The notes under the pieces: generated by a model | What the model saw: only the letters and a program-made list of their open reading frames with translations | Database searches by the model: none | What the model was told of the DNA's origin: nothing | Made by a program: the position numbers and the translations under genes | Shown here: in pieces, positions 1-64,000 of the stretch | Layout of the letters: every line of letters begins with the position of its first letter | Position numbering within the stretch: the first letter of the stretch is position 1 | Origin: Poseidonia sp. | Lineage (GTDB): Archaea; Thermoplasmatota; Poseidoniia; Poseidoniales; Poseidoniaceae | Assembly (NCBI GenBank): GCA_965661285.1 | Contig: CBFIDD010000002.1 | Location: 316,515 to 380,514, forward strand | Length of the DNA: 64,000 nucleotides | Direction of reading: 5' to 3'

Positions 1-71
1 TGCCCTCGCCATCAAGTTCAACTTCGTATTCCGTCCCGTTCACGATGACTTTTCGTGTATCTGTCATGCGA

Positions 72-263
72 TTACCTCCATGGGGAGCGCCCTGCGCGGG
101 CGTTCATCAGCGATGTTTGTCCGGTCATTTGACGACGATGGTCCTGCGACCAAGCAGAACCGGGCTGGCGAGCGATTTGAGCCGGGTCATCACCGTCGCC
201 TTGCGTGGCAGCAATGACTGCCGCGATGGCGGCCATCATCAATTCAGAGATTTCTTCAGCCAC
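72..263 (-). CDS. small ORF (63 aa) immediately downstream of pccB on the same strand; possible small acyl-CoA carboxylase-associated subunit, speculative
   Basis: Starts 10 nt after the pccB stop on the same strand. Ala-rich N-terminus (MAEEISELMMAAIAAVIAATQ). No family match can be asserted from sequence alone. Confidence 0.2.
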   Translation of the reverse strand: MAEEISELMMAAIAAVIAATQGDGDDPAQIARQPGSAWSQDHRRQMTGQTSLMNARAGRSPWR

Positions 264-272
264 TTTATCACC

Positions 273-1829
273 TCAAAGCGGAATATTGCCGTGCTTTCGA
301 GCAGGTCGGAGTTCTTCCTTGTCCATCAGCATCTCGAGCGCCCGGCTCAAACGCTGTCGTGTTTGGTTGGGCTCAATCACATCGTCAAGGTAGCCCAGCG
401 CCGCCGCTTTGTACGGATTGGCAAAGGTCTCTTTGAAATCCTCCGTGAGCCGCTCGCGCTCTTGCTCAGGGTTTCGAGCGTGGGCGATGCGCCGGCGGTG
501 AATGATCTCAACCGCACCGTCAGCCCCCATCACGGCCAGCTCTGCTGAAGGCCATGCGACGTTGTAATCACCACGAATGTGCTTGCTCGACATGACATCG
601 TAAGCACCGCCGTAGGCCTTGCGGAGGATCACGGTCAACTTCGGCACGGTGGCCTCGGCAAACGCATAGAGGAGTTTCGCGCCGTGGCGGATGATGCCAC
701 CCCATTCTTGGTTGGTTCCAGGAAGGAATCCTGGAACGTCCTCAAAGGTGAGGATCGGGATGTTGAAGGCATCACAGAACCGAACAAAACGAGCGGCCTT
801 GTCGCTGGCGTCGATGTCCAAGCAACCGGCAAGAATCTTGGGTTGGTTGGCAACCACGCCGACCGTGTGGCCACCGAGGTGACCGAAGCCGACCACGATG
901 TTTTGCGCCCACTCGGCTTGAACTTCCATGAAACCACCGTCGTCCAACACCTCGGTGATGACGTCGAGGACATCGTAGGGTTTGGCCGCGTCGTCGGGAA
1001 TGATGTTGTCCAGCGCGTCGCAGGAACGGTCCTTGCTGTCCGAGGTCTTCTTCATCGGCGGTCGCTCAAGGTTGTTGGGCGGCAGCATGTCGCAAAGGTC
1101 CCGGGCCATTTGGATGGCGTGTTCGTCATCGCTGGCGGTAAAGTGCGAGACGCCCGACTTTGACCCGTGGGTGGCTGCACCACCAAGGTCCTCGAAACTG
1201 ACCACTTCGTTGGTGACCGTCTTGATGACCTCAGGACCGGTGATGAACATGTGGGCGGTTTGGTCGACCATGATGACGAAATCGGTGATGGCCGGTGAAT
1301 AGACAGCACCGCCTGCACAGGGGCCCATGATGACCGAGATTTGTGGAACGACACCCGAGGCACGGACGTTGCGGAAGAAAATCTCGGCGTAGGAGCCAAG
1401 CGACGCCACGCCTTCTTGGATACGAGCGCCACCGGAATCATTCATGCCAATCACGGGACGACCGGTCTTGAGCGCCATGTCAAGAACCTTGCAAATCTTG
1501 AGGCCGTGCATTTCACCAAGCGAGCCACCGTAGACGGTGAAATCTTGAGCGAAGGCGAAGACTTCCCTCCCGTTGATGGTGCCGTGGCCGGTGACCACAC
1601 CGTCCCCGGGGATGACGTTCTTGTCCATGTCAAAATCACGGCATCGGTGTTCGACCAACGCATCAATCTCCTGGAAACTGCCATCATCGAGCAACAATTC
1701 GAGGCGCTCACGAGCCGTCATCTTCCCTCGGTTGTGTTGGGCTTCAACACGGGCTTGACCGCCGCCAGCTTCGCTGCGAGCCTTGCGATTTCGTAGGTCC
1801 TTGAGTCGCTCTTCGGTGCCAGACATCAA
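273..1829 (-). CDS. pccB: propionyl-CoA carboxylase / methylmalonyl-CoA carboxyltransferase beta subunit (acyl-CoA carboxylase carboxyltransferase)
   Basis: 518 aa. Strong carboxyltransferase hallmarks: [74 protein letters not shown], full-length two-domain layout. Confidence 0.9.
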
Positions 1830-1942
1830 CTTCCCCGAGTCCTACTCGGCCCAAGCCGCCCTTATTGCTTGCTCTTCTGAAGAGATGAATTGACAGGAAT
1901 CATGAGGGTTGCGTTGATAGGGAAGCGACCTCTCCTCACATC

Positions 1943-2389
1943 ATGGACCAACCCCTCCGTATCGTGGTGGCCAAACCCGGCCTTGACGGTCATGACCGAG
2001 GTGCCAAAGTGGTCGCCCGAGCCCTACGAGACGCCGGCCACGAGGTGATCTATACGGGACTGCGCCGCACATCACAGCAAATCGTTGACACCGTTCGCGA
2101 CGAAGACGCACGCTTCCTCGGACTCTCCTCACTTTCGGGTGCACACGCCCATCTCTTCCCGCAGGTCTGCGAAAAACTGCGCGAGGCCGGTCTCGATGAT
2201 GTCATCGTCTTCGGAGGTGGCATCATCCCACAGGAAGACCGCCCTGCGCTTCACGAAGTGGGCATCCGTGCTGTTTTCGGCCCGGGGACGCCAACGGCAG
2301 AAATTCTTGAATTCATCACCGAAGCATCCGGTCGAGACGACGCTGGTGTTGGCCAATCCAACGAATGGCATTGGGAATCCTCGGCTTGA
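1943..2389 (+). CDS. methylmalonyl-CoA mutase, B12-binding small subunit (C-terminal domain type)
   Basis: 148 aa. B12-binding signature: IVVAKPGLDGHDRGAKVVARALRDAGHEVIYTG ... VIVFGGGIIP. Next to meaB. The last residues may be read-through into the overlapping meaB frame. Confidence 0.8.
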   Translation: MDQPLRIVVAKPGLDGHDRGAKVVARALRDAGHEVIYTGLRRTSQQIVDTVRDEDARFLGLSSLSGAHAHLFPQVCEKLREAGLDDVIVFGGGIIPQEDRPALHEVGIRAVFGPGTPTAEILEFITEASGRDDAGVGQSNEWHWESSA

Positions 2390-3312
2390 CGGAGGTGCCA
2401 CGGATGGCCAACGAACTGCAGCAAGCAATGAGCGGCGACCGCCGCGCCCTTGCTCGGATGCTGTCAAGCATCGAAAACGGCGAGGTCCTGCTTGCAGAAC
2501 TCCTACCAAACCGTTCATCCTTGGATGCAGAAACCTGGGCGACCATGGCCATCACCGGTGCCCCGGGCGTTGGAAAATCGGTACTCGTTGACGCGCTGAT
2601 GACCCAGTGGGCCGGCAGTGGTTTGCGAGTGGCGTTGTTGGCGGTGGACCCGAGCTCGCCACGAACGGGGGGTGCGCTTCTCGGCGACCGCGTGCGCATG
2701 TCATCGGTTGACAATCCAGACATCAACGACCGCGTCTATGTTCGCTCCATTGCAACACGGTCGTCCTCTGGAAGCGTTCCTCTTATCGTCGAGGACATGG
2801 CAGCCTTCCTCTTGGCATGCGGCTGGCAACGTGTTTTGATCGAAACCGTGGGTTCGGGCCAAGCAGAGTTGCGATGTGCAGCCGTCGCAGACCGTATTGT
2901 GGTCGTTGAAGGTCCAGCCCGAGGCGACGGTATTCAAGCGGAGAAAGCCGGTCTCCTTGAACTGGCTGATATCGTTCTGGTCAACAAAGCCGACCTCGAA
3001 GGTGCAGAGCAGCATGCAGGTGAACTTCGGGAATCCTACGCCTTGGATGGCGACGAGGCACCCTCCGTCTTGCTGACGTCCGGATTGAAGAACATCGGCA
3101 TTGAAGAAGCGGCGCATGCGCTTCTCAAACTCGAGAGTTCAGGACGTGCGACACGAGCACGCATGCGTGAGCGTCTTCTCGGCCGACACGAACGTCGGTT
3201 AACCCTCCATCCATCGTACAATGCGGTGCTGACCCGACTTTGTGAGGGCACCCTTGATATTGAAGAGGCCATGACTGAACTTCAAGGGGACAAGGATGAC
3301 CGGGCAAGTTGA
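2365..3312 (+). CDS. meaB: methylmalonyl-CoA mutase-associated GTPase MeaB/ArgK (G3E family)
   Basis: P-loop ITGAPGVGKS. Typical MeaB N-terminal helix (RRALARMLSSIENG). VLVNKADL (NKxD). Directly follows the mutase small subunit. The true start is possibly the internal Met near 2404. Confidence 0.85.
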   Translation: MALGILGLTEVPRMANELQQAMSGDRRALARMLSSIENGEVLLAELLPNRSSLDAETWATMAITGAPGVGKSVLVDALMTQWAGSGLRVALLAVDPSSPRTGGALLGDRVRMSSVDNPDINDRVYVRSIATRSSSGSVPLIVEDMAAFLLACGWQRVLIETVGSGQAELRCAAVADRIVVVEGPARGDGIQAEKAGLLELADIVLVNKADLEGAEQHAGELRESYALDGDEAPSVLLTSGLKNIGIEEAAHALLKLESSGRATRARMRERLLGRHERRLTLHPSYNAVLTRLCEGTLDIEEAMTELQGDKDDRAS

Positions 3313-3922
3313 GATGACCAATCCGGTGGAAACATCGGTGGGTGGCATGCGTGGGCACATGCTTCGCCGTACCGTCCACCTGTCGATGGTGGGCATCCCC
3401 TATCTCTACTTCACTCAGGGCGAACGTGTCGCCGATGGTATTGGTATTTCCCTTCAACAAGTGGTGGCAGGGGTGGTCATCATCGCTTTGGTCCTTGAAG
3501 GCGTTCGACTGCGCTTGAAGCTCACCGTTTTTGGACAGCGAGACTACGAGGCCAATCAGATTTCGGCCTTGGCATGGGGTGCGGTCGGTGTCGGATTTGT
3601 TTTGCTTCTCGTACCGCACGAAGCCTATGCATGGCCCATCATCGCCAGCCTGGCGTTGGGAGACCCATTGATGGGTGAATTACGTCGGAAAGATATCGAA
3701 GACCGGAAGGTCATGACCTACGCGACACTTCTGCTTCTCGCCATATGGCTTGTTTCATCCTTCCAATTCGGCACGCCGTTGTGGATGGCCTTCCTGCTCC
3801 CACCGGTCTGCATGATCTCCGAATGGCCTCGTCTCACCTACATCGACGATAACGCCACGATGGTCCTCATCCCCTTGGCTTTGGTTCTCGTGCTGGAACC
3901 CTTCGCCTTGGTGATGGCATAA
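3296..3922 (+). CDS. polytopic integral membrane protein, function unknown
   Basis: 208 aa, about 6 hydrophobic helices (IIALVLEGV, VGVGFVLLLV, LLLLAIWLV, VLIPLALVLVL). No recognisable catalytic motif. Confidence 0.45.
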   Translation: MTGQVEMTNPVETSVGGMRGHMLRRTVHLSMVGIPYLYFTQGERVADGIGISLQQVVAGVVIIALVLEGVRLRLKLTVFGQRDYEANQISALAWGAVGVGFVLLLVPHEAYAWPIIASLALGDPLMGELRRKDIEDRKVMTYATLLLLAIWLVSSFQFGTPLWMAFLLPPVCMISEWPRLTYIDDNATMVLIPLALVLVLEPFALVMA

Positions 3923-3993
3923 CCGGATATTTTCAGCCCGCTGTTTCAATATGTTGAAATGGGGGGTTACTGTCGTTGGATTCAGTGGACGAC

Positions 3994-4104
3994 ATGGCGG
4001 ACGATAACACCAACTCGGACCCACCACAAATTGCCTATCAAGTGGGTTTTGCACTCGCCATCATTCTTCTTGGCGTGGTCATGTTCCGCTACCCGCTTTG
4101 GTAA
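3994..4104 (+). CDS. possible 36-aa single-TM micropeptide (MADDNTNSDPPQIAYQVGFALAIILLGVVMFRYPLW)
   Basis: ATG..TAA ORF not in the supplied track (below the length cutoff). Acidic N-terminus plus one hydrophobic helix. Sits between a palindrome (3944-3959) and asnB. Weak support. Confidence 0.15.
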   Translation: MADDNTNSDPPQIAYQVGFALAIILLGVVMFRYPLW

Positions 4105-4160
4105 GCATTCAGGTCCGATTTTGAACATCTCTTGAAAAAGGGAGCCCTTTTGGAGATAGT

Positions 4161-5948
4161 ATGTGCGCTATCGCAGGCATGCTTGGCCATCCTGATGGCA
4201 GCGTCCTGCAACGCATGAATCGACTGCAACAGCACCGAGGCCCCGATGAAAACGATGTGTGGATGGACGACAGCGTCGGCTTCGCCCACGCTCGACTTTC
4301 GATCCTCGACCTCGATTCAAGTCAGCAACCGATGAGCGACCATGATGGAGCCGTTCTGGTCTTGAACGGAGAGATCTACAACCATCGAGAACTCAGAAAT
4401 GCCCATGCCGCCTACCCGTTTCGTACGGCAGGCGACACCGAAGCCGTTCTTGCCGTTCACCGAACAACACGGGCCGTGGCATCAGGTCCACTTTCAGCAA
4501 ACGACCATGCCGCATGGCTGGCAACGCTCGACGGCATGTACGCCATAGCGCTGTGGAATCCCGCCGACCGGCAGTTCATCCTCGCTCGCGACCCCATGGG
4601 CATCAAACCTCTGGCTCGTACGGAAATTGACGGGACACTGCTGTTCGCCAGTGAAGTGAAGGCGTTCCAGGCCCACGAAGGACATCGGCCCGAACTCGAC
4701 GAACTGGCCCTGGCCGCACGCCTGGTTTGGGAATACCCGCTTGATGCCACCACCCTCCTGAAGGGTGTTCATCAGGTCAGGCCTGGCACGGTTGAACGCT
4801 GGGCGCTGGACCACCACGGTCGGGCGACCCTTCTCGACCGAGCCAACATTGAGCGACAGCACCTCCAGCCAGCTACGTCTTGGAATCCGAACGCCCACGC
4901 CGATGACCTTCTGGAAAGCTTCGTTGAGGGCGTGCAACAACGCTTGCTATCAGATGTACCCGTGGGCATCGTGTTGTCCGGAGGTCTTGATTCGAGTTTG
5001 GTGGCAGCCGTCGCCCACGAAGCAGCAGAACGAGCCGAACAGGACGTCCCTGCCTGTTGGACGGTCGCTGAGAGCGAAGAAAATCCAGATTGGGTGGCCG
5101 CCGAGCAGGTGGCCGCACATCACGACCTTGTTCATCATCAGCACCTTTTGGAGGCCGATGCCTTTGACAAGCGCTTGCCGGACTTGGCATGGCACGGCGA
5201 AGATGCCGACGTGACGGTCATGTTCTTTCACCCGCTGTTTGAACACATGTCGAGGCATGTCAAAGTTGGATTGTGCGGCCAGGGTGCCGACGAGTTGCAC
5301 GCTGGCTACCCACGCTATGGCGACTTGGGTCAGCACAACGCTTTGCTGCAGCAGCGAATGAACGCCCTGCCCGACATGCATCGATCGGCACTCCTGAACG
5401 GCGGCTTATCGTCAGGCGAAGGATGGTACCAATCTTCCCACGACCCGGCGAAGCCGACCGCTGACCTCGGCAGCATGTTGAATTTTGAGCTTGAGCACGG
5501 GCAATTGAGCAACTTCCAACTCCGCTTGGTTGACCGGCACTCGATGGCTCACTCGCTTGAGGTCCGGGTCCCCTTCTTGGGCAGCGCTCACCGAAAAGCC
5601 TCGTACGCTTTGCCCTTGGATTGGAAACGCAGCGCTCAACGGGAAGAAAAGGCAGCCCTCCGCCGGGCCGCCGACCTCACAAACCTTCCCAAAGACATCG
5701 TCCGCCGGCCGAAACTTCCTGCGGGGCGGGCGACAGCCCCGGCCATGCTCGAAACATTCCTTGATGAACGTAGGAGTCAGGTCGAGGAACTCATGGCACA
5801 CTACAACCAGTGGAAACCCGTGCTCAAAGGCCAAGAAGAACTGGCCATCGGCTTGGGCCTGTTTGAGGCACTCCACTTGCGCCACGACGGTCATCGGCGG
5901 GCGAAGCAGAGCATCGACGCTCTCCTCAACGAGGTGATTTCGGCATGA
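4161..5948 (+). CDS. asnB: asparagine synthetase (glutamine-hydrolysing), class II amidotransferase
   Basis: N-terminal MCAIAG (Cys2 nucleophile). GEIYNH. PP-loop SGGLDSS. 595 aa. Confidence 0.85.
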   Translation: MCAIAGMLGHPDGSVLQRMNRLQQHRGPDENDVWMDDSVGFAHARLSILDLDSSQQPMSDHDGAVLVLNGEIYNHRELRNAHAAYPFRTAGDTEAVLAVHRTTRAVASGPLSANDHAAWLATLDGMYAIALWNPADRQFILARDPMGIKPLARTEIDGTLLFASEVKAFQAHEGHRPELDELALAARLVWEYPLDATTLLKGVHQVRPGTVERWALDHHGRATLLDRANIERQHLQPATSWNPNAHADDLLESFVEGVQQRLLSDVPVGIVLSGGLDSSLVAAVAHEAAERAEQDVPACWTVAESEENPDWVAAEQVAAHHDLVHHQHLLEADAFDKRLPDLAWHGEDADVTVMFFHPLFEHMSRHVKVGLCGQGADELHAGYPRYGDLGQHNALLQQRMNALPDMHRSALLNGGLSSGEGWYQSSHDPAKPTADLGSMLNFELEHGQLSNFQLRLVDRHSMAHSLEVRVPFLGSAHRKASYALPLDWKRSAQREEKAALRRAADLTNLPKDIVRRPKLPAGRATAPAMLETFLDERRSQVEELMAHYNQWKPVLKGQEELAIGLGLFEALHLRHDGHRRAKQSIDALLNEVISA

Positions 5949-7147
5949 ATTTGAGAGAACACAACCAACGCTTGGAAAACAAACGCGAGGAAATCACGGC
6001 GTGGATGGCAAAAAAACGTGCTGAGGTCCCCATCCCAATCTATGGTAGCGTGGATGTACGCGACGCCGGTTGGAAAATCGGGGTTGTTGACGCGAATCAC
6101 TTCCCGGCTGGATTTAACAACGTATCTGAAGAAAACCTGATTGAACTTGCGAACTTGTTCAAAGAGCACGTCCACCGTGTCAACCCCTCCTGTGCTTGGG
6201 TTCACATCTACCCTGAAAACCACACGCGAAACCCCGGTTATGTAGAAAACATTGCCAGTATTCAATCCATGATCGAGCATGCAGGATTTACCTGCACCGT
6301 AGGTTCTCCTGACCTCAACGAATTCGATGCACTCAACGGATTGTCCGGCCCGTTGATGCTGCAAAGCGTCGAAGTGGATGACGAAGGAAAGCTGACGGTC
6401 GGGCAACAGAATCCGGACTTGATTTTACTCAACAACGATTTGACCGAAGGCATCATTCCAGGAATTCAAAGCACCAACATCACACCACCACCTCACATGG
6501 GTTGGTATCGCCGACGCAAATCGCAACATTATGAGATGCTCAAGCCTTACGTCGAGGAAATGGCCGACCTTCTTTCCTTGGATCCGTGGCATTTGATGCC
6601 AGAGTGGTTTGTCTCTCAAGACAAATGTTTGATCGAAGATGCATGCAGGTTCAAACTTGCCGCTGAGATCGATGCCTTCCTTGACCGCCTGCGAGCGAAG
6701 TACGCGAGCCTCGGCATCGAGCGAGAACCCACGGTCGTGATGAAGAACGACAGCGGCACCTACGGCCTTGGCGTCATGATGTTAACATCCGGCGAGCAAA
6801 TCCTCAATCTCTCGAAGCGAAAGGCGAACAAACTCCGTTATGCCAAAGGCGGTGCTGATGTTGAAAACTACCTCATCCAAGAAGGCATACCGACCGCCCT
6901 TTCCACCGAGAACAACGAAACCCTCGAGCCTGTGGTCTATCTCGTGGATGGTGAGGCCGCCTCCTGGTTTTACCGCATCAATGCGAAAAAATCCGACATG
7001 GACAATCTCAACTCCCCCAGTTCTCGATTTGAGAATTACGAAGACAGCAAAAACCCGCACCTCGAAGAAGCACACGGGTGGCACGCCCTCGTCGCTGAAT
7101 TGAGCATGCTCGCCATGGGGGCGGAAGCCAAAGCATCGGCCAACTAA
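5945..7147 (+). CDS. putative glutamate--cysteine ligase-like / ATP-dependent carboxylate-amine ligase family protein (tentative)
   Basis: 400 aa. Start overlaps the asnB stop by 4 nt (translational coupling). Overall resemblance to the bacterial GshA-type (Pfam GshA-like) ligases is recalled from memory, not verified. Confidence 0.3.
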   Translation: MNLREHNQRLENKREEITAWMAKKRAEVPIPIYGSVDVRDAGWKIGVVDANHFPAGFNNVSEENLIELANLFKEHVHRVNPSCAWVHIYPENHTRNPGYVENIASIQSMIEHAGFTCTVGSPDLNEFDALNGLSGPLMLQSVEVDDEGKLTVGQQNPDLILLNNDLTEGIIPGIQSTNITPPPHMGWYRRRKSQHYEMLKPYVEEMADLLSLDPWHLMPEWFVSQDKCLIEDACRFKLAAEIDAFLDRLRAKYASLGIEREPTVVMKNDSGTYGLGVMMLTSGEQILNLSKRKANKLRYAKGGADVENYLIQEGIPTALSTENNETLEPVVYLVDGEAASWFYRINAKKSDMDNLNSPSSRFENYEDSKNPHLEEAHGWHALVAELSMLAMGAEAKASAN

Positions 7148-7184
7148 CCCAACAGGATGAAAGCCAAGATTTCCTCGCAGCACC

Positions 7185-7862
7185 ATGAGCCAGCGGGTTT
7201 GGTTGTACATCATGACCATCGCCGTTGGGCTGTGGATTTCTGCAACCGCTGCGGGAGGTCTTCTCCCTGATGCGCTGGCCGAATGGCCCGTGAACGTATG
7301 GTGCTGGGGCGTGTTTGCGTTTATTTTCAAAGGCGCCGACCAAAAGGAGCGCATTGAGATGGTCGCCGTCGTAGCGCTCGCAACGCCCATGGAACTGTTC
7401 TTCTCCGAGGTTTGGCTGGTCTACGAGTACCAACGCGAATTCATGCCGCTCTTTGTCCCAGCAGGCCACTATTTCCTCTTCGATCTGGGCCGGCGAGGAG
7501 CATCCCTGATGCGGGTTGAAATGGCCCTTCCGCTGCTCTTGCCCTTCGTCCCCCTCGTGGCCTACGGCGCATGGACGGGAGGTGACACCTCCGGGGTCGT
7601 CATGCTGCTCCTCGTCTTGGGATTCACCAAATGGGGACCCCAACCGCGACTGTATGCCGCCATGGCGTGGGCAGCCTTGGCCATGGAACTCTGGGGGACC
7701 TATCTCGGAAACTGGACGTGGGCCACCGACGTGCCTTGGACCAACTTGACAGCGTGGAATCCGCCACTCCTGGTGGGCGCCTTCTACTGTTTTGGCGACC
7801 TCTTGGTTAACCTGTGCGTTGCTAAGTTTCAAGGGGAACCTACGTCCGAGGTTCTACCATGA
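7185..7862 (+). CDS. integral membrane protein, unknown function
   Basis: 225 aa, several Trp-rich hydrophobic helices. Tightly packed in the same-strand gene string after the ligase-like gene. Confidence 0.45.
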   Translation: MSQRVWLYIMTIAVGLWISATAAGGLLPDALAEWPVNVWCWGVFAFIFKGADQKERIEMVAVVALATPMELFFSEVWLVYEYQREFMPLFVPAGHYFLFDLGRRGASLMRVEMALPLLLPFVPLVAYGAWTGGDTSGVVMLLLVLGFTKWGPQPRLYAAMAWAALAMELWGTYLGNWTWATDVPWTNLTAWNPPLLVGAFYCFGDLLVNLCVAKFQGEPTSEVLP

Positions 7863-8191
7863 CCGGCGCTGACGAGCTGCGCAAGCGCCGCGAGCAAGAG
7901 GCGCTTCGTATTCGTACGGCGCTGAACCGGCAGCGTGGCGAACAGCGTGCCAACACCAAGGGAGGCGAAGGAACCGTGGCCTTTGTTGAGGAACGCAAAT
8001 GCATCGGTTGCGACCAGTGCACCATCGTCTGTGATGACGATGCGATTGAACTCTACTTCGTGGATGTCCGCAGCCCGCTGATGTCGGTGGAGAGCAACCG
8101 GAAGGCGAAGATCATTCGAGATGCGTGCACAGGATGCCGATTGTGTGTCCTCGCATGCCCAACCGATGCCATCACGATGATTGACCGATGA
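7859..8191 (+). CDS. 4Fe-4S dicluster ferredoxin-domain protein
   Basis: Two CxxCxxCxxxC(P) motifs: CIGCDQCTIVCDD and CTGCRLCVLACP. 110 aa. Overlaps the upstream gene by 4 nt. Confidence 0.7.
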   Translation: MTGADELRKRREQEALRIRTALNRQRGEQRANTKGGEGTVAFVEERKCIGCDQCTIVCDDDAIELYFVDVRSPLMSVESNRKAKIIRDACTGCRLCVLACPTDAITMIDR

Positions 8192-8489
8192 GGTGAACCC
8201 CATGTCAAAGAAAGGAAAAGATGCAACAGCCCAGCGATTTGGAGGCGAATTTGGCCCTTACAGGAAACCCGGCACGGAAGGCGTTTCGCTGTCGACCTTC
8301 AAGAACCTGGTATGGACTTCGAATATCGGAGGTTTGCTCCTCGTCGTGCTCGCTTTGGAACTGCTCTTTGTCCAGCAGCGATTCATGTGGGGCTTCCTGT
8401 CCTTGGTCGCCGGTGTGGCCATCGCCCTGTTCCCGTCCAACTACGAAATCGTCGGGATGAGCGACGAGGACGAAGACGACGCATCGTGA
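8181..8489 (+). CDS. small membrane protein with acidic C-terminus
   Basis: 102 aa. Two hydrophobic helices (LLLVVLALELLFV, LSLVAGVAIALF). Ends DEDEDDAS. Overlaps the ferredoxin gene by 11 nt. Confidence 0.35.
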   Translation: MTDEVNPMSKKGKDATAQRFGGEFGPYRKPGTEGVSLSTFKNLVWTSNIGGLLLVVLALELLFVQQRFMWGFLSLVAGVAIALFPSNYEIVGMSDEDEDDAS

Positions 8490-8515
8490 TGAGGCGTATC
8501 AATCGGTAGCGTCTG

Positions 8516-8587
8516 ACAAGACCCACTGCAAGCCCTCTGATGAGGTCAAAACGAATCAGTGGGTTTGTGCATTGACCCTTTGATTCG
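8516..8587. repeat. left ~72-bp inverted repeat bounding the low-GC cassette
   Basis: 8521-8587 (ACCCACTGCAAGCCCTCTGATGAGGTCAAAACGAATCAGTGGGTTTGTGCATTGACCCTTTGATTCG) matches the reverse complement of 11679-11751 with only a handful of mismatches. Internal hairpin potential (ACCCACTG ... CAGTGGGT). Confidence 0.75.
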
Positions 8588-8611
8588 TTAGTATAACCAT
8601 TGAATCAGCCT

Positions 8612-9799
8612 CTACTTTGCTTTTCGATCTGAATATGAACTCAACCATGCCTCATCAATCATTTCGTTAATCCAATATTTACTTCGTTTTATTATCGTCA
8701 TGAGTTGCCTTCCATGTATTAACTTCAATGGATATCTTAGTTCATGAACCTCTTCTTGTGCTTGTTTTGAGAAAAATGAGGTGGTGACATAAATCCCATA
8801 TTCTCCTCTGTCGAGTCTTGCAACTAAGCGCGATAATTGAACGGGATTAATGTAGTTTGAACTGGCATACCTCTTCACCTCTCCTTTCAATTTAATCTCA
8901 AATCTGAATGGTTCATCAATCATCATTGAACCTATGAAATCAAATCCTCCGTCTCCACTATTCTTGGTTTTTTCTAGATTTTTGAATAAAGTGCCTCCGA
9001 CTTCAAGGAAAAGATCAACGATTATTTGTTCAAAGACATACGGGTTAATTTCATTCAAGCGTTCCAATGCCATCCATTCTGGAGAATTGGTTGGTGGTAA
9101 TTGATCTTCTTTTGTCAAAATTGAATCATTCCAAGCGGTAAGATATGAGTGGGCATTCCTTGATACGTATTCTCTCCAAGCAAGAGGAGATTTGTCCAGT
9201 CGGGAATCAAGTTCCTCATGCTTGCGCCAATTCGTCAACCAATCAATCGCAACCTGTGGGGTATTTAGAATTCGTAAAGTTGCTCTGTAATTCCTAACAG
9301 GTATGTCTCCATCCATGAACCACTCAACGTCTAATTTTTCTAGAATGCACAAACCGTTGAAGCGATTATATCCCGTTCTTTTTGTGAAATGGAGAATGAA
9401 GGAAGGTTGAGTTGAACCGTTGCGGAGGTTTTCATCGAGCGCCTTCAGTACTTTGTTTCCTTTGAAATCATCAAGAGACTTATCTGGGTCTGCAACTGAA
9501 TCGCCCCAGTAATAAATTACACCATTGTGCTGGTCAACAATATCATCCCAAGGTTTAGGAGTATTCGTTTTACCTGAGTGAGTGAACAAAAACACACCGT
9601 CAATTTGCTTCTTTCTTGATGAGTTTGGAGATTTCAATGCTCTAATGCCCCCTGCATTAGTCAACCCGGATTCAGGTAGGTTAACCCAACTCAGAAATTG
9701 GTCTTCCGGATCGTCTTTCCTTTTTGCGTCTCTGTACTCTTTGCCGACCTCAAAGAATTTCCCAGAGCCTGCTGTAATCCAGTTATCTGAACCACTCAT
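8612..9799 (-). CDS. Mrr-catalytic-domain (PD-(D/E)xK) nuclease fusion; candidate modification-dependent (Type IV / MspJI-AspBHI-like) restriction endonuclease with an unassigned N-terminal ~250-aa domain
   Basis: C-terminal 130 aa match the Mrr_cat pattern: FEQIIVDLFLEVGG ... SGDGGFDFIG ... EIKLKGEVKRY ... GIYVTTSFFSKQAQEEV ... LKLIHGRQL (D ... ExK intact). N-terminal domain has no obvious family. Solo gene, no methyltransferase nearby. Low GC. Confidence 0.7.
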   Translation of the reverse strand: MSGSDNWITAGSGKFFEVGKEYRDAKRKDDPEDQFLSWVNLPESGLTNAGGIRALKSPNSSRKKQIDGVFLFTHSGKTNTPKPWDDIVDQHNGVIYYWGDSVADPDKSLDDFKGNKVLKALDENLRNGSTQPSFILHFTKRTGYNRFNGLCILEKLDVEWFMDGDIPVRNYRATLRILNTPQVAIDWLTNWRKHEELDSRLDKSPLAWREYVSRNAHSYLTAWNDSILTKEDQLPPTNSPEWMALERLNEINPYVFEQIIVDLFLEVGGTLFKNLEKTKNSGDGGFDFIGSMMIDEPFRFEIKLKGEVKRYASSNYINPVQLSRLVARLDRGEYGIYVTTSFFSKQAQEEVHELRYPLKLIHGRQLMTIIKRSKYWINEMIDEAWLSSYSDRKAK

Positions 9800-9840
9800 G
9801 AATTCCCCTCAACTGTTGTGGTAATTGAAATTATCACATT

Positions 9841-9925
9841 AATCAGAGGGTCACTCTGATTAGGCCTCAAAGCAGAGGGTACCCACTGCTTACCCATCTG
9901 AGCAAAGGGCGCCCTCTGAAGAATA
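9841..9925. repeat. degenerate third copy / hybrid of the cassette repeat between the nuclease gene and the TetR gene
   Basis: AATCAGAG-GGTCA-CTCTGATT palindrome (9841-9861). TCAAAGCAGAGGG. ACCCACTGCTTACCCATCTGA (cf. ACCCACTGCAAGCCCTCTGAT in the left repeat). GGGCGCCCTCTGAAG. Confidence 0.5.
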
Positions 9926-9935
9926 ATTATCCAAC

Positions 9936-10586
9936 CTAGATCCAACCCTTAAGAATCGTGTGTATACCCGCTTTTAGTTCAACACTCATATCGAGGTTAA
10001 GAAACGTTAAGTCTGGGTGTTTAAGGGCAGATTTGGAAGGGCTTGAGGGGTTTGCCAGAGGATAAAGTCCCAAGGCGAAAGCCAACATCTGTCCAAATGC
10101 TTGAAGGGCATCTTCTAGTCTGGTAAAATGCCCGTTTCTCATTAATGCCTCTGCACCTCTCTGCATGAGTGAGAGTAGATTCAACTTATGTTCAATTAGC
10201 ACTTCAACTGAAACCTCTCGTTCATACAATGCTGGAGTAAGTGAAAAAAGAGAAAGAAAGCGATATTCCTTGAGAAAGATTTTGGTGATGGCACTCGCAA
10301 ACATATCTAAATCGCTTAATTCAAGTTTGGAATCTTCCTCTAATCCGAGAACTACGTCCTCAAAATCGCATAGATGAACATGAAGAAGCAACGATTGGAT
10401 GTTCTCAAAATATCTGTAAATACCGCTCGGTGAAATTCCAACCGAGCTGGCAAGCGGACGCATTCGAAGATCCAGCGGGTCAGTTGTTTTGAGAAGCGTG
10501 CGGACGGCTTCAACAATCGCTCTTTTTCTGACTTCACGATGCTCAGTTGAACGAGCGCGTTGGAAGGGAATCTCTGGGCCAGTCAT
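9936..10586 (-). CDS. TetR/AcrR-family transcriptional regulator
   Basis: N-terminal HTH (RKRAIVEAVRTLLKTTDPLDLRMRPLASSVGISPSGIYRYFENIQSLL). 216 aa. Divergent from an SDR gene. Confidence 0.8.
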   Translation of the reverse strand: MTGPEIPFQRARSTEHREVRKRAIVEAVRTLLKTTDPLDLRMRPLASSVGISPSGIYRYFENIQSLLLHVHLCDFEDVVLGLEEDSKLELSDLDMFASAITKIFLKEYRFLSLFSLTPALYEREVSVEVLIEHKLNLLSLMQRGAEALMRNGHFTRLEDALQAFGQMLAFALGLYPLANPSSPSKSALKHPDLTFLNLDMSVELKAGIHTILKGWI

Positions 10587-10625
10587 GTGAATAACCCCTG
10601 CTCTGGGTGGAGGACACTTGAACTT

Positions 10626-10654
10626 AACGGAACACTGTTTCGTTAAATATATAT
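10626..10654. promoter_or_regulatory. candidate TetR operator palindrome plus TATA-like box in the TetR/SDR divergent intergenic region
   Basis: AACGGAACAcTGTTTCGTT (10626-10644, one mismatch from a perfect palindrome) is immediately followed by TTAAATATATAT. The TATA overlaps the first ATG of the SDR ORF, so the SDR more likely starts at the Met at 10677. Confidence 0.35.
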
Positions 10655-11660
10655 GGAGGATTTGGTTCGGCGAATCATGCCTCGTTCTCTCCGAATTGAC
10701 CCAAGCCTTCGTAACATCGACCTCTCCGGAAAAAGATACGTCATCACCGGTGGCTCAAGCGGCTCAGGACAAGCCACGGTTGAATTCCTTGCAAAGCAGG
10801 GTGCCGAGGTGATCACCACGGGACGAGATCTGGCTCGTGGGCGTCAAAATTTTGAATCCCTACCGCTCGCTGTCCAGGGACGAATCACACTCCTTCATCT
10901 TGATTTAGAAAACATGGAAAGTGTCGAAAAGTTTGCAGCTGAGGTAAACAAAAAGTGGCAGTCGTTTGATGCATTGGTCAACAATGCGGGAGGTGCCCTC
11001 ACGAAAAACGGCACTTTCGAGCTAAACAGAAAAACATACGACAAACAATTTGTCGGCAACCATATAGGGGTATTCCACCTCAGTAACTTACTTCTTCCCG
11101 GGCTTGAAGCCAATGATGGGGCTCGACTCATCAACGTCTCATCCGTCATGCACGACCAGGCGAAAGGTTTGCAGTCGACTCAGGCTCAGATACATTGGGA
11201 TGACATCCATGCCCGCAAGCGCAAGTTCGATGGGTTTGACCAGTATGCTCAATCAAAACTCGCCAACCTCCTTCACGCAAAATCGCTGGCAAGGAAGTAC
11301 GATAAAGACAACATTGCTGTTTTCCCCGTTCACCCAGGGACGATCAGCAAAGGCAGTCGTTTCGGCCGTTCGATGGGACCACTAATGCGCGCAATGATGG
11401 TCCCTCTTAGCATCCTGATGGGACCTATCATGCGCCCCATCACGAAGGAAGACGGCGCTCAGACCACCCTCCACTGCCTGCTTTCCGAGGAAGCTCTGAA
11501 CCACCACGGAGTGTATCACGCTCAAACCGGACTCAAACACAGCGACGGTGTTCGCGGGGGCTGGCCGTACCGGTCAGCCAATCCGTTGTCTCATGACGAA
11601 GCCGCTCAGGACCAATTGTGGAGCCTGAGTGAGGAACTTGTGGCAGAATTGAAAGCCTGA
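10653..11660 (+). CDS. short-chain dehydrogenase/reductase (SDR), retinol-dehydrogenase-like
   Basis: ITGGSSGSGQATVEFLAKQGAEVITTGRD (Rossmann TGxxxGxG). VNNAGG. 335 aa. Probable true start at 10677 (MPRSLR...). Confidence 0.85.
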   Translation: MEDLVRRIMPRSLRIDPSLRNIDLSGKRYVITGGSSGSGQATVEFLAKQGAEVITTGRDLARGRQNFESLPLAVQGRITLLHLDLENMESVEKFAAEVNKKWQSFDALVNNAGGALTKNGTFELNRKTYDKQFVGNHIGVFHLSNLLLPGLEANDGARLINVSSVMHDQAKGLQSTQAQIHWDDIHARKRKFDGFDQYAQSKLANLLHAKSLARKYDKDNIAVFPVHPGTISKGSRFGRSMGPLMRAMMVPLSILMGPIMRPITKEDGAQTTLHCLLSEEALNHHGVYHAQTGLKHSDGVRGGWPYRSANPLSHDEAAQDQLWSLSEELVAELKA

Positions 11661-11678
11661 TTCAATCCACAATTCGTC

Positions 11679-11751
11679 GAATCATAGGGTCAAAGCACAA
11701 ACTCACTGATTCGTTTTGACCCAATCAGAGGGCTTGCAGTGGGTCGAATCA
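11679..11751. repeat. right ~72-bp inverted repeat bounding the low-GC cassette
   Basis: Reverse complement GATTCGACCCACTGCAAGCCCTCTGATTGGGTCAAAACGAATCAGTGAGTTTGTGCTTTGACCCTATGATTCG aligns base-for-base with 8516-8587. An additional palindrome CATCAGAGGGGCCCCTCTGAG lies at 11779-11799. Confidence 0.75.
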
Positions 11752-11808
11752 CTCGCTACCCTGAGATTTGGCAACCCATCAGAGGGGCCCCTCTGAGTCG
11801 TCGCCGTC

Positions 11809-14619
11809 TCAAGCTTCTGCGGTCTCGCCAACGGTCGTTTCGGCACCGAGTTGGGCCTTCTGCTCGTTGACTTGGCGAGCGAGGAAGGACACGACGTCGA
11901 GGATCTCGATGTCAGCATAGGCTTCGTCGCCCTCGAACTTGAGGCACTCAAAGTGAGAAACACACTTTGGGCAGGAGGTCAACATGGTCTCAGCACCGGT
12001 TGCACGGACTTCTTCCATGCGTGTGACACGCAGGGAGCGGGCGTTCTCGTTGCAGGACATCATGCTCGAAACACCGCAGCACATGGCGTCTTCACCGCTG
12101 TGCTCCATCTCAACAATCTCAACACCATCAACAGCGTTGATGAGGTCGCGAGGCTCGTCGTAAATGCCCATCTGTCGACCGAGGCGGCACGGGTCGTGGT
12201 AGGTGACGGTGGTGTCTTCGGTCTTGAGGTTCATGTCAAAGCCTTGCTCGGTCAGGTATTCCGTGGTGTGCATGACCTTCACGTTTTCAAGTTCGTAATC
12301 ACGGGCAAAGGTTCGGAAACACTCAGCACAGGACGAGACCAAGGTGTCAATGCCAGATTCGTTGATCTTGCGCTGGTTGTACGCCTTGAGCTTCTCAAAG
12401 ACTTCATCCAGACCTTGCCACTTTTGGTCGTGGCCGCAGCACTTCAGGAAGTCACGGCCGAGGTAGGCCACGTCGGTGCCCATCTCCTCAAACAGGGTGA
12501 AGGCAGCCGTGGTTGTATCACCAAGGTTCATCGTGCCTTCGTTGACGTGGGAGAAGACCATCTCCTGGTCAAGGTAGTCAACGCATCCAGGGTAGTATCC
12601 GACGTTGGAGGTGATGGGGTAGTCTTCGGTGGCGATGAAATCGTCATCGGCCGCTTCCTCAGCCTCAGCGTTGAGCACCGCTTGAAGGACGGTGTGCGGA
12701 ATTTCTGCCTGCGGGCCGCCAACGATAAGCGAACGACGGATGTCAACGTAGGAGTCATAGTTGACGAGTTGAGGACAGGCGTTGGTGCATGCGGTACAGG
12801 TCAAACAGGAATACAGCGGGACGCCGTCGTCTTCGTTGTTCCACGAATTGTAAATGATGTTCAGTTTGTCGCCACCGTTGAACAAGCGGACCGGACAGGC
12901 GTCGTCGCACAGGTCGCAGCCGTAGCACTTGTTCATCTCGAACTCGTAGCCACGAGCCATGTAGCGCAACAGCACGAAGACCAGCGCACCGAAGGTGATG
13001 CATGGAATGAACATGGCGTAGGTCAATTTTGCGTCAAGGGACTTGGGGTTTTGGTGGTAAGTAGGGTTCTCGATGTACGAGAACGCCGAACCGCCCAGGG
13101 CCATCTCTTCGCTGTTGGTAAGGTTGACCGTGTGGCCGGCCAATGCTGCAGGAGCGCTCTCATCCCACACGAGCAAGGGCTGGTAGGTTGCGATCCTCAT
13201 CGAGGTTTGCGTCGTGATGCTGTTGTTGAGCGCCAGCGCCCCGCTGACCACGACATCGTAGGTGTAGTCGTAGGTGCCAACGGACATTTCGACGGTTGCA
13301 CCCTCGCAGTTGGCGAAGGAAACCACTTCGCTACCCGTGGCGTCGGTGACGGTCAGCATGGTAGCGACCATGGTTTGGGTTGACACATCGTTGATTTTCC
13401 GTTCGCTGGAGCGGAACTCACACGCAAGGTCGGTGGTCAAGGTGGTGACCTCTTCGGGGTGTCCCTCGGGGAAGAGCGTGGTGTCTTCAGTGATGGTAAA
13501 CGAACCGCTCACGCTGAAGCCATCCCCACCGTTGAACGTGGTTCCAGCCGCCGCTGCGTTGATGCCGTTTTCGGCGTCTTGATGCCCGTTCGCATCGTTG
13601 AAATCCGTGATGATGTAGCGGGCTGGCTGGTAGATGTTCCAGTTCAACCATGCCGTGGTTGGAACCACGCCTGAGTCGGACCACCCGCGGTCGTCGGTGA
13701 ATTCATTCACGTCGTGAACATGAACATCGGAAGGCTGCGTTCGCATGGCCTCCAATTCGCCATAGTCCTTGATGGTCAGCAAACCTTTCGCATCCCAAAA
13801 CCCTTTGTCGTAGGTGTCGAAGGTGGCCACGGTAGCGGCGGACGAGAGGATAAGCGCGCCGACGATGAGTTGGCGACTCTTGGCGACCGTGAACCCTGCA
13901 CCCCAGGCGCGGATGAGCAATCCTCTGCCGATGAAATAAATACATATCCACATCAGGACGCCTGTCATCACCCACGGTATCGCATTGAAGACTTCGGCTA
14001 TCCACGGCTCCCGAGTTCCACAGAGGAGGTCGCCGTGGGAATCGAGTTTACAGAAATCGGACCGATTTTTCCCGTACAATTCCAGGAAGATGTTGATGGA
14101 AAACACCGAGATGAACCAGATGTGCGCAAGATAGACGGCACCGGCAGCTGCGAACCAAGGGTCCTCAACGGGTCGCTTCTCACGGCCACCAAGGAAAGGT
14201 GGCAAAGCGAGAATGCCCACGGGGATGCCGGTCAGCGCAGCGCCCCACCATGCAGCGTTCCAAGGGAACATGGGCTGGCCGACGATATCGCCGACGAAAC
14301 CGGTGGGGACCACAAACTGGGGCAAGTATTCGCCCCAGCGGAGATACCCGTAGGAGAACAACACGTACCAGTCGGGGAACACGAAACCGGCCTGTGCATA
14401 CGGGTCGGCTGCGCCGTGCAGTGGTGGAGGAATCAGCCAGGCATAGAAGAGGAGGATGGAGAGCATCGAGGCGAAAATGATGCTATCACGCAGCACTTCG
14501 TGCGGCCAGAAACCGTGGCCGGTTCGGGTTCGCTTACGCTTTTCCTCTGCTTTTTGCAGTTGCTCTTTCTCCTCCATATACATGGAGGCGACGCGTCCAA
14601 AATTGTCAATCAGTCCCAT
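11809..14619 (-). CDS. fusion protein: cytochrome b C-terminal half (b6f subunit IV / PetD-like) + ~270-aa extracytoplasmic insert + TM + cytoplasmic HdrD/GlpC-like iron-sulfur domain (2x[4Fe-4S] + two CCG domains)
   Basis: 936 aa. N-terminal PDWYVLFSYGYLRW (PEWY-type motif) in multi-TM context. Middle Thr/Ser-rich Cys-free segment. TM LTYAMFIPCITFGALVFVLL. Then CYGCDLCDDACP, CLTCTACTNACP, YYPGC...KCCGHD, YHDPCRLG...MCCGVS, CPKC. Confidence 0.75.
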   Translation of the reverse strand: MGLIDNFGRVASMYMEEKEQLQKAEEKRKRTRTGHGFWPHEVLRDSIIFASMLSILLFYAWLIPPPLHGAADPYAQAGFVFPDWYVLFSYGYLRWGEYLPQFVVPTGFVGDIVGQPMFPWNAAWWGAALTGIPVGILALPPFLGGREKRPVEDPWFAAAGAVYLAHIWFISVFSINIFLELYGKNRSDFCKLDSHGDLLCGTREPWIAEVFNAIPWVMTGVLMWICIYFIGRGLLIRAWGAGFTVAKSRQLIVGALILSSAATVATFDTYDKGFWDAKGLLTIKDYGELEAMRTQPSDVHVHDVNEFTDDRGWSDSGVVPTTAWLNWNIYQPARYIITDFNDANGHQDAENGINAAAAGTTFNGGDGFSVSGSFTITEDTTLFPEGHPEEVTTLTTDLACEFRSSERKINDVSTQTMVATMLTVTDATGSEVVSFANCEGATVEMSVGTYDYTYDVVVSGALALNNSITTQTSMRIATYQPLLVWDESAPAALAGHTVNLTNSEEMALGGSAFSYIENPTYHQNPKSLDAKLTYAMFIPCITFGALVFVLLRYMARGYEFEMNKCYGCDLCDDACPVRLFNGGDKLNIIYNSWNNEDDGVPLYSCLTCTACTNACPQLVNYDSYVDIRRSLIVGGPQAEIPHTVLQAVLNAEAEEAADDDFIATEDYPITSNVGYYPGCVDYLDQEMVFSHVNEGTMNLGDTTTAAFTLFEEMGTDVAYLGRDFLKCCGHDQKWQGLDEVFEKLKAYNQRKINESGIDTLVSSCAECFRTFARDYELENVKVMHTTEYLTEQGFDMNLKTEDTTVTYHDPCRLGRQMGIYDEPRDLINAVDGVEIVEMEHSGEDAMCCGVSSMMSCNENARSLRVTRMEEVRATGAETMLTSCPKCVSHFECLKFEGDEAYADIEILDVVSFLARQVNEQKAQLGAETTVGETAEA

Positions 14620-14634
14620 TTTTTCCCCTCTGTA

Positions 14635-15501
14635 TCAATGCGGCTCCGCAATGCCTTGTACCCAAACGATGAACAGATGTATGATGATGAGCGTGGTGAC
14701 GATCACCGGCAGAATGAACACGTGAATGAAATACATTCGAGTGACCGTCAGCGGTGTGAGTTCAGAGCCCGAGAAGAGCAGGGTGGCGATGTACTTCCCA
14801 ACCAGCGGGCTGGAGTTGGCGAGGTTGATCCCGATGATGGCCGCACCGTAAGCAAGGCTGTCCCACGGCAAGAGATAGCCGGAGTAGCCGAAGACGATGG
14901 TCAAGGCCATGAGGGCCACACCGATGAGCCAGTTCAGTTCACGTGGGTTTCGGTAGGCACCGGTGAAGTAGACACGGCACATGTGCAAGAACACGCTGGC
15001 GACCATGAAGTGGGTCGTCCAGTGGTGGACGGCACGCAGAATGTAGCCAAAGGGCAGTTGCGTCATGATGTACTGCATGCTTGCATAAGCGGGTGATGGG
15101 TCGCCTTCGCCTCCGGGGACGTAGTAAATTCCGAGGACGGTTCCCGTGATCACGAGGATGATGAAGGAGAGGAAGGAGATACCGCCGAGACAGTACAGCG
15201 GGTACCAGTACCAGATGATGCGGAGTTTGTATTTCTCAGCGTGTGTCAACGGCATTTGTCGGTGCATGTTGTAGTAGGCACCTTTGGACATGTTCCAGTA
15301 GTCTTGGAGACGGAAGCGGGTGTCAAGCCAGGAGAAGACCCACAGGAACGACCGTTCCGCCACGCCCATCTTGCCGGACGACTCGACCGCTCGCAGGATG
15401 TCTCTGCGAGGCATTTCCTCGTTTTCCTTGCGCAGCGTGAAGGCCACCAAGAGCACGAGGAAGGCGATGAAGAACCACAGAATCCAGAACATTGTCGTCA
15501 T
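14635..15501 (-). CDS. petB: cytochrome b (N-terminal, b6-like heme-binding half) of a bc/b6f-type complex
   Basis: 288 aa. 4 TM with conserved His pairs (RAVHHWTTHFMVASVFLHMCRVYFTGAY ... His in later helices). Confidence 0.85.
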   Translation of the reverse strand: MTTMFWILWFFIAFLVLLVAFTLRKENEEMPRRDILRAVESSGKMGVAERSFLWVFSWLDTRFRLQDYWNMSKGAYYNMHRQMPLTHAEKYKLRIIWYWYPLYCLGGISFLSFIILVITGTVLGIYYVPGGEGDPSPAYASMQYIMTQLPFGYILRAVHHWTTHFMVASVFLHMCRVYFTGAYRNPRELNWLIGVALMALTIVFGYSGYLLPWDSLAYGAAIIGINLANSSPLVGKYIATLLFSGSELTPLTVTRMYFIHVFILPVIVTTLIIIHLFIVWVQGIAEPH

Positions 15502-15510
15502 GTCAACACC

Positions 15511-16356
15511 TCAATCACAATACGTGTACCAGTCCACGTAGTCAGGCAGGCCTTCGATGACGCCGCCGTTGAGCTGAATCGGAATGATGGGAAGACCCAC
15601 AGGGGCAGGACCGCCCGCTCGGCGAATACCAGCATAGTTGAAGGTGGCACCGTTCGAACGGTTACGATTGGTGTTCATCTCCAAGGCCGTTGGGTCAAAG
15701 CGAGAGGAGTGGCAGATGCAGAACATCTTGGTGCCACCGTCGTCGCCGCCACCGGGCGTCCACGAGTCTTCGGTGAAGGAATTCGAGACGAGTTGCCATC
15801 CGGGGATACAACACAGGTGTGTGCAGCGACCGAAGGCCATCACGAGGTCGTCTGAAGGCATTAAACGAGGGTCGGCTTCAGCGAGGTCTTCGAAGTGACC
15901 GACGTATTTGCCAGTCTCGTCGTAGCCTTCCATGAACTGGAACCGAGCCTTACCGTTGGATTCGGGCGTGCCGGCATACTTGGAGTGAGCGACATAGTTC
16001 ACAACGACGGGCACGCCGTTCCATACGCCCGCTGCACCGGCCGTGCCGGTCGAGGAGGAGGCAGCCTCGGCTTCAAAGTCCGCTTTGGTCATGGGCTGCA
16101 GGTGTTTGGCGCCGTACCATGCTTCATCTTCGCGGCCCTTGGCCCAAAATTGGACGGCCAAGTCGCCACCGCTGCCTCCGCCAGGTGGCAGAAGAATAGC
16201 AGCAAATCCGAGCATGCCAAGCGAAGCGGTGAGCACGCCCGCTGCGGTGTTGAAACCGTAGCGAAGGAACTGGCGTCGATTGATGGTGGTGGTGGAACCG
16301 CCCAGAGCATCGTCGCCGCTGGAAGGTGCAGGTTTGAGTTCGTATTCACGTGCCAT
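15511..16356 (-). CDS. petA: Rieske [2Fe-2S] iron-sulfur protein with twin-arginine (Tat) signal
   Basis: RRQFLRYGFNTAAGVL Tat motif. Rieske boxes CTHLCC ... CICHSSRF. Confidence 0.85.
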   Translation of the reverse strand: MAREYELKPAPSSGDDALGGSTTTINRRQFLRYGFNTAAGVLTASLGMLGFAAILLPPGGGSGGDLAVQFWAKGREDEAWYGAKHLQPMTKADFEAEAASSSTGTAGAAGVWNGVPVVVNYVAHSKYAGTPESNGKARFQFMEGYDETGKYVGHFEDLAEADPRLMPSDDLVMAFGRCTHLCCIPGWQLVSNSFTEDSWTPGGGDDGGTKMFCICHSSRFDPTALEMNTNRNRSNGATFNYAGIRRAGGPAPVGLPIIPIQLNGGVIEGLPDYVDWYTYCD

Positions 16357-16362
16357 GCTGCA

Positions 16363-16809
16363 TCACCACTTGTACTCCCGCCAGTCTTTCTGGTGTTCTG
16401 GAATGAATTTGTTTTGAGCGTGCTTGACGATGATGGTGTCGGGAAGGATGAACTTCAGGTAGATGATGCCGATCATGATGAGCGTGGTCATGGTCATGGC
16501 GAGGTGGAAGGAGAGTTGTTGTTGGTCCCATCCCTTTGCAAGCCCGTAAATCATGGAGAAACTCCAGTAGCAGATCCAAAACAGGCCCCAGCCGAGGAAG
16601 AACATCGTGAGGTAGGATGCGCCGGAAGGTGCAAGCGAAGCGCTCACAATGGTGCCCGGCTCAGCGATGTTGAACACACCGTGGTCGATGGCACTCGCCA
16701 TCTCGTCTTCGGTCAATTCTGTACCCTCGAGCGCCTTGCGGGCGTCGTCAACGTTGATGCTGCCGTCAGCAACACCTCGAAGCAGGGTCGTGATTGTATC
16801 GTCCATCAT
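16363..16809 (-). CDS. small membrane protein in the bc operon
   Basis: 148 aa. Acidic N-terminal segment then 2-3 hydrophobic helices. Overlaps the upstream gene by 4 nt. Confidence 0.35.
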   Translation of the reverse strand: MMDDTITTLLRGVADGSINVDDARKALEGTELTEDEMASAIDHGVFNIAEPGTIVSASLAPSGASYLTMFFLGWGLFWICYWSFSMIYGLAKGWDQQQLSFHLAMTMTTLIMIGIIYLKFILPDTIIVKHAQNKFIPEHQKDWREYKW

Positions 16810-17651
16810 TGATCACCTCGGCGCATGAGTTTGTATCGCAAGCGAAGCTGGTTGCTTCGTCCCTTGTACGATGTTGAAAAGCCGTAGCGAAGCAAAAGAC
16901 CGGCGAAGATGACCACGCCAATGACCGCACCGAAGCCGAGAAGCCCCAGCCAGTGCGCACGGAGTTTCGCACCCATGTGATGCAGGTCAACGCCGTGGTG
17001 AGCAGGTTCGGGCGGGCTAACGTTTCCGTCGCCCGCAAACAAGGTACGAGTGCCCATGGCGGCAGAGGCTTCATCACCTTCGTTGAGCGCAAAGTTGAGT
17101 TGATTCCACCGGTCTTCGACACCGGGGATTTGGTCGCCGTTCACGGAGTTTCCAACGATCCAGAAGTTCACGGCGCCCGCACCGGAGTCAGCGGGTGCGG
17201 TCCAGTCAAAGACCCACGAGCGATCCTCGGTGGCAGCCGATGCCTCGGTGTGCGTCAGGGTTTGTTCGTCAAGCGTTCCGTCAATTTCCCAGTTTTGGGC
17301 AACGTCGCTGGCGAGGCTGCCGAGGGAGACACGCATGGAGAATCCTGCAGTGTAGGTGCCGGTGGCTGGAGGTCCGCCGATGAGTTGGAGATGGAGGGTG
17401 TAGGTTTCGCCGGGGACGTAGGCGAAGGGGACGTCGACGAGGATGACCTGGACCGCATTGTCGGCGACTTCGTTGTGGCAAAGACAACCCGATTTTGCCA
17501 CGTCGTCGATGTCGACCTGCCCCGTTGAGCCCTGGTGGGACTGAGGGCCACCGATGCCTCCGTGATAGGAGGAAGCGAGGGCGGGGAGGAGAAGCAAAAC
17601 CCCAACGAGCGTAAGCAGCACGGTGCGGGACGTGAGAGAAGTTTTGTGCAT
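16806..17651 (-). CDS. membrane-anchored extracytoplasmic protein, first gene of the Rieske/cyt b operon; candidate redox partner, function unknown
   Basis: 281 aa. N-terminal signal/anchor (LLTLVGVLLLLPALASS). C-terminal TM (LGLLGFGAVIGVVIFAGLLL). CLCHN is not a canonical CxxCH heme site. No cupredoxin motif recognised. Confidence 0.4.
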   Translation of the reverse strand: MHKTSLTSRTVLLTLVGVLLLLPALASSYHGGIGGPQSHQGSTGQVDIDDVAKSGCLCHNEVADNAVQVILVDVPFAYVPGETYTLHLQLIGGPPATGTYTAGFSMRVSLGSLASDVAQNWEIDGTLDEQTLTHTEASAATEDRSWVFDWTAPADSGAGAVNFWIVGNSVNGDQIPGVEDRWNQLNFALNEGDEASAAMGTRTLFAGDGNVSPPEPAHHGVDLHHMGAKLRAHWLGLLGFGAVIGVVIFAGLLLRYGFSTSYKGRSNQLRLRYKLMRRGDQ

Positions 17652-17807
17652 GGCCTCACCCTTACGACCTAACCGACCTGTAAGGACTCCTTAAACATTG
17701 CCAGCAAAACATCACATTGAGTGCGGCGCAGTGTTGCGTTTTTTGAGATATTTTGGAGCCCCTATCTATCACCCTAAAAACCCACCGAATTTCGTGCAGA
17801 AGGGTTC

Positions 17808-18140
17808 ATGATATCGCGCCGTCACGCCCATTTGAGCACCATGGGGAAGTACACCTTCGAAAACACCTACGACCTCTCCGAACAACAACTCCAAGAGCTG
17901 GACGAAGCAGAGGATTTGATGCTCAAAGGGGCGCTTGGGGCCGCTGAAAAAATGCTCCTCAGCATGCTCAAAGCCGACGAAGAATGCATACCTGTCCTCT
18001 CCAATCTGGGTCACCTGTATGGACGACACCTCTCCGAATTCAAAACCGCTGTGGAGTACTACGACCGAGTTCTCGCCATCGAACCGGACAACGCATGGGC
18101 GAGGGACGCAAGGCGACGGTACCTCCGCTACGTGGATTGA
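17808..18140 (+). CDS. small TPR-like repeat protein
   Basis: 110 aa. TPR-like helices (LGHLYGRHLSEFKTAVEYYDRVLAIEPDNAWA). 23 nt upstream of the FtsZ-like gene. Confidence 0.45.
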   Translation: MISRRHAHLSTMGKYTFENTYDLSEQQLQELDEAEDLMLKGALGAAEKMLLSMLKADEECIPVLSNLGHLYGRHLSEFKTAVEYYDRVLAIEPDNAWARDARRRYLRYVD

Positions 18141-18163
18141 CGGCGACACCAAAGTTCATTGAG

Positions 18164-19099
18164 ATGCCACGCACCGTGGCCCTCATGGACCCCTCCACCA
18201 TTCTGGTCGCTGGAGTGGGGGGCATCGGTTGTTCATGGGCGCAACAAGCCCACGCAAAATGCCACGGTGGAGCCCACCTGGTGCTCATCGATGCCGACGA
18301 TGCCAGTTTCAAAACCGGCGAGGACATTCATGTGCTACGCCTGGGCCACGCCCTTGACAGCGTGGGATGTGCTGCCCTCCCGCCCTTGGCAGAACAGCGT
18401 ATGCGAGGGTTGAGCACCCTCACGAGCCAACTGCTGCAAAACACGGAACTCGTCATTCTTCTCACCGGCCTCGGTGGCGGCGTTGGGACCGGTGCCGCTC
18501 ACGAATTCGCTCGCCAAGCCCGACAATCCGGTGCGGTGGTTTTGGCGGTGGCAGGCCTACCGTTTGAGCACCAGCCCACGAGGATGGAAATCGCTTCCGA
18601 GGGATTGGAACGCCTCGAAAACATGGCGCACGTAACCGTCCGCTTGTCCCTTGACAGGCTGGCTCGGCAAGCCCGAGAGAAAGGACAGTTGTGGCAGATG
18701 GGGGCAGAGTGGATAGAGGACTTGGTTGAGGGTCTTGTGAGCACGTTGATGCGAATGGGGCTGATCAACCTCGACCTGATGGATCTGCGAGCCATTGTGA
18801 ACCAGGTTGGCGAAGCGACAATGTTGGTTGGCGTGGGCCGACCTGATGACCCGAAAGGTATCCTCAAAGCAGCTCTCGGAGCGCCGTTGGCGGCCATGGA
18901 CGTTGCCGGAGCCAAAGGGTGTCTGATTCAAGTGGAAGGGGGTCTGGGTATGACCATTGGTCAGGTGAGCGCCGTTGCCGACCTGTTCACCAGTGCGCTC
19001 GACGACGATGCGACCGTCATTTTCGGCGCTCGGGTGAGCGAACATCTGCACGACACCATCCGGGTGGTCACCTTGCTCTCCGGCATTCGCCCGACTTAG
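18164..19099 (+). CDS. short FtsZ/tubulin-superfamily GTPase (divergent FtsZ/CetZ-like, 312 aa)
   Basis: ILVAGVGGIGCSW (G-box 1). LIDADDA. Tubulin signature GLGGGVGTGAAHEFAR. VLAVAGLPFEHQPTRM. T7-like GLINLDLMDLRAIV. Start moved to the in-frame ATG at 18164 because the upstream part of the track ORF overlaps the TPR gene. Confidence 0.7.
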   Translation: MPRTVALMDPSTILVAGVGGIGCSWAQQAHAKCHGGAHLVLIDADDASFKTGEDIHVLRLGHALDSVGCAALPPLAEQRMRGLSTLTSQLLQNTELVILLTGLGGGVGTGAAHEFARQARQSGAVVLAVAGLPFEHQPTRMEIASEGLERLENMAHVTVRLSLDRLARQAREKGQLWQMGAEWIEDLVEGLVSTLMRMGLINLDLMDLRAIVNQVGEATMLVGVGRPDDPKGILKAALGAPLAAMDVAGAKGCLIQVEGGLGMTIGQVSAVADLFTSALDDDATVIFGARVSEHLHDTIRVVTLLSGIRPT

Positions 19100-20544
19100 T
19101 CGACCACTTCGATATCATCGTCCCAAGCAACCTCGGTCGCAAGAACATCAGGTTCCTTCCAGTCCACATCTGTACCGATGTCTTCAGCGGCTACATCGGG
19201 CGCTGAAACAGGCTCGGAAGCGTCAGCATTCTCCTCGTTTTGCGAGCCGTCATCATCGGCGGGGGCGGAGACCACCGGAGGTTCTGGAGCGATGGTTGCT
19301 GCTTCAACAACCCGCTTAATGTGCTCTTGCGATTCGGTCTGACCCATCGTTTGGCGAAGGATGCGAGGTTGAATCCAGAAAAACGTCAACGCCACCACGA
19401 GGTGGCCAGCCATCATGACCGCTCGAACATCATCCAGAACAGTGGTTAACATGGCGACACTCCCTGCGTAAGCATAACCAAAAGCGAGCCCCATGGGCAA
19501 GGCGTTCTCGGTCCTGACGAGTTTCAGCGGTGAGCGGAACGAACGCGAGGTCAGACCCCAGATCGCCATCAGCACCGTGAAGGCCATCAAGAGGAATTCC
19601 TCGAGAAAGAGAACGGCTGAACCCGGGGAAATAAATTGGTGCCGCCAAACGGTGAGCAGGTGCCACGTGATCATGAACTGGCTTAGGAGAAACCAGCGCC
19701 CAGCGAAGCGGTGGAAATCGGTGCGGGCCGAAGCTTCCAGCCGTGCACCATGAGAACGCCGCCAAGCGAGTGCAAAAACAACGGAAACCATCACGAGGAA
19801 ACCAATGTTTCGAAGCACAATCTCGCCCGGGGTGCTTGAGCTGTCCGCCATCATCTCGAACACATAGAGCAGAAGCGCAGTGAGCGAGAGAATGATGGCC
19901 AACGGCATCGCCATCGAACGGGTGGAGAGGCCTGGTTCACGAGCTGCTGATTCGGGGAGTTTCGATGCCGATACTGAACTGAGCCAGCGACCAAAGCCTC
20001 GACCTTGAACGATGGCCCAGAGGACAAAACAGGAAGACAGCACCCAAGGTATGAGCGAAGAGAGATCCGCAAGCGCTCCCTGCTCCCCCAGCAACAACAC
20101 CAACAGCCCGAACATAACGGCGGAGAGGATCAGCGGAAAAATGCAAATGCGAAACGAGAACACCATGCGTTGGACCTTTGTTCGGTCCGACGAGGCGTCT
20201 TTGGGGAGTTGAATCCAACCCTGAACGGTTGGACGGTTTGCCAGCAATCCCGTCAAGAAATAACCGCTTGAGAGCGCCAAAAAACCGAACGCACTCATCG
20301 CCTCAAACGCATTGACGGCAGCGAGTTGCAGGAGCGATGAAAGAACGATGATGAGCACGATGTGGGGAAGCGTTGAGAAGCTCAAAAGAAGACGGAGCAA
20401 GGTCATCAGGGAAGCGTCTTCTTGTTGAAGATGCGCAAGGGTCGCTCCCCCTTCATGGGACACCGCCTCTCCATCGCCATCCATGGTGTTTCCTGACGCC
20501 GACCCATATTGAGGGTATTCCTTCTCTACGAAGTCAAACATCAT
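19096..20544 (-). CDS. polytopic membrane protein with acidic cytoplasmic termini, unknown function
   Basis: 482 aa, about 10 hydrophobic helices. C-terminal tail extremely acidic (DDDGSQNEENADASEP ... WDDDIEVVD). Confidence 0.5.
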   Translation of the reverse strand: MMFDFVEKEYPQYGSASGNTMDGDGEAVSHEGGATLAHLQQEDASLMTLLRLLLSFSTLPHIVLIIVLSSLLQLAAVNAFEAMSAFGFLALSSGYFLTGLLANRPTVQGWIQLPKDASSDRTKVQRMVFSFRICIFPLILSAVMFGLLVLLLGEQGALADLSSLIPWVLSSCFVLWAIVQGRGFGRWLSSVSASKLPESAAREPGLSTRSMAMPLAIILSLTALLLYVFEMMADSSSTPGEIVLRNIGFLVMVSVVFALAWRRSHGARLEASARTDFHRFAGRWFLLSQFMITWHLLTVWRHQFISPGSAVLFLEEFLLMAFTVLMAIWGLTSRSFRSPLKLVRTENALPMGLAFGYAYAGSVAMLTTVLDDVRAVMMAGHLVVALTFFWIQPRILRQTMGQTESQEHIKRVVEAATIAPEPPVVSAPADDDGSQNEENADASEPVSAPDVAAEDIGTDVDWKEPDVLATEVAWDDDIEVVD

Positions 20545-20568
20545 GAACAGGAGACCTCACCCCCCACC

Positions 20569-20955
20569 ATGGCCAAGCGGCTGACAAAGGCCCTGCGGGG
20601 GAAACGCCGATGGGTCGGGGTCGGCGTCCACCAGCGTTTTCAGGACCGCCCCTCAGTGGAGAAGGGCCTTGAAAAGGTCCAGAAGGCGATGGCATCCCAA
20701 CCCAACCTCCGCCTGATGGACTTCAAAACCATCCAACAACGTGGTGCGTTGGCCGAGCAGCCCGAGTTGACCGACCTTCCGCAGCAAGACGGACTGGCCA
20801 TTGTGCGTGTGCCGCACAACGCCATTCGGGACATACGGAAACTCCTCGAAGAAGAGGACGCCATGGACAAATGGGGATTTCAAAGTTTGACCACCAGCGG
20901 CAAGATTCGCTTGGTTCGCCAACGACTTGGTCTACCAAAACCAAAGCGGAAATAA
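20569..20955 (+). CDS. RNase P protein subunit Pop5 (Rpp14-like)
   Basis: MAKRLTKALRGKRRWVGVGV resembles the Pop5 N-terminus (LPPxLRxKKRYIAF). Also GLAIVRVPH ... SGKIRLVRQR. Start chosen at the internal Met to avoid overlap with the divergent membrane gene. Confidence 0.5.
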   Translation: MAKRLTKALRGKRRWVGVGVHQRFQDRPSVEKGLEKVQKAMASQPNLRLMDFKTIQQRGALAEQPELTDLPQQDGLAIVRVPHNAIRDIRKLLEEEDAMDKWGFQSLTTSGKIRLVRQRLGLPKPKRK

Positions 20956-21036
20956 GGCGATTTGACTCAATGAGTCCCGCTCAGGTCCATCGGTGAAAGC
21001 CGCAGAAGTCAAGAGCATCCACCCCGAGGGCAGGCC

Positions 21037-21528
21037 ATGGGAGGAGGAGGTACGGCGCCCGCTATGAAGATGAGCGATGTCTTCATCCTGACCGGGCTTA
21101 CCCTACTTCTTGGTGGCCTTTTCCTTCATGCTTGGGTCACCCCCATCGACCACAGCGGTGAAGACCCATCCTACACCAACGGCGCTTCCATGATGAAAGG
21201 CGATGAGTTCGCGTTCAGGGTGACGGTTGAAGCCGAAACCACCCTCCGCATTGTGGTGATGGACGATGAGAACACCATCCTTAGCGCCGAAAATTTCGTG
21301 CTTGCCGCCGGTGAAGAGCACAACGAACGAATCACCATGGAGACATCCGGCTACTACACGTACGAGATTGACACCAAAGGCGTCAATGCAACCATTGAAA
21401 CCGATATTGTGCGGAAGTACATGATCGACATGCTCCCCTTCCCCGTGGGTGCACTCCTCCTCGGCTTTGGATTGTATCAGCGCAAAGAAGTGGATGACGA
21501 GGTGCTGGACGCCGAGTTAGACGCCTGA
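21037..21528 (+). CDS. small bitopic membrane protein, unknown
   Basis: 163 aa. N- and C-terminal hydrophobic helices. Acidic C-terminal tail. Confidence 0.4.
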   Translation: MGGGGTAPAMKMSDVFILTGLTLLLGGLFLHAWVTPIDHSGEDPSYTNGASMMKGDEFAFRVTVEAETTLRIVVMDDENTILSAENFVLAAGEEHNERITMETSGYYTYEIDTKGVNATIETDIVRKYMIDMLPFPVGALLLGFGLYQRKEVDDEVLDAELDA

Positions 21529-22971
21529 CCACGTCACATCCTCTGGCTCGTCAAGCGCCTCGATGCCCTCGAGCCGCAATGAACCATCGACATTGACACC
21601 GAGGAGGTTGGATTCTTGACCTCTATAGAGAAGAGGTCCAAGCAGTTCTTCGCCGTGCAGAACCGCTTGTTCAACCTCGTCAGAGGAATCCAACCGTGGA
21701 AGAAGCGCCAGTCGTTCAAACAACGAAGCGACCATGGCATGAAGTTGAGGATGAAGGTCGGCTGAGCAGACTTGATGACCGAGGTCCTGAAGACTGCCAT
21801 GTTCGTCACCGCTGGCGTCAAGATTCAAGCCGATGCCCAGGATCACATGATGGGTCTCGCCTTGAGATATCGCCTCAAAGAGAACGCCACCTGCTTTTTT
21901 CATGTGGCCGTCCGATGAGCGAACGAACAGGTCGTTGGGCCATTTCAAGCACACATCTCCTGCCATTGCACCGCTCATGAACCGGACCATACGGGCCATG
22001 GCCTCTCCAACCCGTAACTGGTCTGCCGTAACGTGAGACCACCCTTGACCCGAATGGACAAGCCACGAGGCCATGAACGCCCCCGGGTAGGATTGCCATG
22101 TTCGTCCTCGTCGACCTCGCCCGGTGGTTTGTTTGTCCGCACGAACGGAGGCCCCGACAGCACCTGCGAACGCCATGACATCGTCGTTCGTACTCTCGGT
22201 GTGTGAGCGATACACCACGGGAGCGTCGACGTAGGGTTTCCACACCGCAATCACCGACAAGTGCTCTTCGTCCGCAAACGAGCGGGTGGCAACACAACGA
22301 GCAGCCATGCCAGCCGCCCACGCCATTTCGCACGCCGTATCACCCACGCCTTTGGAAGAAACCGTCATGTAAGCAACACCGTGCGGCGAAAGGAGGTTCG
22401 AGGAAGCCAGCCGGTGAAGCATCCGAACGTACAGACCTGTTTGGTCGTTGTCCGTGAGTGCCGCTTCCTCAAAGGGCCCCAGTTTCGCTCCCCGCAACGC
22501 ATCACCACCCAAATAAGGCGTGTTCCAAACGACCACGTCGTAGGTTTGATCGCCGCCCCATTGCGCGGACAAGCCGTCATCGGTGGGCCCTGGACCCCCC
22601 TCGAGAACGGTCGCACGGAGGCCATGCTGCTCGAAGTGGGCACGCGTGCAGGCAACAGCAAACGGATTGACATCGCACGCAGTGATAAGACAACCCAATC
22701 GCGCGGCGTAAAGGGAGAGCACACCCGAACCACAACCGATTTCCAGCCATCGCGTTTTAGGCGTCAAGCGCTGCGATGTCAGGACGGAAGCGAGGAGGTC
22801 GGTGTCCTCCCGAGGAGGATAAACTGTGGGGGGCACGGACATCGAGAAGACCTCACCGTTTGGCGCCTTCCAATCAACCAACGTTGCCGCCCGGACAAGG
22901 CGCTCAATCTCGGCCTCCGCATCAGCGGCATGGAAGGATTCATCACCACTCATGCACCGTCCAAAACGCAA
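21517..22971 (-). CDS. birA: bifunctional fusion: N-terminal HemK/Mtq2-like SAM-dependent methyltransferase + C-terminal biotin--[acetyl-CoA-carboxylase] ligase (BirA)
   Basis: MTase half: LEIGCGSGVLSLYAARLG (motif I), DVNP, NTPY (NPPY-type motif IV). BirA half: QTTGRGRRGRTWQS and KWPNDLF. 484 aa single ORF. Confidence 0.75.
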   Translation of the reverse strand: MRFGRCMSGDESFHAADAEAEIERLVRAATLVDWKAPNGEVFSMSVPPTVYPPREDTDLLASVLTSQRLTPKTRWLEIGCGSGVLSLYAARLGCLITACDVNPFAVACTRAHFEQHGLRATVLEGGPGPTDDGLSAQWGGDQTYDVVVWNTPYLGGDALRGAKLGPFEEAALTDNDQTGLYVRMLHRLASSNLLSPHGVAYMTVSSKGVGDTACEMAWAAGMAARCVATRSFADEEHLSVIAVWKPYVDAPVVYRSHTESTNDDVMAFAGAVGASVRADKQTTGRGRRGRTWQSYPGAFMASWLVHSGQGWSHVTADQLRVGEAMARMVRFMSGAMAGDVCLKWPNDLFVRSSDGHMKKAGGVLFEAISQGETHHVILGIGLNLDASGDEHGSLQDLGHQVCSADLHPQLHAMVASLFERLALLPRLDSSDEVEQAVLHGEELLGPLLYRGQESNLLGVNVDGSLRLEGIEALDEPEDVTWSGV

Positions 22972-23154
22972 CCCGTGAAGAGGCTACGGGTCAACACGAT
23001 TGGAAAATATAGCGATATTTGCCAAAATGAGCACATTTATCAAGTCAAGAGCTAAGGGGAGAGCAGGCCCCCATCGAAGCCGTCATGGTCACGGCCGTCC
23101 CGAAACGTATAAGAAGGGCATGCAAGTCGGATGAAAAGCCCAAGTTGCTACATT

Positions 23155-23228
23155 GGGCCTGTAGCTCAGTCAGGTAGAGCGTCGGACTTTTAATCCGATG
23201 GTCGCGGGTTCGAACCCCGTCGGGCCCG
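23155..23228 (+). tRNA. tRNA-Lys (anticodon UUU)
   Basis: 74-nt cloverleaf folded by hand. Acceptor GGGCCTG/CGGGCCC (one G-U). D-stem GCTC/GAGC. Anticodon stem TCGGA/TCCGA with loop CTTTTAA. T-loop TTCGAAC. Discriminator G. CCA not encoded. Confidence 0.9.
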
Positions 23229-23277
23229 CCTGATTGGTCTGCCGGCGCGGTGTGGGTGGGCGATCCGGGGAGTAAAA

Positions 23278-23928
23278 ATGGTCGTAAAGAGTGCAACAAA
23301 AAAGCGATTGATGGAACTTGGCGTCTCCGAAGAGTATGCCCACAAACTCGCTACCGACCGAAACATGACCGACATCAAAAACATGTCTCACGACGATGTC
23401 GCCACCACCCTGGGAATTTCCAAAGACGCTGAGGAATTTATCAACACCATGCGCATCATCGCCGAGCAAGGCTCTCGCCGCCGTGCCGCCAAGAAGAGCA
23501 CGAAAATCACCATCCGTGCCAAAGCCGTTGACGACATGGATCGTCCGGAAATCACCTCCCGCTTCAACGCCCTCAACCACGTGCTCGTTCCCCACCAGGA
23601 ACTCGTCGGCGAGGCCAACATCTCACCCGAAGAACAACTCGCCATCGAGATGGAAGAACTCGCACCTTGGAAGATGGTGCAACCCGATGCCGAGACCGGA
23701 GAAGACCGCCTCGCAAAGGAACTTCTTCCGAAGATTTTGATCACGGACCCCGTGGTTCAGGTCATCAAAGAATTCGCCGAAATTGCAGACGCTGCTGCCC
23801 ATGCGGCCAACCCCGACCACACCCCGTTGGCGGCTGGATGGATTGCAGACCGTGTGCTCAAGGTTGTCCGGCCATCCCCATCCGCCGGAAAGACGGTGGC
23901 TTACCGGCTCATCGTGGAGGGGAACTGA
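23278..23928 (+). CDS. rpoH: RNA polymerase subunit H (Rpb5-like) with ~90-aa N-terminal extension and internal insertions
   Basis: C-terminal region HVLVPHQELV ... LPKILITDPVVQ ... DRVLKVVRPSPSAGKTVAYRLIV matches RpoH. N-terminal [28 protein letters not shown] is paralogous to the N-terminus of RpoA'' ([28 protein letters not shown]). Located immediately upstream of rpoB. Confidence 0.7.
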   Translation: MVVKSATKKRLMELGVSEEYAHKLATDRNMTDIKNMSHDDVATTLGISKDAEEFINTMRIIAEQGSRRRAAKKSTKITIRAKAVDDMDRPEITSRFNALNHVLVPHQELVGEANISPEEQLAIEMEELAPWKMVQPDAETGEDRLAKELLPKILITDPVVQVIKEFAEIADAAAHAANPDHTPLAAGWIADRVLKVVRPSPSAGKTVAYRLIVEGN

Positions 23929-23940
23929 GGAGGAGATATC

Positions 23941-26900
23941 ATGCAGGAAATCATTCAAGCATTTTTCAAACAACGCAGCCTTGTCAACCACCAGTTGGCA
24001 TCCTACAACGACTGTATCCCCGCCTCGGAGAACGCCATCTCCCGCATGGAGCGCATCATCCGAAACATCCGTGTCGGAACCGACGAAGACTTCAACGACG
24101 ACGAAGGCGGCTACATCAAACTCGACGTTCACGACCAAGACATCGTGATTCGTCTCAAGAACGTCAAACTTGGGCAGCCAACGGTGAAGGAAGCTAACGG
24201 TGCCCTGAACCCATCGACACCGATGGAATGCCGACTCCGCAAGTTGACCTACATGTCCCCGGTCACCATCGACTTCACCATCAAGCGCAACGGCGTTCCC
24301 TCTCCAACCGAGACCGGCGTTGCGGTCGGAAACATGCCGATCATGGTACGCTCCGAGCGATGTAATCTTCACGCCAAGCACATTGCTGGCGACCGCGTCC
24401 TCTCGCCGACCACCTCCGCTGAGGACAAGGCCACATGGCACGAACTGCTGCGCAAGAAAGGCGAAGACCCTCTTGACCCCGGCGGCTACTTCATCATCAA
24501 CGGAACCGAGCGCGTGCTCATCTCAATGGAGGACCTCGCTCCAAACCGAGTTACGGTTGAAATCAACAAGCGCTACGCAAAACAAACGGAAGTCGCGAAG
24601 ATTTTCTCACAGAAAGACGGTATGCGCAAGCCGCTGACCGTCGAAAAGCGCCGAGATGGTATGCTCATGGTCAAGATCAGCACGGCCGGTACCACCGCAA
24701 TCCCCGTTGTCTTGTTGATGCGGGCCCTTGGTGTTGAAAACGACCAGAACATCTTCCAAGCGATCGCCGGAAACACGGACTCCTTCAAGTACATCGTCGC
24801 CAACATCAACGAGGTGAACGACAACGAAGAATACAAGGTCGTCACCACCGAAGAAAGCCACCAGTGGCTGGAAAAGAAATTCGCAGCAGGCCAGCAAAAG
24901 GAATACCGCGAGGCTCGTGTGAGCCAACTCCTCGACCGAGAACTCCTCCCTCACTTGGGCGACCAAATCGAAGATCGCGAGAAAAAGGCCATCTACCTCG
25001 GACGCATTGTCCGCCAGGTGTTGGAAATGGCCATTGAAGGACGAGATCCGAACGACAAAGACCACTACGCCAACAAGCGAGTTCGTTTGGCTGGAGACTT
25101 GATCGAAGACCTCTTCCGCGTCTCCGCCGGTCAACTCGCTCGTGACCTCAAGTACCAGTTGGAGCGCCACCACAACCGAAAGCGCGAGCTCAAAATCACC
25201 TCGTGTCTCCGCCCTGACGTTCTCACCAGCAAAATCATGCACGCACTGGCAACAGGAAACTGGGTTGGTGGACGGTCCGGCGTCAGCCAACTCCTTGACC
25301 GCACCACCTACCTTGCCGCGCTCTCCCACATGCGCCGTGTCACTTCCCCGCTTGTTCGAAGCCAACCCCATTTCGAAGCTCGGGATTTGCACCCCACCCA
25401 ATGGGGCCGCCTCTGCCCGAACGAAACACCGGAAGGACAGAACTGCGGTCTGGTGAAGAACGCTGCTCAGATGATCGATATCTCCGAGAACATCGACGAG
25501 GTTGAAATCCGTGAGCGCTTGGATGAACTCGACGTCTACCAACCCGATGACTGGACCGACGGTGACCGTGTCCACGTCAACGGCGACATCTACGGTATCC
25601 ACAAGCGCGGAAAGAAACTCGTGGACCACTTCAAGTCCTCTCGCCGCCGCGGCGTGATTCCTTCCGAGGTCTCCATTCGCCACGATGTGGAGAACAAGGA
25701 CATCTTCATCAACACGGACAAGGGTCGTATCCTTCGACCTTTGCTCATTCTTTACGACGGTGCACCTCGATTGACGCAAGACCACCTGACCAAACTCGCC
25801 AGCGGTGAAATCAACTTCCGCTCCCTCATCCTTGAGGGTGTCGTGGAGTGGGTGGACGCTGAAGAGGAAGAAGACCTCTATATCGCACCTCGTCCGTTCG
25901 TTCTGCCCGAAACCGTCCCCGAAGGCGACAGCGCCGGACTGGCCGGCCGTGTTGTCAAAAACGAGGACATCGAATGGTTGAATTTGGGCGAACCCCGAAG
26001 CGAAGTGGCTCACCTCAAAGCCAAGGTCTCGATGCCCAACGGCGAAATTGCGACCACGGAATTTGATGTTCCGCTTCTCTACACCCCCGAACACACCCAC
26101 TGCGAAATTGACCCGCAACTGGTTCTCGGCGTCTGTGCCTCGCTCATCCCCTACCCCGAACACAACTCAACCCCTCGTGTCACAGGCGGTACGGCGATGG
26201 TCAAGCAATCCTTGGGACTCCCAAGCGCCAACTATCGCATGCGCCCCGACACCCGAGCACACATCTTGCATTACCCGCAACGATCCATCACCCGGACGCG
26301 TGCTATGGAAACCACGAACTTCGACGACCGCCCAGGTGGCCAGAACTTCATCGTGGCCATCATGTCGCTCCACGGGTACAACATGCAAGACGCTGTCATC
26401 ATGAACAAGGGCTCCATTGACCGAGCCCTCGGCCGTTCGACCTTCAACCGCACCTACAACGCTGAACGCCGACGATTCCCAGGCGGACAGGTTGAGGAAA
26501 TCGAAAAGCCCGGTTCGTCCAAGCAGGAGATCAAGGGCTTGAAGGCCCCCGAATCCTACGTCCACCTCGAAGCCGACGGACTCCCCGTCCCGGAAACCGC
26601 CCTTGTAGGCGGGAATGTTTTGGTCGGAAAGACCAGCCCGCCCCGCTTCCTCGAGGAATCCTCAGGTGCTTCGTTCCTGATGGCGCAAGAGCGCCGGGAA
26701 TCCTCGATGCTCGTTCGACACGGTGAGAAAGGCTGGGTCGACAATGTCTACGTGACCGAATCGCTTGATTCCGGCCGCTTGGTTCGCGTGATGGTCCGAA
26801 GCCACAAAGTCCCCGAAGTTGGCGACAAGTTCGCTTCCCGACACGGACAAAAAGGTGTCATCGGCCGCTTGGTTGAACCAGAAGACATGCCGTTCACCCC

Positions 26901-27554
26901 CGATGGTGTTGTCCCCGATCTCATCATCAACCCCCACGCCATTCCGTCGCGAATGACCGTGGCCCACGTTTTGGAAATGATCGGCGGGAAAGTCGGTGCT
27001 ATGGAAGGTCGTCGTATCGACGGCACCGCCTTCCGCGGCGAGAAAGAGTCCAGCCTGCGAGACGGCCTCGTCCGCAACGGGCTTGCCCACACCGGCCGTG
27101 AACTGATGATCAACGGAGAGACCGGTGAATCCTACCCCGCCGATATCTTCGTTGGCTGTATCTTCTACCAACGACTCCACCACCTCGTGAGTTCCAAGAT
27201 TCACGCCCGTTCTCGCGGTCGTGTGCAAATCCTCACACGTCAACCGACCGAAGGTCGTGCTCGACAGGGTGGTCTGCGATTTGGTGAGATGGAACGTGAT
27301 TGTCTCATTGCCCACGGTGCCTCGATGGTCATCAAAGACCGCTTGTTGGACGAGTCCGACGGCATCGACATGTACGTCTGTGCCCAATCCGGTCACATCG
27401 CCTGGTACGACCCCAAGCGTGGCACCTACGTCAGCCCCATCCACGGTGATGGCGCAGAGGTGTACAAGGTACAGACTTCTTATGCATTCAAGCTGCTCCT
27501 CGACGAGATGAAGAGTTTAGGTGTGGCCATGCGTCTTGAACTGGAGGACCGAAG

Positions 27555-27558
<4 letters not shown>
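23941..27558 (+). CDS. rpoB: DNA-directed RNA polymerase subunit B (unsplit, 1205 aa)
   Basis: Continuous ORF covering both B'' and B' homology: GGYFIINGTERVLI, NKRVRLAGDL, GQKGVIG, RFGEMERDCLIAHGA, C-terminal zinc region. No internal stop or split. Confidence 0.95.
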
Positions 27559-32308
<4,750 letters not shown>

Positions 32309-32352
32309 AATTCCAACCATGAGAAACACATGTGGAGAATGGAGGAAGAAAA

Positions 32353-32652
32353 ATGGATCTAAGCCGACAACTGAAGAACGCAATCGCAACAGGAAACCTG
32401 TTGTTTGGACAACGACAAACCAAGGACGCCTGCGCAAACGGGAACGCCAAAATGGTCATTGTGGCAGCCAACTGCCCCGAAGATTACACGACGGCCCTGC
32501 GTGCTGCCCACCCAGAAGTGAGCATGCATCGCGCACGCATGGTGAACCGAGAACTGGGTATTGCCTGTGGTAAACCCTTCTCCGTTTCCACCATCACCGT
32601 CCTCGACGCTGGCGATAGCGACTTGATGGCCCTCGAGAGCAACGTTGAGTGA
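32353..32652 (+). CDS. rpl30e: ribosomal protein L30e
   Basis: MDLSRQLKNAIATGNLLFGQRQTKDACANGNAKMVIVAANCPED is a typical L30e N-terminus. Conserved position after rpoA''. Confidence 0.85.
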   Translation: MDLSRQLKNAIATGNLLFGQRQTKDACANGNAKMVIVAANCPEDYTTALRAAHPEVSMHRARMVNRELGIACGKPFSVSTITVLDAGDSDLMALESNVE

Positions 32653-32704
32653 ACCCTCATCAACGGGACAAAGGCTTGATGGCCTTTGGTGCACACGACA
32701 AACC

Positions 32705-35700
32705 ATGCGAGTGAATCGTGTTACTCTAGCGGCGACCCTGACGGCCCTGCTCTTGTCCAGCCTTCTGCTGAGTGCAGCCGTCAACCCCGCTCAAGAACAA
32801 CCGCTATTGGATGGAGAAGAACACATCGTCCACACCTCAGCACGGTCGACCTCAGCCGAAGTGTTCCTCTCGAGCGGAGGTTCAACCACACACGACGAAT
32901 TTTCAGGAGCCATCGCTGCATCCGACAACGGCTACGTGGTCGCAGGTGACGTGAATTCATCAGCGTCAACCCTCACCTTTGGCCCACATTCCTACACACC
33001 AACCTCTCCATACAGCAACGGCAACGATTTCTTCGTGGCTTCGTTGAACAACAACGGGGGATGGAATTACCTCGTCGGCGCCGACCACACCCAAGGTGGC
33101 GTTTCGTTCATGTCGGATGTGACCTCGCACGCCGGGAATGCCATCGTGGCCGGTTACATGTACGGGCCGGTTGATTTTGGGCCAACGACCCTCTCTTCAG
33201 CCGTGCAGTTTGACGCCTTTGTGGCCCAGACCGATGCCGCAGGAAATTGGATGTGGGCCAAAGGGTTCCAAACCCTCCCGAACTCATCCACCGACTCGAG
33301 CATACCGCAAGCCATCACCGTTGACCAGGTAGGCGACGTGATCGTCGCAGGATATTTCTCCGGTGAAACTGACTTTGGCGGCACCACCATCAACGTCTCA
33401 AATCCCGAAGTGTTCATCGCGAAATTGGACGGAGCGAACGGCGCTCTCAAGTGGGTCGTCAGTGGAGGAGGCATCGGTACGCAGCAGGTCACGGATGTCG
33501 TGGTGGATCCAAGTGGAACGATTCATGTTTCGGGCGTAACGCAAAACAACATACGTTTTGGAACACAAAGTTACAACACCATCGGAACAACTGATTCGTT
33601 TATTGTCAGGGTTTCAAATTCGGGCGCAATCCTCGGCATCAGCGGCTATGGCATCCCCAACCAGGCTGTATCACTTACCAACATGGCCGTGGACAAGAAT
33701 GCTGATCTCTACATCGGCGGCTCGTTTGAAGGTACAATGGCGAAAAACGGATGGTCCATCACCGCCAATAAAGGTGGTTCGGATTTATTTTTCATCAAGG
33801 AAGGAGCTACCCCAAACAATCAGTGGGCCGTTATCGGTGGCACCAACGCAGCCGACAGCTTGCGAGGTATGGAGGTCACATCGAAAGGCGAGCTTGTCTT
33901 CACCACGTTTTTCATCAGTTCGACCTTTACCGGCGGCACCAAAGGAGCGACGCCTACCAGCAGTAGTTGGTACAATAATCAAGCCATTGATGCTCTGATG
34001 GGTGGATTGACAAATACAGGTGGTTGGTCCTGGCTGGATGTTACGTCCAGCAACGCTCTCGAGCTTGGATGGGGATTAGCCTTGAATTCCAGCGATATTG
34101 CCACCGTCGTAGGCTCCTACGCAGGACCATCAGGTAGCGATACCATCACGAAAGGCAGCACAAGCGTCACCACGACGGGGGGTTGGGATAACTTTGTTTG
34201 GGCATTGGATCCGAGCATGAAAGCTGACAGCGACAACGACGGCGTGCCAGACGTGAACGATAACTGCCCCAGCGATGTCAACCCGCTTCAGGAAAACACC
34301 GACGGGGACGCACAGGGTGATGCATGCGATTCGGATGATGACAACGATGGCATCACGGACAATTCTCCGGACAACTGCCCCAGAGGTGGAGCGGCGAATT
34401 GGGGCTCCACACAGAACTTTAACGACCCGGCCAACTCCACCGATTGGGACCGAGATGGATGCAAGGACGATGTCGAAGACGCAGACATGGACAACGACGG
34501 CGTGGAAAACGATGTTGACCTTTGCCCACGCACGTCCTACCAACCGCCTCGCCCGACCTGGGTTTCTGATGAAATTACGGATGTTGACAGTGATGGTTGC
34601 CGAGATGCGGACGAGGATACCGATGATGACGGCGACGGATTTGAGGACGTCAGCGATGACTGCCCAACGGTGATTGGTAACTCAACCCTCGGTGAGGAAG
34701 GGTGCGTTGACAACGACGGCGATGGTTGGTCAAACAATTTCGATGACTGTCCTAACGATTTCGGCAACTCAACGCTGGGCGGCAAGAACGCCTGCCCCGA
34801 CATGGACGGCGATGGTTGGGCCGACGTTGACGACGCCTTTATCGAAGACCCAACACAATGGTCGGACGCTGACGGCGACGGCTACGGCGACAATCCCGAA
34901 GGAACCACGCCGGACGATTGCCCGGCGGCGGTTGGCACCTCGGTTTTGGACCGCCTCGGCTGTTTGGACACCGACGGCGATGGGTATTCTGACCCCGATA
35001 GCATGTGGGACGCAGAATCCGGCGCTGACGCCTTTATCGAGGACACAACGCAATGGTCCGACTTCGACGGCGACGGCTACGGCGACAACTATGCGAACGA
35101 TACATGGACGGACCGCAACCCGTCTTGGCCCGGCGAATATCGAGACGATGTCGTGCTCCAAGACGCCTGCCCCACGCAAGAGGGCACATCGTGGCAAAAC
35201 GGCATGATCGGTTGCCCGGACCAAGACGGTGATGGATGGTACAACCTCCAAGACGCCTTCCCAAACGACGCCACACAGTGGTCTGACGGTGACGGTGACG
35301 GCTACGGCGACAACGCTTCTGGAAACGATGCCGACCAGTGTCCAGACATCGCTGGCACCTCCACCACCGACCGGTTGGGTTGTGTTGATAGCGATGATGA
35401 CGGATATTCTGACCCCGACATCACATGGACACCGGCTCAAGGTGCTGACGCCTTCATGGCCGACCCTACGCAGTGGGCTGACCAGGACAACGATTTCTTC
35501 GGCGATAATCCCGCTGGCGACCGCCCCGATGACTGCCCGACCGTTCGTGGCACCTCCTTCATCGACCGCTTTGGTTGCGAGGACAGCGATGGCGATGGCC
35601 TCTCCGATGCCACCCCTGAATGGACGCTTGAACAAGGAGCAGATGCATGTCCCCTGGCTTACGGGAACTCGAGTGCTGACCGAATTGGCTGCGTGGACAC

Positions 35701-36187
35701 CGACGGGGACAACTACTCTGACCCAACACCTGATTATCGTGCAGAAGACGGTGCTGACGCCTATCCACAAGACCCGACGCGCTGGATTCTCGAACCGGAG
35801 GAAGAAGGCGCGCTCTTCGCCTCGAGCAACGTGCTCGTCGGCGGTGGCGTTGGACTCGTGGTGCTTCTCGCCCTGATCGGATTCTTCATGCGTGGACGTC
35901 GGCCAAAGAGCGACAACGCTGCTTGGGAGATACCGCCAACCGTCGGAATGCCGGACTTCAACGCTCAACCCGCAGCCATTTCGCCGGGATACGCAGCGCC
36001 GGTCGCCATGCCCGACTTCAACGCTCAACCCGCCCAGGCCACTGTGGCTGCTCAACCCGCCTATGCACCGCCCGTGGCACAGCCTGACCCCGCTCGGGAG
36101 TACTACAACAGCCTCATTGCACAGGGGTACCCACACGATGATGCCGTGCGATATACTAAGCAATACTTCAACCAGTTCCACGGTTGA
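32705..36187 (+). CDS. large type-I membrane-anchored surface protein: signal peptide, SBBP-type beta-propeller repeats, ~20 thrombospondin type-3-like Ca-binding repeats, TM, Pro-rich cytoplasmic tail
   Basis: Start set at MRVNRVTLAATLTALLLSSLLLSAAV (signal). Propeller-like units (GDVIVAGYFSGETDFGG, DSFIVRVSNSG). Repeated DxDxDGxxD units (DTDGDGYSD, DQDGDGW, DGDGDGYGDN). TM LVGGGVGLVVLLALIGFF. Tail with tandem MPDFNAQPA. Confidence 0.7.
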   Translation: MRVNRVTLAATLTALLLSSLLLSAAVNPAQEQPLLDGEEHIVHTSARSTSAEVFLSSGGSTTHDEFSGAIAASDNGYVVAGDVNSSASTLTFGPHSYTPTSPYSNGNDFFVASLNNNGGWNYLVGADHTQGGVSFMSDVTSHAGNAIVAGYMYGPVDFGPTTLSSAVQFDAFVAQTDAAGNWMWAKGFQTLPNSSTDSSIPQAITVDQVGDVIVAGYFSGETDFGGTTINVSNPEVFIAKLDGANGALKWVVSGGGIGTQQVTDVVVDPSGTIHVSGVTQNNIRFGTQSYNTIGTTDSFIVRVSNSGAILGISGYGIPNQAVSLTNMAVDKNADLYIGGSFEGTMAKNGWSITANKGGSDLFFIKEGATPNNQWAVIGGTNAADSLRGMEVTSKGELVFTTFFISSTFTGGTKGATPTSSSWYNNQAIDALMGGLTNTGGWSWLDVTSSNALELGWGLALNSSDIATVVGSYAGPSGSDTITKGSTSVTTTGGWDNFVWALDPSMKADSDNDGVPDVNDNCPSDVNPLQENTDGDAQGDACDSDDDNDGITDNSPDNCPRGGAANWGSTQNFNDPANSTDWDRDGCKDDVEDADMDNDGVENDVDLCPRTSYQPPRPTWVSDEITDVDSDGCRDADEDTDDDGDGFEDVSDDCPTVIGNSTLGEEGCVDNDGDGWSNNFDDCPNDFGNSTLGGKNACPDMDGDGWADVDDAFIEDPTQWSDADGDGYGDNPEGTTPDDCPAAVGTSVLDRLGCLDTDGDGYSDPDSMWDAESGADAFIEDTTQWSDFDGDGYGDNYANDTWTDRNPSWPGEYRDDVVLQDACPTQEGTSWQNGMIGCPDQDGDGWYNLQDAFPNDATQWSDGDGDGYGDNASGNDADQCPDIAGTSTTDRLGCVDSDDDGYSDPDITWTPAQGADAFMADPTQWADQDNDFFGDNPAGDRPDDCPTVRGTSFIDRFGCEDSDGDGLSDATPEWTLEQGADACPLAYGNSSADRIGCVDTDGDNYSDPTPDYRAEDGADAYPQDPTRWILEPEEEGALFASSNVLVGGGVGLVVLLALIGFFMRGRRPKSDNAAWEIPPTVGMPDFNAQPAAISPGYAAPVAMPDFNAQPAQATVAAQPAYAPPVAQPDPAREYYNSLIAQGYPHDDAVRYTKQYFNQFHG
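34850..35320 (+). repeat. coding near-tandem DNA repeats (~45-bp units) inside the TSP3 region
   Basis: CAATGGTCGGACGCTGACGGCGACGGCTACGGCGACAAT at 34852, a near-identical copy at 35047 and another at 35272. Encodes (T)QWSDxDGDGYGDN. Confidence 0.5.
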
Positions 36188-36204
36188 TTCGGGAAGGGCA
36201 GGCG

Positions 36205-37832
<1,628 letters not shown>

Positions 37833-37933
37833 TTACACACCGAGGTGTGTTGCCCCTCCCTAACAAAGTCCCTTTCTAATGGTTGTCCCTCATTCCTCTC
37901 CTCATCAGCCGATTACTGAGAAGAAAAGCGATG

Positions 37934-38416
37934 TCAAAATGAGCACACGGTGAGGTATCGCTCCAAGCGATCCACCCGACGTTGCCCGTTTTCATCGACC
38001 TCGCTCATGGCTCGAATGGATTCCTCGATCAGTGCGTGCTGGTCTTCCTGAAGTCCAATGATTCGACGAAGATGGTCGAGCATCGCCCATTCATCTTCGC
38101 TGATGACATCGTCGTCGAGCGCAGCGATGAGTGCAGACTGATAGGTGGTGGCGTCACCCATGTGATGACCACCGTATTCACTGCCCTCATCAAACGGCCA
38201 ATCGACTTCACCCGCCACAACCGCTCGGCACTCCGCCGTATCTGCTGGCGCCACGCCGAGAGCTCCGGCGAGAATCCTGAGAATTTGGGCCTCATCATCC
38301 GTCACGATGGCGTCTTCAAAGGCCACTCGGAGTGTTTCAAGGTAGAGATAGAGACCCCGTGTGGGTTGCAGTGCCATGAATTCACGTGGAGCAGACTCGT
38401 CTTTCAAACTTCTCAC
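37934..38416 (-). CDS. acidic hypothetical protein with internal repeat (TerB-like helical repeat?)
   Basis: 160 aa. Two related segments (VTDDEAQILRILAGALG / ISEDEWAMLDHLRRIIG). No confident family. Confidence 0.3.
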   Translation of the reverse strand: MRSLKDESAPREFMALQPTRGLYLYLETLRVAFEDAIVTDDEAQILRILAGALGVAPADTAECRAVVAGEVDWPFDEGSEYGGHHMGDATTYQSALIAALDDDVISEDEWAMLDHLRRIIGLQEDQHALIEESIRAMSEVDENGQRRVDRLERYLTVCSF

Positions 38417-38469
38417 CTTGCATCAAGGGTGCGAGGAGAAGTTTGTCATACAGGTAAATACAATTTGTC

Positions 38470-38497
38470 ATCATTTAGAATACAATTATATACGGCT
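38470..38497. promoter_or_regulatory. AT-rich TATA-like element in the divergent intergenic region (TerB-like gene / RHH gene)
   Basis: CATTTAGAATACAATTATATAC sits ~15-35 nt upstream of the RHH gene ATG (38508). Consistent with an archaeal TATA box for a leaderless or short-leader transcript. Confidence 0.3.
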
Positions 38498-38507
38498 TGG
38501 TTCAGTC

Positions 38508-38900
38508 ATGAATTACGAGGCCACCAAGATGACCCAGCCAACCAGCGCCGTTTCCCTCCGAATCACGGAGGAAGATCTCGCCCTGCTGGACGCCCGCATT
38601 GGCATGGACGGCGCACGAAGTCGTTCGGACGTGGTGCGTTTGGCCATTCAGGAATTCCTTCACAACCAACCGCTCCTGCACGACATGAAGTCCGTTCGTA
38701 TCCCACTTGGTCGAAACGACCAGGTTCAACTTGGGAAATTGTACGAACTTCAAGGCACAACGCCCGAAATTGCAGCCCAAGAGGGGTTGAAATTGTACAT
38801 TGACCAAGCCATTGACAAGATTGTCAACGGCATCAAACTCGATGATGCACTGGAGGCGTCCAGAGCAGCAACGATTCGACGCAACGAATACCAAGAATGA
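38508..38900 (+). CDS. ribbon-helix-helix (CopG/Arc/MetJ-like) DNA-binding protein
   Basis: VSLRITEEDLALLDARIGMDGARSRSDVVRLAIQEFL shows the RHH pattern (beta-strand then two helices). Start set at the internal ATG 38508. Confidence 0.5.
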   Translation: MNYEATKMTQPTSAVSLRITEEDLALLDARIGMDGARSRSDVVRLAIQEFLHNQPLLHDMKSVRIPLGRNDQVQLGKLYELQGTTPEIAAQEGLKLYIDQAIDKIVNGIKLDDALEASRAATIRRNEYQE

Positions 38901-39230
38901 ATTGGTGAGAGACTGGAGGGGATGGGATGAATTGGCAAAACTCGGGCTACAACCTTGGTGATGCCACCCTTGGAGTTGTGCAGGACCGGCCTGTCCTGCA
39001 GAGCTTTGTCTCGTTGTGTCAGCGTGCCCGTCGTGCGCGCCTTGGCCTTGGTTCCCACAACCAAACAACCCCACACACCTCCCTGGACGACGGCCAGGGA
39101 GACCCTGATTCCACTCCCGTCAGTTGACGCGGTGGTTCCCCGTGCCCAGCCCCCACACTTCTGGGCACATTGATTCCAGACAGTCAAGCCTGTAACCTCC
39201 ATGCGAATCCTTTAGGAGGGTCGCCGCAGG

Positions 39231-41351
39231 ATGCTTGATATGAACGAGCAGGAAGAACAGGTGGACGCATCCACCTATCCATTTCTTGCTCATGCCAATC
39301 CCCGACCTGGTCAACTAGAAATGATACAAGACGGCATCAAAGCGCTCCAAAACGGAGGCTACCATCTGGCAGCGGCGCCAACAGGTATCGGAAAAACCGC
39401 TGCTTCGTTGGCCGCGGCCCTCGAAGTGGCCAGTCAACAACCGCAGAAGAAAACCGTGTTTTTCCTCACCTCCCGCCAAACACAGCACCGCATCGTTGTG
39501 GATACCGTTCGCCGTATCAACCAGCGAAGAAAGGGCACGATGCCCGTTCGATTGGTCGACATGGTCGGTCAAGCCGGCATGTGCGTCCAACCCTTCGCCA
39601 AAGAATCCCCGTTGGTGTTCTCCCTCCTGTGCAGCCAAGCCAGAAAAACACGTTCGTGCAAGCCGTGGATCACATCGGCACCCGGGCTGAAGGAGCGAAT
39701 ATTGGCCTCGCCCCTTCATGTTGACGAACTGGTCGACATCGCCCGAACACACACGGCCAACGGCGAGCCTGCCCAAACCTGCCCGTGGAAAGCGGCTCGA
39801 GAAGCCGTGAGCGGCGCTGATGTCTTTGTTGGCGATTACAATCACCTCTTTGATGACGGTGTTCGGGAATCCAGCCTCAAAGCGATGGACCTTGACCTCA
39901 GCGACATCATCATCGTCGTTGATGAAGCACACAATCTCCCGGACCGTATCCGAATGACGCTGGAGAAACGACTGACAAGAACCATGATTCGAAATTCCCA
40001 GATGGAATTGGAGGAATACGCCGGCATGCTCGCACAAGCCATGAATGCTCCTGGAGGTGAAGCGCTCTCAATGGCGCACGGTCTTGCTTCTTGGGCGTTT
40101 GAGGTGATCAAAGCCTCACGTGTCGGATTCGATGCGCTTTTTTCCCAGTACCTACGAAACCTCTCGGGTCAAGACGAAGAGGCTGAGGTGAGCGTGGACG
40201 AGGTACTCAATGTCTTTCACCGTGCGTGCGATAGGGTGGAAGGGAAGGCTGGACAACAGCAACTCAACGCCCCGACCTCGTCCAAACATCCGGTTGTCGA
40301 CGTGGCCGTACGCATCCACCAACTTCGAGATGTTTTGGCAAGCGTTGACGTGGATATGGAGGCCGGTGATGACGGCAACCCGATGGAGCCCAATGCCCAC
40401 AGGGTTGCCGAGATTCTCGATTGCATGGTGAAATACGGTTCAACCCCAGCCCTGACCATGATTTACGACACCAAAGGGAAAGACGGGCGAATCACCACCC
40501 ACCTCCTCGACCCCGGTTTGGTCTCAAAGCCCGTCTTCGAACAGTCAGCAGGAGCCATGCTGATGTCTGGCACACTCTATCCACCCAGCATGTACGCCAA
40601 CATCTTGGCCCTCCCGAGTTCCTCTACCACGTCGGTTGCCTACCGGTCACCTTTCGCCGCCATGCGAAGACCGGTGCTCGTTGCGAAGAACGTGACGACA
40701 AAGTACACCGAGCGTGGGCCCGAAAACACCCGGGCCATTCGAGCACACATTCAATCCCTCATCGATGCTTCACCCGGCAACGTGGCCGTGTTTGCCCCCT
40801 CTTACGCGATGCTCAACGATGTCGTTCTTGAAGGGCATTTTACGGGGGCACGCATCATGGCCGAAAGCAGAGAATGGACCAAACAAGATTTGGACCAGGT
40901 GGTTGACACGTTGCTTGAGGAAAAGCGGAGCGGAAGAAAGATTCTCCTCGCTGGCGTATTTGGTGCTCGGCTCTCAGAAGGCGTGGACTACCACAGCGGA
41001 GCTCTTGACGCCGTGGCGTGTATTGGCATCCCAAACTCACCACCCTCTGTTCTCTCCAAGGCGCTGAAAACCTACGCAGAAGACCGTTTCGGACGAAATT
41101 TGGCCTGGCGATACACGGTGTCGCAGCCGGCTGTGAACGCCATCCTGCAAGCCATGGGCCGTCCCATCCGCTCCATTGGTGACCGCGCCCTGATTCTGCT
41201 GTTGGACCGCCGCGTTACCGACCGAACCTATGCCGGGTGTTTCCCGTCGGACTTACGTATGAACGATGCAAGCGACCATGACTCAACACGCCATTTCGCT
41301 CGACGCTTTTTCACAAAAGTTCACCCGGACCGCTCGCTGGAAAGCGAATGA
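39231..41351 (+). CDS. XPD/Rad3/DinG-family ATP-dependent DNA helicase with Fe-S domain
   Basis: Walker A AAPTGIGKTAASL. DEAH box VDEAHNLPD. Four-Cys cluster region (GMCVQP ... LLCSQ ... RSCKPW ... TCPWK). Helicase C-terminal motifs. 706 aa. Confidence 0.8.
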   Translation: MLDMNEQEEQVDASTYPFLAHANPRPGQLEMIQDGIKALQNGGYHLAAAPTGIGKTAASLAAALEVASQQPQKKTVFFLTSRQTQHRIVVDTVRRINQRRKGTMPVRLVDMVGQAGMCVQPFAKESPLVFSLLCSQARKTRSCKPWITSAPGLKERILASPLHVDELVDIARTHTANGEPAQTCPWKAAREAVSGADVFVGDYNHLFDDGVRESSLKAMDLDLSDIIIVVDEAHNLPDRIRMTLEKRLTRTMIRNSQMELEEYAGMLAQAMNAPGGEALSMAHGLASWAFEVIKASRVGFDALFSQYLRNLSGQDEEAEVSVDEVLNVFHRACDRVEGKAGQQQLNAPTSSKHPVVDVAVRIHQLRDVLASVDVDMEAGDDGNPMEPNAHRVAEILDCMVKYGSTPALTMIYDTKGKDGRITTHLLDPGLVSKPVFEQSAGAMLMSGTLYPPSMYANILALPSSSTTSVAYRSPFAAMRRPVLVAKNVTTKYTERGPENTRAIRAHIQSLIDASPGNVAVFAPSYAMLNDVVLEGHFTGARIMAESREWTKQDLDQVVDTLLEEKRSGRKILLAGVFGARLSEGVDYHSGALDAVACIGIPNSPPSVLSKALKTYAEDRFGRNLAWRYTVSQPAVNAILQAMGRPIRSIGDRALILLLDRRVTDRTYAGCFPSDLRMNDASDHDSTRHFARRFFTKVHPDRSLESE

Positions 41352-41863
41352 TGTCTGTCCGAAGGTTCATGTGGGCTCGTCCGTTGCAAAAGCCCATGGA
41401 CAATTGGCAACCGCTGGACATCACCACTGAGGATACGCCCTCCACGCCCCTTGAACCGGCCATTGATGGCCTCGAAACCGACGCTGCAAACCTCCAAGCA
41501 GCCTTTGAAACATCGAGTTCACATCTTGATGAAGTCCGAGCCCGCCACACCGAGGTGCTCGTCACCGCCGGTATGCTTCCCGAAACGGGATTGGCCGACC
41601 GCCACCCTGAGCGAGCCTTGGCTTGGATTGTTGAAAGCATCAACGGCCGCATGAACCCGGACGGCCTCACCGTACCGCTGCTGGGAACGACCGAGGAAGC
41701 CATTCGACTTCATGTGAAGAATACCGAAGACGCCACGCTGGTGAAGTTGGACATTCACGACCCGAACGGACCGCCCTTGCTCCGTGAACTCCCGCTGCCT
41801 GTTGAAGCCAGCGAAACGCTTCAAGCCACCTTTGTTGAGGGCAGGCTCCACCTTCGTTGGTGA
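41348..41863 (+). CDS. acidic hypothetical protein (possible Hsp20-like C-terminus)
   Basis: 171 aa. Coding-like composition. C-terminal ATFVEGRLHLRW resembles alpha-crystallin-domain ends. Overlaps the helicase stop by 4 nt. Confidence 0.3.
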   Translation: MMSVRRFMWARPLQKPMDNWQPLDITTEDTPSTPLEPAIDGLETDAANLQAAFETSSSHLDEVRARHTEVLVTAGMLPETGLADRHPERALAWIVESINGRMNPDGLTVPLLGTTEEAIRLHVKNTEDATLVKLDIHDPNGPPLLRELPLPVEASETLQATFVEGRLHLRW

Positions 41864-41880
41864 ACCGCGCCCTTCGCATC

Positions 41881-44800
41881 TCACCGCTGCGGGATGGCTT
41901 GCATTTGAGCGATTTCACCGCTCATTCGCGTCAGTGCTTGGACAGCGACCTCTTGGTGTTGAGGGCCCATCTCTTCTCGACTGTACCGGGCCATCTCAAA
42001 CGTGTTGTCGAGGGCGGTCAGAGCATCCTCTGACACGCCCTGCAGCGCTTGGCGGATGGCGAATTCGAATTCCCGAACGGTTTCGAAGTCACGTCGGAGG
42101 AAGCCACGCTGCTGCAGCAGACCGCAGAGGTCCTGATAGCAGGTGAAGATGGCTTCTCGTGTTGCATCCCCGGCCGCCAACAACTCGGCGGTGTAAGCGA
42201 AGACCTCGGCCGCATCCTTGAGCAGGTCGTCGGCGAGTTGCTTTCGTCGGTACATCACGACGCCACCGGCGATGAGCGCGGCGAGCGCAAGCACGAGGAG
42301 GTAGGACCACCACGGTGTTTCCGCTTGTTCTTCTGCAAATTCGTATTGCACAGCAAAGCCTTCACTTCGCAGTGATTCAAAGCCCTGAAGGCTTTGGGCT
42401 GAAAGGCGAGGATCGTTCACGATGATATCCATGGTCAACTGGCCCCAAACATCAGCATCGCCGTATGGCGGGTCAGCATCGAACACAAAGGTGGCTTTCC
42501 CGGTTTCATCGGTTTGAGCACCACGGTTGGCGAGTTGGGATTGGTTGGCATCGTAGAGATAAATGACAACATCAATCCCCGGCAAGCCCGTACCCGTATC
42601 TTCGGCGATAACGGTGAGGGAACCGCCCACGTCTTCTTGTTCGTCCTCAACCACCTCGAGGAGGTCTACGGTGATGACGGCGTCGACCTGTACAAACACC
42701 GTTTGACTGATGCTGGCAGCGTTGAGGTAAAGGGAATCGTTTCGAGCGACGTCAAGGAAGAAATACTGCGAACCGACTTCGAGCCAATACGGCGCCGTTG
42801 CGGTCAGCGAGAAGTTTCCGTTTGACCACACGACGCTGCTCTCTGTGAAGCAGCGTGCTCCTTCCCGACCACCCTCACAATCCGAACCGTTCCCAATGCT
42901 CAGCAGGAGGTTCTCAAAGACCTCACCTGAGCCTCCGATCTCCTGCACAGAACCCGAATAGAAGACGGGTTCAAACACACTATCAGAGCGGGTGACGACG
43001 TTCGTGTTTGAAGTTGGGTCGACTTGAATCAACAGGTCAGCCCATACCCGAACACTGCTTTCTACGTCGGCTGGAAGATGCGCCTGCGTCCCTCCAAAGA
43101 CCACGCCGATGGTGTGTTCGCCCCGGGACAAGTCCATGGTTGCAGGCACCGTTGCGCTCCACGCACCATCAGCACCGGTGGTGGTCGTGAAGAGCGTGTT
43201 TCCGTCGAGTTGGACGAGCAATTCGAATCCGACCAAACCGTCGCGGTCAACGGTGTCGAAGTCGTACAGGCGGCCACTCAATTCCCATGTGTCGCCACGG
43301 GTGGCATCAATACCATCGTCGAACACCAAGGTGACCCATGAACGATGGGAGAGGAAGAACGAGACGTTTCCTTCCCCGGCACGGTAATATCCTTGTGGGG
43401 GTGATTCTGCGAACAAGGTTCTGTTCCCGAAGTCAAAGATGTCGGGAACGACCCAGTCATAGGTGAACGCACCGTTTTGGTCGGTGGTCAAGGTGGAGAT
43501 GACGATGCCTTCCACGACCAGTTGAACTTCGTGGTTTGCAACGCCCACGAGTTGATTGTCAACCACCGAACCGGTGATGGTCACGGTTTGGTTCACCGCC
43601 ACCGGCGAGGAAATATCCACCGTTACGAGGACTGGACTGAAGATTTCCCACAAACCACTGGCGTTGCTGGGGAGGTAAGCCACGGTCCCGGTGAATCGGG
43701 TTTCCAGAACCACTGGACCAAGCGGAGCGTCTGCGGGCACAGGATGGACCGCAGAAAACTCGCCAAGTTCGTCCGTCGTCGTGTTGGTCAGCCACTGACC
43801 ACCCAGCCATACCTCGATGGTCAGGTTCGGTAGCGGGTTGTCAACCACATCGAGAAGACGGCCTTGGATGGTGATCGTTGTTTCTCGGTCGGCATCGCCT
43901 GTTGCGGTCAACAGGAGAATCTTCGTGGGTACGCTAACGTTGAATTCCACCATCGCAGAGCTGGGTTGGTAGTATTCGGGATTGTTGGTGTCCCCGTAGC
44001 CGACAGGGTCAACCCATTCACGACCACCACGGAACTCCACCGAGATTTGGTGGGGACCTGCAGCCGTGTCTTCTGGGAGCGCGTACGAAAGGGTGTATGC
44101 ACCCGAGATGTTGTCCGTTTCAATGCTGGCAACGGGAACGCCATCGATGAGAAGGTGCACCACGGCAGTGGAAGGTACACCGTTTCGTTGCAAGACCAAG
44201 CCCAGGTCGTCCAACAGCGTGCCGTTCACGACCAACATGTCGCCAGCCACCAGCACCGTTGGTGCTTCGGTGATGGTAACCTCGGTCGCACCGAGGACGA
44301 CAAAGGACGAACTGGCGTTGGTTCCAATGATGCCCGTGGTGCCGGCGATTCCGGTGTAGTCCGCATGGATGCCGGTCGGGCCGACGCTCATGTTGGCTGG
44401 GACGGTCAGGTTGCCCCAAGCAGAACCGTTGGAAGCCGTCAAGACCGTGATTTGGACGGGTGAAGCATCGTTCAGCGTCGCCGTGAGCGAGACGAGGACG
44501 CTTTGATTAGCCAGCGGGAGGCCTTGGTTGTCCCGGAGGAGAATCGAGAACTCAACGATGTCTCCCCTTTCGGTTCGGTCGTTCAACGAGGGTTGACCGA
44601 TACCGTCAAGTGCGGGGAGAATGAAATTCATGACCGAGAACCCACGAGAATCGAACGAGGTGTTGTTGGTCGAGCCAACGTAATAGTTGACACTCGGGAT
44701 GTAGGTGGCTTCCATCACGTGGCTACCAGCGGCGAAGGTTTCACTGAGGCGAATCGTGGCGTTCCAATACCCATCAGCACCGACGGCACCGCCTGTGGCG

Positions 44801-47800
44801 GTGAAGCCAGTCGGTTGGCCGTCAATGGAGAACAACACGTTGGCGTTCGCCAAGACGGAGTTGTCCCGCTCAACCAGTCCCGAGCCGTTGTCGGAGGTGA
44901 TTTGCCCGCTGATGTTGAAGGAGGTTCCTGCAACGGGGTTGGCTGCGATGCTGTCAACGACCATGAAAGTCAACGAGCGCACGGTGATGCTGGTCAGGTT
45001 GGCGCTGGTTGAAAGGAGGTCGGTGGAACCGTTGAACACCATCTGAACCACGATGAGGCCCAGAGGATGGTCATAGGGCACGTTGTAGGTGAAGTTGGCA
45101 AACCCTTCTCCGTCCGTGGTTTGTGGCAGGAGCCATGTTTCGTGGAATTGCAGCGCCACCTCGTAATTCGAGAGAGGAGTAAACAAGTCTGAGGCTTCGA
45201 CAAGTTGCGCTGACATGTTGATGTCGTTTCCACGGTTGATGACCACGGCATTCAACGGCTGGAGGTTCTCGAGGCGAGAGACGCCCATGACCTGGATGGG
45301 CGATTGCGCCGTGGCGGTGAGATAGAACGGCGAGGACTCGTTGACGACGGTGACCACCAGCGTGTGCGGGCCACGGGTCGTACCGTTGCCGGCCGTGTCG
45401 GTTGGCACGGTCATGTTGAAACTCCCGTTGTTGGTTGTGGCGTAGTTGCTCAAGAGCAACTCTTCGGGGTTTTCTAGCCAGAACACGTTCAGCCTGACGG
45501 CGGAAATGAGTGGACGGGTTGCGTTCTCAGCGTCTTCAACCTGCCCGACGACGTTGAACGGGACGCCTGCCGTTACCGTACTTGGCACAGAGATGAGCGA
45601 GATATCGCTGGTGACTTGCACGGTCACGTTGATCACAGTCAAATTACCGTAGCGGCGCGAGTTACCTTCACTAAGAGCTGCTGTGAGGTCGTCCTGAACA
45701 ACGATGCCGACGTCGTAGAACCCGGGTGCAATGCCCGACGGTGTGAAGTCGAACGTGGAGTTTCCTTCGCCGTTTGAGACCACCGTTCCAAGGCTTTGGT
45801 TTGACTTACCGTAATCCCAGACATAGTCAACGCTTGCTCCGCTGATGTTGGAGTTGTCCGCAATGTCGGTGATCTTCGCCGTGAATGAAACCGTGTTGTT
45901 CATCTCCACGATGTAGGATGAGCGTTCGGCCTCCACCACAACCTCGGTGATGATCCCACCCAGCGTGGATATTTGTGCTGGGGGTGCAGGGGGGACGGAC
46001 GTATCCACAAAGGCGTAGTATGCGCCGCCCGCAGGCGCTTGACTGACGAAGTCAAAGTCAAGAATGAATTCATAAGCGTCTGAACGGAGGTTCATCGGCA
46101 TCCTGATAGGGATATCAAAGGCACCTGTGCTGTTGTTCAAGGTTGATTGCGCGATGTCGATGGGCCCTTGTTCGGTGAACAGGCTGACACTGATGAGCGT
46201 GGTGTTGTTGAGGACCGGCGTGAGATAGACCGCATCAAAAACATCGCCGACAAGTCGGGTCGAGTTGCCCATGAATGTCCAATCCTGCCCGATGGAAAGA
46301 TTCCATCCGATGTTGGCCATGACACGTAGGGAACCGAGTCCAATTGAGGGTTGGTAAAACGATGAACCGTTGAAGGAGATGCCGATGGGGTAGTCGCCCG
46401 AGCGTAGGTTGGCATCGAGAGGGATCACAATTTCCAACACATCGGTTTCCGGATCCACGGTGGTGTTGAACCACGACCCATTGAAGGTGAAATCGTAATT
46501 GCCGAAGATTTCAACGCCGGCGCCCACGCCCCGATGGTCGTTGATCTGCACACTGACAAAAGCATCCTGTCCACGCACCTGTGATGACTCCTGGACCTCA
46601 AACGTCAGCAAGCCTCGGAGGAAGTACGGGGGGTCGACCGTCAAGTTAGCGTCGTCCGTTGCTGGCAGCGTTGAGGGGAAGAAACGCAATCGCGTCTCGA
46701 TAGCGCCGGCTGCTACACCAACGTTGGTTGGCATGGGATACTGAACGGTGAAATTCCCGGTGACACTTTGATTGAACAACTCCACCCAAACATTTCCGGA
46801 ATCCAAGGCCCGAATGGCAAACTGTAGGTTCCCTGTCAGAGCCGTTGGCGTTGGGCCGAGGGACAGGGCACTTCCGTTCACCCAAACGTCATCACCGAGG
46901 AGGAAAACGCTCCTGTTGCTGGTCAGAGGACCTTCGATGGTGGCCGTTAGATTTGGGGCCTCGGTGACGTTGAAGGTAATTGAGGTCGTGGTCGGGTTGA
47001 GATGGAAGAGAGCGGGTGTTGAACCTGGAACGGAGGCATCTTGCCAGCCTGAGAATCCAAGGGTCGCCGATAACGGACCGAGCGTCTCGGCCTCGCTCAA
47101 GTTGATCGAGATGCTCCAGGAGCCACTGATGTCGGTTTGTGCAGTGAGATTTTGCGCTCCGTCAACTGAAGAAGTGTACGACAGCCACACGGTTTGATTT
47201 GGCAGATTGGAGATTTCATCAATCGGTTCATTCGCCAGAGCCAAGCGGCCCTCGAGAACGGTTGTGGCGCCCGCGCCGACAACCGGGGTGTTGATGGCCA
47301 AGGGTGCGGTGTGGACGATGGTGGTGTTCTCGGTCAAATTGACGTAGCCTTCGAAAATAACGCCATCATGCGAAACATAACCGGATTGACGGTGTTCGAT
47401 GACGATGTTGTGCATACCGGGTGCACTGGGTGCGTCGGGGAAGCCGATCATGCTGAAATTGCCGTTGGGGTCAGTGATGTTTTCCTCAAGCAGGAGTGAA
47501 AGGTCAGCGCCTGGACCAGGGACAAAGGGTGCATCACTTACGGGTGAGAGGTAAGCGAACACACGAATATTGGATGCCGGAGTGCCGTTGGCGGCATACC
47601 TCAACTGCCCTGACACCGAGATGCTCTCGGTACCGTCCCGAGCAACGGTGAACGTTGAGATGGTTTGGTTAACGACCTCGATCTCCTCAGCTGGTGGGCA
47701 CGGGTCAAAGGCAATCCATCCGAGGTCGGTGTTTCCGTTGGCGCTGTTTTGCTGCAGTCGAACCTCCGACCACGTGGCGGCGTCCGAGGCGTAGACGGCA

Positions 47801-50800
47801 TAACCTTCGCCTGTCCATGTGCCTCCGATGTAGCCCGTCACCTGACGAGCAGGAAGCCCAGCAAGACGAGCCATGGTCACGAAGGCCGTGTTAAACTCAC
47901 GACACGAACCCTCTTTCACGGCTTCAACCACATTGAGGGTGACGTCCATCGGACTCATGGTTCCCGAACCGTTGAAGTTACGCTTGAACTCGGTCGTAGC
48001 ATTGCCGTTGGTGAGGAAGTCTTCCAGGGCAAGCGCCGTATTGTAAGCATCCGTTGCCCCTGCTTCGGCAATGACAGCGGCCGTGACGTTATTCACGTAT
48101 GAGAAGGCCGAAGAAGAGTCGGTAAACTGAGGGTCGACAAGCAGCTCGTAAGGGAAGCCTTGACCGGGGACGGTCGTTGACGCCAAGTTTGCCCAATCAA
48201 AGTAATACTCAGGTTGTTCGTACAAGACCTGCTCTACAGAACCAGCAACCAGCGAGAGCATGTGCGTATCGTTCGACCTTGAGATGTTGGCTGAGGTTTC
48301 GAAGACGAATGAGATGTTGGAATAATATGCAGGAGCAGGGATTTGCCCTGTCGTTATGGGGCGGTTGAATTGAAGGTTCCACTGGACGGTTGAGTTGGCA
48401 AGGGAAATCGGTGCGAGGTGAGTAAAGTTGCTCATGGGAACAACGACCGCCTCCGAGGGATGAACGCTGTCGAGGTGCGCGTAGGTGCTTCCGGTGTAGA
48501 AGTCATTGGTGATGGTGCGCCACCGATGGTCGCCGTTGAGATCGACGACTCCCGAGGTATTGTTTGCGAAAAAGACAACATCATCCGACATGATGTCATC
48601 GCTGGGGTCAAACACATCAAAGGGCGCGCCTATGCAATCAAAAACCCAAAATGCATCAGGACACTCATCACCGTCAAGCATCCCACCACCGTCTGTATCG
48701 GGGTTGGTCCAGTCGGTTCCGGTTTGATTCTCAACGGCATCGGGCAATCCATCACCGTCAAAGTCGGCGGGTTGAATATCATCAGAAGGATCGTTTTGCG
48801 GGTTCGTTCCGTCAAAGTATTCACTGCGGTCATCCACGCCCCCCTGGTCGGTATCGAACGCGTTGGGAGCTGTCACCCAAACATCTTGGGAGCCGTTGGT
48901 GATGCCGATGTAAATCAAATCACAGCCAGTGGTGTTCTCAAAGTAGTTGTTGAGTCCGTCGGCGTCATCGTCCAAGAGATTTGAACACGGCTGATTGGGA
49001 TCGGTGTTGTCCTGAACTTCGTCAAAGTCATTCACGCCGTCAGCATCGCTGTCGGCGATGCTGGGATTGGAGAACCATCCAAAGGTCCCGAGAAGTTCTT
49101 GCCAGTCTGCCAGACCATCACCGTCGGTGTCCTCGTAATCGTCGTCGCAATACTGCTGCGTTGTGCTGATTGTTCCTGAATTCGTGGCAGCCGTGTGGCA
49201 AAATGAACCGTTGCGATTTGCTACCTGGGTCGCCACGCCCGAGGGCCCGTTGGAAACACCCTGCAGAATGTTGGCAACCACAGTCGCGTAGGCAAAACTT
49301 TCCCATGTTCCGGATACGTTGTACCAACCAACGCCCCCTGCGGGGTTGAAACCCGAGCCGTTTCCTACTTCGACCCTGCTGGCGCTGAGTTCCTGCACGA
49401 AGGTGGTCTCAAAGTTCACAAGTGAATCGCAAGGATCCGTACCGTGGCTGATGTTTCGTTCCTGCCCGTCGTTGATGCCGCCAAAGTCCGTGTCGGCCAC
49501 ATTCCACAGCGTACACGTCAGGTTTTCCTCCCAGTTCTGTATGCCGTCCTGGTCTTCGTCTCCTGAATCCTCACGGCGTGTGGGGTCCGTCTCACCGGCA
49601 TCCAACACACCGTTGAAGTTGGTGTCTTCCTCGCCGTCATCAAAAGCATCCCCGTCGGTGTTGTTGTTGCGCGGGTCGCTGGCTTGGGCAGGGTTGCCGT
49701 AAGCACCGTTCACCTCGATACCGTCGCTGATCCCGTCGCTGTCGGTGTCCGAAGACGTTGGATCGGTCAGCAACGTAAAGGCTTCGTACGAATCGTTCAA
49801 CCCGTCGCCGTCGGTGTCTGCCCTCTGCGGATCTGTCGAGGTGATACCGTCAACCTCAGCGGTAAATGTGGCACAACCACCCGGTCCAATGCCTTGGACT
49901 GGGTCGCAGGGCGAGGTGGTCTCGGTGACGATGCCATCGGGGCCGTTGCGGAAACAGGGCGAAGAGCCGCACATGGTCGTCCATGTCGGGTTGACGTACT
50001 CGAGGAGGTTGTTCAGGCCATCACCGTCGGGGTCGCCGTTTGGACCGTCAGCGTTGGAGGGCGAGGTGGCGTTCAAGCCGTTAGCGGCTTCCCAACCGTC
50101 GGGCATGCCGTCGCCGTCGGTGTCCCAACCTGCGGGGTCTTCATCGATGACGCCGTCGCCATCATCGTCATCCGATAGACAATCGGCATCGCCGTCGTTA
50201 TCCGAGTCCGCCGAGTCGACAAATCCGTCTTTATCATCATCAAATCCATTGGCGCAAATATTCCCGACGGGGTCCTCGTCGCAGAGGATGATCGAGCCCG
50301 TGCCGTCGGAACCTGCCGCACCGCATGCGGGTTGGTTGAACTGCATGGCGTCTTCCTCGTTCCAGTCGTTCACGGGAACGGTGCCGTTCCACCAAACACC
50401 GTTGTCCAGGACAGAAGCGGTGTTGGTGTTGTCCCAACCGCTGGGTTGGAGGTAGAGGTATTCTTGCAAATTGGACATGCCGTCGCCATCCGGGTCAGCG
50501 ACTGCGCCATCGGCACCGGTGGACGACAACGGGTCGAGGCCGTACTTCCACTCCCAGCCATCGGGCAAGCCGTCGTTGTCCGAGTCGGGGTCGTTGGGTT
50601 GGGTGTTCATGAGGTACTCAAGGCCGTACGTGAGACCATCACCGTCCTGGTCGGATGCTGCTTGAACATCAACGACCGTGTACTGAATGGAGGCGAGGGT
50701 GGAGAGGACCATCAAGAGGGTGAGTGAGAGCGACTTGAGCGCTTTTTTCCGCTCTGCGAGGGCTGGTCGAATCGCGGCCGCATTGGAATTCGAGCCTGTC

Positions 50801-50814
50801 AGCATGAGTCTCAC
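41881..50814 (-). CDS. giant (2977 aa) membrane-anchored surface protein: signal, TSP3 Ca-binding repeats, transglutaminase-like core (His apparently replaced), many Ig-like/beta-sandwich repeats, TM, DUF4129-like cytoplasmic tail
   Basis: Signal LSLTLLMVLSTLASI. N-terminal DxDxDG repeats. TGase-like GSCREFNTAFVTMARLAGLPARQVTGY ... ATWSEV ... WIAFDPCP. C-terminal WWSYLLVLALAALIAGGVVMY TM then RRDFETVREFEFAIRQAL ... FEMARYSREEM. Confidence 0.8.
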   Translation of the reverse strand: MRLMLTGSNSNAAAIRPALAERKKALKSLSLTLLMVLSTLASIQYTVVDVQAASDQDGDGLTYGLEYLMNTQPNDPDSDNDGLPDGWEWKYGLDPLSSTGADGAVADPDGDGMSNLQEYLYLQPSGWDNTNTASVLDNGVWWNGTVPVNDWNEEDAMQFNQPACGAAGSDGTGSIILCDEDPVGNICANGFDDDKDGFVDSADSDNDGDADCLSDDDDGDGVIDEDPAGWDTDGDGMPDGWEAANGLNATSPSNADGPNGDPDGDGLNNLLEYVNPTWTTMCGSSPCFRNGPDGIVTETTSPCDPVQGIGPGGCATFTAEVDGITSTDPQRADTDGDGLNDSYEAFTLLTDPTSSDTDSDGISDGIEVNGAYGNPAQASDPRNNNTDGDAFDDGEEDTNFNGVLDAGETDPTRREDSGDEDQDGIQNWEENLTCTLWNVADTDFGGINDGQERNISHGTDPCDSLVNFETTFVQELSASRVEVGNGSGFNPAGGVGWYNVSGTWESFAYATVVANILQGVSNGPSGVATQVANRNGSFCHTAATNSGTISTTQQYCDDDYEDTDGDGLADWQELLGTFGWFSNPSIADSDADGVNDFDEVQDNTDPNQPCSNLLDDDADGLNNYFENTTGCDLIYIGITNGSQDVWVTAPNAFDTDQGGVDDRSEYFDGTNPQNDPSDDIQPADFDGDGLPDAVENQTGTDWTNPDTDGGGMLDGDECPDAFWVFDCIGAPFDVFDPSDDIMSDDVVFFANNTSGVVDLNGDHRWRTITNDFYTGSTYAHLDSVHPSEAVVVPMSNFTHLAPISLANSTVQWNLQFNRPITTGQIPAPAYYSNISFVFETSANISRSNDTHMLSLVAGSVEQVLYEQPEYYFDWANLASTTVPGQGFPYELLVDPQFTDSSSAFSYVNNVTAAVIAEAGATDAYNTALALEDFLTNGNATTEFKRNFNGSGTMSPMDVTLNVVEAVKEGSCREFNTAFVTMARLAGLPARQVTGYIGGTWTGEGYAVYASDAATWSEVRLQQNSANGNTDLGWIAFDPCPPAEEIEVVNQTISTFTVARDGTESISVSGQLRYAANGTPASNIRVFAYLSPVSDAPFVPGPGADLSLLLEENITDPNGNFSMIGFPDAPSAPGMHNIVIEHRQSGYVSHDGVIFEGYVNLTENTTIVHTAPLAINTPVVGAGATTVLEGRLALANEPIDEISNLPNQTVWLSYTSSVDGAQNLTAQTDISGSWSISINLSEAETLGPLSATLGFSGWQDASVPGSTPALFHLNPTTTSITFNVTEAPNLTATIEGPLTSNRSVFLLGDDVWVNGSALSLGPTPTALTGNLQFAIRALDSGNVWVELFNQSVTGNFTVQYPMPTNVGVAAGAIETRLRFFPSTLPATDDANLTVDPPYFLRGLLTFEVQESSQVRGQDAFVSVQINDHRGVGAGVEIFGNYDFTFNGSWFNTTVDPETDVLEIVIPLDANLRSGDYPIGISFNGSSFYQPSIGLGSLRVMANIGWNLSIGQDWTFMGNSTRLVGDVFDAVYLTPVLNNTTLISVSLFTEQGPIDIAQSTLNNSTGAFDIPIRMPMNLRSDAYEFILDFDFVSQAPAGGAYYAFVDTSVPPAPPAQISTLGGIITEVVVEAERSSYIVEMNNTVSFTAKITDIADNSNISGASVDYVWDYGKSNQSLGTVVSNGEGNSTFDFTPSGIAPGFYDVGIVVQDDLTAALSEGNSRRYGNLTVINVTVQVTSDISLISVPSTVTAGVPFNVVGQVEDAENATRPLISAVRLNVFWLENPEELLLSNYATTNNGSFNMTVPTDTAGNGTTRGPHTLVVTVVNESSPFYLTATAQSPIQVMGVSRLENLQPLNAVVINRGNDINMSAQLVEASDLFTPLSNYEVALQFHETWLLPQTTDGEGFANFTYNVPYDHPLGLIVVQMVFNGSTDLLSTSANLTSITVRSLTFMVVDSIAANPVAGTSFNISGQITSDNGSGLVERDNSVLANANVLFSIDGQPTGFTATGGAVGADGYWNATIRLSETFAAGSHVMEATYIPSVNYYVGSTNNTSFDSRGFSVMNFILPALDGIGQPSLNDRTERGDIVEFSILLRDNQGLPLANQSVLVSLTATLNDASPVQITVLTASNGSAWGNLTVPANMSVGPTGIHADYTGIAGTTGIIGTNASSSFVVLGATEVTITEAPTVLVAGDMLVVNGTLLDDLGLVLQRNGVPSTAVVHLLIDGVPVASIETDNISGAYTLSYALPEDTAAGPHQISVEFRGGREWVDPVGYGDTNNPEYYQPSSAMVEFNVSVPTKILLLTATGDADRETTITIQGRLLDVVDNPLPNLTIEVWLGGQWLTNTTTDELGEFSAVHPVPADAPLGPVVLETRFTGTVAYLPSNASGLWEIFSPVLVTVDISSPVAVNQTVTITGSVVDNQLVGVANHEVQLVVEGIVISTLTTDQNGAFTYDWVVPDIFDFGNRTLFAESPPQGYYRAGEGNVSFFLSHRSWVTLVFDDGIDATRGDTWELSGRLYDFDTVDRDGLVGFELLVQLDGNTLFTTTTGADGAWSATVPATMDLSRGEHTIGVVFGGTQAHLPADVESSVRVWADLLIQVDPTSNTNVVTRSDSVFEPVFYSGSVQEIGGSGEVFENLLLSIGNGSDCEGGREGARCFTESSVVWSNGNFSLTATAPYWLEVGSQYFFLDVARNDSLYLNAASISQTVFVQVDAVITVDLLEVVEDEQEDVGGSLTVIAEDTGTGLPGIDVVIYLYDANQSQLANRGAQTDETGKATFVFDADPPYGDADVWGQLTMDIIVNDPRLSAQSLQGFESLRSEGFAVQYEFAEEQAETPWWSYLLVLALAALIAGGVVMYRRKQLADDLLKDAAEVFAYTAELLAAGDATREAIFTCYQDLCGLLQQRGFLRRDFETVREFEFAIRQALQGVSEDALTALDNTFEMARYSREEMGPQHQEVAVQALTRMSGEIAQMQAIPQR

Positions 50815-50893
50815 GCTATCGGGTGCGTCTGATGCCTCATAAGGGAAATGGTACGATGTTCATACAACAACGATTTCGTGAGGCGATTTTTGC

Positions 50894-53869
50894 TCACAAA
50901 TCTTCGAGTTCCTCGAGCAGCTCGAGGTCGTCGTCATCGTCGTCTGCCAGCACAGGCGCAGGTAAATCATCGTCGTCCTCAATCGGCTCAAGTTCCTTTT
51001 CAAGACCCTCGTAGTCCTCGTAGTCTCCGTAGTTAGCAAGGTCAGGACTATCATCGCTGCGGCTTCCACGACCTCGTGCGTAGAAGAGCAGGGCCAAAAT
51101 TACAACGTAAAACGCAATGGTTTGCGGTTCAGGACTGACCAGTTCTCGCAGCAAACAGTTGGCGCCGCTGCATTCCGTCATGTAGTTGAAGGTGAAGGTC
51201 TGGACATAGTCTTCGGAGTACGGTGTCTCGTTGTTCATGGGCGTGACTCTGAACTCAAAGGCTGCTTGCTGGCTGTCTTTGAGATCTTCAGGAGCCTGCA
51301 TGGTCACGCTGAAATCCTTTGAGGAATATGCGGGGAGGTTGATGATGAGGAAATCGCTCCCCAACTGGTTTGAGGTCGCCCGGATGGCGCCCTCCCAACC
51401 ATCGGGTTGGTCAAGGCGAATCACGACGTCGAGCGGGATGTTGTTTTGGTTGCTGATGCGATATTCGAGGCTCTTTGATTCGCCCGGAGCGAAGCGAGAT
51501 TTCTCGGTTTTATCCGTGAGCTCGATGCGGTTTGGAACGACTTCTTCCTGAATGACAACCTTCACCGGGAGGTCGAAGTAGCGAGCGTCGTCAATGTCAA
51601 CACCCTCCTCGATGATGCGGGTGTAGACCGTGTGCTCACCCGCTTCCACCTGACCCCTCAAGGTGATGTCGAGTTTCATGTCGACGTACTCATCCGGGGC
51701 GAGGTTCACCGCCACCAAATTGGAGTTGCTGCCGTTGGAAATGACGTAGTCCCATGCAGCATACTTCGGGTTGTTTTCGGCGTTTTGTTCAACATCACGG
51801 GGATTGATGATCTTCCAGGTGGTTGAGCCAGAACCGGTGTCGCTGGAATCGGTAATTCGGAGATTGAAGTACACCGACGCATCGCCGGTGACCGGTCCAA
51901 CTTGACCGAGCGGATTGTCCTCGCCCGTCCCGTCGCTGTCCGAAATCACCTCGACAAGAATGCCAAACGTCCGGTGAACGGTGAAGGCGATGTCGGTGCG
52001 AAGTTCTGAATCTTCCTTGCTGGACACCGAGATTTCAAACAAACCGATGTCGACACCGTCTCGGTCGGCTGGAGGATAGACCTCCATTCGAATCGTCAGG
52101 ATTTGGGTCGAGCCGATGTCGGGCGTGAGCGAGTAGATGCCTTCCTCTGCGAGTTCAAGACCGGTATCGTTGTCGTAAAATCGGTACTGCCAGTCATCGG
52201 GTTGCTCAAGAATTCGCATTTTGAACGAGTCGGTCTGGAATCCCAAGTTGAAGACGTCGATGAAGAAATCACCGACCTCATCTGCATCCACGTAGTGCGA
52301 AAGGGTCTCATCATAGGCTTCCGGACGCGTTGAATCTGCGATTTGTTTCTGGTGCTCATCGTCTTCGTAGACAAAGAGACGTGGCGCGGCAAGGGTATCC
52401 ACTTCCTCGAATTCTAGCGTGAGGGTTCGTATGGCCACCTCTTCGTTTTGGCCGAGTTCGTTCTGTGCATAGACTCGTGCTTCGATTTCCAAGGAATCGG
52501 GCGCACTGTCCAAATCGCCCTCAGGAACTTCGAGTTGGAGTTCGGGGATGACCGATGCACCGCCGCCGTTGAGCGTGTAGGTGCTGCTTGGTGCGCTCCA
52601 CTGTGGGTCTGACCATGTTGAGGGGAGATTGGTTTCTAGGTCAAAGATCACGTCAATGCTGCTCGATGAGGAGCCCGTATGTTCCACGAGGAATTCGACT
52701 TGGACGACCGCACCGGGAGCGAATAAGACCACATCGGGCTGATTTGAGGGCAGGGTGAGGTAAATGTCGTTCTCAAGCATGGTGATGCCGGGGTGTTCAA
52801 ACACAACGGCGTGGCCCTGTACGTCCTCCACCTCAAGGCGAACGGGGTAGTCACCCGCAGCGATGCCTGCCTCGTAAGTGTAAGTGAAGTTGCCCACCAA
52901 GCCGTTGTTGTCGAGTTTGAAATCATCATCGTCAAAGTTCTTCTCGAAAACCACGTTTGCGCCGTTGGGCGTGTCCATGATGAGGTTGACCTCCTCAATG
53001 TCATCTCGGCCAAAGGCGTCGCGAACTTCAACGGAGAACTGCATCTCTCGGAAGTCAGGACGGTGGTTGGGGGACCACTCAAATTTCTGGGCGTCGTTCC
53101 AGTTGCACCCGAAGGCTTGGTTGCAACTGTGGACGCGTACGCTCGAACCGGAGAGGGCGTTGGTCATGACCTGGAGACGGGAGTACCCTCCCGAGCTTTC
53201 CATCTTGCCAAAGGCGATGTCAACCGCACAATCGCCACCACCCACACCGCCGGTGTTGCCTTCGCAGGTGGCTTGGGCGTCAATGCGGATTTTCAGTTGC
53301 TTTCCTTTGGCCACCATGAACCCGTTGGGCCCGGCGTCAAACTCCACTTCGATGATGCTCCAATCGCAGCCGCCCCCGGTGAAGGGGTTCGGCGAGCATG
53401 CATCTTCCAGTTGTCGGTTCTCTGAGGAAATTTGGGTGTCGCCCGACTTGAGCGAAAAGGTGACATCTGCGGTGGAACCCTCGGCGCCACGGAATTGGAT
53501 GTAGACAGACAGGCGAGCGGTGTTGGAGGAACCGCTTCCGTTGATGTAGAGGTCGCTGATCATCTCGGCGCTTCGGAACTCCAATCCGTCAATGGCGCTG
53601 CCTTCTTCCTGGCCGCCGTTGGGTTCAATTGTGGTAATGGAACCTTGCCCGCCGGTTTCTGAGGTCGCAGCATCGAGATAGAGTTCGTAGGTTTGCTCGG
53701 GGACAGAAACAGGAGCCACAACACGCTCGTCGTCCAGTGTTTGAATCGGCGTGAGAACAGGCGCTGCGGGCACCATCATGCCCACCAAGGAGAACACGAA
53801 CAACGCAACGAGACCAAAGGCCACGGTGCGCTTGCCATTTCCTGAGTCACCAAACAGCATCAAGTCCAC
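50894..53869 (-). CDS. large (991 aa) surface protein with N-terminal anchor/signal, C-terminal TM and poly-acidic cytoplasmic tail
   Basis: TVAFGLVALFVFSLVGMMVPAAPV near the N-terminus. Beta-rich acidic ectodomain. C-terminal AFYVVILALLFYARG TM then DDDDLPAPVLADDDDDDLELLEELEDL. Confidence 0.6.
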   Translation of the reverse strand: MDLMLFGDSGNGKRTVAFGLVALFVFSLVGMMVPAAPVLTPIQTLDDERVVAPVSVPEQTYELYLDAATSETGGQGSITTIEPNGGQEEGSAIDGLEFRSAEMISDLYINGSGSSNTARLSVYIQFRGAEGSTADVTFSLKSGDTQISSENRQLEDACSPNPFTGGGCDWSIIEVEFDAGPNGFMVAKGKQLKIRIDAQATCEGNTGGVGGGDCAVDIAFGKMESSGGYSRLQVMTNALSGSSVRVHSCNQAFGCNWNDAQKFEWSPNHRPDFREMQFSVEVRDAFGRDDIEEVNLIMDTPNGANVVFEKNFDDDDFKLDNNGLVGNFTYTYEAGIAAGDYPVRLEVEDVQGHAVVFEHPGITMLENDIYLTLPSNQPDVVLFAPGAVVQVEFLVEHTGSSSSSIDVIFDLETNLPSTWSDPQWSAPSSTYTLNGGGASVIPELQLEVPEGDLDSAPDSLEIEARVYAQNELGQNEEVAIRTLTLEFEEVDTLAAPRLFVYEDDEHQKQIADSTRPEAYDETLSHYVDADEVGDFFIDVFNLGFQTDSFKMRILEQPDDWQYRFYDNDTGLELAEEGIYSLTPDIGSTQILTIRMEVYPPADRDGVDIGLFEISVSSKEDSELRTDIAFTVHRTFGILVEVISDSDGTGEDNPLGQVGPVTGDASVYFNLRITDSSDTGSGSTTWKIINPRDVEQNAENNPKYAAWDYVISNGSNSNLVAVNLAPDEYVDMKLDITLRGQVEAGEHTVYTRIIEEGVDIDDARYFDLPVKVVIQEEVVPNRIELTDKTEKSRFAPGESKSLEYRISNQNNIPLDVVIRLDQPDGWEGAIRATSNQLGSDFLIINLPAYSSKDFSVTMQAPEDLKDSQQAAFEFRVTPMNNETPYSEDYVQTFTFNYMTECSGANCLLRELVSPEPQTIAFYVVILALLFYARGRGSRSDDSPDLANYGDYEDYEGLEKELEPIEDDDDLPAPVLADDDDDDLELLEELEDL

Positions 53870-53963
53870 CGTATCGCCGTGGTGTAGGGGGTGTTAAACG
53901 GTTTTGCATGGTTTGTGCAACAAATCCATCATCTGCCCCCGGCGTCATGAACGGCGAAAATGG

Positions 53964-54047
53964 TGCAGGGGGTGGGATACGAACCCACGAACCCATACGG
54001 GACCGGATCTTAAGCCCGGCGCCTTTGACCACCTCAGCCACCCCTGC
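53964..54047 (-). tRNA. tRNA-Leu (anticodon UAA), long variable arm; CCA present in the genome at 53961-53963
   Basis: Reverse complement folds by hand. Acceptor GCAGGGG/CCCCTGC (perfect). Anticodon stem CCGGG/TCCGG with loop CTTAAGA. ~14-nt variable arm. T-arm GTGGG-TTCGTAT-CCCAC. Discriminator A then CCA then T-run. Confidence 0.85.
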
Positions 54048-54089
54048 GTGGAGCGATGACGCTTGGGCGTAGCACTTGAATGAATCTCA

Positions 54090-54851
54090 TCATTCGTTCA
54101 ACGTCCAACCACCGTCGACGTGAAGCACGTTGCCGGTGATGGTGCCGTTGGAAAGCAAAAAGAAGACGCCGGCTGCGATGTCTGAGGCTTGACCCGACCG
54201 GCCCAAGGGGACCTTCTCAAGCACCTTGGCGAAGTGCTCAGCCTCCCAGTCGGCCGCCATGATGGCGCCCGGGGCGAGGCAGTTGACACGGATTCTCCCC
54301 GCCAACTCGCCAGCGAGGTTGAGCATCAATTGGCGCAACCCGGCTTTGCTTGAGGTGTAGTGTGCCAGTCCTTCCCAAGCACGCCCCCACGAGGTGTCGA
54401 CCACGGCCACGACCGAGCCCTCGGCTCGCTCCAGCGCAGGGAGGAGCGATTGGGTAAGCAGGTACGGTGCTTCCATGTGAAGTCGGTTGAGGGAGCGGTA
54501 GGTTTCGAGCGGAATTTCCTCGAATGAACCTTGGCTATAGAACGACGCATTATGGACCAAACCGAAGAGACCATGTTTCCGTACGAGCGGATGGTCAAGC
54601 ACCTCCCGATGCAGCCGTTCAAGGTCCTCATCCACCGTTAAATCAGCCACCAAAAGTGAGCCCCTCGGCTCGCCATGGTTGGCCTCAGCCTCGTCCAGCA
54701 GTTGTTGAGCCGGCTCCACTGAAGAGCGGACGTGGATGAGCACGTGCCAGCCTTCGTCCATCAGGCGTCGTGCGGTCGCTGCGCCGAGCCGTTGACCTGC
54801 GCCGGTGATGAGAACAACTCGGCCTTGCACACCCCGCACAGAGCCGCTCAA
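54090..54851 (-). CDS. short-chain dehydrogenase/reductase (SDR)
   Basis: VVLITGAGQRLGAATARRLMDEGWHVLIHVRS is a Rossmann motif. 253 aa. Confidence 0.8.
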   Translation of the reverse strand: MSGSVRGVQGRVVLITGAGQRLGAATARRLMDEGWHVLIHVRSSVEPAQQLLDEAEANHGEPRGSLLVADLTVDEDLERLHREVLDHPLVRKHGLFGLVHNASFYSQGSFEEIPLETYRSLNRLHMEAPYLLTQSLLPALERAEGSVVAVVDTSWGRAWEGLAHYTSSKAGLRQLMLNLAGELAGRIRVNCLAPGAIMAADWEAEHFAKVLEKVPLGRSGQASDIAAGVFFLLSNGTITGNVLHVDGGWTLNE

Positions 54852-54954
54852 CTCATGAAGGCTCGTATGTGACTGGCGCCATCATCACCCAATCGCGAGC
54901 CCCGCACACCTTTTTTGGTGACCGCTTGGTGGCATTGAGCACTGGGGGCAAAGA

Positions 54955-55971
54955 ATGGAAGGAAAACCGCTCCCAATGGCCTCTGCAAGCGAGCCCCGCA
55001 CGCCCGCTCGCCGCCTCCCGGAATGGTTCCGCACCAGCTTGCCGAGCGGTGAGCAACAGGCCACCTTCAACGCCACCAAGTCGGCGGTCAAGGACAACAA
55101 ACTCCACACCGTATGCGAAGAAGCACGATGCCCCAACATCCACGAGTGTTGGGCCAGCGGCGACGCCACGTTCATGATCGCCGGCCAAGAATGCACCCGC
55201 GGCTGTCGCTTTTGCGCGGTGGGCACCATCAAGCGACCACCGCCCCTTGACCCGGAGGAACCGCAGCACCTTGCCCAAGCCGTCGGCTCGATGAATCTCC
55301 GTCATGCTGTCATCACCGTTGTGAATCGGGACGACCTTCCCGACAGCGGCGCGGACCACTACAAGCAATGCATCGACGCGGTGGCGACCACCTCGCCTGA
55401 AGTGACGCTCGAACTCTTGTGTTCTGACCTTGCTGGAGATCTCGATGCCCTGGCCCATTTGTTGGACCAGAGTCCTTTGTCGGTGTTTGCTCACAATGTG
55501 GAGTGCGTCCCCCGACTGGACGCAACCGTCCGGGATGCTCGAGCCTCGTTCGGTCAGTCCATTGCCATCCTCAAGGAAGCCAAACGCCTGCGTCCGGACA
55601 TCATCACCAAATCCTCGCTGATGGTGGGTGTTGGCGAAACCGATGAAGAAATTGACGAGGCTCTCGGCCTGCTTCGAGACGCCGGCGTTGACCTCGTGAC
55701 CATCGGGCAATACCTTGCACCGTCCAAAAAACACCTGCCAGTGGACCGATTCCCTGAGCCCGAACGCTACGACGAGTGGGCAGAGAAAGCCATGCAACTC
55801 GGCTTCTCGGGGGTTGCCAGCGGCCCGCTGGTTCGGTCCTCCTACAAAGCCGGCCTCTTGGTGCGGAAAACCCTAGACCCCGAGAACAGCGAAACCATGC
55901 TGGGCGCCTATGTTCGTGTTGCTCAACCCCATCCTTCCCTACCGACACCACTTAAGACGGACGAGCCCTGA
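54955..55971 (+). CDS. lipA: lipoyl synthase
   Basis: CEEARCPNIHEC and radical-SAM CTRGCRFCAV motifs. RLPEWFRTSLP N-terminal region. Immediately upstream of the 2-oxoacid dehydrogenase operon. Confidence 0.9.
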   Translation: MEGKPLPMASASEPRTPARRLPEWFRTSLPSGEQQATFNATKSAVKDNKLHTVCEEARCPNIHECWASGDATFMIAGQECTRGCRFCAVGTIKRPPPLDPEEPQHLAQAVGSMNLRHAVITVVNRDDLPDSGADHYKQCIDAVATTSPEVTLELLCSDLAGDLDALAHLLDQSPLSVFAHNVECVPRLDATVRDARASFGQSIAILKEAKRLRPDIITKSSLMVGVGETDEEIDEALGLLRDAGVDLVTIGQYLAPSKKHLPVDRFPEPERYDEWAEKAMQLGFSGVASGPLVRSSYKAGLLVRKTLDPENSETMLGAYVRVAQPHPSLPTPLKTDEP

Positions 55972-55980
55972 GGTGAAGCA

Positions 55981-57222
55981 ATGACGGAGCGAAGCACGGT
56001 TACGACCACGCCTTACACCATCGGTGTCGCTCCGTTCCGACCTGGAGATGAGCCATCCTTTGGCGGGGCCTTCACCCAGCAGCCCGAGGATTTGAACCGC
56101 CCCGACCCTGCGACCTGCACGGCCGAGGACACCGCAGAACACGCCAAGGGCTTGATTCGTGTGCTGAACGATGACGGCGAAGCAAAAGGCGAATGGGACC
56201 CCGGTTTGGACGCCGAAACCATGATTCAAGGCCTTGAATACATGATGCGTCTGCGTATTTTCGACGACCGCATGATCAAGATGCAACGCACCGGAAAACT
56301 CTCGTTTTACATGCGGTCATTCGGTGAAGAAGCCGTCGCCATCGCCCAGACCATGGCGCTTGAGGAACAGGACTGGTTGTTCCCATCCTACCGTCAACCC
56401 GGTGCTCAATTCGTGCGCGGTCGCGACATGGTCAGCATGATTTGCCACTGCATCGGCAACACCGAAGACAACGTCCGTGGCCGGCAGATGCCGGTGCACT
56501 ACACCTGGCGTGAAGGCCGATTCATATCGATTTCGTCCCCTGTTGGCACACAATTCTCGCAAGCTGTTGGCGTTGCTATGGCGAGTGCCTACAAAGGCGA
56601 CGACGAGGTGTGCATTTCTTGGCTCGGCGACGGAACCTCTGCCCAAGGCGACTACCACTACGCACTCAACTTCGCTTCGACCTTCAAACCCCCCGTTATT
56701 CTCAACGTGGTCAACAACCAGTGGGCGATCTCAACCCACGTTTCACTGGCCACCGGCGGTCGAACCTTCGCCGAGCGTGGCCTCGCCTACGACATTCCCT
56801 CCTTCCGAGTCGACGGCAACGACTTCCTGGCGCTGTACAGCGTGACCAAGTGGGCCCGTGAGCGAGCCTCAGCCGGCCTTGGTCCAACCCACATCGAGGT
56901 CTACACCTATCGAGCCGGTGCACACTCCTCTTCCGACGACCCGTCGGCGTATCGCCCGGGTAACGAATTCGAGTGCTGGCCCGGTGGCGACCCCGTCGAG
57001 CGTCTTCGCGACCACCTGATGCAAATCGGTGAGTGGGATGAAGAAAAGGACCAGGCACTGACCGAGAAAATTGACAATGATGTCATGACGGCGTACAAGG
57101 AAGCCTGCGAATTTGGCGATTTGGCCACCGGCCCCTACCCCCCTGCATCGACCATCTTTACCGAAGTCTACGAGACGGTGCCGTGGCACATTCAAGAGCA
57201 ACGAGAGGAACTCGGCAAGTGA
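55981..57222 (+). CDS. 2-oxoacid dehydrogenase E1 component alpha subunit (TPP-dependent)
   Basis: TPP-binding GDGTSAQGDYHYALNFASTFKPPVILNVVNNQWAIST. 413 aa. Confidence 0.9.
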   Translation: MTERSTVTTTPYTIGVAPFRPGDEPSFGGAFTQQPEDLNRPDPATCTAEDTAEHAKGLIRVLNDDGEAKGEWDPGLDAETMIQGLEYMMRLRIFDDRMIKMQRTGKLSFYMRSFGEEAVAIAQTMALEEQDWLFPSYRQPGAQFVRGRDMVSMICHCIGNTEDNVRGRQMPVHYTWREGRFISISSPVGTQFSQAVGVAMASAYKGDDEVCISWLGDGTSAQGDYHYALNFASTFKPPVILNVVNNQWAISTHVSLATGGRTFAERGLAYDIPSFRVDGNDFLALYSVTKWARERASAGLGPTHIEVYTYRAGAHSSSDDPSAYRPGNEFECWPGGDPVERLRDHLMQIGEWDEEKDQALTEKIDNDVMTAYKEACEFGDLATGPYPPASTIFTEVYETVPWHIQEQREELGK

Positions 57223-57228
57223 GGTGAG

Positions 57229-58242
57229 ATGATGGCGAAAATGAACATGATTGCTGCCCTCAACTCGGCACTGGCCCACCAACTCGAGCGAGACCCGAAC
57301 GTCGTCATCTTCGGAGAAGACGTCGGCTACTTTGGTGGTGTCTTCCGTGTCACCGCCGGCCTTCAAGAGAAGTATGGTCCGCATCGGGTGTTTGATTCAC
57401 CGCTCGCAGAGGGTGGCATCGCTGCGATTGCCATGGGCATGGGACTGAACGGTCTTCGACCCGTTGCTGAGATTCAATTCGCCGACTATATCTTCCCTGC
57501 CTACGACCAGATCGTCAACGAAATCGCCAAACTGCGCCACCGCTCAGGAGGAGAATTCTCTACGCCGGTGACCTTCCGCACGCCTGCAGGAGGCGGCATC
57601 AAAGGCGGCCACCACCACTCACAATCCCCCGAATCACAGTTCACCCACACCCCCGGACTCAAGGTGGTCTACTGCTCCAACCCTCGCAACGCCAAGGGGT
57701 TGCTCACAAGTGCCATCGAATCCAACGATCCCGTGATTTTCTTTGAGCCAAAACGCTGCTACCGAGGTCCGTTCTACGGCGACCCACACAACGTCCCCAC
57801 CTGGAACAGCCACCCCGACGGTGAAGTTCCCGAAGAGTACTACGCTATTCCACTTGAAGAAGCCAACATCGTCATGGAAGGCAGCGCTTGCACCGTGATC
57901 GCATGGGGCGCCATGGTCCACGTCTGCGAGCAAGCCATCAAAGATTCAGGCGTGGATTGTGAACTCATCGACCTGCAAACCCTCGTTCCTTGGGACCGCG
58001 ACACCGTGGTGAATTCCGTGAAGAAAACCGGTCGCGTGGTCATCGTTCACGAAGCGCCAAAGACCAGTGGATTTGGAGCGGAGATGAGCGCCTCCATCCA
58101 AGAGCGTTGCTTCTACCATCTCGAATCGCCCATCGAGCGCGTCACCGGATGGGACACACCGTTCCCTCACACCACCGAATGGGATTACCTCCCCAGTCCA
58201 TCTCGCATTGCTGAAGCCATACACAGAACACAGGAGGAATAA
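57229..58242 (+). CDS. 2-oxoacid dehydrogenase E1 component beta subunit
   Basis: VVIFGEDVGYFGGVFRVTAGLQEKYGPHRVFDSPLAEGGI. Transketolase-like C-terminal domain. 337 aa. Confidence 0.9.
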   Translation: MMAKMNMIAALNSALAHQLERDPNVVIFGEDVGYFGGVFRVTAGLQEKYGPHRVFDSPLAEGGIAAIAMGMGLNGLRPVAEIQFADYIFPAYDQIVNEIAKLRHRSGGEFSTPVTFRTPAGGGIKGGHHHSQSPESQFTHTPGLKVVYCSNPRNAKGLLTSAIESNDPVIFFEPKRCYRGPFYGDPHNVPTWNSHPDGEVPEEYYAIPLEEANIVMEGSACTVIAWGAMVHVCEQAIKDSGVDCELIDLQTLVPWDRDTVVNSVKKTGRVVIVHEAPKTSGFGAEMSASIQERCFYHLESPIERVTGWDTPFPHTTEWDYLPSPSRIAEAIHRTQEE

Positions 58243-58244
58243 AC

Positions 58245-59531
58245 ATGGGAAAATTTGAGTTTAAACTGCCCGACATCGGCGAAGGCGTCGTTGAAGGTGA
58301 AATCGTTGAATGGATGGTCGCTGTTGGGGACGTCGTCAAGGAAGACGACCCGATTCTCTCGGTGATGACCGACAAAGCCACCGTGGAGATTCCGGCGCCA
58401 TGCGACGGAACGGTGGCCAGCATCGTCGGTGAAGCCGGCGATATCCTCCCGGTCGGCGGCGTTTGCATCGTGTTCGATGTCGACGGTGATGGCAACGCCT
58501 CGGAAGCCTCTGAACCCGTCGCTGAAAAGCCGGCACCTGCTGAAGAAAAGGCTCCCGTTGAGGAAAAGGTGGCTGAAACACCGCCTGCACCTGAACTACC
58601 GCCGGTCGCTGCTGCACCTGCTGCTGCGCCGGTAACGCGTGCCCCGGGCACCAAAGCCCTCGCTTCTCCCGCTGTTCGTCAGCGTGCACGAGCTGCCAAC
58701 ATCGACCTTCAACTCGTGGCCGGTTCAGGCCCCGCAGGTCGCATCAGCCACGCAGACCTCGACCGACACATCGCTGGAGGCGCCGCTGCTGGCTCAGCCT
58801 CCATGCCGATGGGCGGTGTTGCCAAGGTGGCCCGAAACGGTACCGAGGACATCAAGGTCATCGGCCTTCGACGAAAGATCGCCGACGGCATGATGTCATC
58901 CTACAGCACCATCCCTCACTTCTCGTACTTCGAGGAAGTCGACGTCACCGAACTGGAAGCCTTGCGCCAACACCTCAACGCCACACGCCCCGAGGGCGCA
59001 CCCAAGTTGACCTACCTTCCGTTCATCATGCAGGCCCTCGTGAAGGCGCTGGCTCAGCGCCCAGAATGCAATGCGCTTTACGATGATGATGCAGGTGTTG
59101 TCACCCGCCACGAAGCCATCAACCTCGGCATCGCTACGCAAACCGACCGTGGCCTCTACGTGCCTGTGGTCAAGCACGTCGAAGCCATGGACATCTGGCA
59201 ATCGGCCACTGAAATGGTGCGTGTCACCCAGGCCACCCGGGACGGCAAGGCAGGCGTTGAGGACTTGACGGGGTCCACGTTCACCATCACCAGCCTCGGA
59301 CGGCTTGGTGGTCTCGGAGCGACACCCATCATCAACAAACCAGAGGTCGGTATTCTCGGTGTTCACAACGCCAAAGACCGAGCCGTGGTGAAGGACGGGC
59401 ACGTGGTTGTTCGCCGCATCATGAACCTCTCTTCATCGTGGGACCACCGTGTTGTGGACGGCCATGACGGCGCCACATTGGTTCAGTTGGTAAAATCTTA
59501 CTTAGAGCACCCCGCTACCATTTTCATGTGA
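58245..59531 (+). CDS. dihydrolipoamide acyltransferase E2 component
   Basis: Lipoyl domain SVMTDKATVEIPAP. Ala/Pro-rich linker. Subunit-binding domain. Catalytic domain with DHRVVDG. Confidence 0.9.
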   Translation: MGKFEFKLPDIGEGVVEGEIVEWMVAVGDVVKEDDPILSVMTDKATVEIPAPCDGTVASIVGEAGDILPVGGVCIVFDVDGDGNASEASEPVAEKPAPAEEKAPVEEKVAETPPAPELPPVAAAPAAAPVTRAPGTKALASPAVRQRARAANIDLQLVAGSGPAGRISHADLDRHIAGGAAAGSASMPMGGVAKVARNGTEDIKVIGLRRKIADGMMSSYSTIPHFSYFEEVDVTELEALRQHLNATRPEGAPKLTYLPFIMQALVKALAQRPECNALYDDDAGVVTRHEAINLGIATQTDRGLYVPVVKHVEAMDIWQSATEMVRVTQATRDGKAGVEDLTGSTFTITSLGRLGGLGATPIINKPEVGILGVHNAKDRAVVKDGHVVVRRIMNLSSSWDHRVVDGHDGATLVQLVKSYLEHPATIFM

Positions 59532-59541
59532 GGTCGATGAG

Positions 59542-60972
59542 ATGAAGACCAAACAATGCCAAGTTCTTGTCGTCGGGGCAGGCCCCGGCGGCTATGTCGC
59601 TGCCATTCGCTCTGCACAATTGGGCCTGAAGACCATCATCGTTGAAGGCGAGCGTGCCGGTGGAACCTGTTTGATTCGAGGATGCATCCCAAGCAAAGCC
59701 CTCATTCACGCTGCCCACACGTTCCACAACCTGGCCAAGCACGCCGGAAAGGACGGCCACATGGGCATCTCCATCCCAGGTCCTGCCGAGCTCAACATGG
59801 GCCATCTGGTCGGCTGGAAGGAAGGCATCGTTGACCGCCTCAACAAAGGCGTTGAAGCGCTGTTGAAGAATGCCGGCGCCGAACTCGTCAGCGGTTGGGC
59901 CGTCTTCCAAGACGCCAAGACCGTGAAAATCGGAGAAGGCAAGGATGCGACGCTGATTCAAGCCGACCACGTCATCATGGCCCAAGGCTCGGTGCCCATC
60001 GAACTCCCGTTCATGCCGTTCAGCGACCACGTGCTCTCGTCCCGAGAGGCACTGTCACTGGAAACCCTGCCCGACCACGTCGTTGTCGTGGGTGGAGGCT
60101 ACATCGGCCTCGAACTCGGCATCACCTTCCGCATGCTCGGCTCGGATGTCACCATCGTGGAAGCTATGGATTCCGTGCTCCCTCTGTTTGATAAAGAACT
60201 GCGCCGACCTCTCGAAATATTCCTCAAGAAAAACAAGATCACCGTTCATACGGGTGTCTTTGCCAAAGGCGTCGAGGACGCCAAGGGCGGGAAGGTCAAA
60301 CTCAACTTCATTGACAAGAACGAGAACGACGAGAAGAAGATACAGCATGTCATCGCCGACAAGGTCCTGGTCACGGTCGGACGAAAGCCTGCATCAGCCG
60401 GCCTCGATGCGACCGGTGTCGCCATGGACGAGCGTGGTTTCGTCAAGGTGAACGAGCGCTGCGAGACGAACATGAAAGGCGTCTATGCGATTGGTGACCT
60501 CTGTGATTCCGGCGAAATGCTCGCCCACGTCGCTTCCTTCCAGGGCGAGATGGTGGCTGAACTCATCGCAGGCCACAAGCGAGCCTACGACCCTGTCGCC
60601 GTGCCCGCCATCGTCTTTACCGAACCTGAAATCGTCTCGGTTGGTCTCTCACCCGACCAGGCCAAGGAAGCCGGGCACCCCGTCATTACGGGCAAGTTCC
60701 CACTGGCCGCCAACGGTCGCTCCTTGACCCAAGAAGCCGAGAAAACCGGCGGATTCGTGCGTGTCGTCGCCCGAGAAGACGACCATCGTATCCTTGGCAT
60801 CCAAGGCGTAGGGACTCACATCAGCGAACTGGTGGGCGAATGGACGCTCGCCCTTGAGATGGGCGCCGTGCTCGAAGACATTGCGCACACCATCCACGCT
60901 CACCCCACGATGACAGAAATGACCCACGAAGGTGTGCTCGACACGCTGGGGCATGCGATTCACAAGATGTGA
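59542..60972 (+). CDS. lpdA: dihydrolipoamide dehydrogenase E3
   Basis: VVGAGPGGYVAAIRSAQLG. Redox disulfide GGTCLIRGCIPSKAL. C-terminal HAHPTMTE. Confidence 0.9.
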   Translation: MKTKQCQVLVVGAGPGGYVAAIRSAQLGLKTIIVEGERAGGTCLIRGCIPSKALIHAAHTFHNLAKHAGKDGHMGISIPGPAELNMGHLVGWKEGIVDRLNKGVEALLKNAGAELVSGWAVFQDAKTVKIGEGKDATLIQADHVIMAQGSVPIELPFMPFSDHVLSSREALSLETLPDHVVVVGGGYIGLELGITFRMLGSDVTIVEAMDSVLPLFDKELRRPLEIFLKKNKITVHTGVFAKGVEDAKGGKVKLNFIDKNENDEKKIQHVIADKVLVTVGRKPASAGLDATGVAMDERGFVKVNERCETNMKGVYAIGDLCDSGEMLAHVASFQGEMVAELIAGHKRAYDPVAVPAIVFTEPEIVSVGLSPDQAKEAGHPVITGKFPLAANGRSLTQEAEKTGGFVRVVAREDDHRILGIQGVGTHISELVGEWTLALEMGAVLEDIAHTIHAHPTMTEMTHEGVLDTLGHAIHKM

Positions 60973-60981
60973 AGCGGGGAT

Positions 60982-62061
60982 TTACTCTTCTTCAACATCG
61001 TTGGCCATCATCACGGCCACCGGGCGAGTGCGTTCGTTCTCGTCCAAAATAAGGCGGGCGATGATGACCATCGGTGCGCCAATGATGGCGCCTGCAATCC
61101 CCCATACTTGAGAAAACAACATGACGGTCAGCAAGAGCACCAGCGGGGAGATACCGATTTTTGCACCTGAAAGGTTGGGCTCGACCAGCGAGCCAAACAT
61201 CTGCTGGTTTCCGATGAGAAGGGCCAGCATCAGGAGCGCCGACACCGGCTCCAGCATGATGAAACCGATGAGCACGGGAGGGATGGTGGCGAAGAGTGCC
61301 CCCAGAATGGGGATGAAATCAAGGAGGAAACACAGCACGCCGAAGAGGAACCAGCCCGGGATATCAAACCCAATCGGGGAGATGATGATGGTCATCACAA
61401 TCGCTTGTCCTCCACTGCAGGTGACCTTGGAGACGACATAGGCGCTGATGGACTCCATGGAATCGTCAACAATTTTCCGAGCCCGTCCGCTTGATTGGGG
61501 AAAGGCCGCATTGAATCGCTTGGCGATGGTGTGCTCTTCGAGAATGATGAACAACAAGAAAATCAGCACGGTGATCATGCTGCCAACAAAGGCGCCCAGC
61601 GACCCCAAAATGGCGAGCGCGAAGACCTCGATGTTGCTGGGCGAGGCCAGGACATCCACCCACGTCGAATCCGAGAAAATAATTTCCAAACCGTACAAGT
61701 CGGAATTTGCATACCTTGCTCGCTTTTCTTCAAGTTGTGCCGTGATGTCGGGAACCTCTTCAACGAATAACGAGAGCTGCTCGTAGAGGAAAATCGAGAT
61801 GAAGTACATCGAGATGATGAAGGTCGCCAACACCGTTCCGTAGGACACCAACTGGTTGCCCACTTTTTTGTGGATGTAGTGTTCGATGGGCTTGATGAGG
61901 AAAAACAACAGCACGGCGATGGCGAGGGGCATCAAAATGGGTTTAAGGTAGACAAGGGCCAAGTACACGACCACACCAACGATGGCCACGCTTGCTGCCG
62001 TTGTTCGTTTGGAGTCAATGCCAATCTTTGCGTTCACGTCCATGCAGCCCACCTCGCTCAA
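60982..62061 (-). CDS. AI-2E family transporter (UPF0118/PerM-like permease)
   Basis: 359 aa. 7-8 TM with characteristic layout (LMPLAIAVLLFFLIKP ... GFDIPGWFLFGVLCFLLDFIPILG). Confidence 0.75.
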   Translation of the reverse strand: MSEVGCMDVNAKIGIDSKRTTAASVAIVGVVVYLALVYLKPILMPLAIAVLLFFLIKPIEHYIHKKVGNQLVSYGTVLATFIISMYFISIFLYEQLSLFVEEVPDITAQLEEKRARYANSDLYGLEIIFSDSTWVDVLASPSNIEVFALAILGSLGAFVGSMITVLIFLLFIILEEHTIAKRFNAAFPQSSGRARKIVDDSMESISAYVVSKVTCSGGQAIVMTIIISPIGFDIPGWFLFGVLCFLLDFIPILGALFATIPPVLIGFIMLEPVSALLMLALLIGNQQMFGSLVEPNLSGAKIGISPLVLLLTVMLFSQVWGIAGAIIGAPMVIIARLILDENERTRPVAVMMANDVEEE

Positions 62062-62334
62062 ATCTCATCTAAGGTTTCCTCCGATTCCAAAACGAAAACA
62101 GCGGTTCAATCGCAAAAAGATTAGCCGCAGTCAACACGCAGCATCACCCCGATTTACACGCTGCGATAGGTTCGGCGTCCTCTTCCGAACGTCAACGTGC
62201 GAAGGAAATACAGAAGCAGACTTCGTCCATGGTCTCGGCCCCAGTCGGAAGGCGTTTACCAAGCATAAAAAGAATTCACCGGCACAGCCCCGACCGTTGT
62301 TGGTTCCTTGGCGGTTCTTGAGCACAGCAAGGCT

Positions 62335-64000
62335 TCAACTGCCGCACATCAAACAGTCGTCTGGACTGTCAAGACTGCAGGCGATGGCTTCGAGGCTCTC
62401 GGTGTCATCGGCTCGCTCGGCGAGGCCGCCAACGGTTTGGTCTTCCTTGGTGGAAGCTTCAACGGTGAATTGAATGGCGTCAGCAGCGGCCTTGGTTCGC
62501 AGGTAGTACATCCCGGTCTTGAGACCCTGCTTCCATCCGTAGAAATGCATGGAAGTGACCTTTGCCGGGTTGGCATCGACCATGTGAATGTTGAGCGATT
62601 GACTCTGGTCGATGTAGGCGCCTCGGTCGGCAGCCATGTCGAGAACGTGCCGTTGTTTGATTTCCCACGTGGTCTTGTAGATGTCTCGAATGTGCTCAGG
62701 GATGCGGTGGATGCCCTGAATGGAACCCTTGTTGCGCAAGATATCGTTCTTCATCTCAAGGCTCCACATGTCCTGGGCGATCAAATCCTTGACGAGGTGC
62801 TTGTTGAGCACGACGAATTCACCCGACAGGGTCCGGCGGACGTAGAGGTTGGAGGTGAACGCCTCAAAGCACTCGTTGTTGCCGAGGATTTGAGAGGTGG
62901 AGGCCGTTGGCATGGGCGCCAAGAGGAGCGAGTTTCGCATGCCCTTCTCAACGATTTCTGCCTTCAAGCTGTCCCAGTCCCAGCGGCCGCTGTGCTCGTT
63001 CATGCCCCACAGGTCGAACTGAAGGAGGCCTTGGCTGGCCGGTGAGCCCTCAAAGGTCGAGTAGGGACCATCGGCCACGGCTGCGTCCTTGGATGCGGTG
63101 CAGGCAGCGAAGTAGATGGTCTCGAAGATTTCCTTGTTCAGCGCCCGTGCTGCAGGACTTTCGAACGGCAACTTGAGCATGGCAAAGACATCAGCCAAGC
63201 CTTGAACGCCCAAGCCGATGGGGCGGTGGCGCATGTTGGAGTTGCGTGCCTCTTCAACGGGGTAGTAGTTCACGTCGATAACACGGTTCAGGTTGCCCGT
63301 CGCGTGGTAGGTGACGTCGTAGAGCAGTTGGTGGTCAAACACACCGTCGGTCATGTTGACAAACTTGGGAAGAGCGATCGAGGCGAGGTTGCAGACAGCC
63401 ACCTCGTCCTTGGCGGTGTATTCCATGATCTCGGTGCACAGGTTCGAAGAGCGAATGGTTCCCAGGTTCTTCTGGTTCGACTTCTCGTTGGCTGCGTCTT
63501 TGTAGAGCATGTAAGGTGTTCCGGTTTCGATTTGTGCTTCGACGATCTTGTCCCAGACCGTACGTGCAGGAACCGTTTCACGTGCGAGACCACGGCGTTC
63601 GTAGTCTTCGTACATGGCCTTGAATTCAGCACCGTAGACATCCTGCAGACCGGGGCACTCGTTGGGGCAGAAGAAGGACCAGTCGGCATTGTCTTCCACA
63701 CGCTGCATGAACAGGTCGGGTGTCCACATGGCGTAGAACAAATCGCGTGCTCGCATCTCTTCCTTACCGTGATTCTTCTTCAAGTCAAGGAACTGAATGA
63801 CATCGGGGTGCCATGGCTCGAGGTACACGGCAATGGAACCCTTTCGCTTGCCGCCGCCCTGGTCGACGTAGCGTGCGGTGTCGTTGAAGACCCGAAGCAT
63901 GGGGACGATACCGTTCGAGGTGCCGTTGGTTCCCTTGATGTAAGAGCCCTTGGAGCGGACGTGGTGGATGGAGAGGCCGATGCCACCGGCTGATTTGGAG
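62335..64000 (-). CDS. ribonucleotide reductase large (catalytic) subunit, partial (N-terminus beyond window end)
   Basis: RSSNLCTEI and CNLASI active-site motifs. C-terminal [14 protein letters not shown] thiol pair. ORF open to the window edge on the minus strand. Confidence 0.8.

Follow-up and report, generated by a model that had tools for sequence, protein, structure and literature searches.

We consider it probable that positions 8509–11756 of the window (the whole stretch of DNA analysed, 64,000 nucleotides) hold two mobile gene cassettes, non-autonomous and members of one family, for which a small serine recombinase is the probable mobilizing enzyme. One TA between two convergent core genes is the insertion site of both cassettes, and the RE and TetR–SDR cassettes meet head to head at GGG-TA-CCC (9880–9881). 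Their 3′ repeats, hereafter called R, face outward (minus strand in the RE cassette, plus strand in the TetR–SDR cassette) and therefore read as one long inverted repeat. The features are as follows.

8499–8506, no strand: left half of the host target core, TCAATCGG; unchanged in the conspecific contig L032, which has the empty site, and in agreement with the junction consensus TCA-N4-S/TA.
8507–8508, no strand: junction TA no. 1, host to RE cassette; from comparison with the L032 empty site.
8509–8611, minus: R of the RE cassette, the left arm, with outer 13 nt GCGTCTGACAAGA and inner end TTGAATCAG as read on the plus strand; repeat search, nhmmer E=3e-35, aligning with 93 other unique copies.
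8612–9799, minus: cargo 1, AspBHI-like methyl-directed restriction endonuclease, 395 aa; Pfam, PADLOC.
9800–9879, minus: 5′ end of the RE cassette; architecture as in other cassette 5′ ends.
9880–9881, no strand: junction TA no. 2, the head-to-head cassette joint in the palindrome GGGTACCC; TetR–SDR identity elsewhere begins at about 9880.
9882–9935, plus: 5′ end of the TetR–SDR cassette, with M1 CCCACTGCTTA (9882–9892), M2 TGAGCAAAGGG (9899–9909, inverted) and M3 CCCTCTGAAGA (9912–9922); identical in every context, the DNA on its left differing in at least nine ways.
9936–10586, minus: cargo 2a, TetR-family regulator, 216 aa; PF17929 (6.5e-19), PF00440.
10587–10652, no strand: putative divergent promoter region of the TetR/SDR pair.
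10653–11660, plus: cargo 2b, short-chain dehydrogenase/reductase (SDR), 335 aa; PF00106 (4.6e-29).
11654–11756, plus: R of the TetR–SDR cassette, the right arm, ending ...GCAGTGGG-TCGAATCACTCGC; repeat search, nhmmer E=4e-33.
11757–11758, no strand: junction TA no. 3, TetR–SDR cassette to host; from comparison with the L032 empty site.
11759–11800, plus: host right half of the target, CCCTGAG-N12-ATCAGAGGGGCCCCTCTGA, with a hairpin at 11780–11795; present in the L032 empty site.

A preliminary description of this DNA had reported an AT-rich insertion between near-complementary repeats, and this observation is confirmed. An inverted-repeat search of the window returned arms of 83 nt at 8505–8587 and 11678–11760, which are 88% complementary and 3090 nt apart. 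The 21-mer ACCCACTGCAAGCCCTCTGAT occurs exactly twice in the 64 kb, once per arm, with no copies expected from shuffles, and in the repeat profile the similarity of the arms reaches about 105–108 nt (8504–8611 and 11654–11760), as far as the adjacent stop codons. The GC content is 0.406 in the RE cassette (8509–9879) and 0.488 in the TetR–SDR cassette (9882–11756), against 0.567 and 0.569 in the flanks. The Mrr-like nuclease, the TetR regulator and the SDR were all recovered by Pfam: the nuclease combines an RE_AspBHI_N domain (PF18062, 1.4e-24) with an Mrr_cat domain (PF04471, 9.7e-15), and also matches the PADLOC model mREase_II (7.4e-39). As reported, no transposase, integrase or recombinase gene was detected by Pfam among the 29 ORFs scanned, namely the three cassette ORFs and 26 larger ORFs of the window, about 14 further ORFs lying outside the scan.

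The preliminary description had also placed a degenerate third copy of the repeat in the middle of the insertion, at 9841–9925. The sub-motifs are present in this middle element, here delimited at about 9838–9925 (ATCAGAGGG at 9842 and ACCCACTGC at 9881), but the repeat profile does not detect it, and it consists instead of two cassette 5′ ends abutting at the TA at 9880–9881. On the RE side, the plus strand carries a hairpin, AATCAGAGGG-TCA-CTCTGATT (9841–9861), and the terminal motif AAGCAGAGGG (9870–9879), and its reverse complement reads TA-CCCTCTGCTT...ATCAGAG. This segment folds as single-stranded DNA with z = -3.5 to -4.1, and probably also contains the promoter of the endonuclease gene. 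In the TetR–SDR cassette, the two genes diverge from a 66-bp spacer (10587–10652), a layout that suggests a divergent promoter region, and the SDR gene runs into the conserved inner end of R, where cTGATTCAAT contains its TGA stop codon.

The mobility of the insertion is directly visible at this locus. The conspecific contig L032, with 99% identical flanks, carries the empty site ATCAATCGG-TA-CCCTGTG, while the filled site in the window reads CGG-TA-(3.25 kb)-TA-CCCTGAG. The empty site thus has one TA and the filled site n+1, and the left side of the empty site has no homology to R; the empty site as a whole has only the TA and a loose core in common with the cassette ends. At the same site, contigs L033–L037 carry a 70%-identical SDR/TetR cassette together with a 71-aa or an RE cassette, with their R copies in direct orientation, and in L007, from another species, different cargo lies between homologous R copies. 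On the host side, the ORF at 8181/8202–8489 stops 10 nt before the left half-core, and the right half lies just downstream of a 936-aa gene (stop at 11809). The right half resembles bona fide cassette 5′ ends in three other loci (L148, L155 and L095), and by its sequence looks like a resident cassette 5′ end or a docking site.

The TetR–SDR cassette moves independently of the RE cassette. Window positions 9880–11743/11762 recur with 98–100% identity in more than 20 marine contigs (99.2–100% in all except L025), where the cassette has at least nine distinct left neighbours and at least six distinct right neighbours, and carries only its own repeat. In the public assembly collection, the index lists the exact TetR protein in 137 blocks and the exact SDR protein in 55, the latter mostly in contigs under 5 kb. 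For the exact RE protein, one other contig was found (Logan L001, 1.3 kb); it ends inside the flanking repeats, and neither linkage nor separation of the two cassettes is visible there. L034 has a 95% identical RE copy as its second cassette; a different cassette precedes it, and the two are in direct orientation. The two units are accordingly not always found together between the two repeats, and the single MITE-bounded unit first envisaged resolves into two independently mobile cassettes in opposite orientation. Other copies of the TetR–SDR cassette have an alternative outer 13-nt segment of R, CTTTGTCATAGCC, with the switch at 11743/11744, and in L033 the joint to host DNA falls inside a hairpin. 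Because of these two observations, exchange points other than TA must also exist.

R is a dispersed repeat tightly linked to variable gene content, with 257 copies in 181 fetched loci. Its core 18-mer matches 45 GTDB stretches, 36 of which contain a true R, and all but one of these (35/36) are Poseidoniales or euryarchaeal MAGs or SAGs. Among marine metagenome contigs the 18-mer has at least 120 matches, among IMG/VR contigs none. The cassette family is well supported, and is widespread in marine Poseidoniales, mostly Poseidoniaceae; we found no published description of it. A family cassette holds between one and three cargo genes, which have promoters of their own, and arrays of such cassettes lie at many chromosomal loci. 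The 610 ORFs fall into 358 clusters, with 137 Pfam families in 150 representatives, and include restriction-modification and other defence genes. Each cassette begins with a 5′ end of about 45 nt, which starts TA/CCC(A or T)CTGCTT and has two more copies of an approximately 11-bp M motif (CCCNCTGMTT), often forming a hairpin. R, usually located at the 3′ end of a gene (72%), is about 105 nt long and conserved in sequence, contains about five M-like motifs and ends ...GCAGTGGG-N13/TA. The mean identity of 94 unique repeats is 85% over about 65 nt, with almost no covariation.

More than 160 unique junctions map to TA with single-base precision. Their consensus is TCA-N4-C/TA/CC-N3-TG, with C/TA/CC near-invariant; in the logo of the 94 unique repeat junctions, TCA occupies -8 to -6, TG(A) occupies +7 to +9, and TA is invariant or nearly so. 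The C to the left of TA is not complementary to the C to its right, and the core is only partly symmetric. All four types of joint (R to 5′ end, 5′ end to 5′ end, R to R, and element to host) were seen. Of the neighbouring R pairs, 44 are direct and 24 inverted.

Some of the arrays encode a serine recombinase of about 262 aa (PF00239, 1e-27 to 1e-30; motif YVRVSSQRQ), in which an N-terminal catalytic domain is followed by an integrase-type recombinase domain, with no zinc-ribbon or coiled-coil domain. The catalytic domain of TP901-1 integrase is among its closest solved relatives (5.7e-16), and a fold comparison aligns it over 248 columns with Bxb1 and further large serine integrases, of whose fold it has a truncated version. 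The gene is physically associated with the family: it occurs in 12 of 165 loci (812 kb) picked only by the R 18-mer, adjoins the identical TetR–SDR cassette in L015/L028, and lies inside canonical 5′ end-to-R units in L102, L145 and L207; the target of the L207 unit, once rejoined, reads as the perfect palindrome ATCAGAGGG-TA-CCCTCTGAT. Conversely, loci selected by the recombinase, with no R criterion, carry R-like repeats or junction cores. Matches to R are significant in two of these lineages (L207/L208, 2e-10; L211–L216, 3e-8) and weaker in L209, where E=0.007 is accompanied by a junction sequence, and in L210, where no more than a short degenerate start of the repeat is present.

The conserved DNA of the recombinase ends at its promoter and stop codon, and the neighbours differ in every locus, a pattern that mobilization by this enzyme does not explain. 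The recombinase could be just another cargo, such as an invertase.

We nevertheless favour a mechanism in which the cassettes are mobilized in trans by the serine recombinase, crossing over at the palindromic TA. A cassette would be excised as a circle, in which the joint of R, TA and 5′ end forms the recombination site; no circular contigs were found, and no circular form or excision joint was observed. The recombinase, supplied by those family members that encode it, would cut the cassette joint and the target alike at the TA in the middle of a quasi-palindromic core (TCA-N5-TA-N5-TGA), with the 2-bp stagger usual for such enzymes, and strand exchange would follow. Since TA is self-complementary, insertion would be possible in either orientation. 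New cassettes would prefer a TA beside a resident cassette end, and arrays would thereby build up.

Could a transposase do the same? In an alternative that we regard as unlikely, the cassettes would be giant MITE-like non-autonomous elements of a cut-and-paste DDE transposase of the IS630/Tc1-mariner type encoded elsewhere, with TA as the target-site duplication. The TA flanking every element, single in the empty site and n+1 in the filled one, and the short imperfect motif inverted at both termini (CCCACTG... and ...CAGACGC) fit this alternative equally well, and a rare cargo transposase is possible, as the bulk domain scans cover the top 25 families each. However, within that scope the roughly 0.8 Mb surrounding R copies has no DDE transposase among its recurrent genes, and the serine recombinase is the only recurrent recombination enzyme there. 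Moreover, the ends are grossly asymmetric (105 nt versus 45 nt), and the target resembles the joined element ends (TCA..TA..TGA), as is usual in conservative site-specific recombination, whereas DDE enzymes seldom choose such targets.

Quite improbable is a hijacking of the host XerA, similar to that of the Acinetobacter pdif modules, at a dif-like core with arms AAGCAGAG/CTCTGCTT around the 6-bp spacer GGTACC, R providing accessory sequences. Modules without their own recombinase, bounded by sites that can be mutually inverted, agree with this scheme, as does the 8-6-8 symmetry of the middle joint in the window (AAGCAGAG-GGTACC-CACTGCTT), but no conserved 6-bp overlap is seen, as the three bases left of TA vary (CGC, GCC, CGG, GGG, CCG), and the arrays carry a dedicated serine recombinase. 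We find it very improbable that homologous recombination between conserved repeats after DNA uptake shuffles the cassettes with no dedicated enzyme: the similarity of R copies speaks for it, and the alternative outer segments on the same cassette show exchange within R, but the empty site lacks R homology on its left side and the junctions are base-precise.

The two readings offered by the preliminary description fare worst. A classical integron or CALIN, with attC sites and an IntI tyrosine recombinase, is hardly credible: integrons have been reported in Archaea (Ghaly et al. 2022, PMC9668308), and the arrays of short, diverse cassettes, mostly of unknown function, with one repeat of about 100 nt each, usually 3′ of the gene, do recall integron logic, but a GTTRRRY core stands at the junction in 0 of 94 repeats, which are not attC sites and are conserved in sequence with negligible covariation, the orientation is mixed, the insertion loci are many rather than one attI platform, no IntI was seen, the recombinase in the arrays being of the serine type, and Poseidoniales are absent from the main text of that paper. 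Equally implausible is one composite unit mobilized by two flanking inverted MITE copies, despite the long inverted repeat at both ends, the low GC content between and the outward-facing arrangement of 20 of the 68 neighbouring R pairs in the fetched loci; it is already contradicted by the independent movement of the halves, each with a single R, and by the direct RE cassette of L034, and no R copy was seen to form an insertion by itself, with a TIR and TSD of its own.

As cassettes probably mobilized in trans by a serine recombinase, these elements share traits with several known systems. Like integron cassettes, they are small, hyper-diverse cargo units without their own recombinase, stacked in arrays, each with one recombination repeat, usually just 3′ of the gene; since the junction falls within a composite site, the distal part of one site forms the start of the next cassette. 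The homogeneity of the repeats within the lineage recalls the VCRs of the sedentary chromosomal integrons of Vibrio. Unlike integrons, they lack R′/R″ core sequences (0/94), are conserved by sequence rather than fold, stand in mixed orientation, may hold several genes with their own promoters, and occupy many loci instead of one attI next to intI, with a serine rather than a tyrosine enzyme. MITE-flanked composites, such as integron mobilization units, and Stowaway/IS630-type MITEs share the multicopy short repeat, the boundary TA and a gene block seemingly between inverted copies, but R is not an independent TIR/TSD-bounded insertion, one copy suffices per gene block, and no cognate DDE transposase was found here. 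The Acinetobacter pdif modules are likewise discrete cargo modules without a recombinase, found in many contexts and bounded by short, often mutually inverted recombination sites; those are 28-bp XerC/XerD sites on plasmids, in contrast to the archaeal chromosomal composites of about 150 bp, which have a dedicated serine recombinase nearby in the arrays.

IS607-family transposons, common in archaea, share several short repeated binding motifs (putative here) at the element ends and relaxed target needs beyond the core dinucleotide. In their TnpA, a MerR-like DNA-binding domain at the N-terminus precedes a C-terminal catalytic domain, whereas the catalytic domain comes first here, and the IS607-like structure 6dgc is a weak fold match (rank 36). 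The SCC/SCCmec composite islands (CcrAB/CcrC) and the clostridial mobilizable transposons Tn4451/Tn5397 (TnpX/TndX) are large-serine-recombinase elements. The cassettes differ from these in their probable enzyme, of about 262 aa and without the directionality-setting zinc-ribbon/coiled-coil domain, in their long multi-motif sites, in their size (0.3–3.5 kb), many loci and archaeal host, and in the palindromic central TA, because of which both orientations occur. They share with them a serine recombinase of the integrase lineage, a presumed circular intermediate, a putative crossover at a 2-bp central dinucleotide and a target resembling the joined element ends. With SCC in particular they share tandem stacking and, putatively here, the mobilization in trans of recombinase-less elements, and SCC-type elements also carry defence genes along (PMC11470126), as the cassettes do.

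The two arms of the inverted repeat are very probably the ends of two independent gene cassettes, which belong to a Poseidoniales-wide family and have integrated at TA dinucleotides. The arms (8505-8587 and 11678-11760) lie 3090 nt apart, and in an inverted-repeat search of the window they are 88% complementary over 83 nt. The 21-mer ACCCACTGCAAGCCCTCTGAT is confined to both arms across the 64 kb, with none expected in shuffled sequences, and ATCAGAGGG occurs four times, always within or beside the region (0.5 expected). The windowed GC content is 0.37-0.50 inside the region, as compared to 0.55-0.60 outside; the two halves have values of 0.406 and 0.488, and the flanks 0.567. The long inverted repeat and the AT-rich interior noted in the preliminary description are therefore both real, and domain matches confirmed all three of the ORFs that it listed (an Mrr-like nuclease, TetR, and SDR). 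The features of the locus are as follows.

Ends at 8489, convergent with the right flank gene: small membrane ORF, core gene of the left flank
8612-9799, minus strand: AspBHI_N+Mrr_cat methyl-directed restriction enzyme (PADLOC mREase_II, 7e-39)
9936-10586, minus strand: TetR regulator
10653-11660, plus strand: SDR
Ends at 11809, convergent with the left flank gene: 936-aa CCG/4Fe-4S protein, core gene of the right flank

In the restriction enzyme, Pfam places PF18062 at residues 32-215 and PF04471 at residues 249-369, and the PADLOC mREase_II match spans the full length (7.4e-39). The protein thus has the N-terminal AspBHI (SRA-like) domain and the C-terminal Mrr catalytic domain of an AspBHI-type enzyme. 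The remaining window is archaeal core genome, including rpoH-B-A'-A'', L7Ae, and a 2-oxoacid dehydrogenase complex. Two giant ORFs, 41881-50814 (minus strand, 2977 aa) and 50894-53869 (minus strand, 991 aa, with a weak NPCBM_assoc match), probably encode surface proteins. The Rfam and tRNA scans of the window yielded two tRNAs only, both distant from the locus, and the site is therefore not a tRNA-targeting island.

Orthologous loci were collected from the public assemblies with exact copies of the flanking proteins. In one of them (L032), both flanks are 99% identical to the window, and nothing lies between the two core genes. The empty site reads ...ATCAATCGG-TA-CCCTGTGATTTGG...CAGAGGGGCCCCTCTGAG..., while the filled site in the window reads ...ATCAATCGG-TA-GCGTCTG...(3.25 kb)...CACTCGC-TA-CCCTGAGATTTGG.... 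The empty site thus has a single TA and the filled site n+1, which supplies the empty site expected of the proposed mobile insertion. These counts are compatible with the TA duplication of an IS630/Tc1-mariner element, and reciprocal recombination at TA predicts the same. No cognate DDE transposase was present among the recurrent genes near the repeat, as judged from the families listed (the top 25 per bulk scan).

Other alleles occupy exactly the same position in L033-L041, the flanks of which are 96% identical to the window. They carry an SDR/TetR pair that is oppositely oriented and 70% identical to that of the window. After this pair comes a 71-aa ORF in L033 and a copy of the restriction gene, 95% identical, in L034. 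Their repeats are in direct orientation, unlike the inverted arms of the window. In L007, a locus of another species (~80% identical), homologous repeats at the same place enclose different cargo. The repeat is absent from the orthologous site of nine further species-level relatives, where an unrelated small ORF is found. In the orthologous intergenic/small-ORF region of another species, L003 (10676-10800) has a ~123-bp AT-rich insertion relative to L002, unrelated to the repeat.

The right “host” flank of the window (11759-11800) is itself a textbook cassette 5' end, so that the empty site resembles a docking site. Within this flank, 13 nt downstream of the 936-aa gene, lies a perfect 16-nt palindrome, CAGAGGGGCCCCTCTG (11780-11795), which is kept in the L032 empty site and is missing from the orthologous loci of other species. 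The palindrome has a terminator-like look, but it is the hairpin of a canonical cassette 5' end. In L033, the last cassette of the array, with the 71-aa ORF, is without a TACCC-type head (7900-7960) and joins the host flank within the hairpin CAGAGGG(C)CCCCTCTG; this join may mark a second point of exchange or the scar of a deletion.

How are the two halves of the window block distributed elsewhere? The stretch from 9880 to 11743 (or 11762) recurs in more than 20 contigs with an identity of 98-100%, or 99.2-100% if one of them (L025) is set aside. The contigs with this TetR-SDR cassette come from unrelated samples, including Tara, the Great Barrier Reef, and Galapagos. At least nine different sequences lie beyond its left boundary at TACCCACTGC... 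(9880), and at least six beyond its right boundary at ...CGC-TACC(C). These varied neighbours on both sides indicate that the right arm is the only repeat with which the TetR-SDR unit moves. The restriction gene and the left arm form, by symmetry, a second unit that lies on the minus strand. Over 8562-9905 the window is matched identically by a Logan contig, and both ends of this contig fall inside the repeats, where assembly graphs are expected to branch.

The 5' end of the restriction cassette (the reverse complement of 9838-9879) is TA-CCCTCTGCTTTGAGG...ATCAGAGTGACCCTCTGATT, and that of the TetR-SDR cassette, TA-CCCACTGCTTACCCATCTGAGCAAAGGGCGCCCTCTGA, has the same design; the two cassettes meet at GGG-TA-CCC (9880-9881). 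The “degenerate third repeat” between the gene modules is accordingly a pair of abutting cassette heads, and the repeat profile does not recognise this middle element as a copy of the repeat. The reading of the locus as a single unit bounded by inverted MITEs drew on the paired arms, and it fails because the two halves occur separately, each with one repeat. In all cases, the repeat is an end of a unit with cargo; what moves is the 5' end, the cargo, and one repeat together. In the TetR-SDR cassette, the outer 13 nt of the repeat are either TCGAATCACTCGC or CTTTGTCATAGCC, while the rest of the cassette is identical (window 11743/11744 compared with L012, L014, L016, L022, L024, and L030). Two alternative outer segments on one cassette indicate exchange or gene conversion inside the repeat.

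We searched the public collections for this 3' repeat—hereafter called R—with its profile, which spans about 105-108 nt, and with an 18-mer taken from the core. The 18-mer matched 45 stretches in the one-genome-per-species set (GTDB), and 36 of these carry a true R. With the exception of one contig, which is probably mis-binned, the true copies belong to Poseidoniales, Poseidoniaceae, or Poseidonia MAGs/SAGs. The other matches are the bare 18-mer, for which ~17 occurrences are expected by chance in 596 Gb. In metagenomes, the 18-mer was found on at least 120 marine contigs, and it had no match in IMG/VR. In total, 257 copies of R were present in 181 fetched loci, often at contig ends, and the repeat is thus a dispersed, multicopy family. 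A contig labelled as a Salipiger bermudensis MAG (CAXQWT010000068.1, L059) has a full-length R with a normal TA junction; an archaeal origin, with mis-binning into a bacterial MAG, is the most likely explanation.

The 94 unique full-length copies of R align without gaps, with a mean pairwise identity of 85% over the core. The junction is ...GCAGTGGG-N13 ending C-TA-CC..., in which the TA is essentially invariant. The bases to the left of the TA are variable; in Xer/dif-dependent modules (pdif-like, IMEX), the site would mimic the 11-6-11 chromosomal dif of the host and be recombined by Xer. The TCA at positions -8 to -6 of the TA mirrors the TG(A) at +7 to +9. Past the junction TA, the sequence is usually host DNA or the 5' end of the next cassette. 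This 5' end has an 11-bp motif, M (CCCNCTGMTT), at its extreme end, followed by an inverted M and then a third M, and a hairpin is often formed by these copies, at a distance of 21-24 nt from the TA. About five M-like motifs are also present in R itself, with spacings of 11 and 13 bp between the three closest to the TA. Neighbouring R pairs are direct in 44 cases, outward-facing like those of the window in 20, and tail-to-tail in 4 (24 inverted in total). The nearest cargo gene has its 3' end towards R in 72% of the cases.

The R core has an RNAalifold consensus of -3.8 kcal/mol, and a single copy folds as ssDNA with z = -1.8 to -3.0; with 1 compensatory pair in 10, there is little covariation, and we rejected an RNA/ssDNA structure model of R. 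The attC-type integron array, the other proposal of the preliminary description, fails as well: GTTRRRY occurs within 25 nt of the junction in 0/94 unique repeats and RYYYAAC in the first 40 nt of 2/94, it is the sequence of R that is conserved rather than an attC-like fold, the 44 direct versus 24 inverted pairs differ from a co-oriented array with intI/attI/Pc, and the same cassette lies in at least 6-9 different chromosomal contexts instead of a single platform.

The cargo of this cassette family is highly diverse. The 610 ORFs near R fall into 358 clusters, and 150 representatives contain 137 Pfam families. They include TPR and pentapeptide proteins, T5orf172 endonucleases, oxidoreductases, and many membrane or secreted proteins, as well as defence genes (type I and II methyltransferases, restriction enzymes, MkoA, and DpdF). 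A second widespread cassette (L083, L084, L086, L090, L143, L153, and others) encodes a 181-aa protein with a C-terminal HVO_0163-type/ArsR-like HTH, which forms a cluster of 7 near-R ORFs and has its own R variant, with the inner end ATGCATGATACGATGA.... The recurrent R-neighbour proteins of 225, 293, 423, and 483 aa, considered as novel enzymes, proved to be membrane/secreted proteins or repeats. The T5orf172/GIY-YIG endonucleases (4 clusters) were rejected as homing drivers, since the cassettes join at TA with single-base precision and no homology arms are found at the empty site.

Which enzyme moves the cassettes? Pfam revealed no recombinase among the 29 of 43 window ORFs scanned. The motif and Pfam searches detected no tyrosine recombinase (IntI-like enzymes included) or transposase in these ORFs or in the recurrent cargo families near R, among the families listed. 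In contrast, the motif scan of all ORFs identified YVRVSSQRQ in a ~262-aa protein of several arrays. This protein has a Resolvase catalytic domain (PF00239, 1e-27 to 1e-30) followed by a partial Recombinase domain (PF07508), and, of the sequences with solved structures, that of the TP901-1 integrase catalytic domain is the nearest (5.7e-16). For its AlphaFold model (pLDDT 78), the top Foldseek hits are Bxb1 and other large serine integrases, aligned across 248 columns. A member of the cassette family thus encodes a serine recombinase of the large serine recombinase (LSR) lineage, in which the catalytic Ser motif is combined with a recombinase domain of the integrase type. The model and the alignments also indicate that it ends after the recombinase domain, and that the zinc-ribbon/coiled-coil domain is absent.

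The association of this gene with R was found in both directions. First, tblastn detected it in 12/165 loci (812 kb) fetched solely for the R 18-mer, and it also adjoins the identical TetR-SDR cassette in L015/L028. Second, loci fetched solely via recombinase homologues hold R-like repeats or junction cores, with significant R matches in L207/L208 (2e-10) and L211-L216 (3e-8) and weak ones in L209 (E=0.007) and L210 (a short degenerate repeat start). Finally, the gene lies antisense within canonical units running from the 5' end to R in L102 (1045-2836), L145 (1670-3666), and L207 (6806-10297). The L207 unit is flanked by ...ATCAGAGGG-TA and TA-CCCTCTGAT..., and its target would rejoin as a perfect 20-bp palindrome. 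We favour this miniature serine integrase as the responsible enzyme, with moderate confidence.

At E<=1e-10, the recombinase family has 795 clusters, almost all of them on contigs of 1-5 kb, and the short proteins (225-285 aa) with catalytic and recombinase domains number 567 representatives (50%-identity clusters) at E<=1e-30. Short serine recombinases without a zinc ribbon are thus a large family, the biology of which may be under-studied in general. Relatives in IMG/VR are only 28-30% identical. We compared the gene with 260 nt on either side in L015/L028, L088, L102, L145, L146, and L195. The conserved DNA begins no further upstream than a TATA-like box at ~55 nt (TATAAAAGAG...) and ends at the stop codon, which varies among the copies (TGA, TAG, or TAA), and both neighbouring genes differ at every locus. 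Judging from these comparisons, the gene seems to be a tiny module of its own. A conserved partner, such as an RDF, was sought beside it and rejected, as the neighbouring genes all differ.

In another marine lineage (L211-L220, e.g. L211 620-6741), two paralogous serine recombinases of 269 and 261 aa, 52% identical and in the same orientation, bracket a conserved ~4.5-kb block of 8 small ORFs, with a diverged R copy inside it (at 4249-4349 in L211). The block occurs in at least 10 metagenomes with variable right flanks, and a pattern scan of IMG/VR found no viral relative of its 307-aa protein. It may be related to the integrated “Charybdis” elements of Poseidoniales.

Serine recombinases cleave both strands in the middle of a quasi-symmetric site, with a stagger of 2 bp, and then swap the half-sites. 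We propose that the joint of a circular cassette, R-TA-5' end, would recombine with a chromosomal TA through such an enzyme; for the TetR-SDR circle, the joint would read ...GCAGTGGGTCGAATCACTCGC-TA-CCCACTGCTTACCCATCTGAG. This mechanism would account for the invariant TA, the partly symmetric core, the resemblance of the target to joined cassette ends, and all four joint topologies. Since TA is self-complementary, polarity would be lost and head-to-head pairs would arise, hence the “inverted repeat” of the window. The sequence pattern—the invariant TA, the TCA/TGA symmetry, and the L207 palindrome—fits the quasi-palindromic sites of LSRs. The phased M motifs would be putative accessory binding sites, comparable in role to res subsites, and the lack of a coiled-coil domain in the predicted structure suggests that the enzyme has no built-in directionality. 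No circular contigs were present among the fetched loci. The mobility of the cassettes, their boundaries, the family, and its association with the recombinase are observed, and the steps of the exchange are inferred. The variable neighbours of the recombinase, the alternative outer 13-nt segments, the L033 hairpin join, and the route of transfer between cells are unexplained by this model.

Poseidoniales are among the most abundant surface-ocean archaea and are uncultured. To our knowledge, gene exchange among them is largely unknown. The present locus reveals a family of small, putatively trans-mobilised cassettes, with restriction and other defence genes among the cargo, and a small fetched sample already holds hundreds of copies and more than 350 cargo families. 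The cassettes generate strain-level variation at defined hotspots, and they also explain the breaks of metagenome assemblies in these regions. If the ~262-aa recombinase is the engine, then this cassette-capture system would have evolved independently of integrons. The enzyme would also be an integrase of compact size, possibly blind to orientation and with a defined core of ~16-20 bp, attractive for genome engineering. We tentatively suggest that these marine group II archaea hold a distinct class of gene cassettes, a functional analogue of integrons, in which a miniature serine integrase, ~150-bp multi-motif sites, and a palindromic TA crossover allow insertion in either orientation at many chromosomal hotspots, spreading identical cassettes with defence genes, regulators, and surface proteins across ocean populations.

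The searchable literature contains analogues of this system and no prior description of it. The nearest mention is that the integrated Charybdis elements of Poseidoniales carry an “integrase/recombinase” that may be tied to the cassettes. Canonical LSRs have a zinc-ribbon/coiled-coil domain and a non-palindromic dinucleotide, and catalyse unidirectional attP x attB recombination; the cassette system has neither, and both orientations are seen. Modules without a recombinase between inverted sites have an analogue in the pdif modules. Enzymatically, the closest systems are stacked, trans-mobilised elements with serine integrases (SCC islands and Tn4451/Tn5397-type elements), while integron cassettes are the closest functional counterpart. 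There is a substantial chance that the Poseidoniales cassettes deserve a class of their own.

Follow-up and report, generated by a model that had tools for sequence, protein, structure and literature searches.

A 395 residue protein encoded in the chromosome of a Marine Group II (Poseidoniales) archaeon is very probably a solo restriction endonuclease of the MspJI/AspBHI family, carried as accessory cargo within a strain-variable, repeat-bounded insert; its action is predicted here by homology to characterized enzymes, and the insert that carries it may be moved in trans. Judged from its sequence and structural model, the protein appears to be a routine additional member of this known family, and the genomic vehicle is more useful than the gene itself and worth its own follow-up.

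The window, by which we mean the whole 64-kb stretch of DNA that was analyzed, is core archaeal chromosome, with genes for a split RNA polymerase A'/A'' as well as subunits B and H, FtsZ, a 2-oxoacid dehydrogenase complex, ribonucleotide reductase, glutamate dehydrogenase and an XPD-like helicase. Proteins encoded by the flanking genes are found, identical, in many marine metagenome contigs (TARA samples included), and an Rfam scan of the window at gathering thresholds returned two tRNAs only. Features of the insert are listed in Table 1.

Table 1. Features of the restriction gene and of the insert that carries it (window coordinates).
Feature	Position	Strand	Basis
Strain-variable 3.25-kb insert, GC 0.45 vs 0.57 in flanks, interrupting a GGG-TA-CCC palindrome	8509..11756		Comparison with locus L011
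Left repeat copy; 5' terminus at 8509 after TA at 8507-8508; 3' end abuts stop of restriction gene	8499..8611	+	Inverted repeat; nhmmer E=3.9e-28; L011 junction
Putative modification-dependent restriction endonuclease gene, 395 aa, MspJI/AspBHI family (Type IIM / Type IV-like)	8612..9799	-	ORF; Pfam; PADLOC; PDB phmmer; AlphaFold2; Foldseek
Mrr-like PD-(D/E)XK nuclease domain, residues 249-369, D287-X19-E307-V-K309	8693..9055	-	PF04471; alignment
Predicted SRA-like 5mC/5hmC-reading domain, residues 32-215, pocket W84/D86/Y97/D100	9155..9706	-	PF18062; alignment; Foldseek
Spacer from TetR gene stop to restriction gene start, three small palindromes of ATCAGAGGG/CCCTCTGAT type	9800..9935	-	Sequence read against flank consensus
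TetR-family regulator, co-cargo, no functional tie to the restriction gene	9936..10586	-	PF17929 (6.5e-19), PF00440
SDR (short-chain dehydrogenase/reductase), co-cargo, divergent from the TetR gene	10653..11660	+	PF00106 (4.6e-29)
Right repeat copy, inverted; 5' terminus at 11756, then TA at 11757-11758; 3' end abuts SDR stop	11661..11758	-	Inverted repeat; L011 junction; nhmmer E=1.6e-25

Family assignment and predicted action of the restriction enzyme

The open reading frame is intact, and its product contains the motifs GDGGFDFIG (with D283 and D287), GEVKRY (E307, K309) and IYYWGDS, as well as YYWGDSVADPDK, which had been quoted in the original prediction. That prediction, made before any database search, described a C-terminal Mrr_cat nuclease of the PD-(D/E)xK type behind approximately 250 unassigned residues, and proposed an SRA-like reader, as in MspJI and AspBHI, within a candidate modification-dependent restriction gene. 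The nuclease is borne out by Pfam (residues 249-369, Mrr_cat, PF04471, E=9.7e-15), and careful alignment finds the catalytic residues D287, E307 and K309 kept. The N-terminal region, by contrast, already belongs to a curated family: residues 32-215 match RE_AspBHI_N (PF18062, E=1.4e-24, 87.1 bits where the cut-off is 27, spanning profile positions 5-184 of 185), which agrees with the proposed kind of reader. All 120 of the homologues listed have this two-domain architecture, and relatives at 96% and 83% identity are full length. The best PADLOC model is mREase_II (PDLC03203, 'Type II methyl-directed restriction enzyme', E=7.4e-39), in which residues 46-387 align with positions 39-387 of the 393 in the profile, likewise in favor of a modification-dependent restriction enzyme; no NCBIfam model matches the protein.

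Sequence and structure comparisons lead to the same enzymes. In a phmmer search of PDB the only significant matches were AspBHI (4oc8, 5.5e-20) and MspJI (4f0p, 1.1e-18), with the reader domain of LpnPI (4rzl) matching weakly (E=0.017). An AlphaFold2 model, given 62 homologues as input, has a pLDDT of 90.2 and a pTM of 0.78; compared with PDB by Foldseek it retrieves MspJI, then AspBHI and LpnPI, then SRA domains (ScoMcrA, SUVH5, KRYPTONITE, UHRF2). Superposition on MspJI (4f0p_C) gives a TM score of 0.75 over 434 alignment columns, and is full length for chains with the same domain arrangement. The reader domain matches the N-domain of AspBHI (4oc8_C, E=1.1e-12), LpnPI (4rzl, 1.8e-11) and the SRA domain of SUVH5, and the N-terminal domain taken alone likewise has structural matches to LpnPI and the SUVH5/UHRF2 SRA domains; the predicted fold is SRA-like.

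The residues that carry function in characterized members are retained. In phmmer alignments D86, Y97 and D100 correspond to D71, Y82 and D85 of AspBHI, each of which yields an inactive enzyme when mutated to alanine (PMC3946040), and W84, D86, Y97 and D100 correspond to W101, D103, Y114 and D117 of MspJI, which in the co-crystal stack on the flipped 5mC, hydrogen bond to its N3/N4 and touch its methyl group (PMC4231741). The nuclease residues D287, E307 and K309 align with AspBHI D282, E303 and K305, its 'DX20EAK' motif (PMC3946040), with a spacing from D to E of X19 here vs X20 in AspBHI. No substitution is seen at W84, D86, Y97, D100 or K309 across the 62-sequence homologue alignment; D287 and E307 are each kept in at least 90% of sequences.

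AspBHI (4OC8), MspJI (4F0P/4F0Q/4R28) and LpnPI (4RZL, reader) represent a known Type IIM family with the same Pfam domains in the same order. MspJI and AspBHI are similar in size to the present protein (388-456 aa vs 395 aa) and share with it the 5mC pocket residues, a D-X19/20-(E/Q)-X-K motif and the want of a partner methylase; they differ from it in sequence (~23-24% identity), in their specificity loops, and in host, which here is a Marine Group II archaeon and not a bacterium, the archaeal enzyme being known from sequence and model. The sequence-specificity loops, Loop-2B and Loop-B3, vary across the family (PMC3946040). Because identity to the characterized enzymes is only 23-24%, neither the recognition sequence nor the cleavage distance is predictable. 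Because the N-terminal domain is already a curated Pfam family and the protein an ordinary member, the novelty of the gene is low. One homologue, at 62% identity, lies in a defense island alongside a C5-methylase, Z1, DUF4420, HATPase_c_3 and a resolvase.

We infer from these homologies a specificity for 5mC/5hmC, the cleavage geometry and an antiviral role. The reader domain would flip 5mC or 5hmC into its pocket, the Mrr-type nuclease (D287, E307, K309) would cleave the two strands at a set distance on the 3' side of the modified base, and the enzyme would probably act as a homotetramer; the family model is one of cleavage solely at 5mC/5hmC, at N12/N16 3' of the modified base, by a homotetramer (PMC3946040, PMC3479186, PMC4231741). 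Such an enzyme would need no cognate methylase, because it would attack modified foreign DNA, and its host would be expected to lack the methylation pattern that it recognizes. The original prediction had remarked on the lack of an adjacent methyltransferase, and a Pfam scan of 27 ORFs of the 64-kb window, which contains 13 further ORFs of at least 110 aa outside the scan, returned no DNA methyltransferase.

Other readings of the protein are less probable. E. coli Mrr and classical Type IV Mrr-like enzymes have the Mrr_cat PD-(D/E)XK domain and a modification-dependent logic in common with it, with an Mrr_N winged-helix N-terminus where the present protein has the SRA-like RE_AspBHI_N; Mrr_N is absent from the Pfam scan of the 395-aa protein at E<=0.1. 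That absence, the almost end-to-end PF18062 match and the full-length matches to AspBHI and MspJI in both sequence and structure refute a generic Mrr-type Type IV enzyme with a new, unclassified N-terminal reader, to which we give virtually no credence even though the original prediction could not name the N-terminal domain and NCBIfam has no model for it. The gene is horizontally acquired and lies in a variable region, as might a decaying or domesticated remnant devoid of restriction activity; its full length (PADLOC profile positions 39-387 of 393), intact motif residues, confident structure model and full-length relatives at 96% and 83% identity make this very unlikely. It is improbable, too, that this family member reads some modification or context other than 5mC/5hmC, such as glucosylated hmC, 4mC or a different hypermodified pyrimidine from the viruses of marine archaea. 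The low identity to characterized members (~23-24%) and the lack of family-wide conservation of Loop-2B and Loop-B3 (PMC3946040) would leave room for it; retention of D86 (hydrogen bond to cytosine N3/N4), W84 and Y97 (stacking) and D100 (contact with the 5-methyl group) argues against it.

The insert, its empty site and its co-cargo

The restriction gene is poor in GC (0.399), as is the insert as a whole (0.453), compared with the 5 kb on either side (0.565-0.569). An 83-nt inverted repeat, its arms (8505-8587 and 11678-11760) 88% complementary, brackets the cassette; the window has no other long inverted repeat of this kind. A related locus, L011, lacks exactly this insert: its flanks are 99% identical to those of the window, and a 95-aa gene (the left flanking gene, in its ATG-start, 95-aa version) is followed directly by a 936-aa gene, the two flanks joining as CAATCGGTACCCTGTGATTTGG with a clean GGTACC junction. 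The palindrome that the insert breaks, ...ATCAATCGG-TA-CCCTGTGAT..., is intact there. The empty site reads ...CAATCGG-TA-CCCTGTGATTTGG..., the left junction in the window ...CAATCGG-TA-GCGTCTGAC... and the right junction ...CACTCGC-TA-CCCTGAGATTTGG...; TA flanks the insert at each end and is present once in the empty site. Therefore positions 8509-11756 plus one TA constitute extra DNA at the center of a GGTACC-centered palindrome, which has a core gene on each side.

These observations uphold the description of a low-GC, repeat-bounded cassette given in the original prediction, and the precise presence/absence polymorphism against L011 supports its being mobile. The restriction gene is not alone in the cassette, as had been supposed; the TetR and SDR genes share the insert. 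An operator-like palindrome, TAACGGAACACTGTTTCGTTA, lies within the 66-nt divergent TetR-SDR spacer, and a palindrome in the spacer between the TetR and restriction genes, AAGCAGTGGGTACCCTCTGCTT (9870-9891), resembles an unoccupied GGG-TA-CCC target. Nothing resembling a transposase was found in the insert, nor was a recombinase found in the window cassette or, by Pfam, among the 27 ORFs of the window that were scanned.

Other loci have different occupants at this site. Small ORFs (83-181 aa) take the corresponding intergenic spot in L003-L010, and L012-L015 have an SDR/TetR pair there, ~70% identical and oppositely oriented, with no restriction gene between the two genes. In L013 another repeat copy comes after this pair, and then the 3' end of a restriction gene encoding 99% of the same amino acids. 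The window arrangement cannot be derived from that of L013 by one inversion, and the SDR/TetR copies are only ~70% identical in DNA. A 1.5-kb contig (L059) contains an 83%-identical restriction gene, with the repeat just past its stop codon and in the same relative orientation as in the window.

A Poseidoniales repeat family and an associated serine recombinase

The bounding repeat, of ~85-120 nt, is found almost exclusively in Poseidoniales: of 40 exact-core matches in a genome collection, about 35 were Poseidoniales MAGs, which, with the archaeal genes of the window, places the host in Marine Group II and probably in the Poseidoniaceae. Searched with a profile of 36 copies, the 158 loci that were fetched yield 225 copies; 51 of these loci have between two and five, both direct and inverted. 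Because 54 copies lie no more than 100 nt from a contig end, the repeat is suggested to break assemblies. Its start is sharp, TA|G(C/G)(G/C). In 18 outward-facing pairs, 1.1-3.3 kb apart, the outer flanks nearly always read ...GGG|TA|G... at both ends; GGG outside TA at both ends indicates insertion into GGG-TA-CCC palindromes. Four loci have a pair of copies meeting head to head (...CACTCGC-TA-GGCTATGAC..., joints reading CGC-TA-GSC), as would be seen had both ends of a cassette been linked to each other via a single TA. Repeats often bracket small cargo genes; the cargo between or beside them consists mainly of small proteins with lipoprotein-type signal peptides, with pentapeptide-repeat proteins, TetR regulators and dehydrogenases among the cargo as well. 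Direct arrays or unbalanced sets of repeats are common (L012, L082, L140).

Attempts to place the repeat in a known class were negative. A permissive Rfam scan of its left arm gave sub-threshold noise only (Chlorobi-RRM, 19 bits vs 45; Hammerhead_3, 12.7 vs 48.5; C/D-box models), and a CUGAUGA-like string is not kept between copies, so that we rejected a known RNA. RNAalifold on the 36 copies predicts 13 pairs with no compensatory changes, a test made uninformative by the high conservation of the element. A viral origin was rejected for lack of matches among IMG/VR viral contigs, as were distinct left- and right-end subtypes, since the combination shared by the window and L074 is not found in other pairs. 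A literature search returned no description of such a repeat or cassette system in Marine Group II, which, the coverage of that search being incomplete, is weak evidence of novelty.

A serine recombinase of 262 aa is a recurrent neighbor of the repeat. Its Resolvase catalytic domain is N-terminal (residues 14-165, 2.3e-26) and is followed by a fragment of a Recombinase domain. It occurs in 12 repeat-bearing loci, at 94-100% identity in most: in two of them it is enclosed by the outward-facing pair (2.7 kb in L074, 2.46 kb in L114), and in the other 10 it is beside repeats. Its best family matches, all below curated cut-offs, are to the N-terminal half of CcrB, that of XisF and the catalytic domain of TP901-1 integrase. 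Membership in the IS607 family was rejected, as the domain order is not that of a MerR-like HTH followed by a C-terminal catalytic domain and the IS607 model of NCBIfam gives only 21.5 bits where its cut-off is 110. Homologues form more than 790 clusters, mostly on 1-2-kb contigs. The association was also examined in reverse, from 65-84%-identical homologues on long contigs chosen without reference to the repeat; 2 of 3 independent loci have diverged repeats at a distance of 1.1-1.7 kb, and the homologue in L182 is accompanied by only a weak repeat match.

Possible routes of cassette movement and their implications

Serine recombinases act on inverted half-sites flanking a central overlap of 2 bp, where the strands are exchanged; a palindromic overlap such as TA removes polarity, so that insertion would be possible in either orientation. 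We infer that the cassette may be mobilized in trans by the 262-aa enzyme, with strand exchange at the central TA; this idea fits because the empty site has a single TA, TA is present at the junctions and head-to-head joints, and orientations are mixed. More broadly, we tentatively propose, with somewhat less than even confidence, that the restriction gene is cargo of an undescribed, Poseidoniales-wide cassette system in which the repeats are hybrid sites left by a miniature, large-serine-recombinase-like enzyme. The 262-aa enzyme would insert circular cassettes at the central TA of intergenic GGG-TA-CCC palindromes, in either orientation given the palindromic crossover, and defense genes, surface lipoproteins and small metabolic modules would thereby be shuffled among strains. 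Direct arrays and unbalanced repeat sets, as in L012, L082 and L140, are not explained by simple integration and excision, and no circular junction with cassette cargo was observed.

Homologous or microhomology-mediated recombination between scattered intergenic repeats and palindromes could instead account for the gain and loss of cassettes, the repeat being a passive REP/MITE-like or terminator-associated element. The repeats are indeed intergenic and beside stop codons, similar small palindromes are found throughout intergenic DNA, orientations are mixed and direct arrays exist, and the window cassette has no recombinase of its own, all of which make passive recombination plausible. It is a poor fit to a repeat whose 5' terminus is base-precise and always abuts TA, head-to-head joints and the 18 GGG-TA pairs included; the exact restoration of the empty site and the recurrence of a near-identical serine recombinase beside the repeats also count against it, and we consider it somewhat unlikely. 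Long terminal inverted repeats, together with a TA at each end of the insert vs one TA in the empty site, would suit a non-autonomous derivative of a DDE transposon (an IS630/Tc1-mariner-like mobile insertion cassette) that duplicates its TA target. This origin we judge decidedly improbable, as the ten recurrent neighbor families that were scanned include no DDE transposase, single repeats and direct arrays are common, and the target is a specific palindrome and not any TA.

For the proposed serine-recombinase cassette system, SCCmec (CcrAB) and Tn4451/Tn5397 (TnpX/TndX), which use large serine recombinases with a 2-bp crossover, offer a comparison for the cassette, not for the gene. Likenesses are a serine recombinase with its best, though sub-cut-off, matches in CcrB, XisF and TP901-1 integrase, one central dinucleotide shared by the empty site and both junctions, abutted-end joints resembling a circle or attP, and cargo unrelated to mobility. 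The present system differs in that its recombinase has only 262 aa and falls below every curated cut-off, its repeats are 85-120 nt long and highly conserved, many cassettes have no recombinase, and arrays are of mixed orientation. Integrons (attC/IntI), described in Archaea (PMC9668308), are similar in their arrays of small, mostly uncharacterized cargo genes, defense genes included, and in the structured repeat of ~100 nt that separates them; here no tyrosine IntI was found, orientations are mixed and the associated recombinase is of the serine type. An integron attC reading was rejected on the last two grounds and because the repeat, by inspection, has no GTTRRRY core. The text of the archaeal integron paper makes no mention of Poseidoniales (PMC9668308).

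The gene adds one more member, archaeal and marine, to a family that already serves as a laboratory tool for mapping 5mC, and finding it here suggests that Marine Group II archaea encounter invaders whose cytosines are modified. The locus supplies an exact empty/occupied pair and base-precise termini for a Poseidoniales repeat that probably breaks metagenome assemblies, and it points to a candidate recombinase. If confirmed, the proposed system would provide a compact serine recombinase with defined sites and would explain how flexible genes, defense genes included, move in an uncultured, globally abundant archaeal lineage. If true, it would be a serine-recombinase analogue of integrons in one of the ocean's most abundant archaeal groups.

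The strain-variable insertion site

The 95-aa gene and the 936-aa Fer4/CCG gene flank an intergenic hotspot that varies among strains; in the window it holds the 3.25-kb cassette of restriction endonuclease (RE), TetR and SDR genes. One strain (L011) has nothing at this site, and loci L003-L010 have unrelated small ORFs there, including a lipoprotein-like 181-aa ORF in L008 with diverged inverted repeats on both sides. The stretch from the TetR stop to the RE start (9800-9935, -) contains three small palindromes in tandem, all of the ATCAGAGGG/CCCTCTGAT type, and a similar one follows the 936-aa gene (11770-11805); these may be terminator or REP-like hairpins of the lineage, as well as preferred insertion targets. 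Within the cassette, the divergent TetR/SDR spacer (10587-10652) contains the operator-like palindrome TAACGGAACACTGTTTCGTTA as well as a TATA-like, AT-rich box immediately 5' of the SDR start codon. TetR/SDR is a self-contained regulator-enzyme module with no relation to the RE.

Coordinates of features in the window and in fetched loci
Feature	Location	Strand	Remark
Insertion spot	window 8490-8508 / 11757-11808		compared with L003-L018
Repeat copies	window 8499-8611 and 11661-11758; also loci L019-L179
Head-to-head repeat joints	L060 ~835-850; L083 ~108-123; L106 ~116-130; L155 ~860-874
Serine recombinase gene, 262 aa	L061 752-1540; L074 1653-2441; L114 2164-2952	L074 and L114, -	9 further loci
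Defence island	L002 6022-13433		contig with 62%-identical RE P0003
484-aa protein	window 21517-22971	-	methyltransferase and ligase domains
Very large ORFs, 1180 and 2977 aa	window 32645-36187 and 41881-50814

Other proteins encoded in the window

The 484-aa protein joins a methyltransferase domain of the small-molecule/protein type (MTS/PrmA-like) to a biotin/lipoate ligase domain; the protein is no DNA methylase. Internal direct repeats in the two very large ORFs encode acidic, calcium-binding-like motifs of the DGDGYGD type, similar to thrombospondin type 3 repeats, and their products are probably surface proteins.

The bounding repeat and its candidate recombinase

The repeat (~85-120 nt) is Poseidoniales-specific, with a rough consensus of (TA)G[CGAGTGATTCGA/GCTATGACAAAGC/CGTCTGACAAGA]CCCACTGCRAGCCCTCTGATKRGGTCAAAACGAATCAGTGGGTTTGTGCATTGACCCTTTGAT. 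We counted 225 copies across 158 fetched loci, many of them at contig ends; no Rfam match to the repeat and no covariation within it were found. One full copy occurs on a contig labelled as a Salipiger bermudensis MAG (L036), which, because it carries this archaeal repeat, is probably a mis-binned Poseidoniales contig. At four loci copies abut head-to-head through a single TA (...CACTCGC-TA-GGCTATGAC...), joints that could be attP-like or could mark tandem cassettes.

In the L002 defence island, the RE homologue P0003 neighbours HATPase_c_3, Z1, DUF4420, a C5 DNA methylase and a 284-aa resolvase, the last 36% identical to a 262-aa Poseidoniales serine recombinase. The latter, composed of a Resolvase domain at the N-terminus and a Recombinase domain fragment, is 94-100% identical among most of the 12 contigs that encode it; its homologues form more than 790 clusters, chiefly from 1-2-kb contigs. 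The repeat lies near its gene on all 12 contigs, and this recombinase is a candidate for mobilising the cassettes.

Follow-up and report, generated by a model that had tools for sequence, protein, structure and literature searches.

A cytochrome b C-half fused to an HdrD-like iron-sulfur module in a putative complex III operon of Marine Group II archaea

In a 64,000-nucleotide stretch of Poseidonia sp. DNA, hereafter termed the window, we identified an operon in which, as judged from conserved motifs and profile matches, one polypeptide joins the C-terminal half of cytochrome b to HdrD-like ligands for two cubane [4Fe-4S] and two CCG-type clusters. The operon may well encode complex III of the respiratory chain in its Marine Group II (MGII) form, a quinol oxidase of the Rieske/cytochrome b6 type. 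MGII archaea are among the most abundant microbes of the surface ocean. Canonical bc1 and b6f complexes are without a fused cytoplasmic module and offer no direct entry to a cytoplasmic carrier, whereas the module described here probably allows such an electron carrier to connect directly to the complex. In line with the first-pass annotation of this region, domain and topology evidence indicates a quinol-cycling Rieske/cytochrome b6-type complex covalently joined to a cytoplasmic HdrD-like module with Fer4 and two CCG domains, an architecture which that annotation had not recognised from bc1/b6f and which is indeed absent there.

All five open reading frames previously proposed are present on the minus strand, encoding a 281-aa anchored extracytoplasmic protein (gene 1, 16806-17651), a 148-aa small membrane subunit of the DUF7318 family (gene 2, 16363-16809), a 281-aa Tat-exported Rieske [2Fe-2S] protein (gene 3, 15511-16356), a 288-aa b6-type cytochrome b with helices A-D (gene 4, 14635-15501) and the 936-aa fusion protein (gene 5, 11809-14619). 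Their spacings of -4, 6, 9 and 15 bp argue for a tight five-gene operon. Sequence inspection alone suggests a possible archaeal promoter and ribosome-binding region on the same strand (17654-17695), with TTTAAG (17690-17695) about 42 nt upstream of the ATG and GGTGAGG at 17654-17660; scans for bacterial-type promoters and terminators remained at chance level.

The gene 1 product has a signal peptide and a C-terminal membrane anchor (hydropathy segments 10-28 and 235-253) and matches the choice-of-anchor V domain (NCBIfam NF041895, 1.6e-25). Its DVAK.GCLCHN and HMGA..RAH motifs are invariant in 66 orthologues, and the gene was found in 65 of 80 loci and likewise in MGIIb. A CxxCH motif is absent, Pfam returned nothing at E<=0.01 and a PDB search gave no convincing relative; we presume that the protein serves as the p-side subunit in place of cytochrome c1/f. 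Gene 2 as a single sequence matched Pfam DUF7318 at E=0.003 only, but a profile of 10 orthologues aligned with a Thermoplasmata DUF7318 protein (hhalign 98.1%, E 6.8e-14), and the DUF7318 gene keeps its position in the operons of Thermoplasmata-type, sister-fusion, P0154 and MGIIb loci. The Rieske protein, correctly recognised before as a Tat substrate, carries an RRQFL twin-arginine motif, one transmembrane segment (TM; 38-56) and the motifs CTHLCC (178-183) and CICHSS (213-218), which are invariant in 70 orthologues; it matches TIGR01416 (1.3e-8) and the Rieske protein of PDB 7yr9 (E 0.007).

The distribution of domains indicates that cytochrome b is split over two genes. The assignment of gene 4 as a b6-like N-half was borne out by Pfam PF00033 (1e-40) and by its best solved relative, cytochrome b6 (4e-43). 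The four haem-ligand histidines, His159/173 and His260/275, are spaced as in b6-type proteins, and the N-terminus is extended by about 100 aa, a stretch that bears one additional TM. Furthermore, YC104LGG aligns with the haem-ci Cys35 of b6. Identity among loci exceeds 90%, C104 is invariant in 47 sequences, and YCLGG is invariant in MGII and also occurs in the cytochrome b partners of compact fusions. The N-half hence has the CxGG motif, to which haem ci is bound in enzymes of the b6 type, and haem ci is predicted.

Residues 1-240 of the fusion protein (13900-14619, minus strand, as for all segments of this protein) comprise an n-side N-tail, helices E-H and the ef loop, in which the Qo motif PDWY (residues 82-85) is invariant. 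The 936-aa frame matched Pfam CCG twice (7e-23) and a Fer4 dicluster (3e-7), the iron-sulfur domains that had been anticipated; its N-terminus, however, gave no direct Pfam match, even at E<=10. Despite this, profile comparison established it as a cytochrome b C-half: the N-terminal profile hit exclusively b6f subunit IV in the PDB, always in one register, hhalign against genuine long cytochromes b gave probabilities of 94-97% (E 9e-8 and 2.5e-11), and relatives matched with E down to about 1e-20 pass the PF00032 threshold. The earlier reading of a C-half with PDWY is therefore retained, except that the fusion has four helices (E-H) and PetD three.

In MGII, hydropathy and alignment place a TM-ectodomain-TM hairpin between helix H and the iron-sulfur module. 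Instead of the single extra TM noted before, hydropathy revealed two, at residues 251-269 before and 532-558 after the ectodomain. The first arm of this MGII-specific insertion, containing TM5 (residues 241-269, 13813-13899, in to out), is the least conserved segment of the fusion (38% identity) and is absent from compact relatives, where helix H leads directly to Fer4. The extracytoplasmic beta-sandwich ectodomain (residues 270-531, 13027-13812) comprises 262 aa and is Thr-rich as described (12.7% T, 7.5% S), but it is not Cys-free, since it holds an invariant C400 and an almost invariant C438. TM6 (residues 532-558, 12946-13026, out to in; model helix 527-553) returns the chain to the cytoplasm. 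Hydropathy thus predicts six TMs with an N-in/C-in topology and leaves the module cytoplasmic.

The module starts with a 2x[4Fe-4S] ferredoxin domain (residues 559-640, 12700-12945; Pfam Fer4_8/9/10), whose eight ligands C565/568/571/575 and C605/608/611/615 are invariant in 66 sequences. Two Hdr-type CCG domains follow (residues 641-915, 11875-12699), with the sets C679, C727, C728, C764, C767 and C811, C847, C848, C883, C886 as predicted ligands of two non-cubane [4Fe-4S] clusters. In agreement with the motifs first noticed, all 18 cysteines, eight of the ferredoxin and ten of the CCG type, are invariant in 22 orthologues, and both CCG domains retain full five-Cys HdrB/HdrD-type sets, together with conserved CCGHDQ.WQG and HDPCR signatures. 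Across 66 sequences, down to 33% identity, the cluster cysteines are invariant or at least 90% conserved. Segment identity is highest for Fer4 (92%), followed by the CCG domains (82-86%) and helices E-H (78%). As the most conserved part of the protein with retained cluster cysteines, the module is functional. The topology places it on the same side of the membrane (n) as haem bH and the predicted haem ci. Given that C565 is only 7 residues past TM6, and that Fer4 follows the four TMs of the compact relatives within about 15-30 residues, the proximal cluster must sit at the n-side membrane surface.

We considered whether a frameshift or assembly error had joined petD and hdrD, or whether the module is a decaying appendage devoid of a redox role. 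The missing direct Pfam match of the N-terminus would fit such an artefact, as would public annotations, which name the protein only 'Fe-S oxidoreductase' or 'HdrD'. However, the frame is continuous over 936 aa, independent assemblies contribute full-length orthologues (917-942 aa) to over 120 protein clusters, and the exact sequence is also found in NCBI on a 450-kb contig. Relatives are encoded by at least 418 species genomes, of which the best 80 are all Poseidoniales. A frameshift origin was consequently rejected. Together with the conservation of the module and an insert-free version of the fusion in other archaeal lineages, these data refute the artefact reading, which we regard as scarcely credible.

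The fusion is a trait of the whole order, and other archaea encode compact relatives of about 540-710 aa that lack the ectodomain. In sister forms the module is either Fer4 alone or FrhB-like, with FrhB_FdhB domains. HdrC/B/A-MvhD gene clusters of Methanoperedens begin with the closest unfused relatives (about 42% identity). A 2022 paper mentions in one sentence that an hdrD-like gene lies next to complex III in one order of Thermoplasmata; a description of the fusion itself was not found in the literature.

Inspection of neighbouring genes yielded a candidate partner, a 110-aa 2x[4Fe-4S] ferredoxin (7859-8191, plus strand; Fer4_21, 3e-14), the orphan 'RnfB' of MGII. It has a basic N-terminal tail, its top NCBIfam match is rnfB TIGR01944 (8e-14, below the cutoff of that model), IMG names it 'electron transport complex protein RnfB', and the exact sequence occurs on 274 contigs. 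In 65 of 80 MGIIa-type loci it adjoins the fusion gene convergently and is thus not co-transcribed with the operon there; as this region is broadly syntenic in MGIIa, adjacency is weaker evidence in that family. In MGIIb, a 62% identical ferredoxin gene lies co-directionally about 350 bp downstream of the fusion gene, still adjacent although the other MGIIa flanking genes are absent. In Thermoplasmata-type loci, polyferredoxin/MvhD genes lie 3' of the fusion and, in two of three cases, overlap its stop codon; a polyferredoxin gene comes after it at the P0154 locus, and in one archaeon HdrC/B/A-like genes and MvhD follow directly. The cytoplasmic disulfide or carboxylate substrate suggested in the first-pass annotation gained no support, as iron-sulfur proteins travel with the fusion and a thiol- or carboxylate-handling partner was linked to the operon in none of the lineages examined. 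These neighbours and the FrhB-type sister fusion speak for electron entry from a donor that is a protein or a cofactor, not for small-disulfide catalysis.

We therefore favour, with moderate confidence, a cytoplasmic iron-sulfur wire. Its four clusters would conduct electrons from a soluble reductant, most likely of the ferredoxin type, to haem ci/bH on the n-side of cytochrome b and hence directly to quinone at the Qi site. The neighbouring RnfB-like ferredoxin could be such a donor, reduced by 2-oxoacid:ferredoxin oxidoreductases in peptide and fatty-acid catabolism. The quinol made at Qi would be re-oxidised at Qo; one electron would pass via the Rieske protein to an outside acceptor (the gene 1 protein and/or halocyanin-type copper proteins) and on to an oxidase, while the other would return via bL/bH. 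The enzyme would unite a donor:quinone reductase with a quinol oxidase. FrhB_FdhB domains are the F420H2-oxidising input module of Fpo/Fqo, and the reduction of quinone by ferredoxin or F420H2 is strongly exergonic; both favour electron entry. The mechanism would amount to Mitchell's original Q cycle in hard-wired form, with its donor on the n-side (centre N), and likewise to a hard-wired version of the route from ferredoxin to haem cn that has been proposed for b6f (both ideas are summarised in PMC5600118). The module also folds like known membrane-to-cytoplasm iron-sulfur wires: EtfD has the same four-cluster chain, through which a donor in the cytoplasm is connected to menaquinone and to a b haem at a distance of 7 A (PMC13083937). 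We likewise count Diamond et al. in favour of the wire. Against it, both CCG sites are of the full five-Cys Hdr type, which a plain wire would not obviously need, while the first site of EtfD is modified (PMC13083937); the donor could equally be an ETF or a thiol.

These complete sets, which form the disulfide-reducing site in HdrB (PMC13083937), mean that the disulfide idea survives as a rival, in which electrons leave by quinol bifurcation. The low-potential electron would run via bL, bH and ci through the module to a cytoplasmic acceptor, e.g. a disulfide at the CCG clusters, and the high-potential electron via Rieske to the oxidase, so that aerobic respiration would pay for cytoplasmic reductant. 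The Hdr-type clusters of Methanoperedens and of the one archaeon described above agree with this, as does a glutamate-cysteine ligase gene (GshA) about 2 kb away in MGIIa, and PMC5600118 cites a similar idea for anammox-type Rieske/cytochrome b complexes with NAD(P)-binding iron-sulfur subunits. Nevertheless, we consider it unlikely: MGII live as aerobic heterotrophs and show no sign of methanogenic cofactors (PMC6336850), the operon is linked to no candidate disulfide, the adjacency of GshA does not extend to MGIIb, the sister fusions of the FrhB and Fer4-only types suit input modules better, and electrons would have to flow uphill from bH/ci, expected to lie above about -150 mV, to reach acceptors at the level of ferredoxin.

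The likeness to EtfD, which ties beta-oxidation to menaquinone via the same Fer4x2 and CCGx2 chain (PMC13083937), also suggests an ETF:quinone oxidoreductase within complex III, with ETF from fatty-acid or amino-acid oxidation docking on the CCG domains and reducing Qi quinone; this would suit the life on lipids and peptides attributed to MGII (PMC9723583). We rate it as quite improbable, because the first CCG site of EtfD has four cysteines (C-T-G), a linear [3Fe-4S] cluster and a His in C-P-H-C, whereas MGII retains CCG and C-A-E-C of the Hdr type. Moreover, the membrane parts are unrelated (a cytochrome b C-half here, a NarI-like haem b domain of five TMs in EtfD), NCBIfam scores fall far under every curated cutoff, and neither an ETF-alpha signature in the 64-kb window nor etf genes in the related loci examined were detected.

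Slightly more doubtful still is a dithiol:quinone oxidoreductase working as HdrDE in reverse, whose CCG clusters would oxidise a cytoplasmic dithiol (a low-molecular-weight thiol, e.g. gamma-glutamylcysteine, or a protein dithiol/persulfide carrier) and pass electrons to Qi. HdrDE, a CCG protein on a membrane b-cytochrome, is a precedent, the five-Cys pairs are of the right type and GshA lies near the operon in 58 of 80 loci. This adjacency is lost in MGIIb, though, no DsrC/TusA-like carrier or thiol-metabolism gene lies in or next to the operon in the lineages examined, and the recurrent neighbours are ferredoxin-type proteins.

The five open reading frames on the minus strand (11809-17651) were recovered at exactly the coordinates of the first-pass annotation. 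Their intergenic spacings of -4, 6, 9, and 15 bp indicate a single operon. Inspection of the sequence alone revealed a TTTAAG box and a ribosome-binding-like GGTGAGG motif 5′ of the first ATG, and a scan for bacterial promoters and terminators, a type of scan unsuited to an archaeon, remained at chance level. The region shares approximately 96% protein identity with MAGs of Poseidonia sp. (Marine Group II, MGII; Thermoplasmatota). The last gene (11809-14619, minus strand) encodes a 936-aa protein in which a PetD-like cytochrome b C-half had been proposed to be fused to an HdrD-like iron-sulfur module. The continuity of this reading frame is borne out by full-length orthologues of 917-942 aa in more than 120 protein clusters with identities down to 61%, and by relatives encoded in the genomes of at least 418 GTDB species representatives, the best 80 of which are all Poseidoniales. 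The orthologue clusters are labelled Poseidoniaceae, Thalassarchaeaceae, and Euryarchaeota MAGs, and the exact fusion sequence is likewise found in NCBI on a 450-kb contig. This conservation rules out a frameshift or assembly artefact, and with all 18 cluster cysteines invariant we consider it exceedingly improbable that the protein is an artefact or a relic. Near-identical operon proteins also occur in records labelled Verrucomicrobiales, Flavobacteriales, and Woesearchaeota (L004, NZEQ01000055.1; P0055; P0354/P0376), which are most likely mis-binned Poseidoniales contigs.

Hydropathy analysis of the fusion protein predicts six TM helices (residues 46-66, 122-144, 161-179, 213-236, 251-269, and 532-558). 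Direct Pfam searches with the N-terminal 280 aa and with the ectodomain between TM5 and TM6 yielded nothing even at a maximum E of 10, and a single-sequence phmmer search of the PDB with the N-terminus gave a best E of 0.27, to subunit IV. The homology of this part is reachable only through profiles and intermediate sequences. When an orthologue profile was compared with the whole PDB, residues 1-240 matched b6f subunit IV only, with all matches in one register comprising WP, helix E, ADPFA, and P(E/D)WY. Moreover, hhalign comparisons with genuine long cytochromes b gave probabilities of 94.4% and 97.3% (E 8.7e-8 and 2.5e-11), the alignment starting just past helix D. The PDWY motif is invariant, and relatives exceed the PF00032 cutoff. 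By profile comparison, residues 1-240 are the cytochrome b C-half. The proposed PetD likeness holds for the cytochrome b identity and fails for the helix count, as this part has four helices (E-H) like the second half of long cytochromes b, whereas PetD has three.

The C-terminal part contains the two ferredoxin and two CCG motifs that had been described, namely two CxxCxxCxxxCP motifs within Fer4_8/9/10 matches, equivalent to the HdrC-like portion of HdrD, followed by PF02754 (7e-23). The CCG spacings, C-x47-CCG-x34-CAEC and C-x35-CCG-x33-CPKC, both conform to the five-cysteine pattern Cx(31-47)CCGx(33-36)CxxC. The first ferredoxin cysteine lies 7 residues past TM6, and an N-in orientation combined with six TM helices places the iron-sulfur module in the cytoplasm. 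Structure prediction was poor with 22 close orthologues (pLDDT 57) and usable with 66 diverse sequences (pLDDT 77.5). Within MGII, the iron-sulfur module is the most conserved segment of the fusion (Fer4 92%, CCG 82-86%), followed by helices E-H (78%), the ectodomain (44%), and TM5 (38%). The complete set of genes occurs in 65 of the 80 loci of the best relatives, some of the incomplete operons being explained by contigs too short for the upstream genes, and an equivalent operon was found in the family MGIIb. Public annotations name only an Fe-S oxidoreductase or HdrD and overlook the cytochrome b half.

An exhaustive phmmer search with residues 1-290 against 1.84 billion representatives returned just 121 matches. 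Those at 30-43% identity include proteins of 543-626 aa that combine PF00032 (above cutoff) with Fer4 and two CCG domains in the absence of an ectodomain, termed compact forms here, as well as sister forms in which PF00032 is joined to Fer4 only (336-458 aa), to FrhB_FdhB_N/C (531 aa), or to Laminin_G_3 (P0166). FrhB/FpoF modules oxidise F420H2. PDWY is present in every one of these forms, compact and sister alike. As four TM helices, with the ferredoxin motif 15-30 residues beyond helix H, are seen in the Fer4+CCG and FrhB forms and in the shortest of the Fer4-only forms, the MGII protein corresponds to the compact plan with an inserted TM5-ectodomain-TM6 hairpin. A search with the compact protein P0169 yielded dozens of further relatives (539-713 aa), some labelled Thermoplasmata or Geothermarchaeales. 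In the operons of the relatives the common order is an outside acceptor (cytochrome c, multihaem cytochrome c, or Reeler-like protein), DUF7318, Rieske protein, cytochrome b6, and the fused C-half, and the cytochrome b6 always carries CxGG. Unlike in MGII, some related archaeal operons begin with cytochrome c genes.

Thermoplasmata-type loci follow the order DUF7318, Rieske, cytochrome b, PF00032+Fer4+CCG protein, and Fer4/FlpD protein, and their compact forms share 33-35% overall identity with the MGII protein. These compact forms lack the hairpin and ectodomain; instead, a large Big_5 (Ig-like) ectodomain is found at the N-terminus of the cytochrome b (758-878 aa) in non-MGII Thermoplasmata-type operons (L087-L089 and the P0154 locus of another archaeon). 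An outside domain therefore recurs on different subunits, being Big_5 on cytochrome b in one case and a different beta-sandwich on the C-half fusion in MGII. Among the sister loci, one encodes a C-half with FrhB/FdhB domains (L091, P0235) beside Fae/Hps, and for this reason its host is probably an F420/H4MPT-using archaeon. Another, from a MAG labelled Halobacteria (L090, P0246), has a C-half with a Fer4 dicluster only in an operon starting with cytochrome c. The P0169 locus (L081; GCA_964347835.1 / GCA_012974965.1) encodes a multihaem cytochrome c, a small protein, Rieske, cytochrome b6, and the compact fusion, directly followed by HdrC-, HdrB-, and HdrA-like proteins (the last 1010 aa), MvhD, and another multihaem cytochrome. 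Here, an Hdr module that bifurcates electrons by means of a flavin may be coupled to a Rieske/cytochrome b complex.

The four smaller genes of the MGII operon provide the remainder of a b6-type complex. Gene 4 (14635-15501, minus strand) encodes a b6-type cytochrome b (PF00033, 1e-40; cytochrome b6, 4e-43) with four core helices and two conserved histidine pairs at b6-type spacing, His159/173 and His260/275, for haems bL and bH. Its invariant motif YC104LGG aligns to the haem-ci Cys35 of b6, which predicts a haem ci; in the b6-type subfamily, the cysteine of CxGG, where helix A starts, is the covalent attachment point of haem ci/cn. In addition, the protein has a highly conserved N-terminal extension of approximately 100 aa with one extra TM helix (5-23), which canonical b6 lacks. 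Gene 3 (15511-16356, minus strand) encodes a Tat-Rieske protein with RRQFL, CTHLCC, and CICHSS, comprising the Tat signal, the [2Fe-2S] CxH...CxxH boxes, and the disulfide cysteines. It matches TIGR01416 at 1.3e-8, under the 97-bit cutoff, and a PDB Rieske protein at E 0.007, and it yielded no direct Pfam match. Gene 2 (16363-16809, minus strand) is a DUF7318 protein, detected at E 0.003 with the single sequence and by profile at 98.1% (E 7e-14) against a Thermoplasmata DUF7318 protein. Gene 1 (16806-17651, minus strand) encodes a choice-of-anchor V protein (1.6e-25) that carries a signal peptide and is anchored by a C-terminal TM helix, and no convincing relative was found among solved structures. 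The CxxCH motif is absent from every operon protein, so that none qualifies as a c-type cytochrome subunit (c1, f, or dihaem c). The only ligand candidates in gene 1 are an invariant DVAK.GCLCHN and a conserved HMGA..RAH adjoining the TM anchor. GCLCHN is CxCH, not CxxCH, and candidate cofactors are haem b, copper, or none. Gene 1 also shows a weak Reeler-like match, and a Reeler-like protein occupies the equivalent operon slot in the P0154 locus.

Like b6f and the b6-type complexes of Firmicutes and heliobacteria, the MGII complex divides cytochrome b between two polypeptides, of which the first is a four-helix b6 part with CxGG and b6 histidine spacing. The second bears the Qo motif P(D/E)WY, which aligns in register with that of subunit IV, and a Tat-signal Rieske protein is a further shared feature. 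Unlike in those complexes, the second polypeptide runs on into a cytoplasmic iron-sulfur module of approximately 380 aa and contains the TM-ectodomain-TM hairpin, and DUF7318 and the choice-of-anchor V protein are found in place of cytochrome f/c1 and the small Pet subunits. As discussed by Dibrova et al. 2017 (PMC5600118), anammox or "subfamily G" complexes contain extra NAD(P)-binding iron-sulfur subunits (Kartal et al.), which prompted proposals of electron exchange or bifurcation on the n-side. As in MGII, a cytoplasmic iron-sulfur oxidoreductase is thereby added to a Rieske/cytochrome b core; however, the anammox-type module is a separate bacterial subunit of another, NAD(P)-binding family, whereas the archaeal MGII module is HdrD-like with CCG domains and fused past helix H. 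For Ca. Angelarchaeales (Thermoplasmata), one sentence in Diamond et al. 2022 (PMC9038741) mentions hdrD-like and rnfB-like genes near complex III, and the authors propose a ferredoxin entry point. The pertinent passages of that paper describe the hdrD-like gene as a neighbour and make no mention of a fusion to the cytochrome b C-half.

The iron-sulfur module resembles HdrDE, the heterodisulfide reductase of Methanosarcina membranes, along with HdrD-like proteins of the DsrK/TmcB/HmeD group. There, a cytoplasmic subunit with two [4Fe-4S] clusters and two five-cysteine CCG domains is likewise mounted on a b-type cytochrome in the membrane, which exchanges electrons with a quinone-like membrane carrier. 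However, HdrD is a separate subunit and its partner HdrE is a NarI-like dihaem protein, whereas the MGII module is fused to a Rieske/cytochrome b C-half, and Pfam analysis detected no NarI-like gene in the operon. None of the curated iron-sulfur equivalogs (TfrB, LdhH, GlpC, GlcF, DsrK, TmcB) was reached, the best being TfrB with 112.6 bits where 385 are required; LdhH (82/800), GlpC (46/278), DsrK (37/400), TmcB, and HdrB/C missed their NCBIfam cutoffs widely. Over its full length the module is approximately 42% identical, with identical motif spacing, to unfused HdrD-like proteins of Methanoperedens, whose genes head HdrC/B/A-MvhD clusters. The "unusual Rieske/cytb complex" of Methanoperedens (PMC4683180) was rejected as a counterpart, the nearest HdrD-like protein there being unfused, with no Rieske/cytochrome b gene nearby.

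The five-cysteine sets of the Hdr type suggest that electrons could leave the complex to a disulfide at a CCG site, driven by bifurcation of quinol. The substrate of HdrDE is CoM-S-S-CoB; MGII are aerobic heterotrophs for which no methanogenic cofactors have been reported (PMC6336850), and we regard electron exit to a disulfide as unlikely. In a quinol-based bifurcating enzyme, Qo oxidation would be pulled by the oxidase via the Rieske protein and the second electron would pass from bL via bH and ci to the CCG domains, reducing a disulfide or another low-potential cytoplasmic acceptor. An enzyme of this description appears to us a poor prospect, below disulfide exit as such. If it were realised, an obligately aerobic ocean archaeon would make cytoplasmic reducing power through complex III. 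The same Hdr-type sites operating in reverse would make the complex a dithiol:quinone oxidoreductase, which we likewise hold to be improbable.

The best match to the module in both sequence and fold is mycobacterial EtfD (Rv0338c/MSMEG_0690, PDB 9ojn), one of a set of ETF:menaquinone oxidoreductases, which also unites TM helices, two Fer4, and two CCG domains in a single polypeptide and operates in an aerobe, as the MGII protein would. In EtfD, electrons delivered by a protein donor in the cytoplasm have been shown to travel along a four-cluster wire whose last member lies 7 A from a b haem, through which they reach menaquinone (PMC13083937). Its TM domain is N-terminal and NarI-like, with five TM helices and its own haem, whereas the TM part of the MGII fusion is a haem-free C-half and the haems reside on a separate subunit. 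Moreover, the first CCG site of EtfD has four cysteines (C-T-G) with a linear [3Fe-4S] cluster and a C-P-H-C motif providing a histidine ligand to the second cluster, as opposed to C727-C728-G and C764-A-E-C767 in MGII with five-cysteine sets at both sites. The ligand pattern and the membrane domain exclude membership in EtfD. Entry of electrons from an ETF, as in EtfD, is quite unlikely in our estimation, if slightly less so than the dithiol route; a crude test for the ETF-alpha signature found none in the 64-kb window, and no etf genes occur in the related loci examined.

A candidate partner is encoded by the next iron-sulfur gene in most Poseidoniales, a 110-aa RnfB-like ferredoxin with 2x[4Fe-4S] (7859-8191) present in 65 of the 80 loci. 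Its top family match is RnfB (8e-14, under cutoff) and its IMG name is "electron transport complex protein RnfB", for which reason it is probably the orphan RnfB reported for MGII by Tully et al. In MGIIb, the orthologue (62% identity) still adjoins the operon and is co-directional, with the other flanking genes of the family MGIIa gone. That the adjacency outlasts rearrangement speaks for a functional connection. The iron-sulfur partner in Thermoplasmata-type loci, a polyferredoxin/MvhD-like gene, lies directly downstream of the fusion, with an overlap at the stop codon of the latter in two of three cases, and a polyferredoxin follows the fusion in the P0154 locus as well; the MGII partner, in contrast, is a small separate ferredoxin.

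Downstream of the operon, ahead of the ferredoxin gene, a low-GC block (8612-11660; 0.45-0.50 versus ~0.57) encodes a restriction endonuclease of the AspBHI/Mrr type together with a TetR regulator and an SDR. Nearly all of the 80 Poseidoniales loci lack this block (SDR in 3, TetR in 1), which is therefore a strain-specific insertion, with the operon on one side and its usual ferredoxin neighbour on the other; SDR and TetR were ruled out as operon partners as they belong to it. Further away, we observed a glutamate-cysteine ligase (PF08886, 4e-101; 5945-7147, plus strand) and an asparagine synthase-like gene (4161-5948, plus strand). In 52-58 of the 80 loci these lie at a distance of approximately 2-4 kb from the operon, an adjacency that is gone in MGIIb. 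The ligase hints at gamma-glutamylcysteine as a low-molecular-weight thiol, as in haloarchaea.

Architecture, topology, ligand motifs, conservation, and genomic company are established at the level of sequence, and the proposed fusion stands with three corrections, whereas its interpretation as a direct electron exchange between the quinone side and a cytoplasmic substrate is supported in part only. The reading we prefer, and to which we give about an even chance, is that a cytoplasmic ferredoxin-type donor feeds the fused wire to the Qi quinone. The four predicted clusters would wire the cytoplasm to the predicted haem ci/bH, with a ferredoxin-type donor as the most likely point of electron entry and quinone reduced at Qi. 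Quinol would be oxidised at Qo and electrons passed via the Rieske protein to an outside acceptor; halocyanin/plastocyanin genes are strongly transcribed in MGII (PMC9723583). The inward direction is suggested by the precedent of EtfD, by the FrhB-type sister fusion, by the downhill course from ferredoxin or F420H2 to quinone, and by the independent proposal for Angelarchaeales in the passages cited (PMC9038741). Electron transfer from ferredoxin to haem cn on the n-side is a long-standing proposal (PMC5600118).

Bc/b6f complexes are among the best-studied bioenergetic enzymes, and few planktonic archaea are as abundant as those of Marine Group II. Published accounts credit the MGII respiratory chain with a cytochrome b and a Rieske protein and no canonical complex III, under the label "MGII specific (complex III)" (PMC6336850). 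Judged by its homology, the missing second half of the MGII cytochrome b is found inside the gene annotated as Fe-S oxidoreductase/HdrD, and there is likely a role for the orphan "RnfB". Full-text searches of the openly accessible literature yielded no account of the fusion of a cytochrome b C-half with an HdrD-like module, of the hairpin/ectodomain insertion, of the sister-fusion family, or of the link to the orphan RnfB. The modules are all known; their combination is new. An origin of bc complexes from cytochrome b proteins that anchored protruding iron-sulfur dehydrogenases has been proposed (PMC5600118), and the sister-fusion family (Fer4-only, Fer4+CCG, FrhB-like) is consistent with it. 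With a naturally occurring four-cluster chain attached covalently on the n-side of a cytochrome b of the haem-ci type, two old ideas would become open to direct testing, namely the Q cycle in Mitchell's original form, which has an external donor at centre N, and the disputed cyclic electron flow from ferredoxin to haem cn. Should ferredoxin, ETF, or thiols deliver their electrons at this point, estimates of the energy yield of MGII heterotrophy would have to be revised. The interest of the system lies in the global abundance of its hosts, in the textbook status of the enzyme family, and in an architecture that brings n-side input into the Q cycle within experimental reach.

In the remainder of the window, a fusion of a methyltransferase with a lipoate/biotin protein ligase is encoded near the operon (21517-22953, minus strand) and is kept beside the MGIIb operon too. 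Inspection of N-terminal sequences alone points to a lipoyl synthase and to a 2-oxoacid dehydrogenase cluster with the full set of E1 alpha/beta, E2, and E3 (54955-60972, plus strand). Finally, three very large ORFs of 2974, 988, and 1160 aa (41881-50805, minus; 50894-53860, minus; 32705-36187, plus) begin with N-terminal hydrophobic segments and probably encode surface or secreted proteins.

Follow-up and report, generated by a model that had tools for sequence, protein, structure and literature searches.

A biotin protein ligase (BPL) covalently fused to a methyltransferase of the Mtq2/HemK2 type is encoded on the minus strand of the window, the 64,000-nucleotide stretch of Poseidonia DNA analyzed here. 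Both halves pass their Pfam gathering scores, which upholds the original prediction of a fusion with a complete BirA-type ligase, and the fusion is real and old. The best reading of the protein, held at about even confidence, is that it would act as a bifunctional protein modifier in which two enzymes share a rigid polypeptide, with the BPL serving a biotin carrier and the Mtq2-derived methyltransferase most probably serving the release factor aRF1.

The gene and the junction between its domains are located as follows.

21517..22953, minus strand: whole methyltransferase-BPL fusion CDS, 478 aa plus stop, with a conserved ATG at 22953

22195..22242, minus strand: domain junction (residues 238-253), from the last methyltransferase strand (W-K-P-Y) to the S-T-N motif of the BPL

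The protein had been described as one ORF of 484 aa. The single open frame stands, as 21517..22971 on the minus strand is uninterrupted and gives 484 aa if the TTG at 22971 is taken as the start. The start codon does not stand. Homologue starts align with the ATG at 22953 (MSGDESF...), for a length of 478 aa, and P0001, a homologue with 96% identity, is just as long. By this alignment the TTG is a mechanical ORF start only and the ATG is the conserved start. Motif and domain residues are numbered here on the 478-aa protein, and Pfam residue ranges are given in the 484-aa frame. All of the motifs that had been named were found: EIGCGSG (71-77), WNTPY (143-147), GRGRRGRTW (278-286) and KWPND (337-341).

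The two halves are joined in a constant manner. In 228 of 237 fused proteins the junction measures 16 residues, and there are zero indels across it in the family alignment. An AF2 model of the fusion (pLDDT 86, pTM 0.89) predicts rigid packing of the domains. Purifying selection acts on both the methyltransferase half and the BPL half, with dN/dS values of 0.25 for the methyltransferase domain, 0.37 for the BPL catalytic domain and 0.11 for the C-terminal domain.

Searches with the fusion returned 670 protein clusters at E<=1e-5. The best 120 of these are nearly all 478-540 aa long and carry both Pfam domains. At 50% identity, about 75 clusters are fusions of 430-560 aa, and these reach down to approximately 31% identity. 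Where taxon names below phylum are given they are, without exception, Poseidonia, Poseidoniaceae or Poseidoniales MAGs. The fusion architecture characterizes Poseidoniales (Marine Group II archaea), where all relatives found retain it. The same fusion occurs throughout more than 600 clusters, and standalone Mtq2 is the norm outside this lineage. The neighbors are also constant in close and distant members, the gene being flanked by rpoH-rpoB-rpoA and, at its other end, by an FtsZ-like gene. A published description of a methyltransferase-BPL fusion was not found in full-text and supplement literature searches. Public records label the fused proteins inconsistently, with "biotin ligase", "methyltransferase" and "L11 methyltransferase" all in use.

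A merger of two adjacent genes through a frameshift in sequencing or a chimeric assembly, which would have undone the prediction, is almost certainly not the explanation for this gene. Shorter gene calls of 353-406 aa, labeled "biotin ligase" only, do exist in the databases and could be taken as BPLs that lack the methyltransferase. However, these short calls are gene-caller artefacts: in L091 the 406-aa call is preceded by open reading frame that codes for the complete methyltransferase N-terminus. Loss of the methyltransferase in the 406-aa and 353-aa "BPL-only" proteins was accordingly rejected. The best "standalone" match, P0293 (210 aa), turned out to be a fragment of a fusion. Hundreds of independent marine assemblies carry the identical single-ORF layout with the same neighbors and the fixed-length junction, and selection on both halves likewise argues against an artefact.

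The BPL half comprises the features listed here.

21769..22227, minus strand: BPL catalytic domain (residues 243-395), from Pfam PF03099, TIGR00121, PDB sequence and Foldseek matches

22096..22122, minus strand: biotin-binding loop G-R-G-R-R-G-R-T-W (residues 278-286), with G278, G280 and W286 at 100% in 308 fused proteins

21931..21945, minus strand: K-W-P-N-D (residues 337-341) with the catalytic lysine; K 97%, W 99% and P, N and D 100% (n=308)

21520..21768, minus strand: BPL C-terminal domain (residues 396-478), from Foldseek matches to group I BPL chains; this is the domain with a dN/dS of 0.11

The Pfam family BPL_LplA_LipB (PF03099) matches residues 278-383 with 52 bits against a gathering cutoff of 21. 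The set of ligase motifs is complete, with the GRGRxGRxW loop, the lysine in KWPND, STN and GxGxN conserved at 97-100% in the 308 fused proteins. S254, T255, Q275, P339, N340, D341, K353, G356, G373, G375 and N377 are found in 100% of these proteins, as are the three loop residues listed above. K337, which we take to be the equivalent of E. coli BirA K183, is found in 97%. Sequence matches in the PDB were to the M. jannaschii BPL, E. coli BirA and the Aquifex BPL. Foldseek matches to the model included 3efs (E 3.9e-13, TMt 0.76), 2deq, 2ej9 and 1hxd, with alignments of about 234-254 columns; those to the group I BPL chains, which are 221-235 aa long, cover 234-251 columns at TMt values of 0.63-0.76. 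A lipoate-ligase reading of this half was ruled out by the motif content and the extent of the matches.

By sequence and predicted fold, then, the C-terminal half is a full, ordinary BPL of the group I type. It shares the catalytic domain and the small C-terminal domain, the GRGRxGRxW loop, the KWPND lysine, STN and GIGxN with the group I BPLs of Pyrococcus horikoshii (PH0147), Aquifex aeolicus and Methanocaldococcus jannaschii, and the fold of approximately 235 aa superposes on theirs. Compared with these ligases, the window protein alone adds a 240-aa N-terminal methyltransferase through the fixed 16-residue junction. It also scores slightly under the curated cutoff of the birA_ligase family TIGR00121 (74.3 bits versus 83.1), with positions 4-136 of the 235 profile positions matched. 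The conserved motifs suggest that this half is catalytically active as a ligase.

A candidate substrate for the ligase is encoded in the same window.

273..1829, minus strand: pccB, encoding an acyl-CoA carboxylase carboxyltransferase subunit that partners with the biotinylated carrier (Carboxyl_trans E 6e-200)

1..67, minus strand: first 22 codons of BCCP, the biotin carrier and presumed BPL substrate; the gene runs off the window

The window had been said to encode pccB, and it does. Both pccB and the BCCP gene lie about 20 kb from the fusion gene. In the Poseidonia MAG L092, the orthologous operon includes the full gene for a Biotin_lipoyl protein of 136 aa, which has an ordinary E-A-M-K-M motif and no G-Q. 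The BPL half would form biotinyl-AMP and then transfer biotin to the lysine in the EAMKM motif of the carrier protein, which would be part of this pccB-BCCP carboxylase/carboxyltransferase system.

The methyltransferase half has the following conserved features.

22228..22833, minus strand: Mtq2/HemK2-type class I SAM methyltransferase domain (residues 41-242), from Pfam MTS, NCBIfam, hhalign, PDB and fold matches

22801..22824, minus strand: V-Y-P-P-R-E-D-T (residues 44-51), the counterpart of the Mtq2 Y-x-P-x-E-D motif, from conservation in 298 fused versus 135 standalone proteins

22723..22743, minus strand: motif I, E-I-G-C-G-S-G (residues 71-77), the SAM-binding glycine loop with G73, G75 and G77 invariant

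Pfam MTS (PF05175) matches residues 57-157 with 31.8 bits against a gathering cutoff of 23, and so a domain search finds both of the expected families in one protein. The NCBIfam models PRK14968 (62.2 bits, cutoff 162) and TIGR00537 (hemK_rel_arch; 48.7 bits, cutoff 87) align over nearly their full length and score far under their cutoffs. An hhalign comparison with 22 standalone archaeal Mtq2 proteins gave a probability of 100% (E 3.2e-45) and covered positions 11-205 of 212. The best PDB sequence match is human HemK2/N6AMT1, and the fold matches include PrmC (2b3t among the top) and N6AMT1-TRMT112. Descent from the archaeal release-factor glutamine methyltransferase Mtq2 is the best explanation for these profile and fold matches.

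Two other enzyme identities were weighed against Mtq2 descent, namely a methyltransferase acting on a small molecule of biotin metabolism, like BioC, and the L11 methyltransferase PrmA. Generic Methyltransf_11/25 and PrmA Pfam matches do fall on the motif I region, and some members of the family are named "L11 methyltransferase" by NCBI. These matches, however, span just 50-80 residues or so around motif I, whereas full-length matches go to Mtq2/HemK2 models and structures, and the BioC model is absent from the top NCBIfam matches. N-x-P-Y together with Y-x-P-x-E-D are the marks of HemK/Mtq2-type N-methyltransferases. Both identities were ruled out on motif content and extent of the matches, and we regard them as very improbable. 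Bacterial PrmC/HemK shares its fold with the fused methyltransferase, and its E-x-x-A-L...D-G-L segment following motif IV is similar, but PrmC has an N-terminal helical release-factor-binding domain and a strict NPPY, both of which the window protein lacks.

The residues with which Mtq2 binds SAM and glutamine are retained. The fused domain shares with Mtq2/HemK2 (N6AMT1, KMT9)-Trm112 the single class I domain, the Y-x-P-x-E-D lid, motif I, the motif II Asp, the N-x-P-Y of motif IV and the C-terminal Glu. In yeast Mtq2 the N-terminal Y-x-P-x-E-D motif covers SAM and the substrate glutamine, and Y15, E19 and D20 are essential; mutants at Y15, D20, D77 and N122 have 0% activity and an E212 mutant has 65% (PMC3152332). 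The conserved residues of the fused domain correspond to positions Y15, D20, D77, N122 and E212. In the 298 fused proteins V44 is conserved at nearly 100%, Y45, P47, D50, G73, G75, G77, D94, N144, P146 and Y147 at 100%, and E230 at 97%. The corresponding lid positions in 135 standalone archaeal Mtq2 proteins are V in 96%, Y in 99%, and P and D in 100%. The SAM-binding residues are therefore intact, and loss of SAM binding, which would have spoken against the prediction, is not what is found. Since the residues that bind SAM and hold a planar amide or amine nitrogen are kept, this half is most likely an active protein N-methyltransferase.

The same conservation bears on a further alternative, in which the methyltransferase domain would serve the ligase chiefly as an N-terminal structural or regulatory module, one that might sense SAM or help to order the ligase active site and has no physiological methylation target. 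BPLs have repeatedly gained N-terminal domains that modulate ligase activity, and on this reading the fused domain would be comparable with those that class II and eukaryotic BPLs carry. The rigid packing in the predicted model would also fit such a role. Other BirA-type fusions exist: E. coli BirA (class II), the Bordetella-type BirA-CoaX (NF009862) and the Methanocella PycA-BirA (PMC11237513) likewise consist of a BPL core and a second module. Their second modules are, respectively, a DNA-binding wHTH, a pantothenate kinase and a carboxylase subunit, whereas the window protein has a protein N-methyltransferase in that place. The catalytic N-x-P-Y, the Y-x-P-x-E-D lid and E230, none of which would be needed for sensing or scaffolding, are 97-100% conserved in proteins down to about 31% identity, and invariant columns in the family alignment are at least as numerous in the methyltransferase half as in the ligase half. 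A purely regulatory role is consequently improbable.

An active methyltransferase derived from Mtq2 is preferred, and it departs from canonical Mtq2 in the features listed here.

22834..22953, minus strand: N-terminal extension (residues 1-40), a helix (9-19) and a beta-hairpin, with F7, E15, W28 and P31 conserved

22543..22602, minus strand: rebuilt β3-β4 loop, E-GGPGP-xx-DG-xxx-QW-GG-D (residues 118-137), in place of the S-D-L-F motif III region

22513..22527, minus strand: motif IV W-N-T-P-Y (residues 143-147), a variant of F-N-P-P-Y with N, P and Y at 100%

The N-terminal extension amounts to roughly 25-40 residues that are not found in standalone Mtq2. In motif IV, the prediction of N-T-P-Y where NPPY is expected was borne out and extends to the family: among the 297 fused proteins with a motif where it is expected, 293 have L, T or M as its second residue and two have P, as compared with P in all 135 of the standalone archaeal Mtq2 proteins. 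W143 is found in 100% of the fused proteins versus F in 95% of standalone Mtq2. In the loop after motif IV, the GG of standalone Mtq2 is replaced by (T/N)-D. The β3-β4 loop contains an invariant GGPGP..DG..QWGG insertion, S-D-L-F is unrecognizable and NAxxN is lost. All changed positions are 95-100% invariant in the 135 standalone proteins, yet are altered and fixed in the 298 fused proteins. The fused domains form one diverged clade, with a mean identity of 26.6% to standalone Mtq2 as compared with 36% among standalone Mtq2 proteins.

The β3-β4 loop of Mtq2 binds Trm112 and helps in SAM binding (PMC3152332). Because this Trm112-docking loop is rebuilt and an N-terminal extension has been added, the fused methyltransferase probably works without a Trm112 activator. 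The invariant D126 may stand in for the motif III Asp. It seems unlikely that the BPL domain substitutes for Trm112, as it is joined after β7, far from the β3 edge; we infer that the N-terminal extension or the loop insertion would be a better candidate.

The altered, fixed positions include some on the substrate side of the domain, and a new substrate is possible. The methyltransferase could have been retargeted after the fusion to a new acceptor, most attractively a carboxylase component (BCCP or PccB) or another protein recruited by the ligase, making the fusion a coupled writer of two modifications. Several observations are in its favor. Residues near the substrate that do not vary in canonical Mtq2 were replaced and then fixed, the fused domains form a single clade, and the fixed junction length together with the confident inter-domain geometry of the model would suggest that the two active sites stand in a defined relation. 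The human HemK2/KMT9 fold can also take lysine as a substrate. On the other hand, all glutamine-holding residues are kept. The fusion gene adjoins rpoH-rpoB-rpoA and is unlinked to the carboxylase genes, and Mtq2 and BPL genes were not adjacent in any of 80 loci from other genomes, outside this lineage. The N-terminal GGGQ of PccB was considered as an Mtq2-like target and was dropped because its Q, present in 94 of 120 close homologues, is replaced by another residue in 21 of the 120; the BCCP, with its ordinary EAMKM, offers no G-Q. Methylation of BCCP or PccB did not appear in literature searches, and we know of no report of it. Retargeting is thus possible without being probable. Coupled modification of carboxylase subunits, which the fusion had been suggested to imply, is unsupported by the gene neighborhood, the variability of GGGQ and the adjacency survey. 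We consider it rather unlikely that the methyltransferase no longer, or not solely, serves aRF1, whether with one protein both biotinylating and N-methylating the carboxylase or with release-factor methylation coupled to the ligase.

The most probable candidate for the methyl acceptor remains the GGQ glutamine of aRF1. The GGQ of aRF1 is methylated by Mtq2 in Haloferax, and an Mtq2 orthologue has been reported in all archaeal phyla (PMC6144793). No Mtq2-like gene other than the fusion was found in the 64-kb window. No canonical Mtq2 attributable to Poseidoniales was found among the best 120 of 3208 matches to a profile of the 22 standalone Mtq2 proteins; these 120 matches (225-246 bits) belong to Aenigmarchaeota, Methanomassiliicoccales, Bathyarchaeota and similar groups, and none of them is in a cluster as large as is usual for Poseidoniales. 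A scan of genome contigs with a canonical Mtq2 alignment returned at least 80 loci from mixed archaea and bacteria, with no Poseidoniales among the matches listed. With aRF1 as the acceptor, the two activities would be chemically independent, and the fusion would be a way, specific to this lineage, of packaging two housekeeping protein modifiers together.

The methyltransferase-BPL fusion would add a new architectural class of biotin protein ligases. It is also a natural experiment on Mtq2, in which the Trm112-docking loop was rebuilt and NPPY was changed, and it bears on how the Mtq2 family encodes Trm112 dependence and substrate choice. If the fusion is simply the aRF1 methyltransferase of this lineage, the result is a tidy annotation fix for the variously named records. 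If the target of the methyltransferase is new, the fusion points straight at it, and a retargeted methyltransferase would represent, along with the new BPL class, the first Mtq2 derivative in archaea to combine independence from Trm112 with a new substrate.

The minus strand carries a single unbroken ORF running from a TTG at 22971 to 21517. The ATG at 22953 (MSGDESF...) is the start in all close homologues, and the database protein cluster P0001 (96% identical) is 478 aa long; the real product is therefore 478 aa, and residues are numbered in this frame unless the 484-aa frame, counted from the TTG, is named. Pfam places MTS and BPL_LplA_LipB domains on one chain, each above gathering score. 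With NCBIfam models, residues ~44–244 (484-aa frame) match the archaeal Mtq2 models PRK14968 and TIGR00537 nearly end to end and residues ~254–391 (484-aa frame) match birA_ligase, with scores to all three below the curated cutoffs. The single ORF, the two Pfam domains and homologues of the same architecture confirm the original prediction of a HemK/Mtq2-like methyltransferase fused to a biotin protein ligase (BPL), and the motifs on which it drew were all found at their places.

Searching a 5.8-billion-protein collection gave 670 relatives. Nearly all of the best 120 are 478–540 aa long and cover the whole query with both Pfam domains, at identities from 96% down to 37%. When only the methyltransferase half was used as query, an exhaustive HMMER scan added ~75 further 50%-identity clusters of 430–560 aa, down to 31% identity, in which KWPND or PF03099 is also present. 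Sources named below phylum are Poseidonia sp., Poseidoniaceae or Poseidoniales; the remaining records are named merely Euryarchaeota or Methanobacteriota archaeon. In close and distant members alike, the upstream side has a divergent long-form rpoH and then rpoB and rpoA, and the downstream side has small ORFs and an FtsZ-like gene. The features concerned in the window are:
20509–20955, plus strand: 148-aa ORF (in relatives called from an internal Met, giving ~128 aa); its place downstream of the fusion gene is conserved
23155–23230, plus strand: tRNA-Lys(UUU), between the fusion gene and rpoH
23278–23928, plus strand: RpoH-like protein, 216 aa, in which Rpb5_C covers only residues 145–212
30743–32308, plus strand: RpoA''-like protein, 521 aa

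The RpoH-like and RpoA''-like proteins share the same ~67-residue N-terminal module (45% identity, E 4e-13). The 148-aa ORF has no Pfam match and by eye resembles an RNase P Pop5-type subunit.

Of 237 proteins, 228 have a spacing of 16 residues from W-x-P-Y in the last methyltransferase strand to the S-T-N of the ligase. In comparison with the 96%-identical relative, the methyltransferase has a dN/dS of 0.25, the BPL catalytic domain one of 0.37 and the C-terminal domain one of 0.11. An AlphaFold model built with 38 homologues (pLDDT 86, pTM 0.89) indicates a defined inter-domain arrangement. A frameshift or assembly join is ruled out by the shared architecture, the same neighbours, the fixed junction and dN/dS below 0.4 in each part. 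Short BPL-only calls are gene-caller artefacts; at the related locus L091, the open frame upstream of a 406-aa call encodes a complete methyltransferase N-terminus. Some gene callers picked internal starts in related contigs, probably because the tRNA-Lys(UUU) adjoins the fusion gene. The shortened calls are:
L091 3001–4221 and clusters P0151, P0176 and P0177: public 'biotin ligase' calls of 353–406 aa from the same 486–490-aa ORF

NCBI names of full-length members conflict (methyltransferase, L11 methyltransferase, biotin ligase, hypothetical protein).

Elsewhere in the window, G+C is 0.446 at 8001–10000 versus 0.55–0.59 in the rest, and this region may be a foreign insert. Three very large ORFs probably encode secreted or surface proteins; a syntenic ~1160-aa ORF by the rpo operon in related loci, with weak TSP_3 repeat matches, is the counterpart of the 1180-aa ORF.
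8612–9799 and 9936–10586, minus strand: ORFs in the low-G+C region
32645–36187, plus strand: very large ORF, 1180 aa
41881–50814, minus strand: very large ORF, 2977 aa
50894–53869, minus strand: very large ORF, 991 aa

Assignment of the C-terminal half as a biotin protein ligase is well supported by predicted fold, sequence matches, conserved residues and the presence of a predicted BCCP substrate. In Foldseek, the C-terminal ~240 residues align with entire group I BPLs, namely Aquifex 3efs (TMt 0.76), P. horikoshii 2deq and related entries, and M. jannaschii 2ej9, as well as with the catalytic and C-terminal domains of E. coli BirA. The best solved relatives by sequence are the M. jannaschii BPL, E. 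coli BirA and the Aquifex BPL. Among 308 family members, S254, T255, Q275, G278, G280, W286, P339, N340, D341, K353, G356, G373, G375 and N377 are invariant (100%), with K337 at 97%. The half carries both the motifs and the fold of group I BPLs and would work like them; its motifs are BirA-type, not LplA/LipB-type. A lipoyl synthase gene is present, with no lipoate ligase or octanoyltransferase visible within the 64-kb window:
54955–60972, plus strand: lipoyl synthase (Radical_SAM and LIAS_N by Pfam), then E1alpha, E1beta, E2 and E3-like 2-oxoacid dehydrogenase genes (by eye)

The predicted substrate of the ligase is the biotin carrier of the pccB operon; pccB itself is in the window, as originally reported:
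273–1829, minus strand: pccB (Carboxyl_trans, E 6e-200)
263..72, minus strand: 63-aa ORF with a GTG start, after pccB
67..1, minus strand: first 22 codons of BCCP, after the 63-aa ORF; the gene leaves the window

In a Poseidonia MAG (L092 7001–9172) the operon reads pccB, the 63-aa ORF, then a Biotin_lipoyl protein of 136 aa that has the canonical E-A-M-K-M. No biotin carboxylase gene adjoins the operon in window 1–1829 or L092 7001–9172. The methylmalonyl-CoA mutase B12-binding subunit and MeaB are encoded divergently, adjoining it.

For the methyltransferase half, the fusion-family profile was aligned with one made from 22 standalone archaeal Mtq2 proteins, and the match extends along nearly all of the Mtq2 domain (probability 100%, E 3e-45). 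Human HemK2/N6AMT1 is the best solved relative by sequence (E 1.2e-7, residues 43–236), and PrmC and N6AMT1-TRMT112 are the best fold matches. Annotated HemK2/MTQ2 proteins from Thermoplasmatota, Bathyarchaeota and methanogens are the closest genuinely standalone relatives; their genes lie in ordinary genomic contexts, e.g. downstream of ksgA. By profile and fold, the half belongs to the Mtq2/HemK2 superfamily, but it lacks three family-defining details: a strict NPPY, S-D-L-F and scores reaching the curated HMM cutoffs.

Column-by-column comparison of 135 standalone archaeal Mtq2 proteins with 298 fused domains showed V44, Y45, P47, D50, G73, G75, G77, D94, N144, P146, Y147 and E230 kept at 97–100% in the latter. 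These include the SAM-binding motifs and the counterparts of five yeast Mtq2 residues: mutants of Y15, D20, D77 or N122 no longer methylate eRF1, and E212 mutants keep 65% of the activity (PMC3152332). Because these residues are kept, the fused domain looks able to catalyse the N-methylation of an amide or amine that is planar.

At several other positions, 95–100% invariant in the 135 standalone proteins, the fused family has settled on different residues. L, T or M takes the place of the first Pro of NPPY (of 297 proteins with this motif where expected, just 2 have P), the preceding F is always W, GG in the loop after motif IV is (T/N)-D, and the N-A-x-x-N motif is absent. In place of the S-D-L-F motif III region stands a longer E-GGPGP-xx-DG-xxx-QW-GG segment that hardly varies, and a conserved N-terminal helix and hairpin are added. 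In Mtq2, the interface with Trm112 consists of β3 and the β3-β4 loop, which also help to bind SAM (Liger et al., PMC3152332). Since precisely this loop is rebuilt and the N-terminal elements are added, the sequences suggest that the fused enzyme is independent of Trm112.

The fused methyltransferase may act on aRF1. The residues that would hold the glutamine are unchanged. Mtq2 orthologues have been reported from every archaeal phylum, and in Haloferax the methylation of aRF1 GGQ depends on Mtq2 (PMC6144793). No canonical Mtq2 was assignable to Poseidoniales among the matches listed from the methyltransferase-half HMMER scan, the contig profile scan and the best 120 of 3208 from the Mtq2 profile search. 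Alternatively, the enzyme may act on a new substrate: the fixed changes sit at substrate-side positions, the fused domains form one diverged clade (mean 26.6% identity to standalone Mtq2 versus 36% among standalone proteins), and the AlphaFold model and fixed 16-residue junction point to rigid coupling to the ligase. The proposed coupled modification of carboxylase subunits, though possible, found no support. The PccB N-terminus has G-G-G-Q at residues ~20–26, resembling the GGQ target of Mtq2, but it is not a conserved site, because Q, present in 94 of 120 close homologues, is replaced by S, A, G, D, K or T in 21. BCCP contains no G-Q, gene neighbourhoods show the fusion gene unlinked to the carboxylase operon, and no Mtq2-BPL gene neighbourhood occurs in 80 other genomes.

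E. coli-type BirA is a BPL with an added wHTH module. BirA-CoaX (NCBIfam) and PycA-BirA of Methanocella (PMC11237513) likewise resemble the fusion protein in joining a BPL to an extra module. No description of a BPL carrying a protein N-methyltransferase was found in full-text literature searches or the supplements of an archaeal fusion survey; IMG automatic annotation of some members reads 'biotin ligase/methylase of polypeptide subunit release factors'. The importance of the finding is limited in that both halves are well-known enzymes and fusions of domains occur often. However, the architecture is genuine and conserved throughout the order, in an archaeal lineage that is uncultured and very abundant, and the clear signs of remodelling in the methyltransferase half add to its weight.
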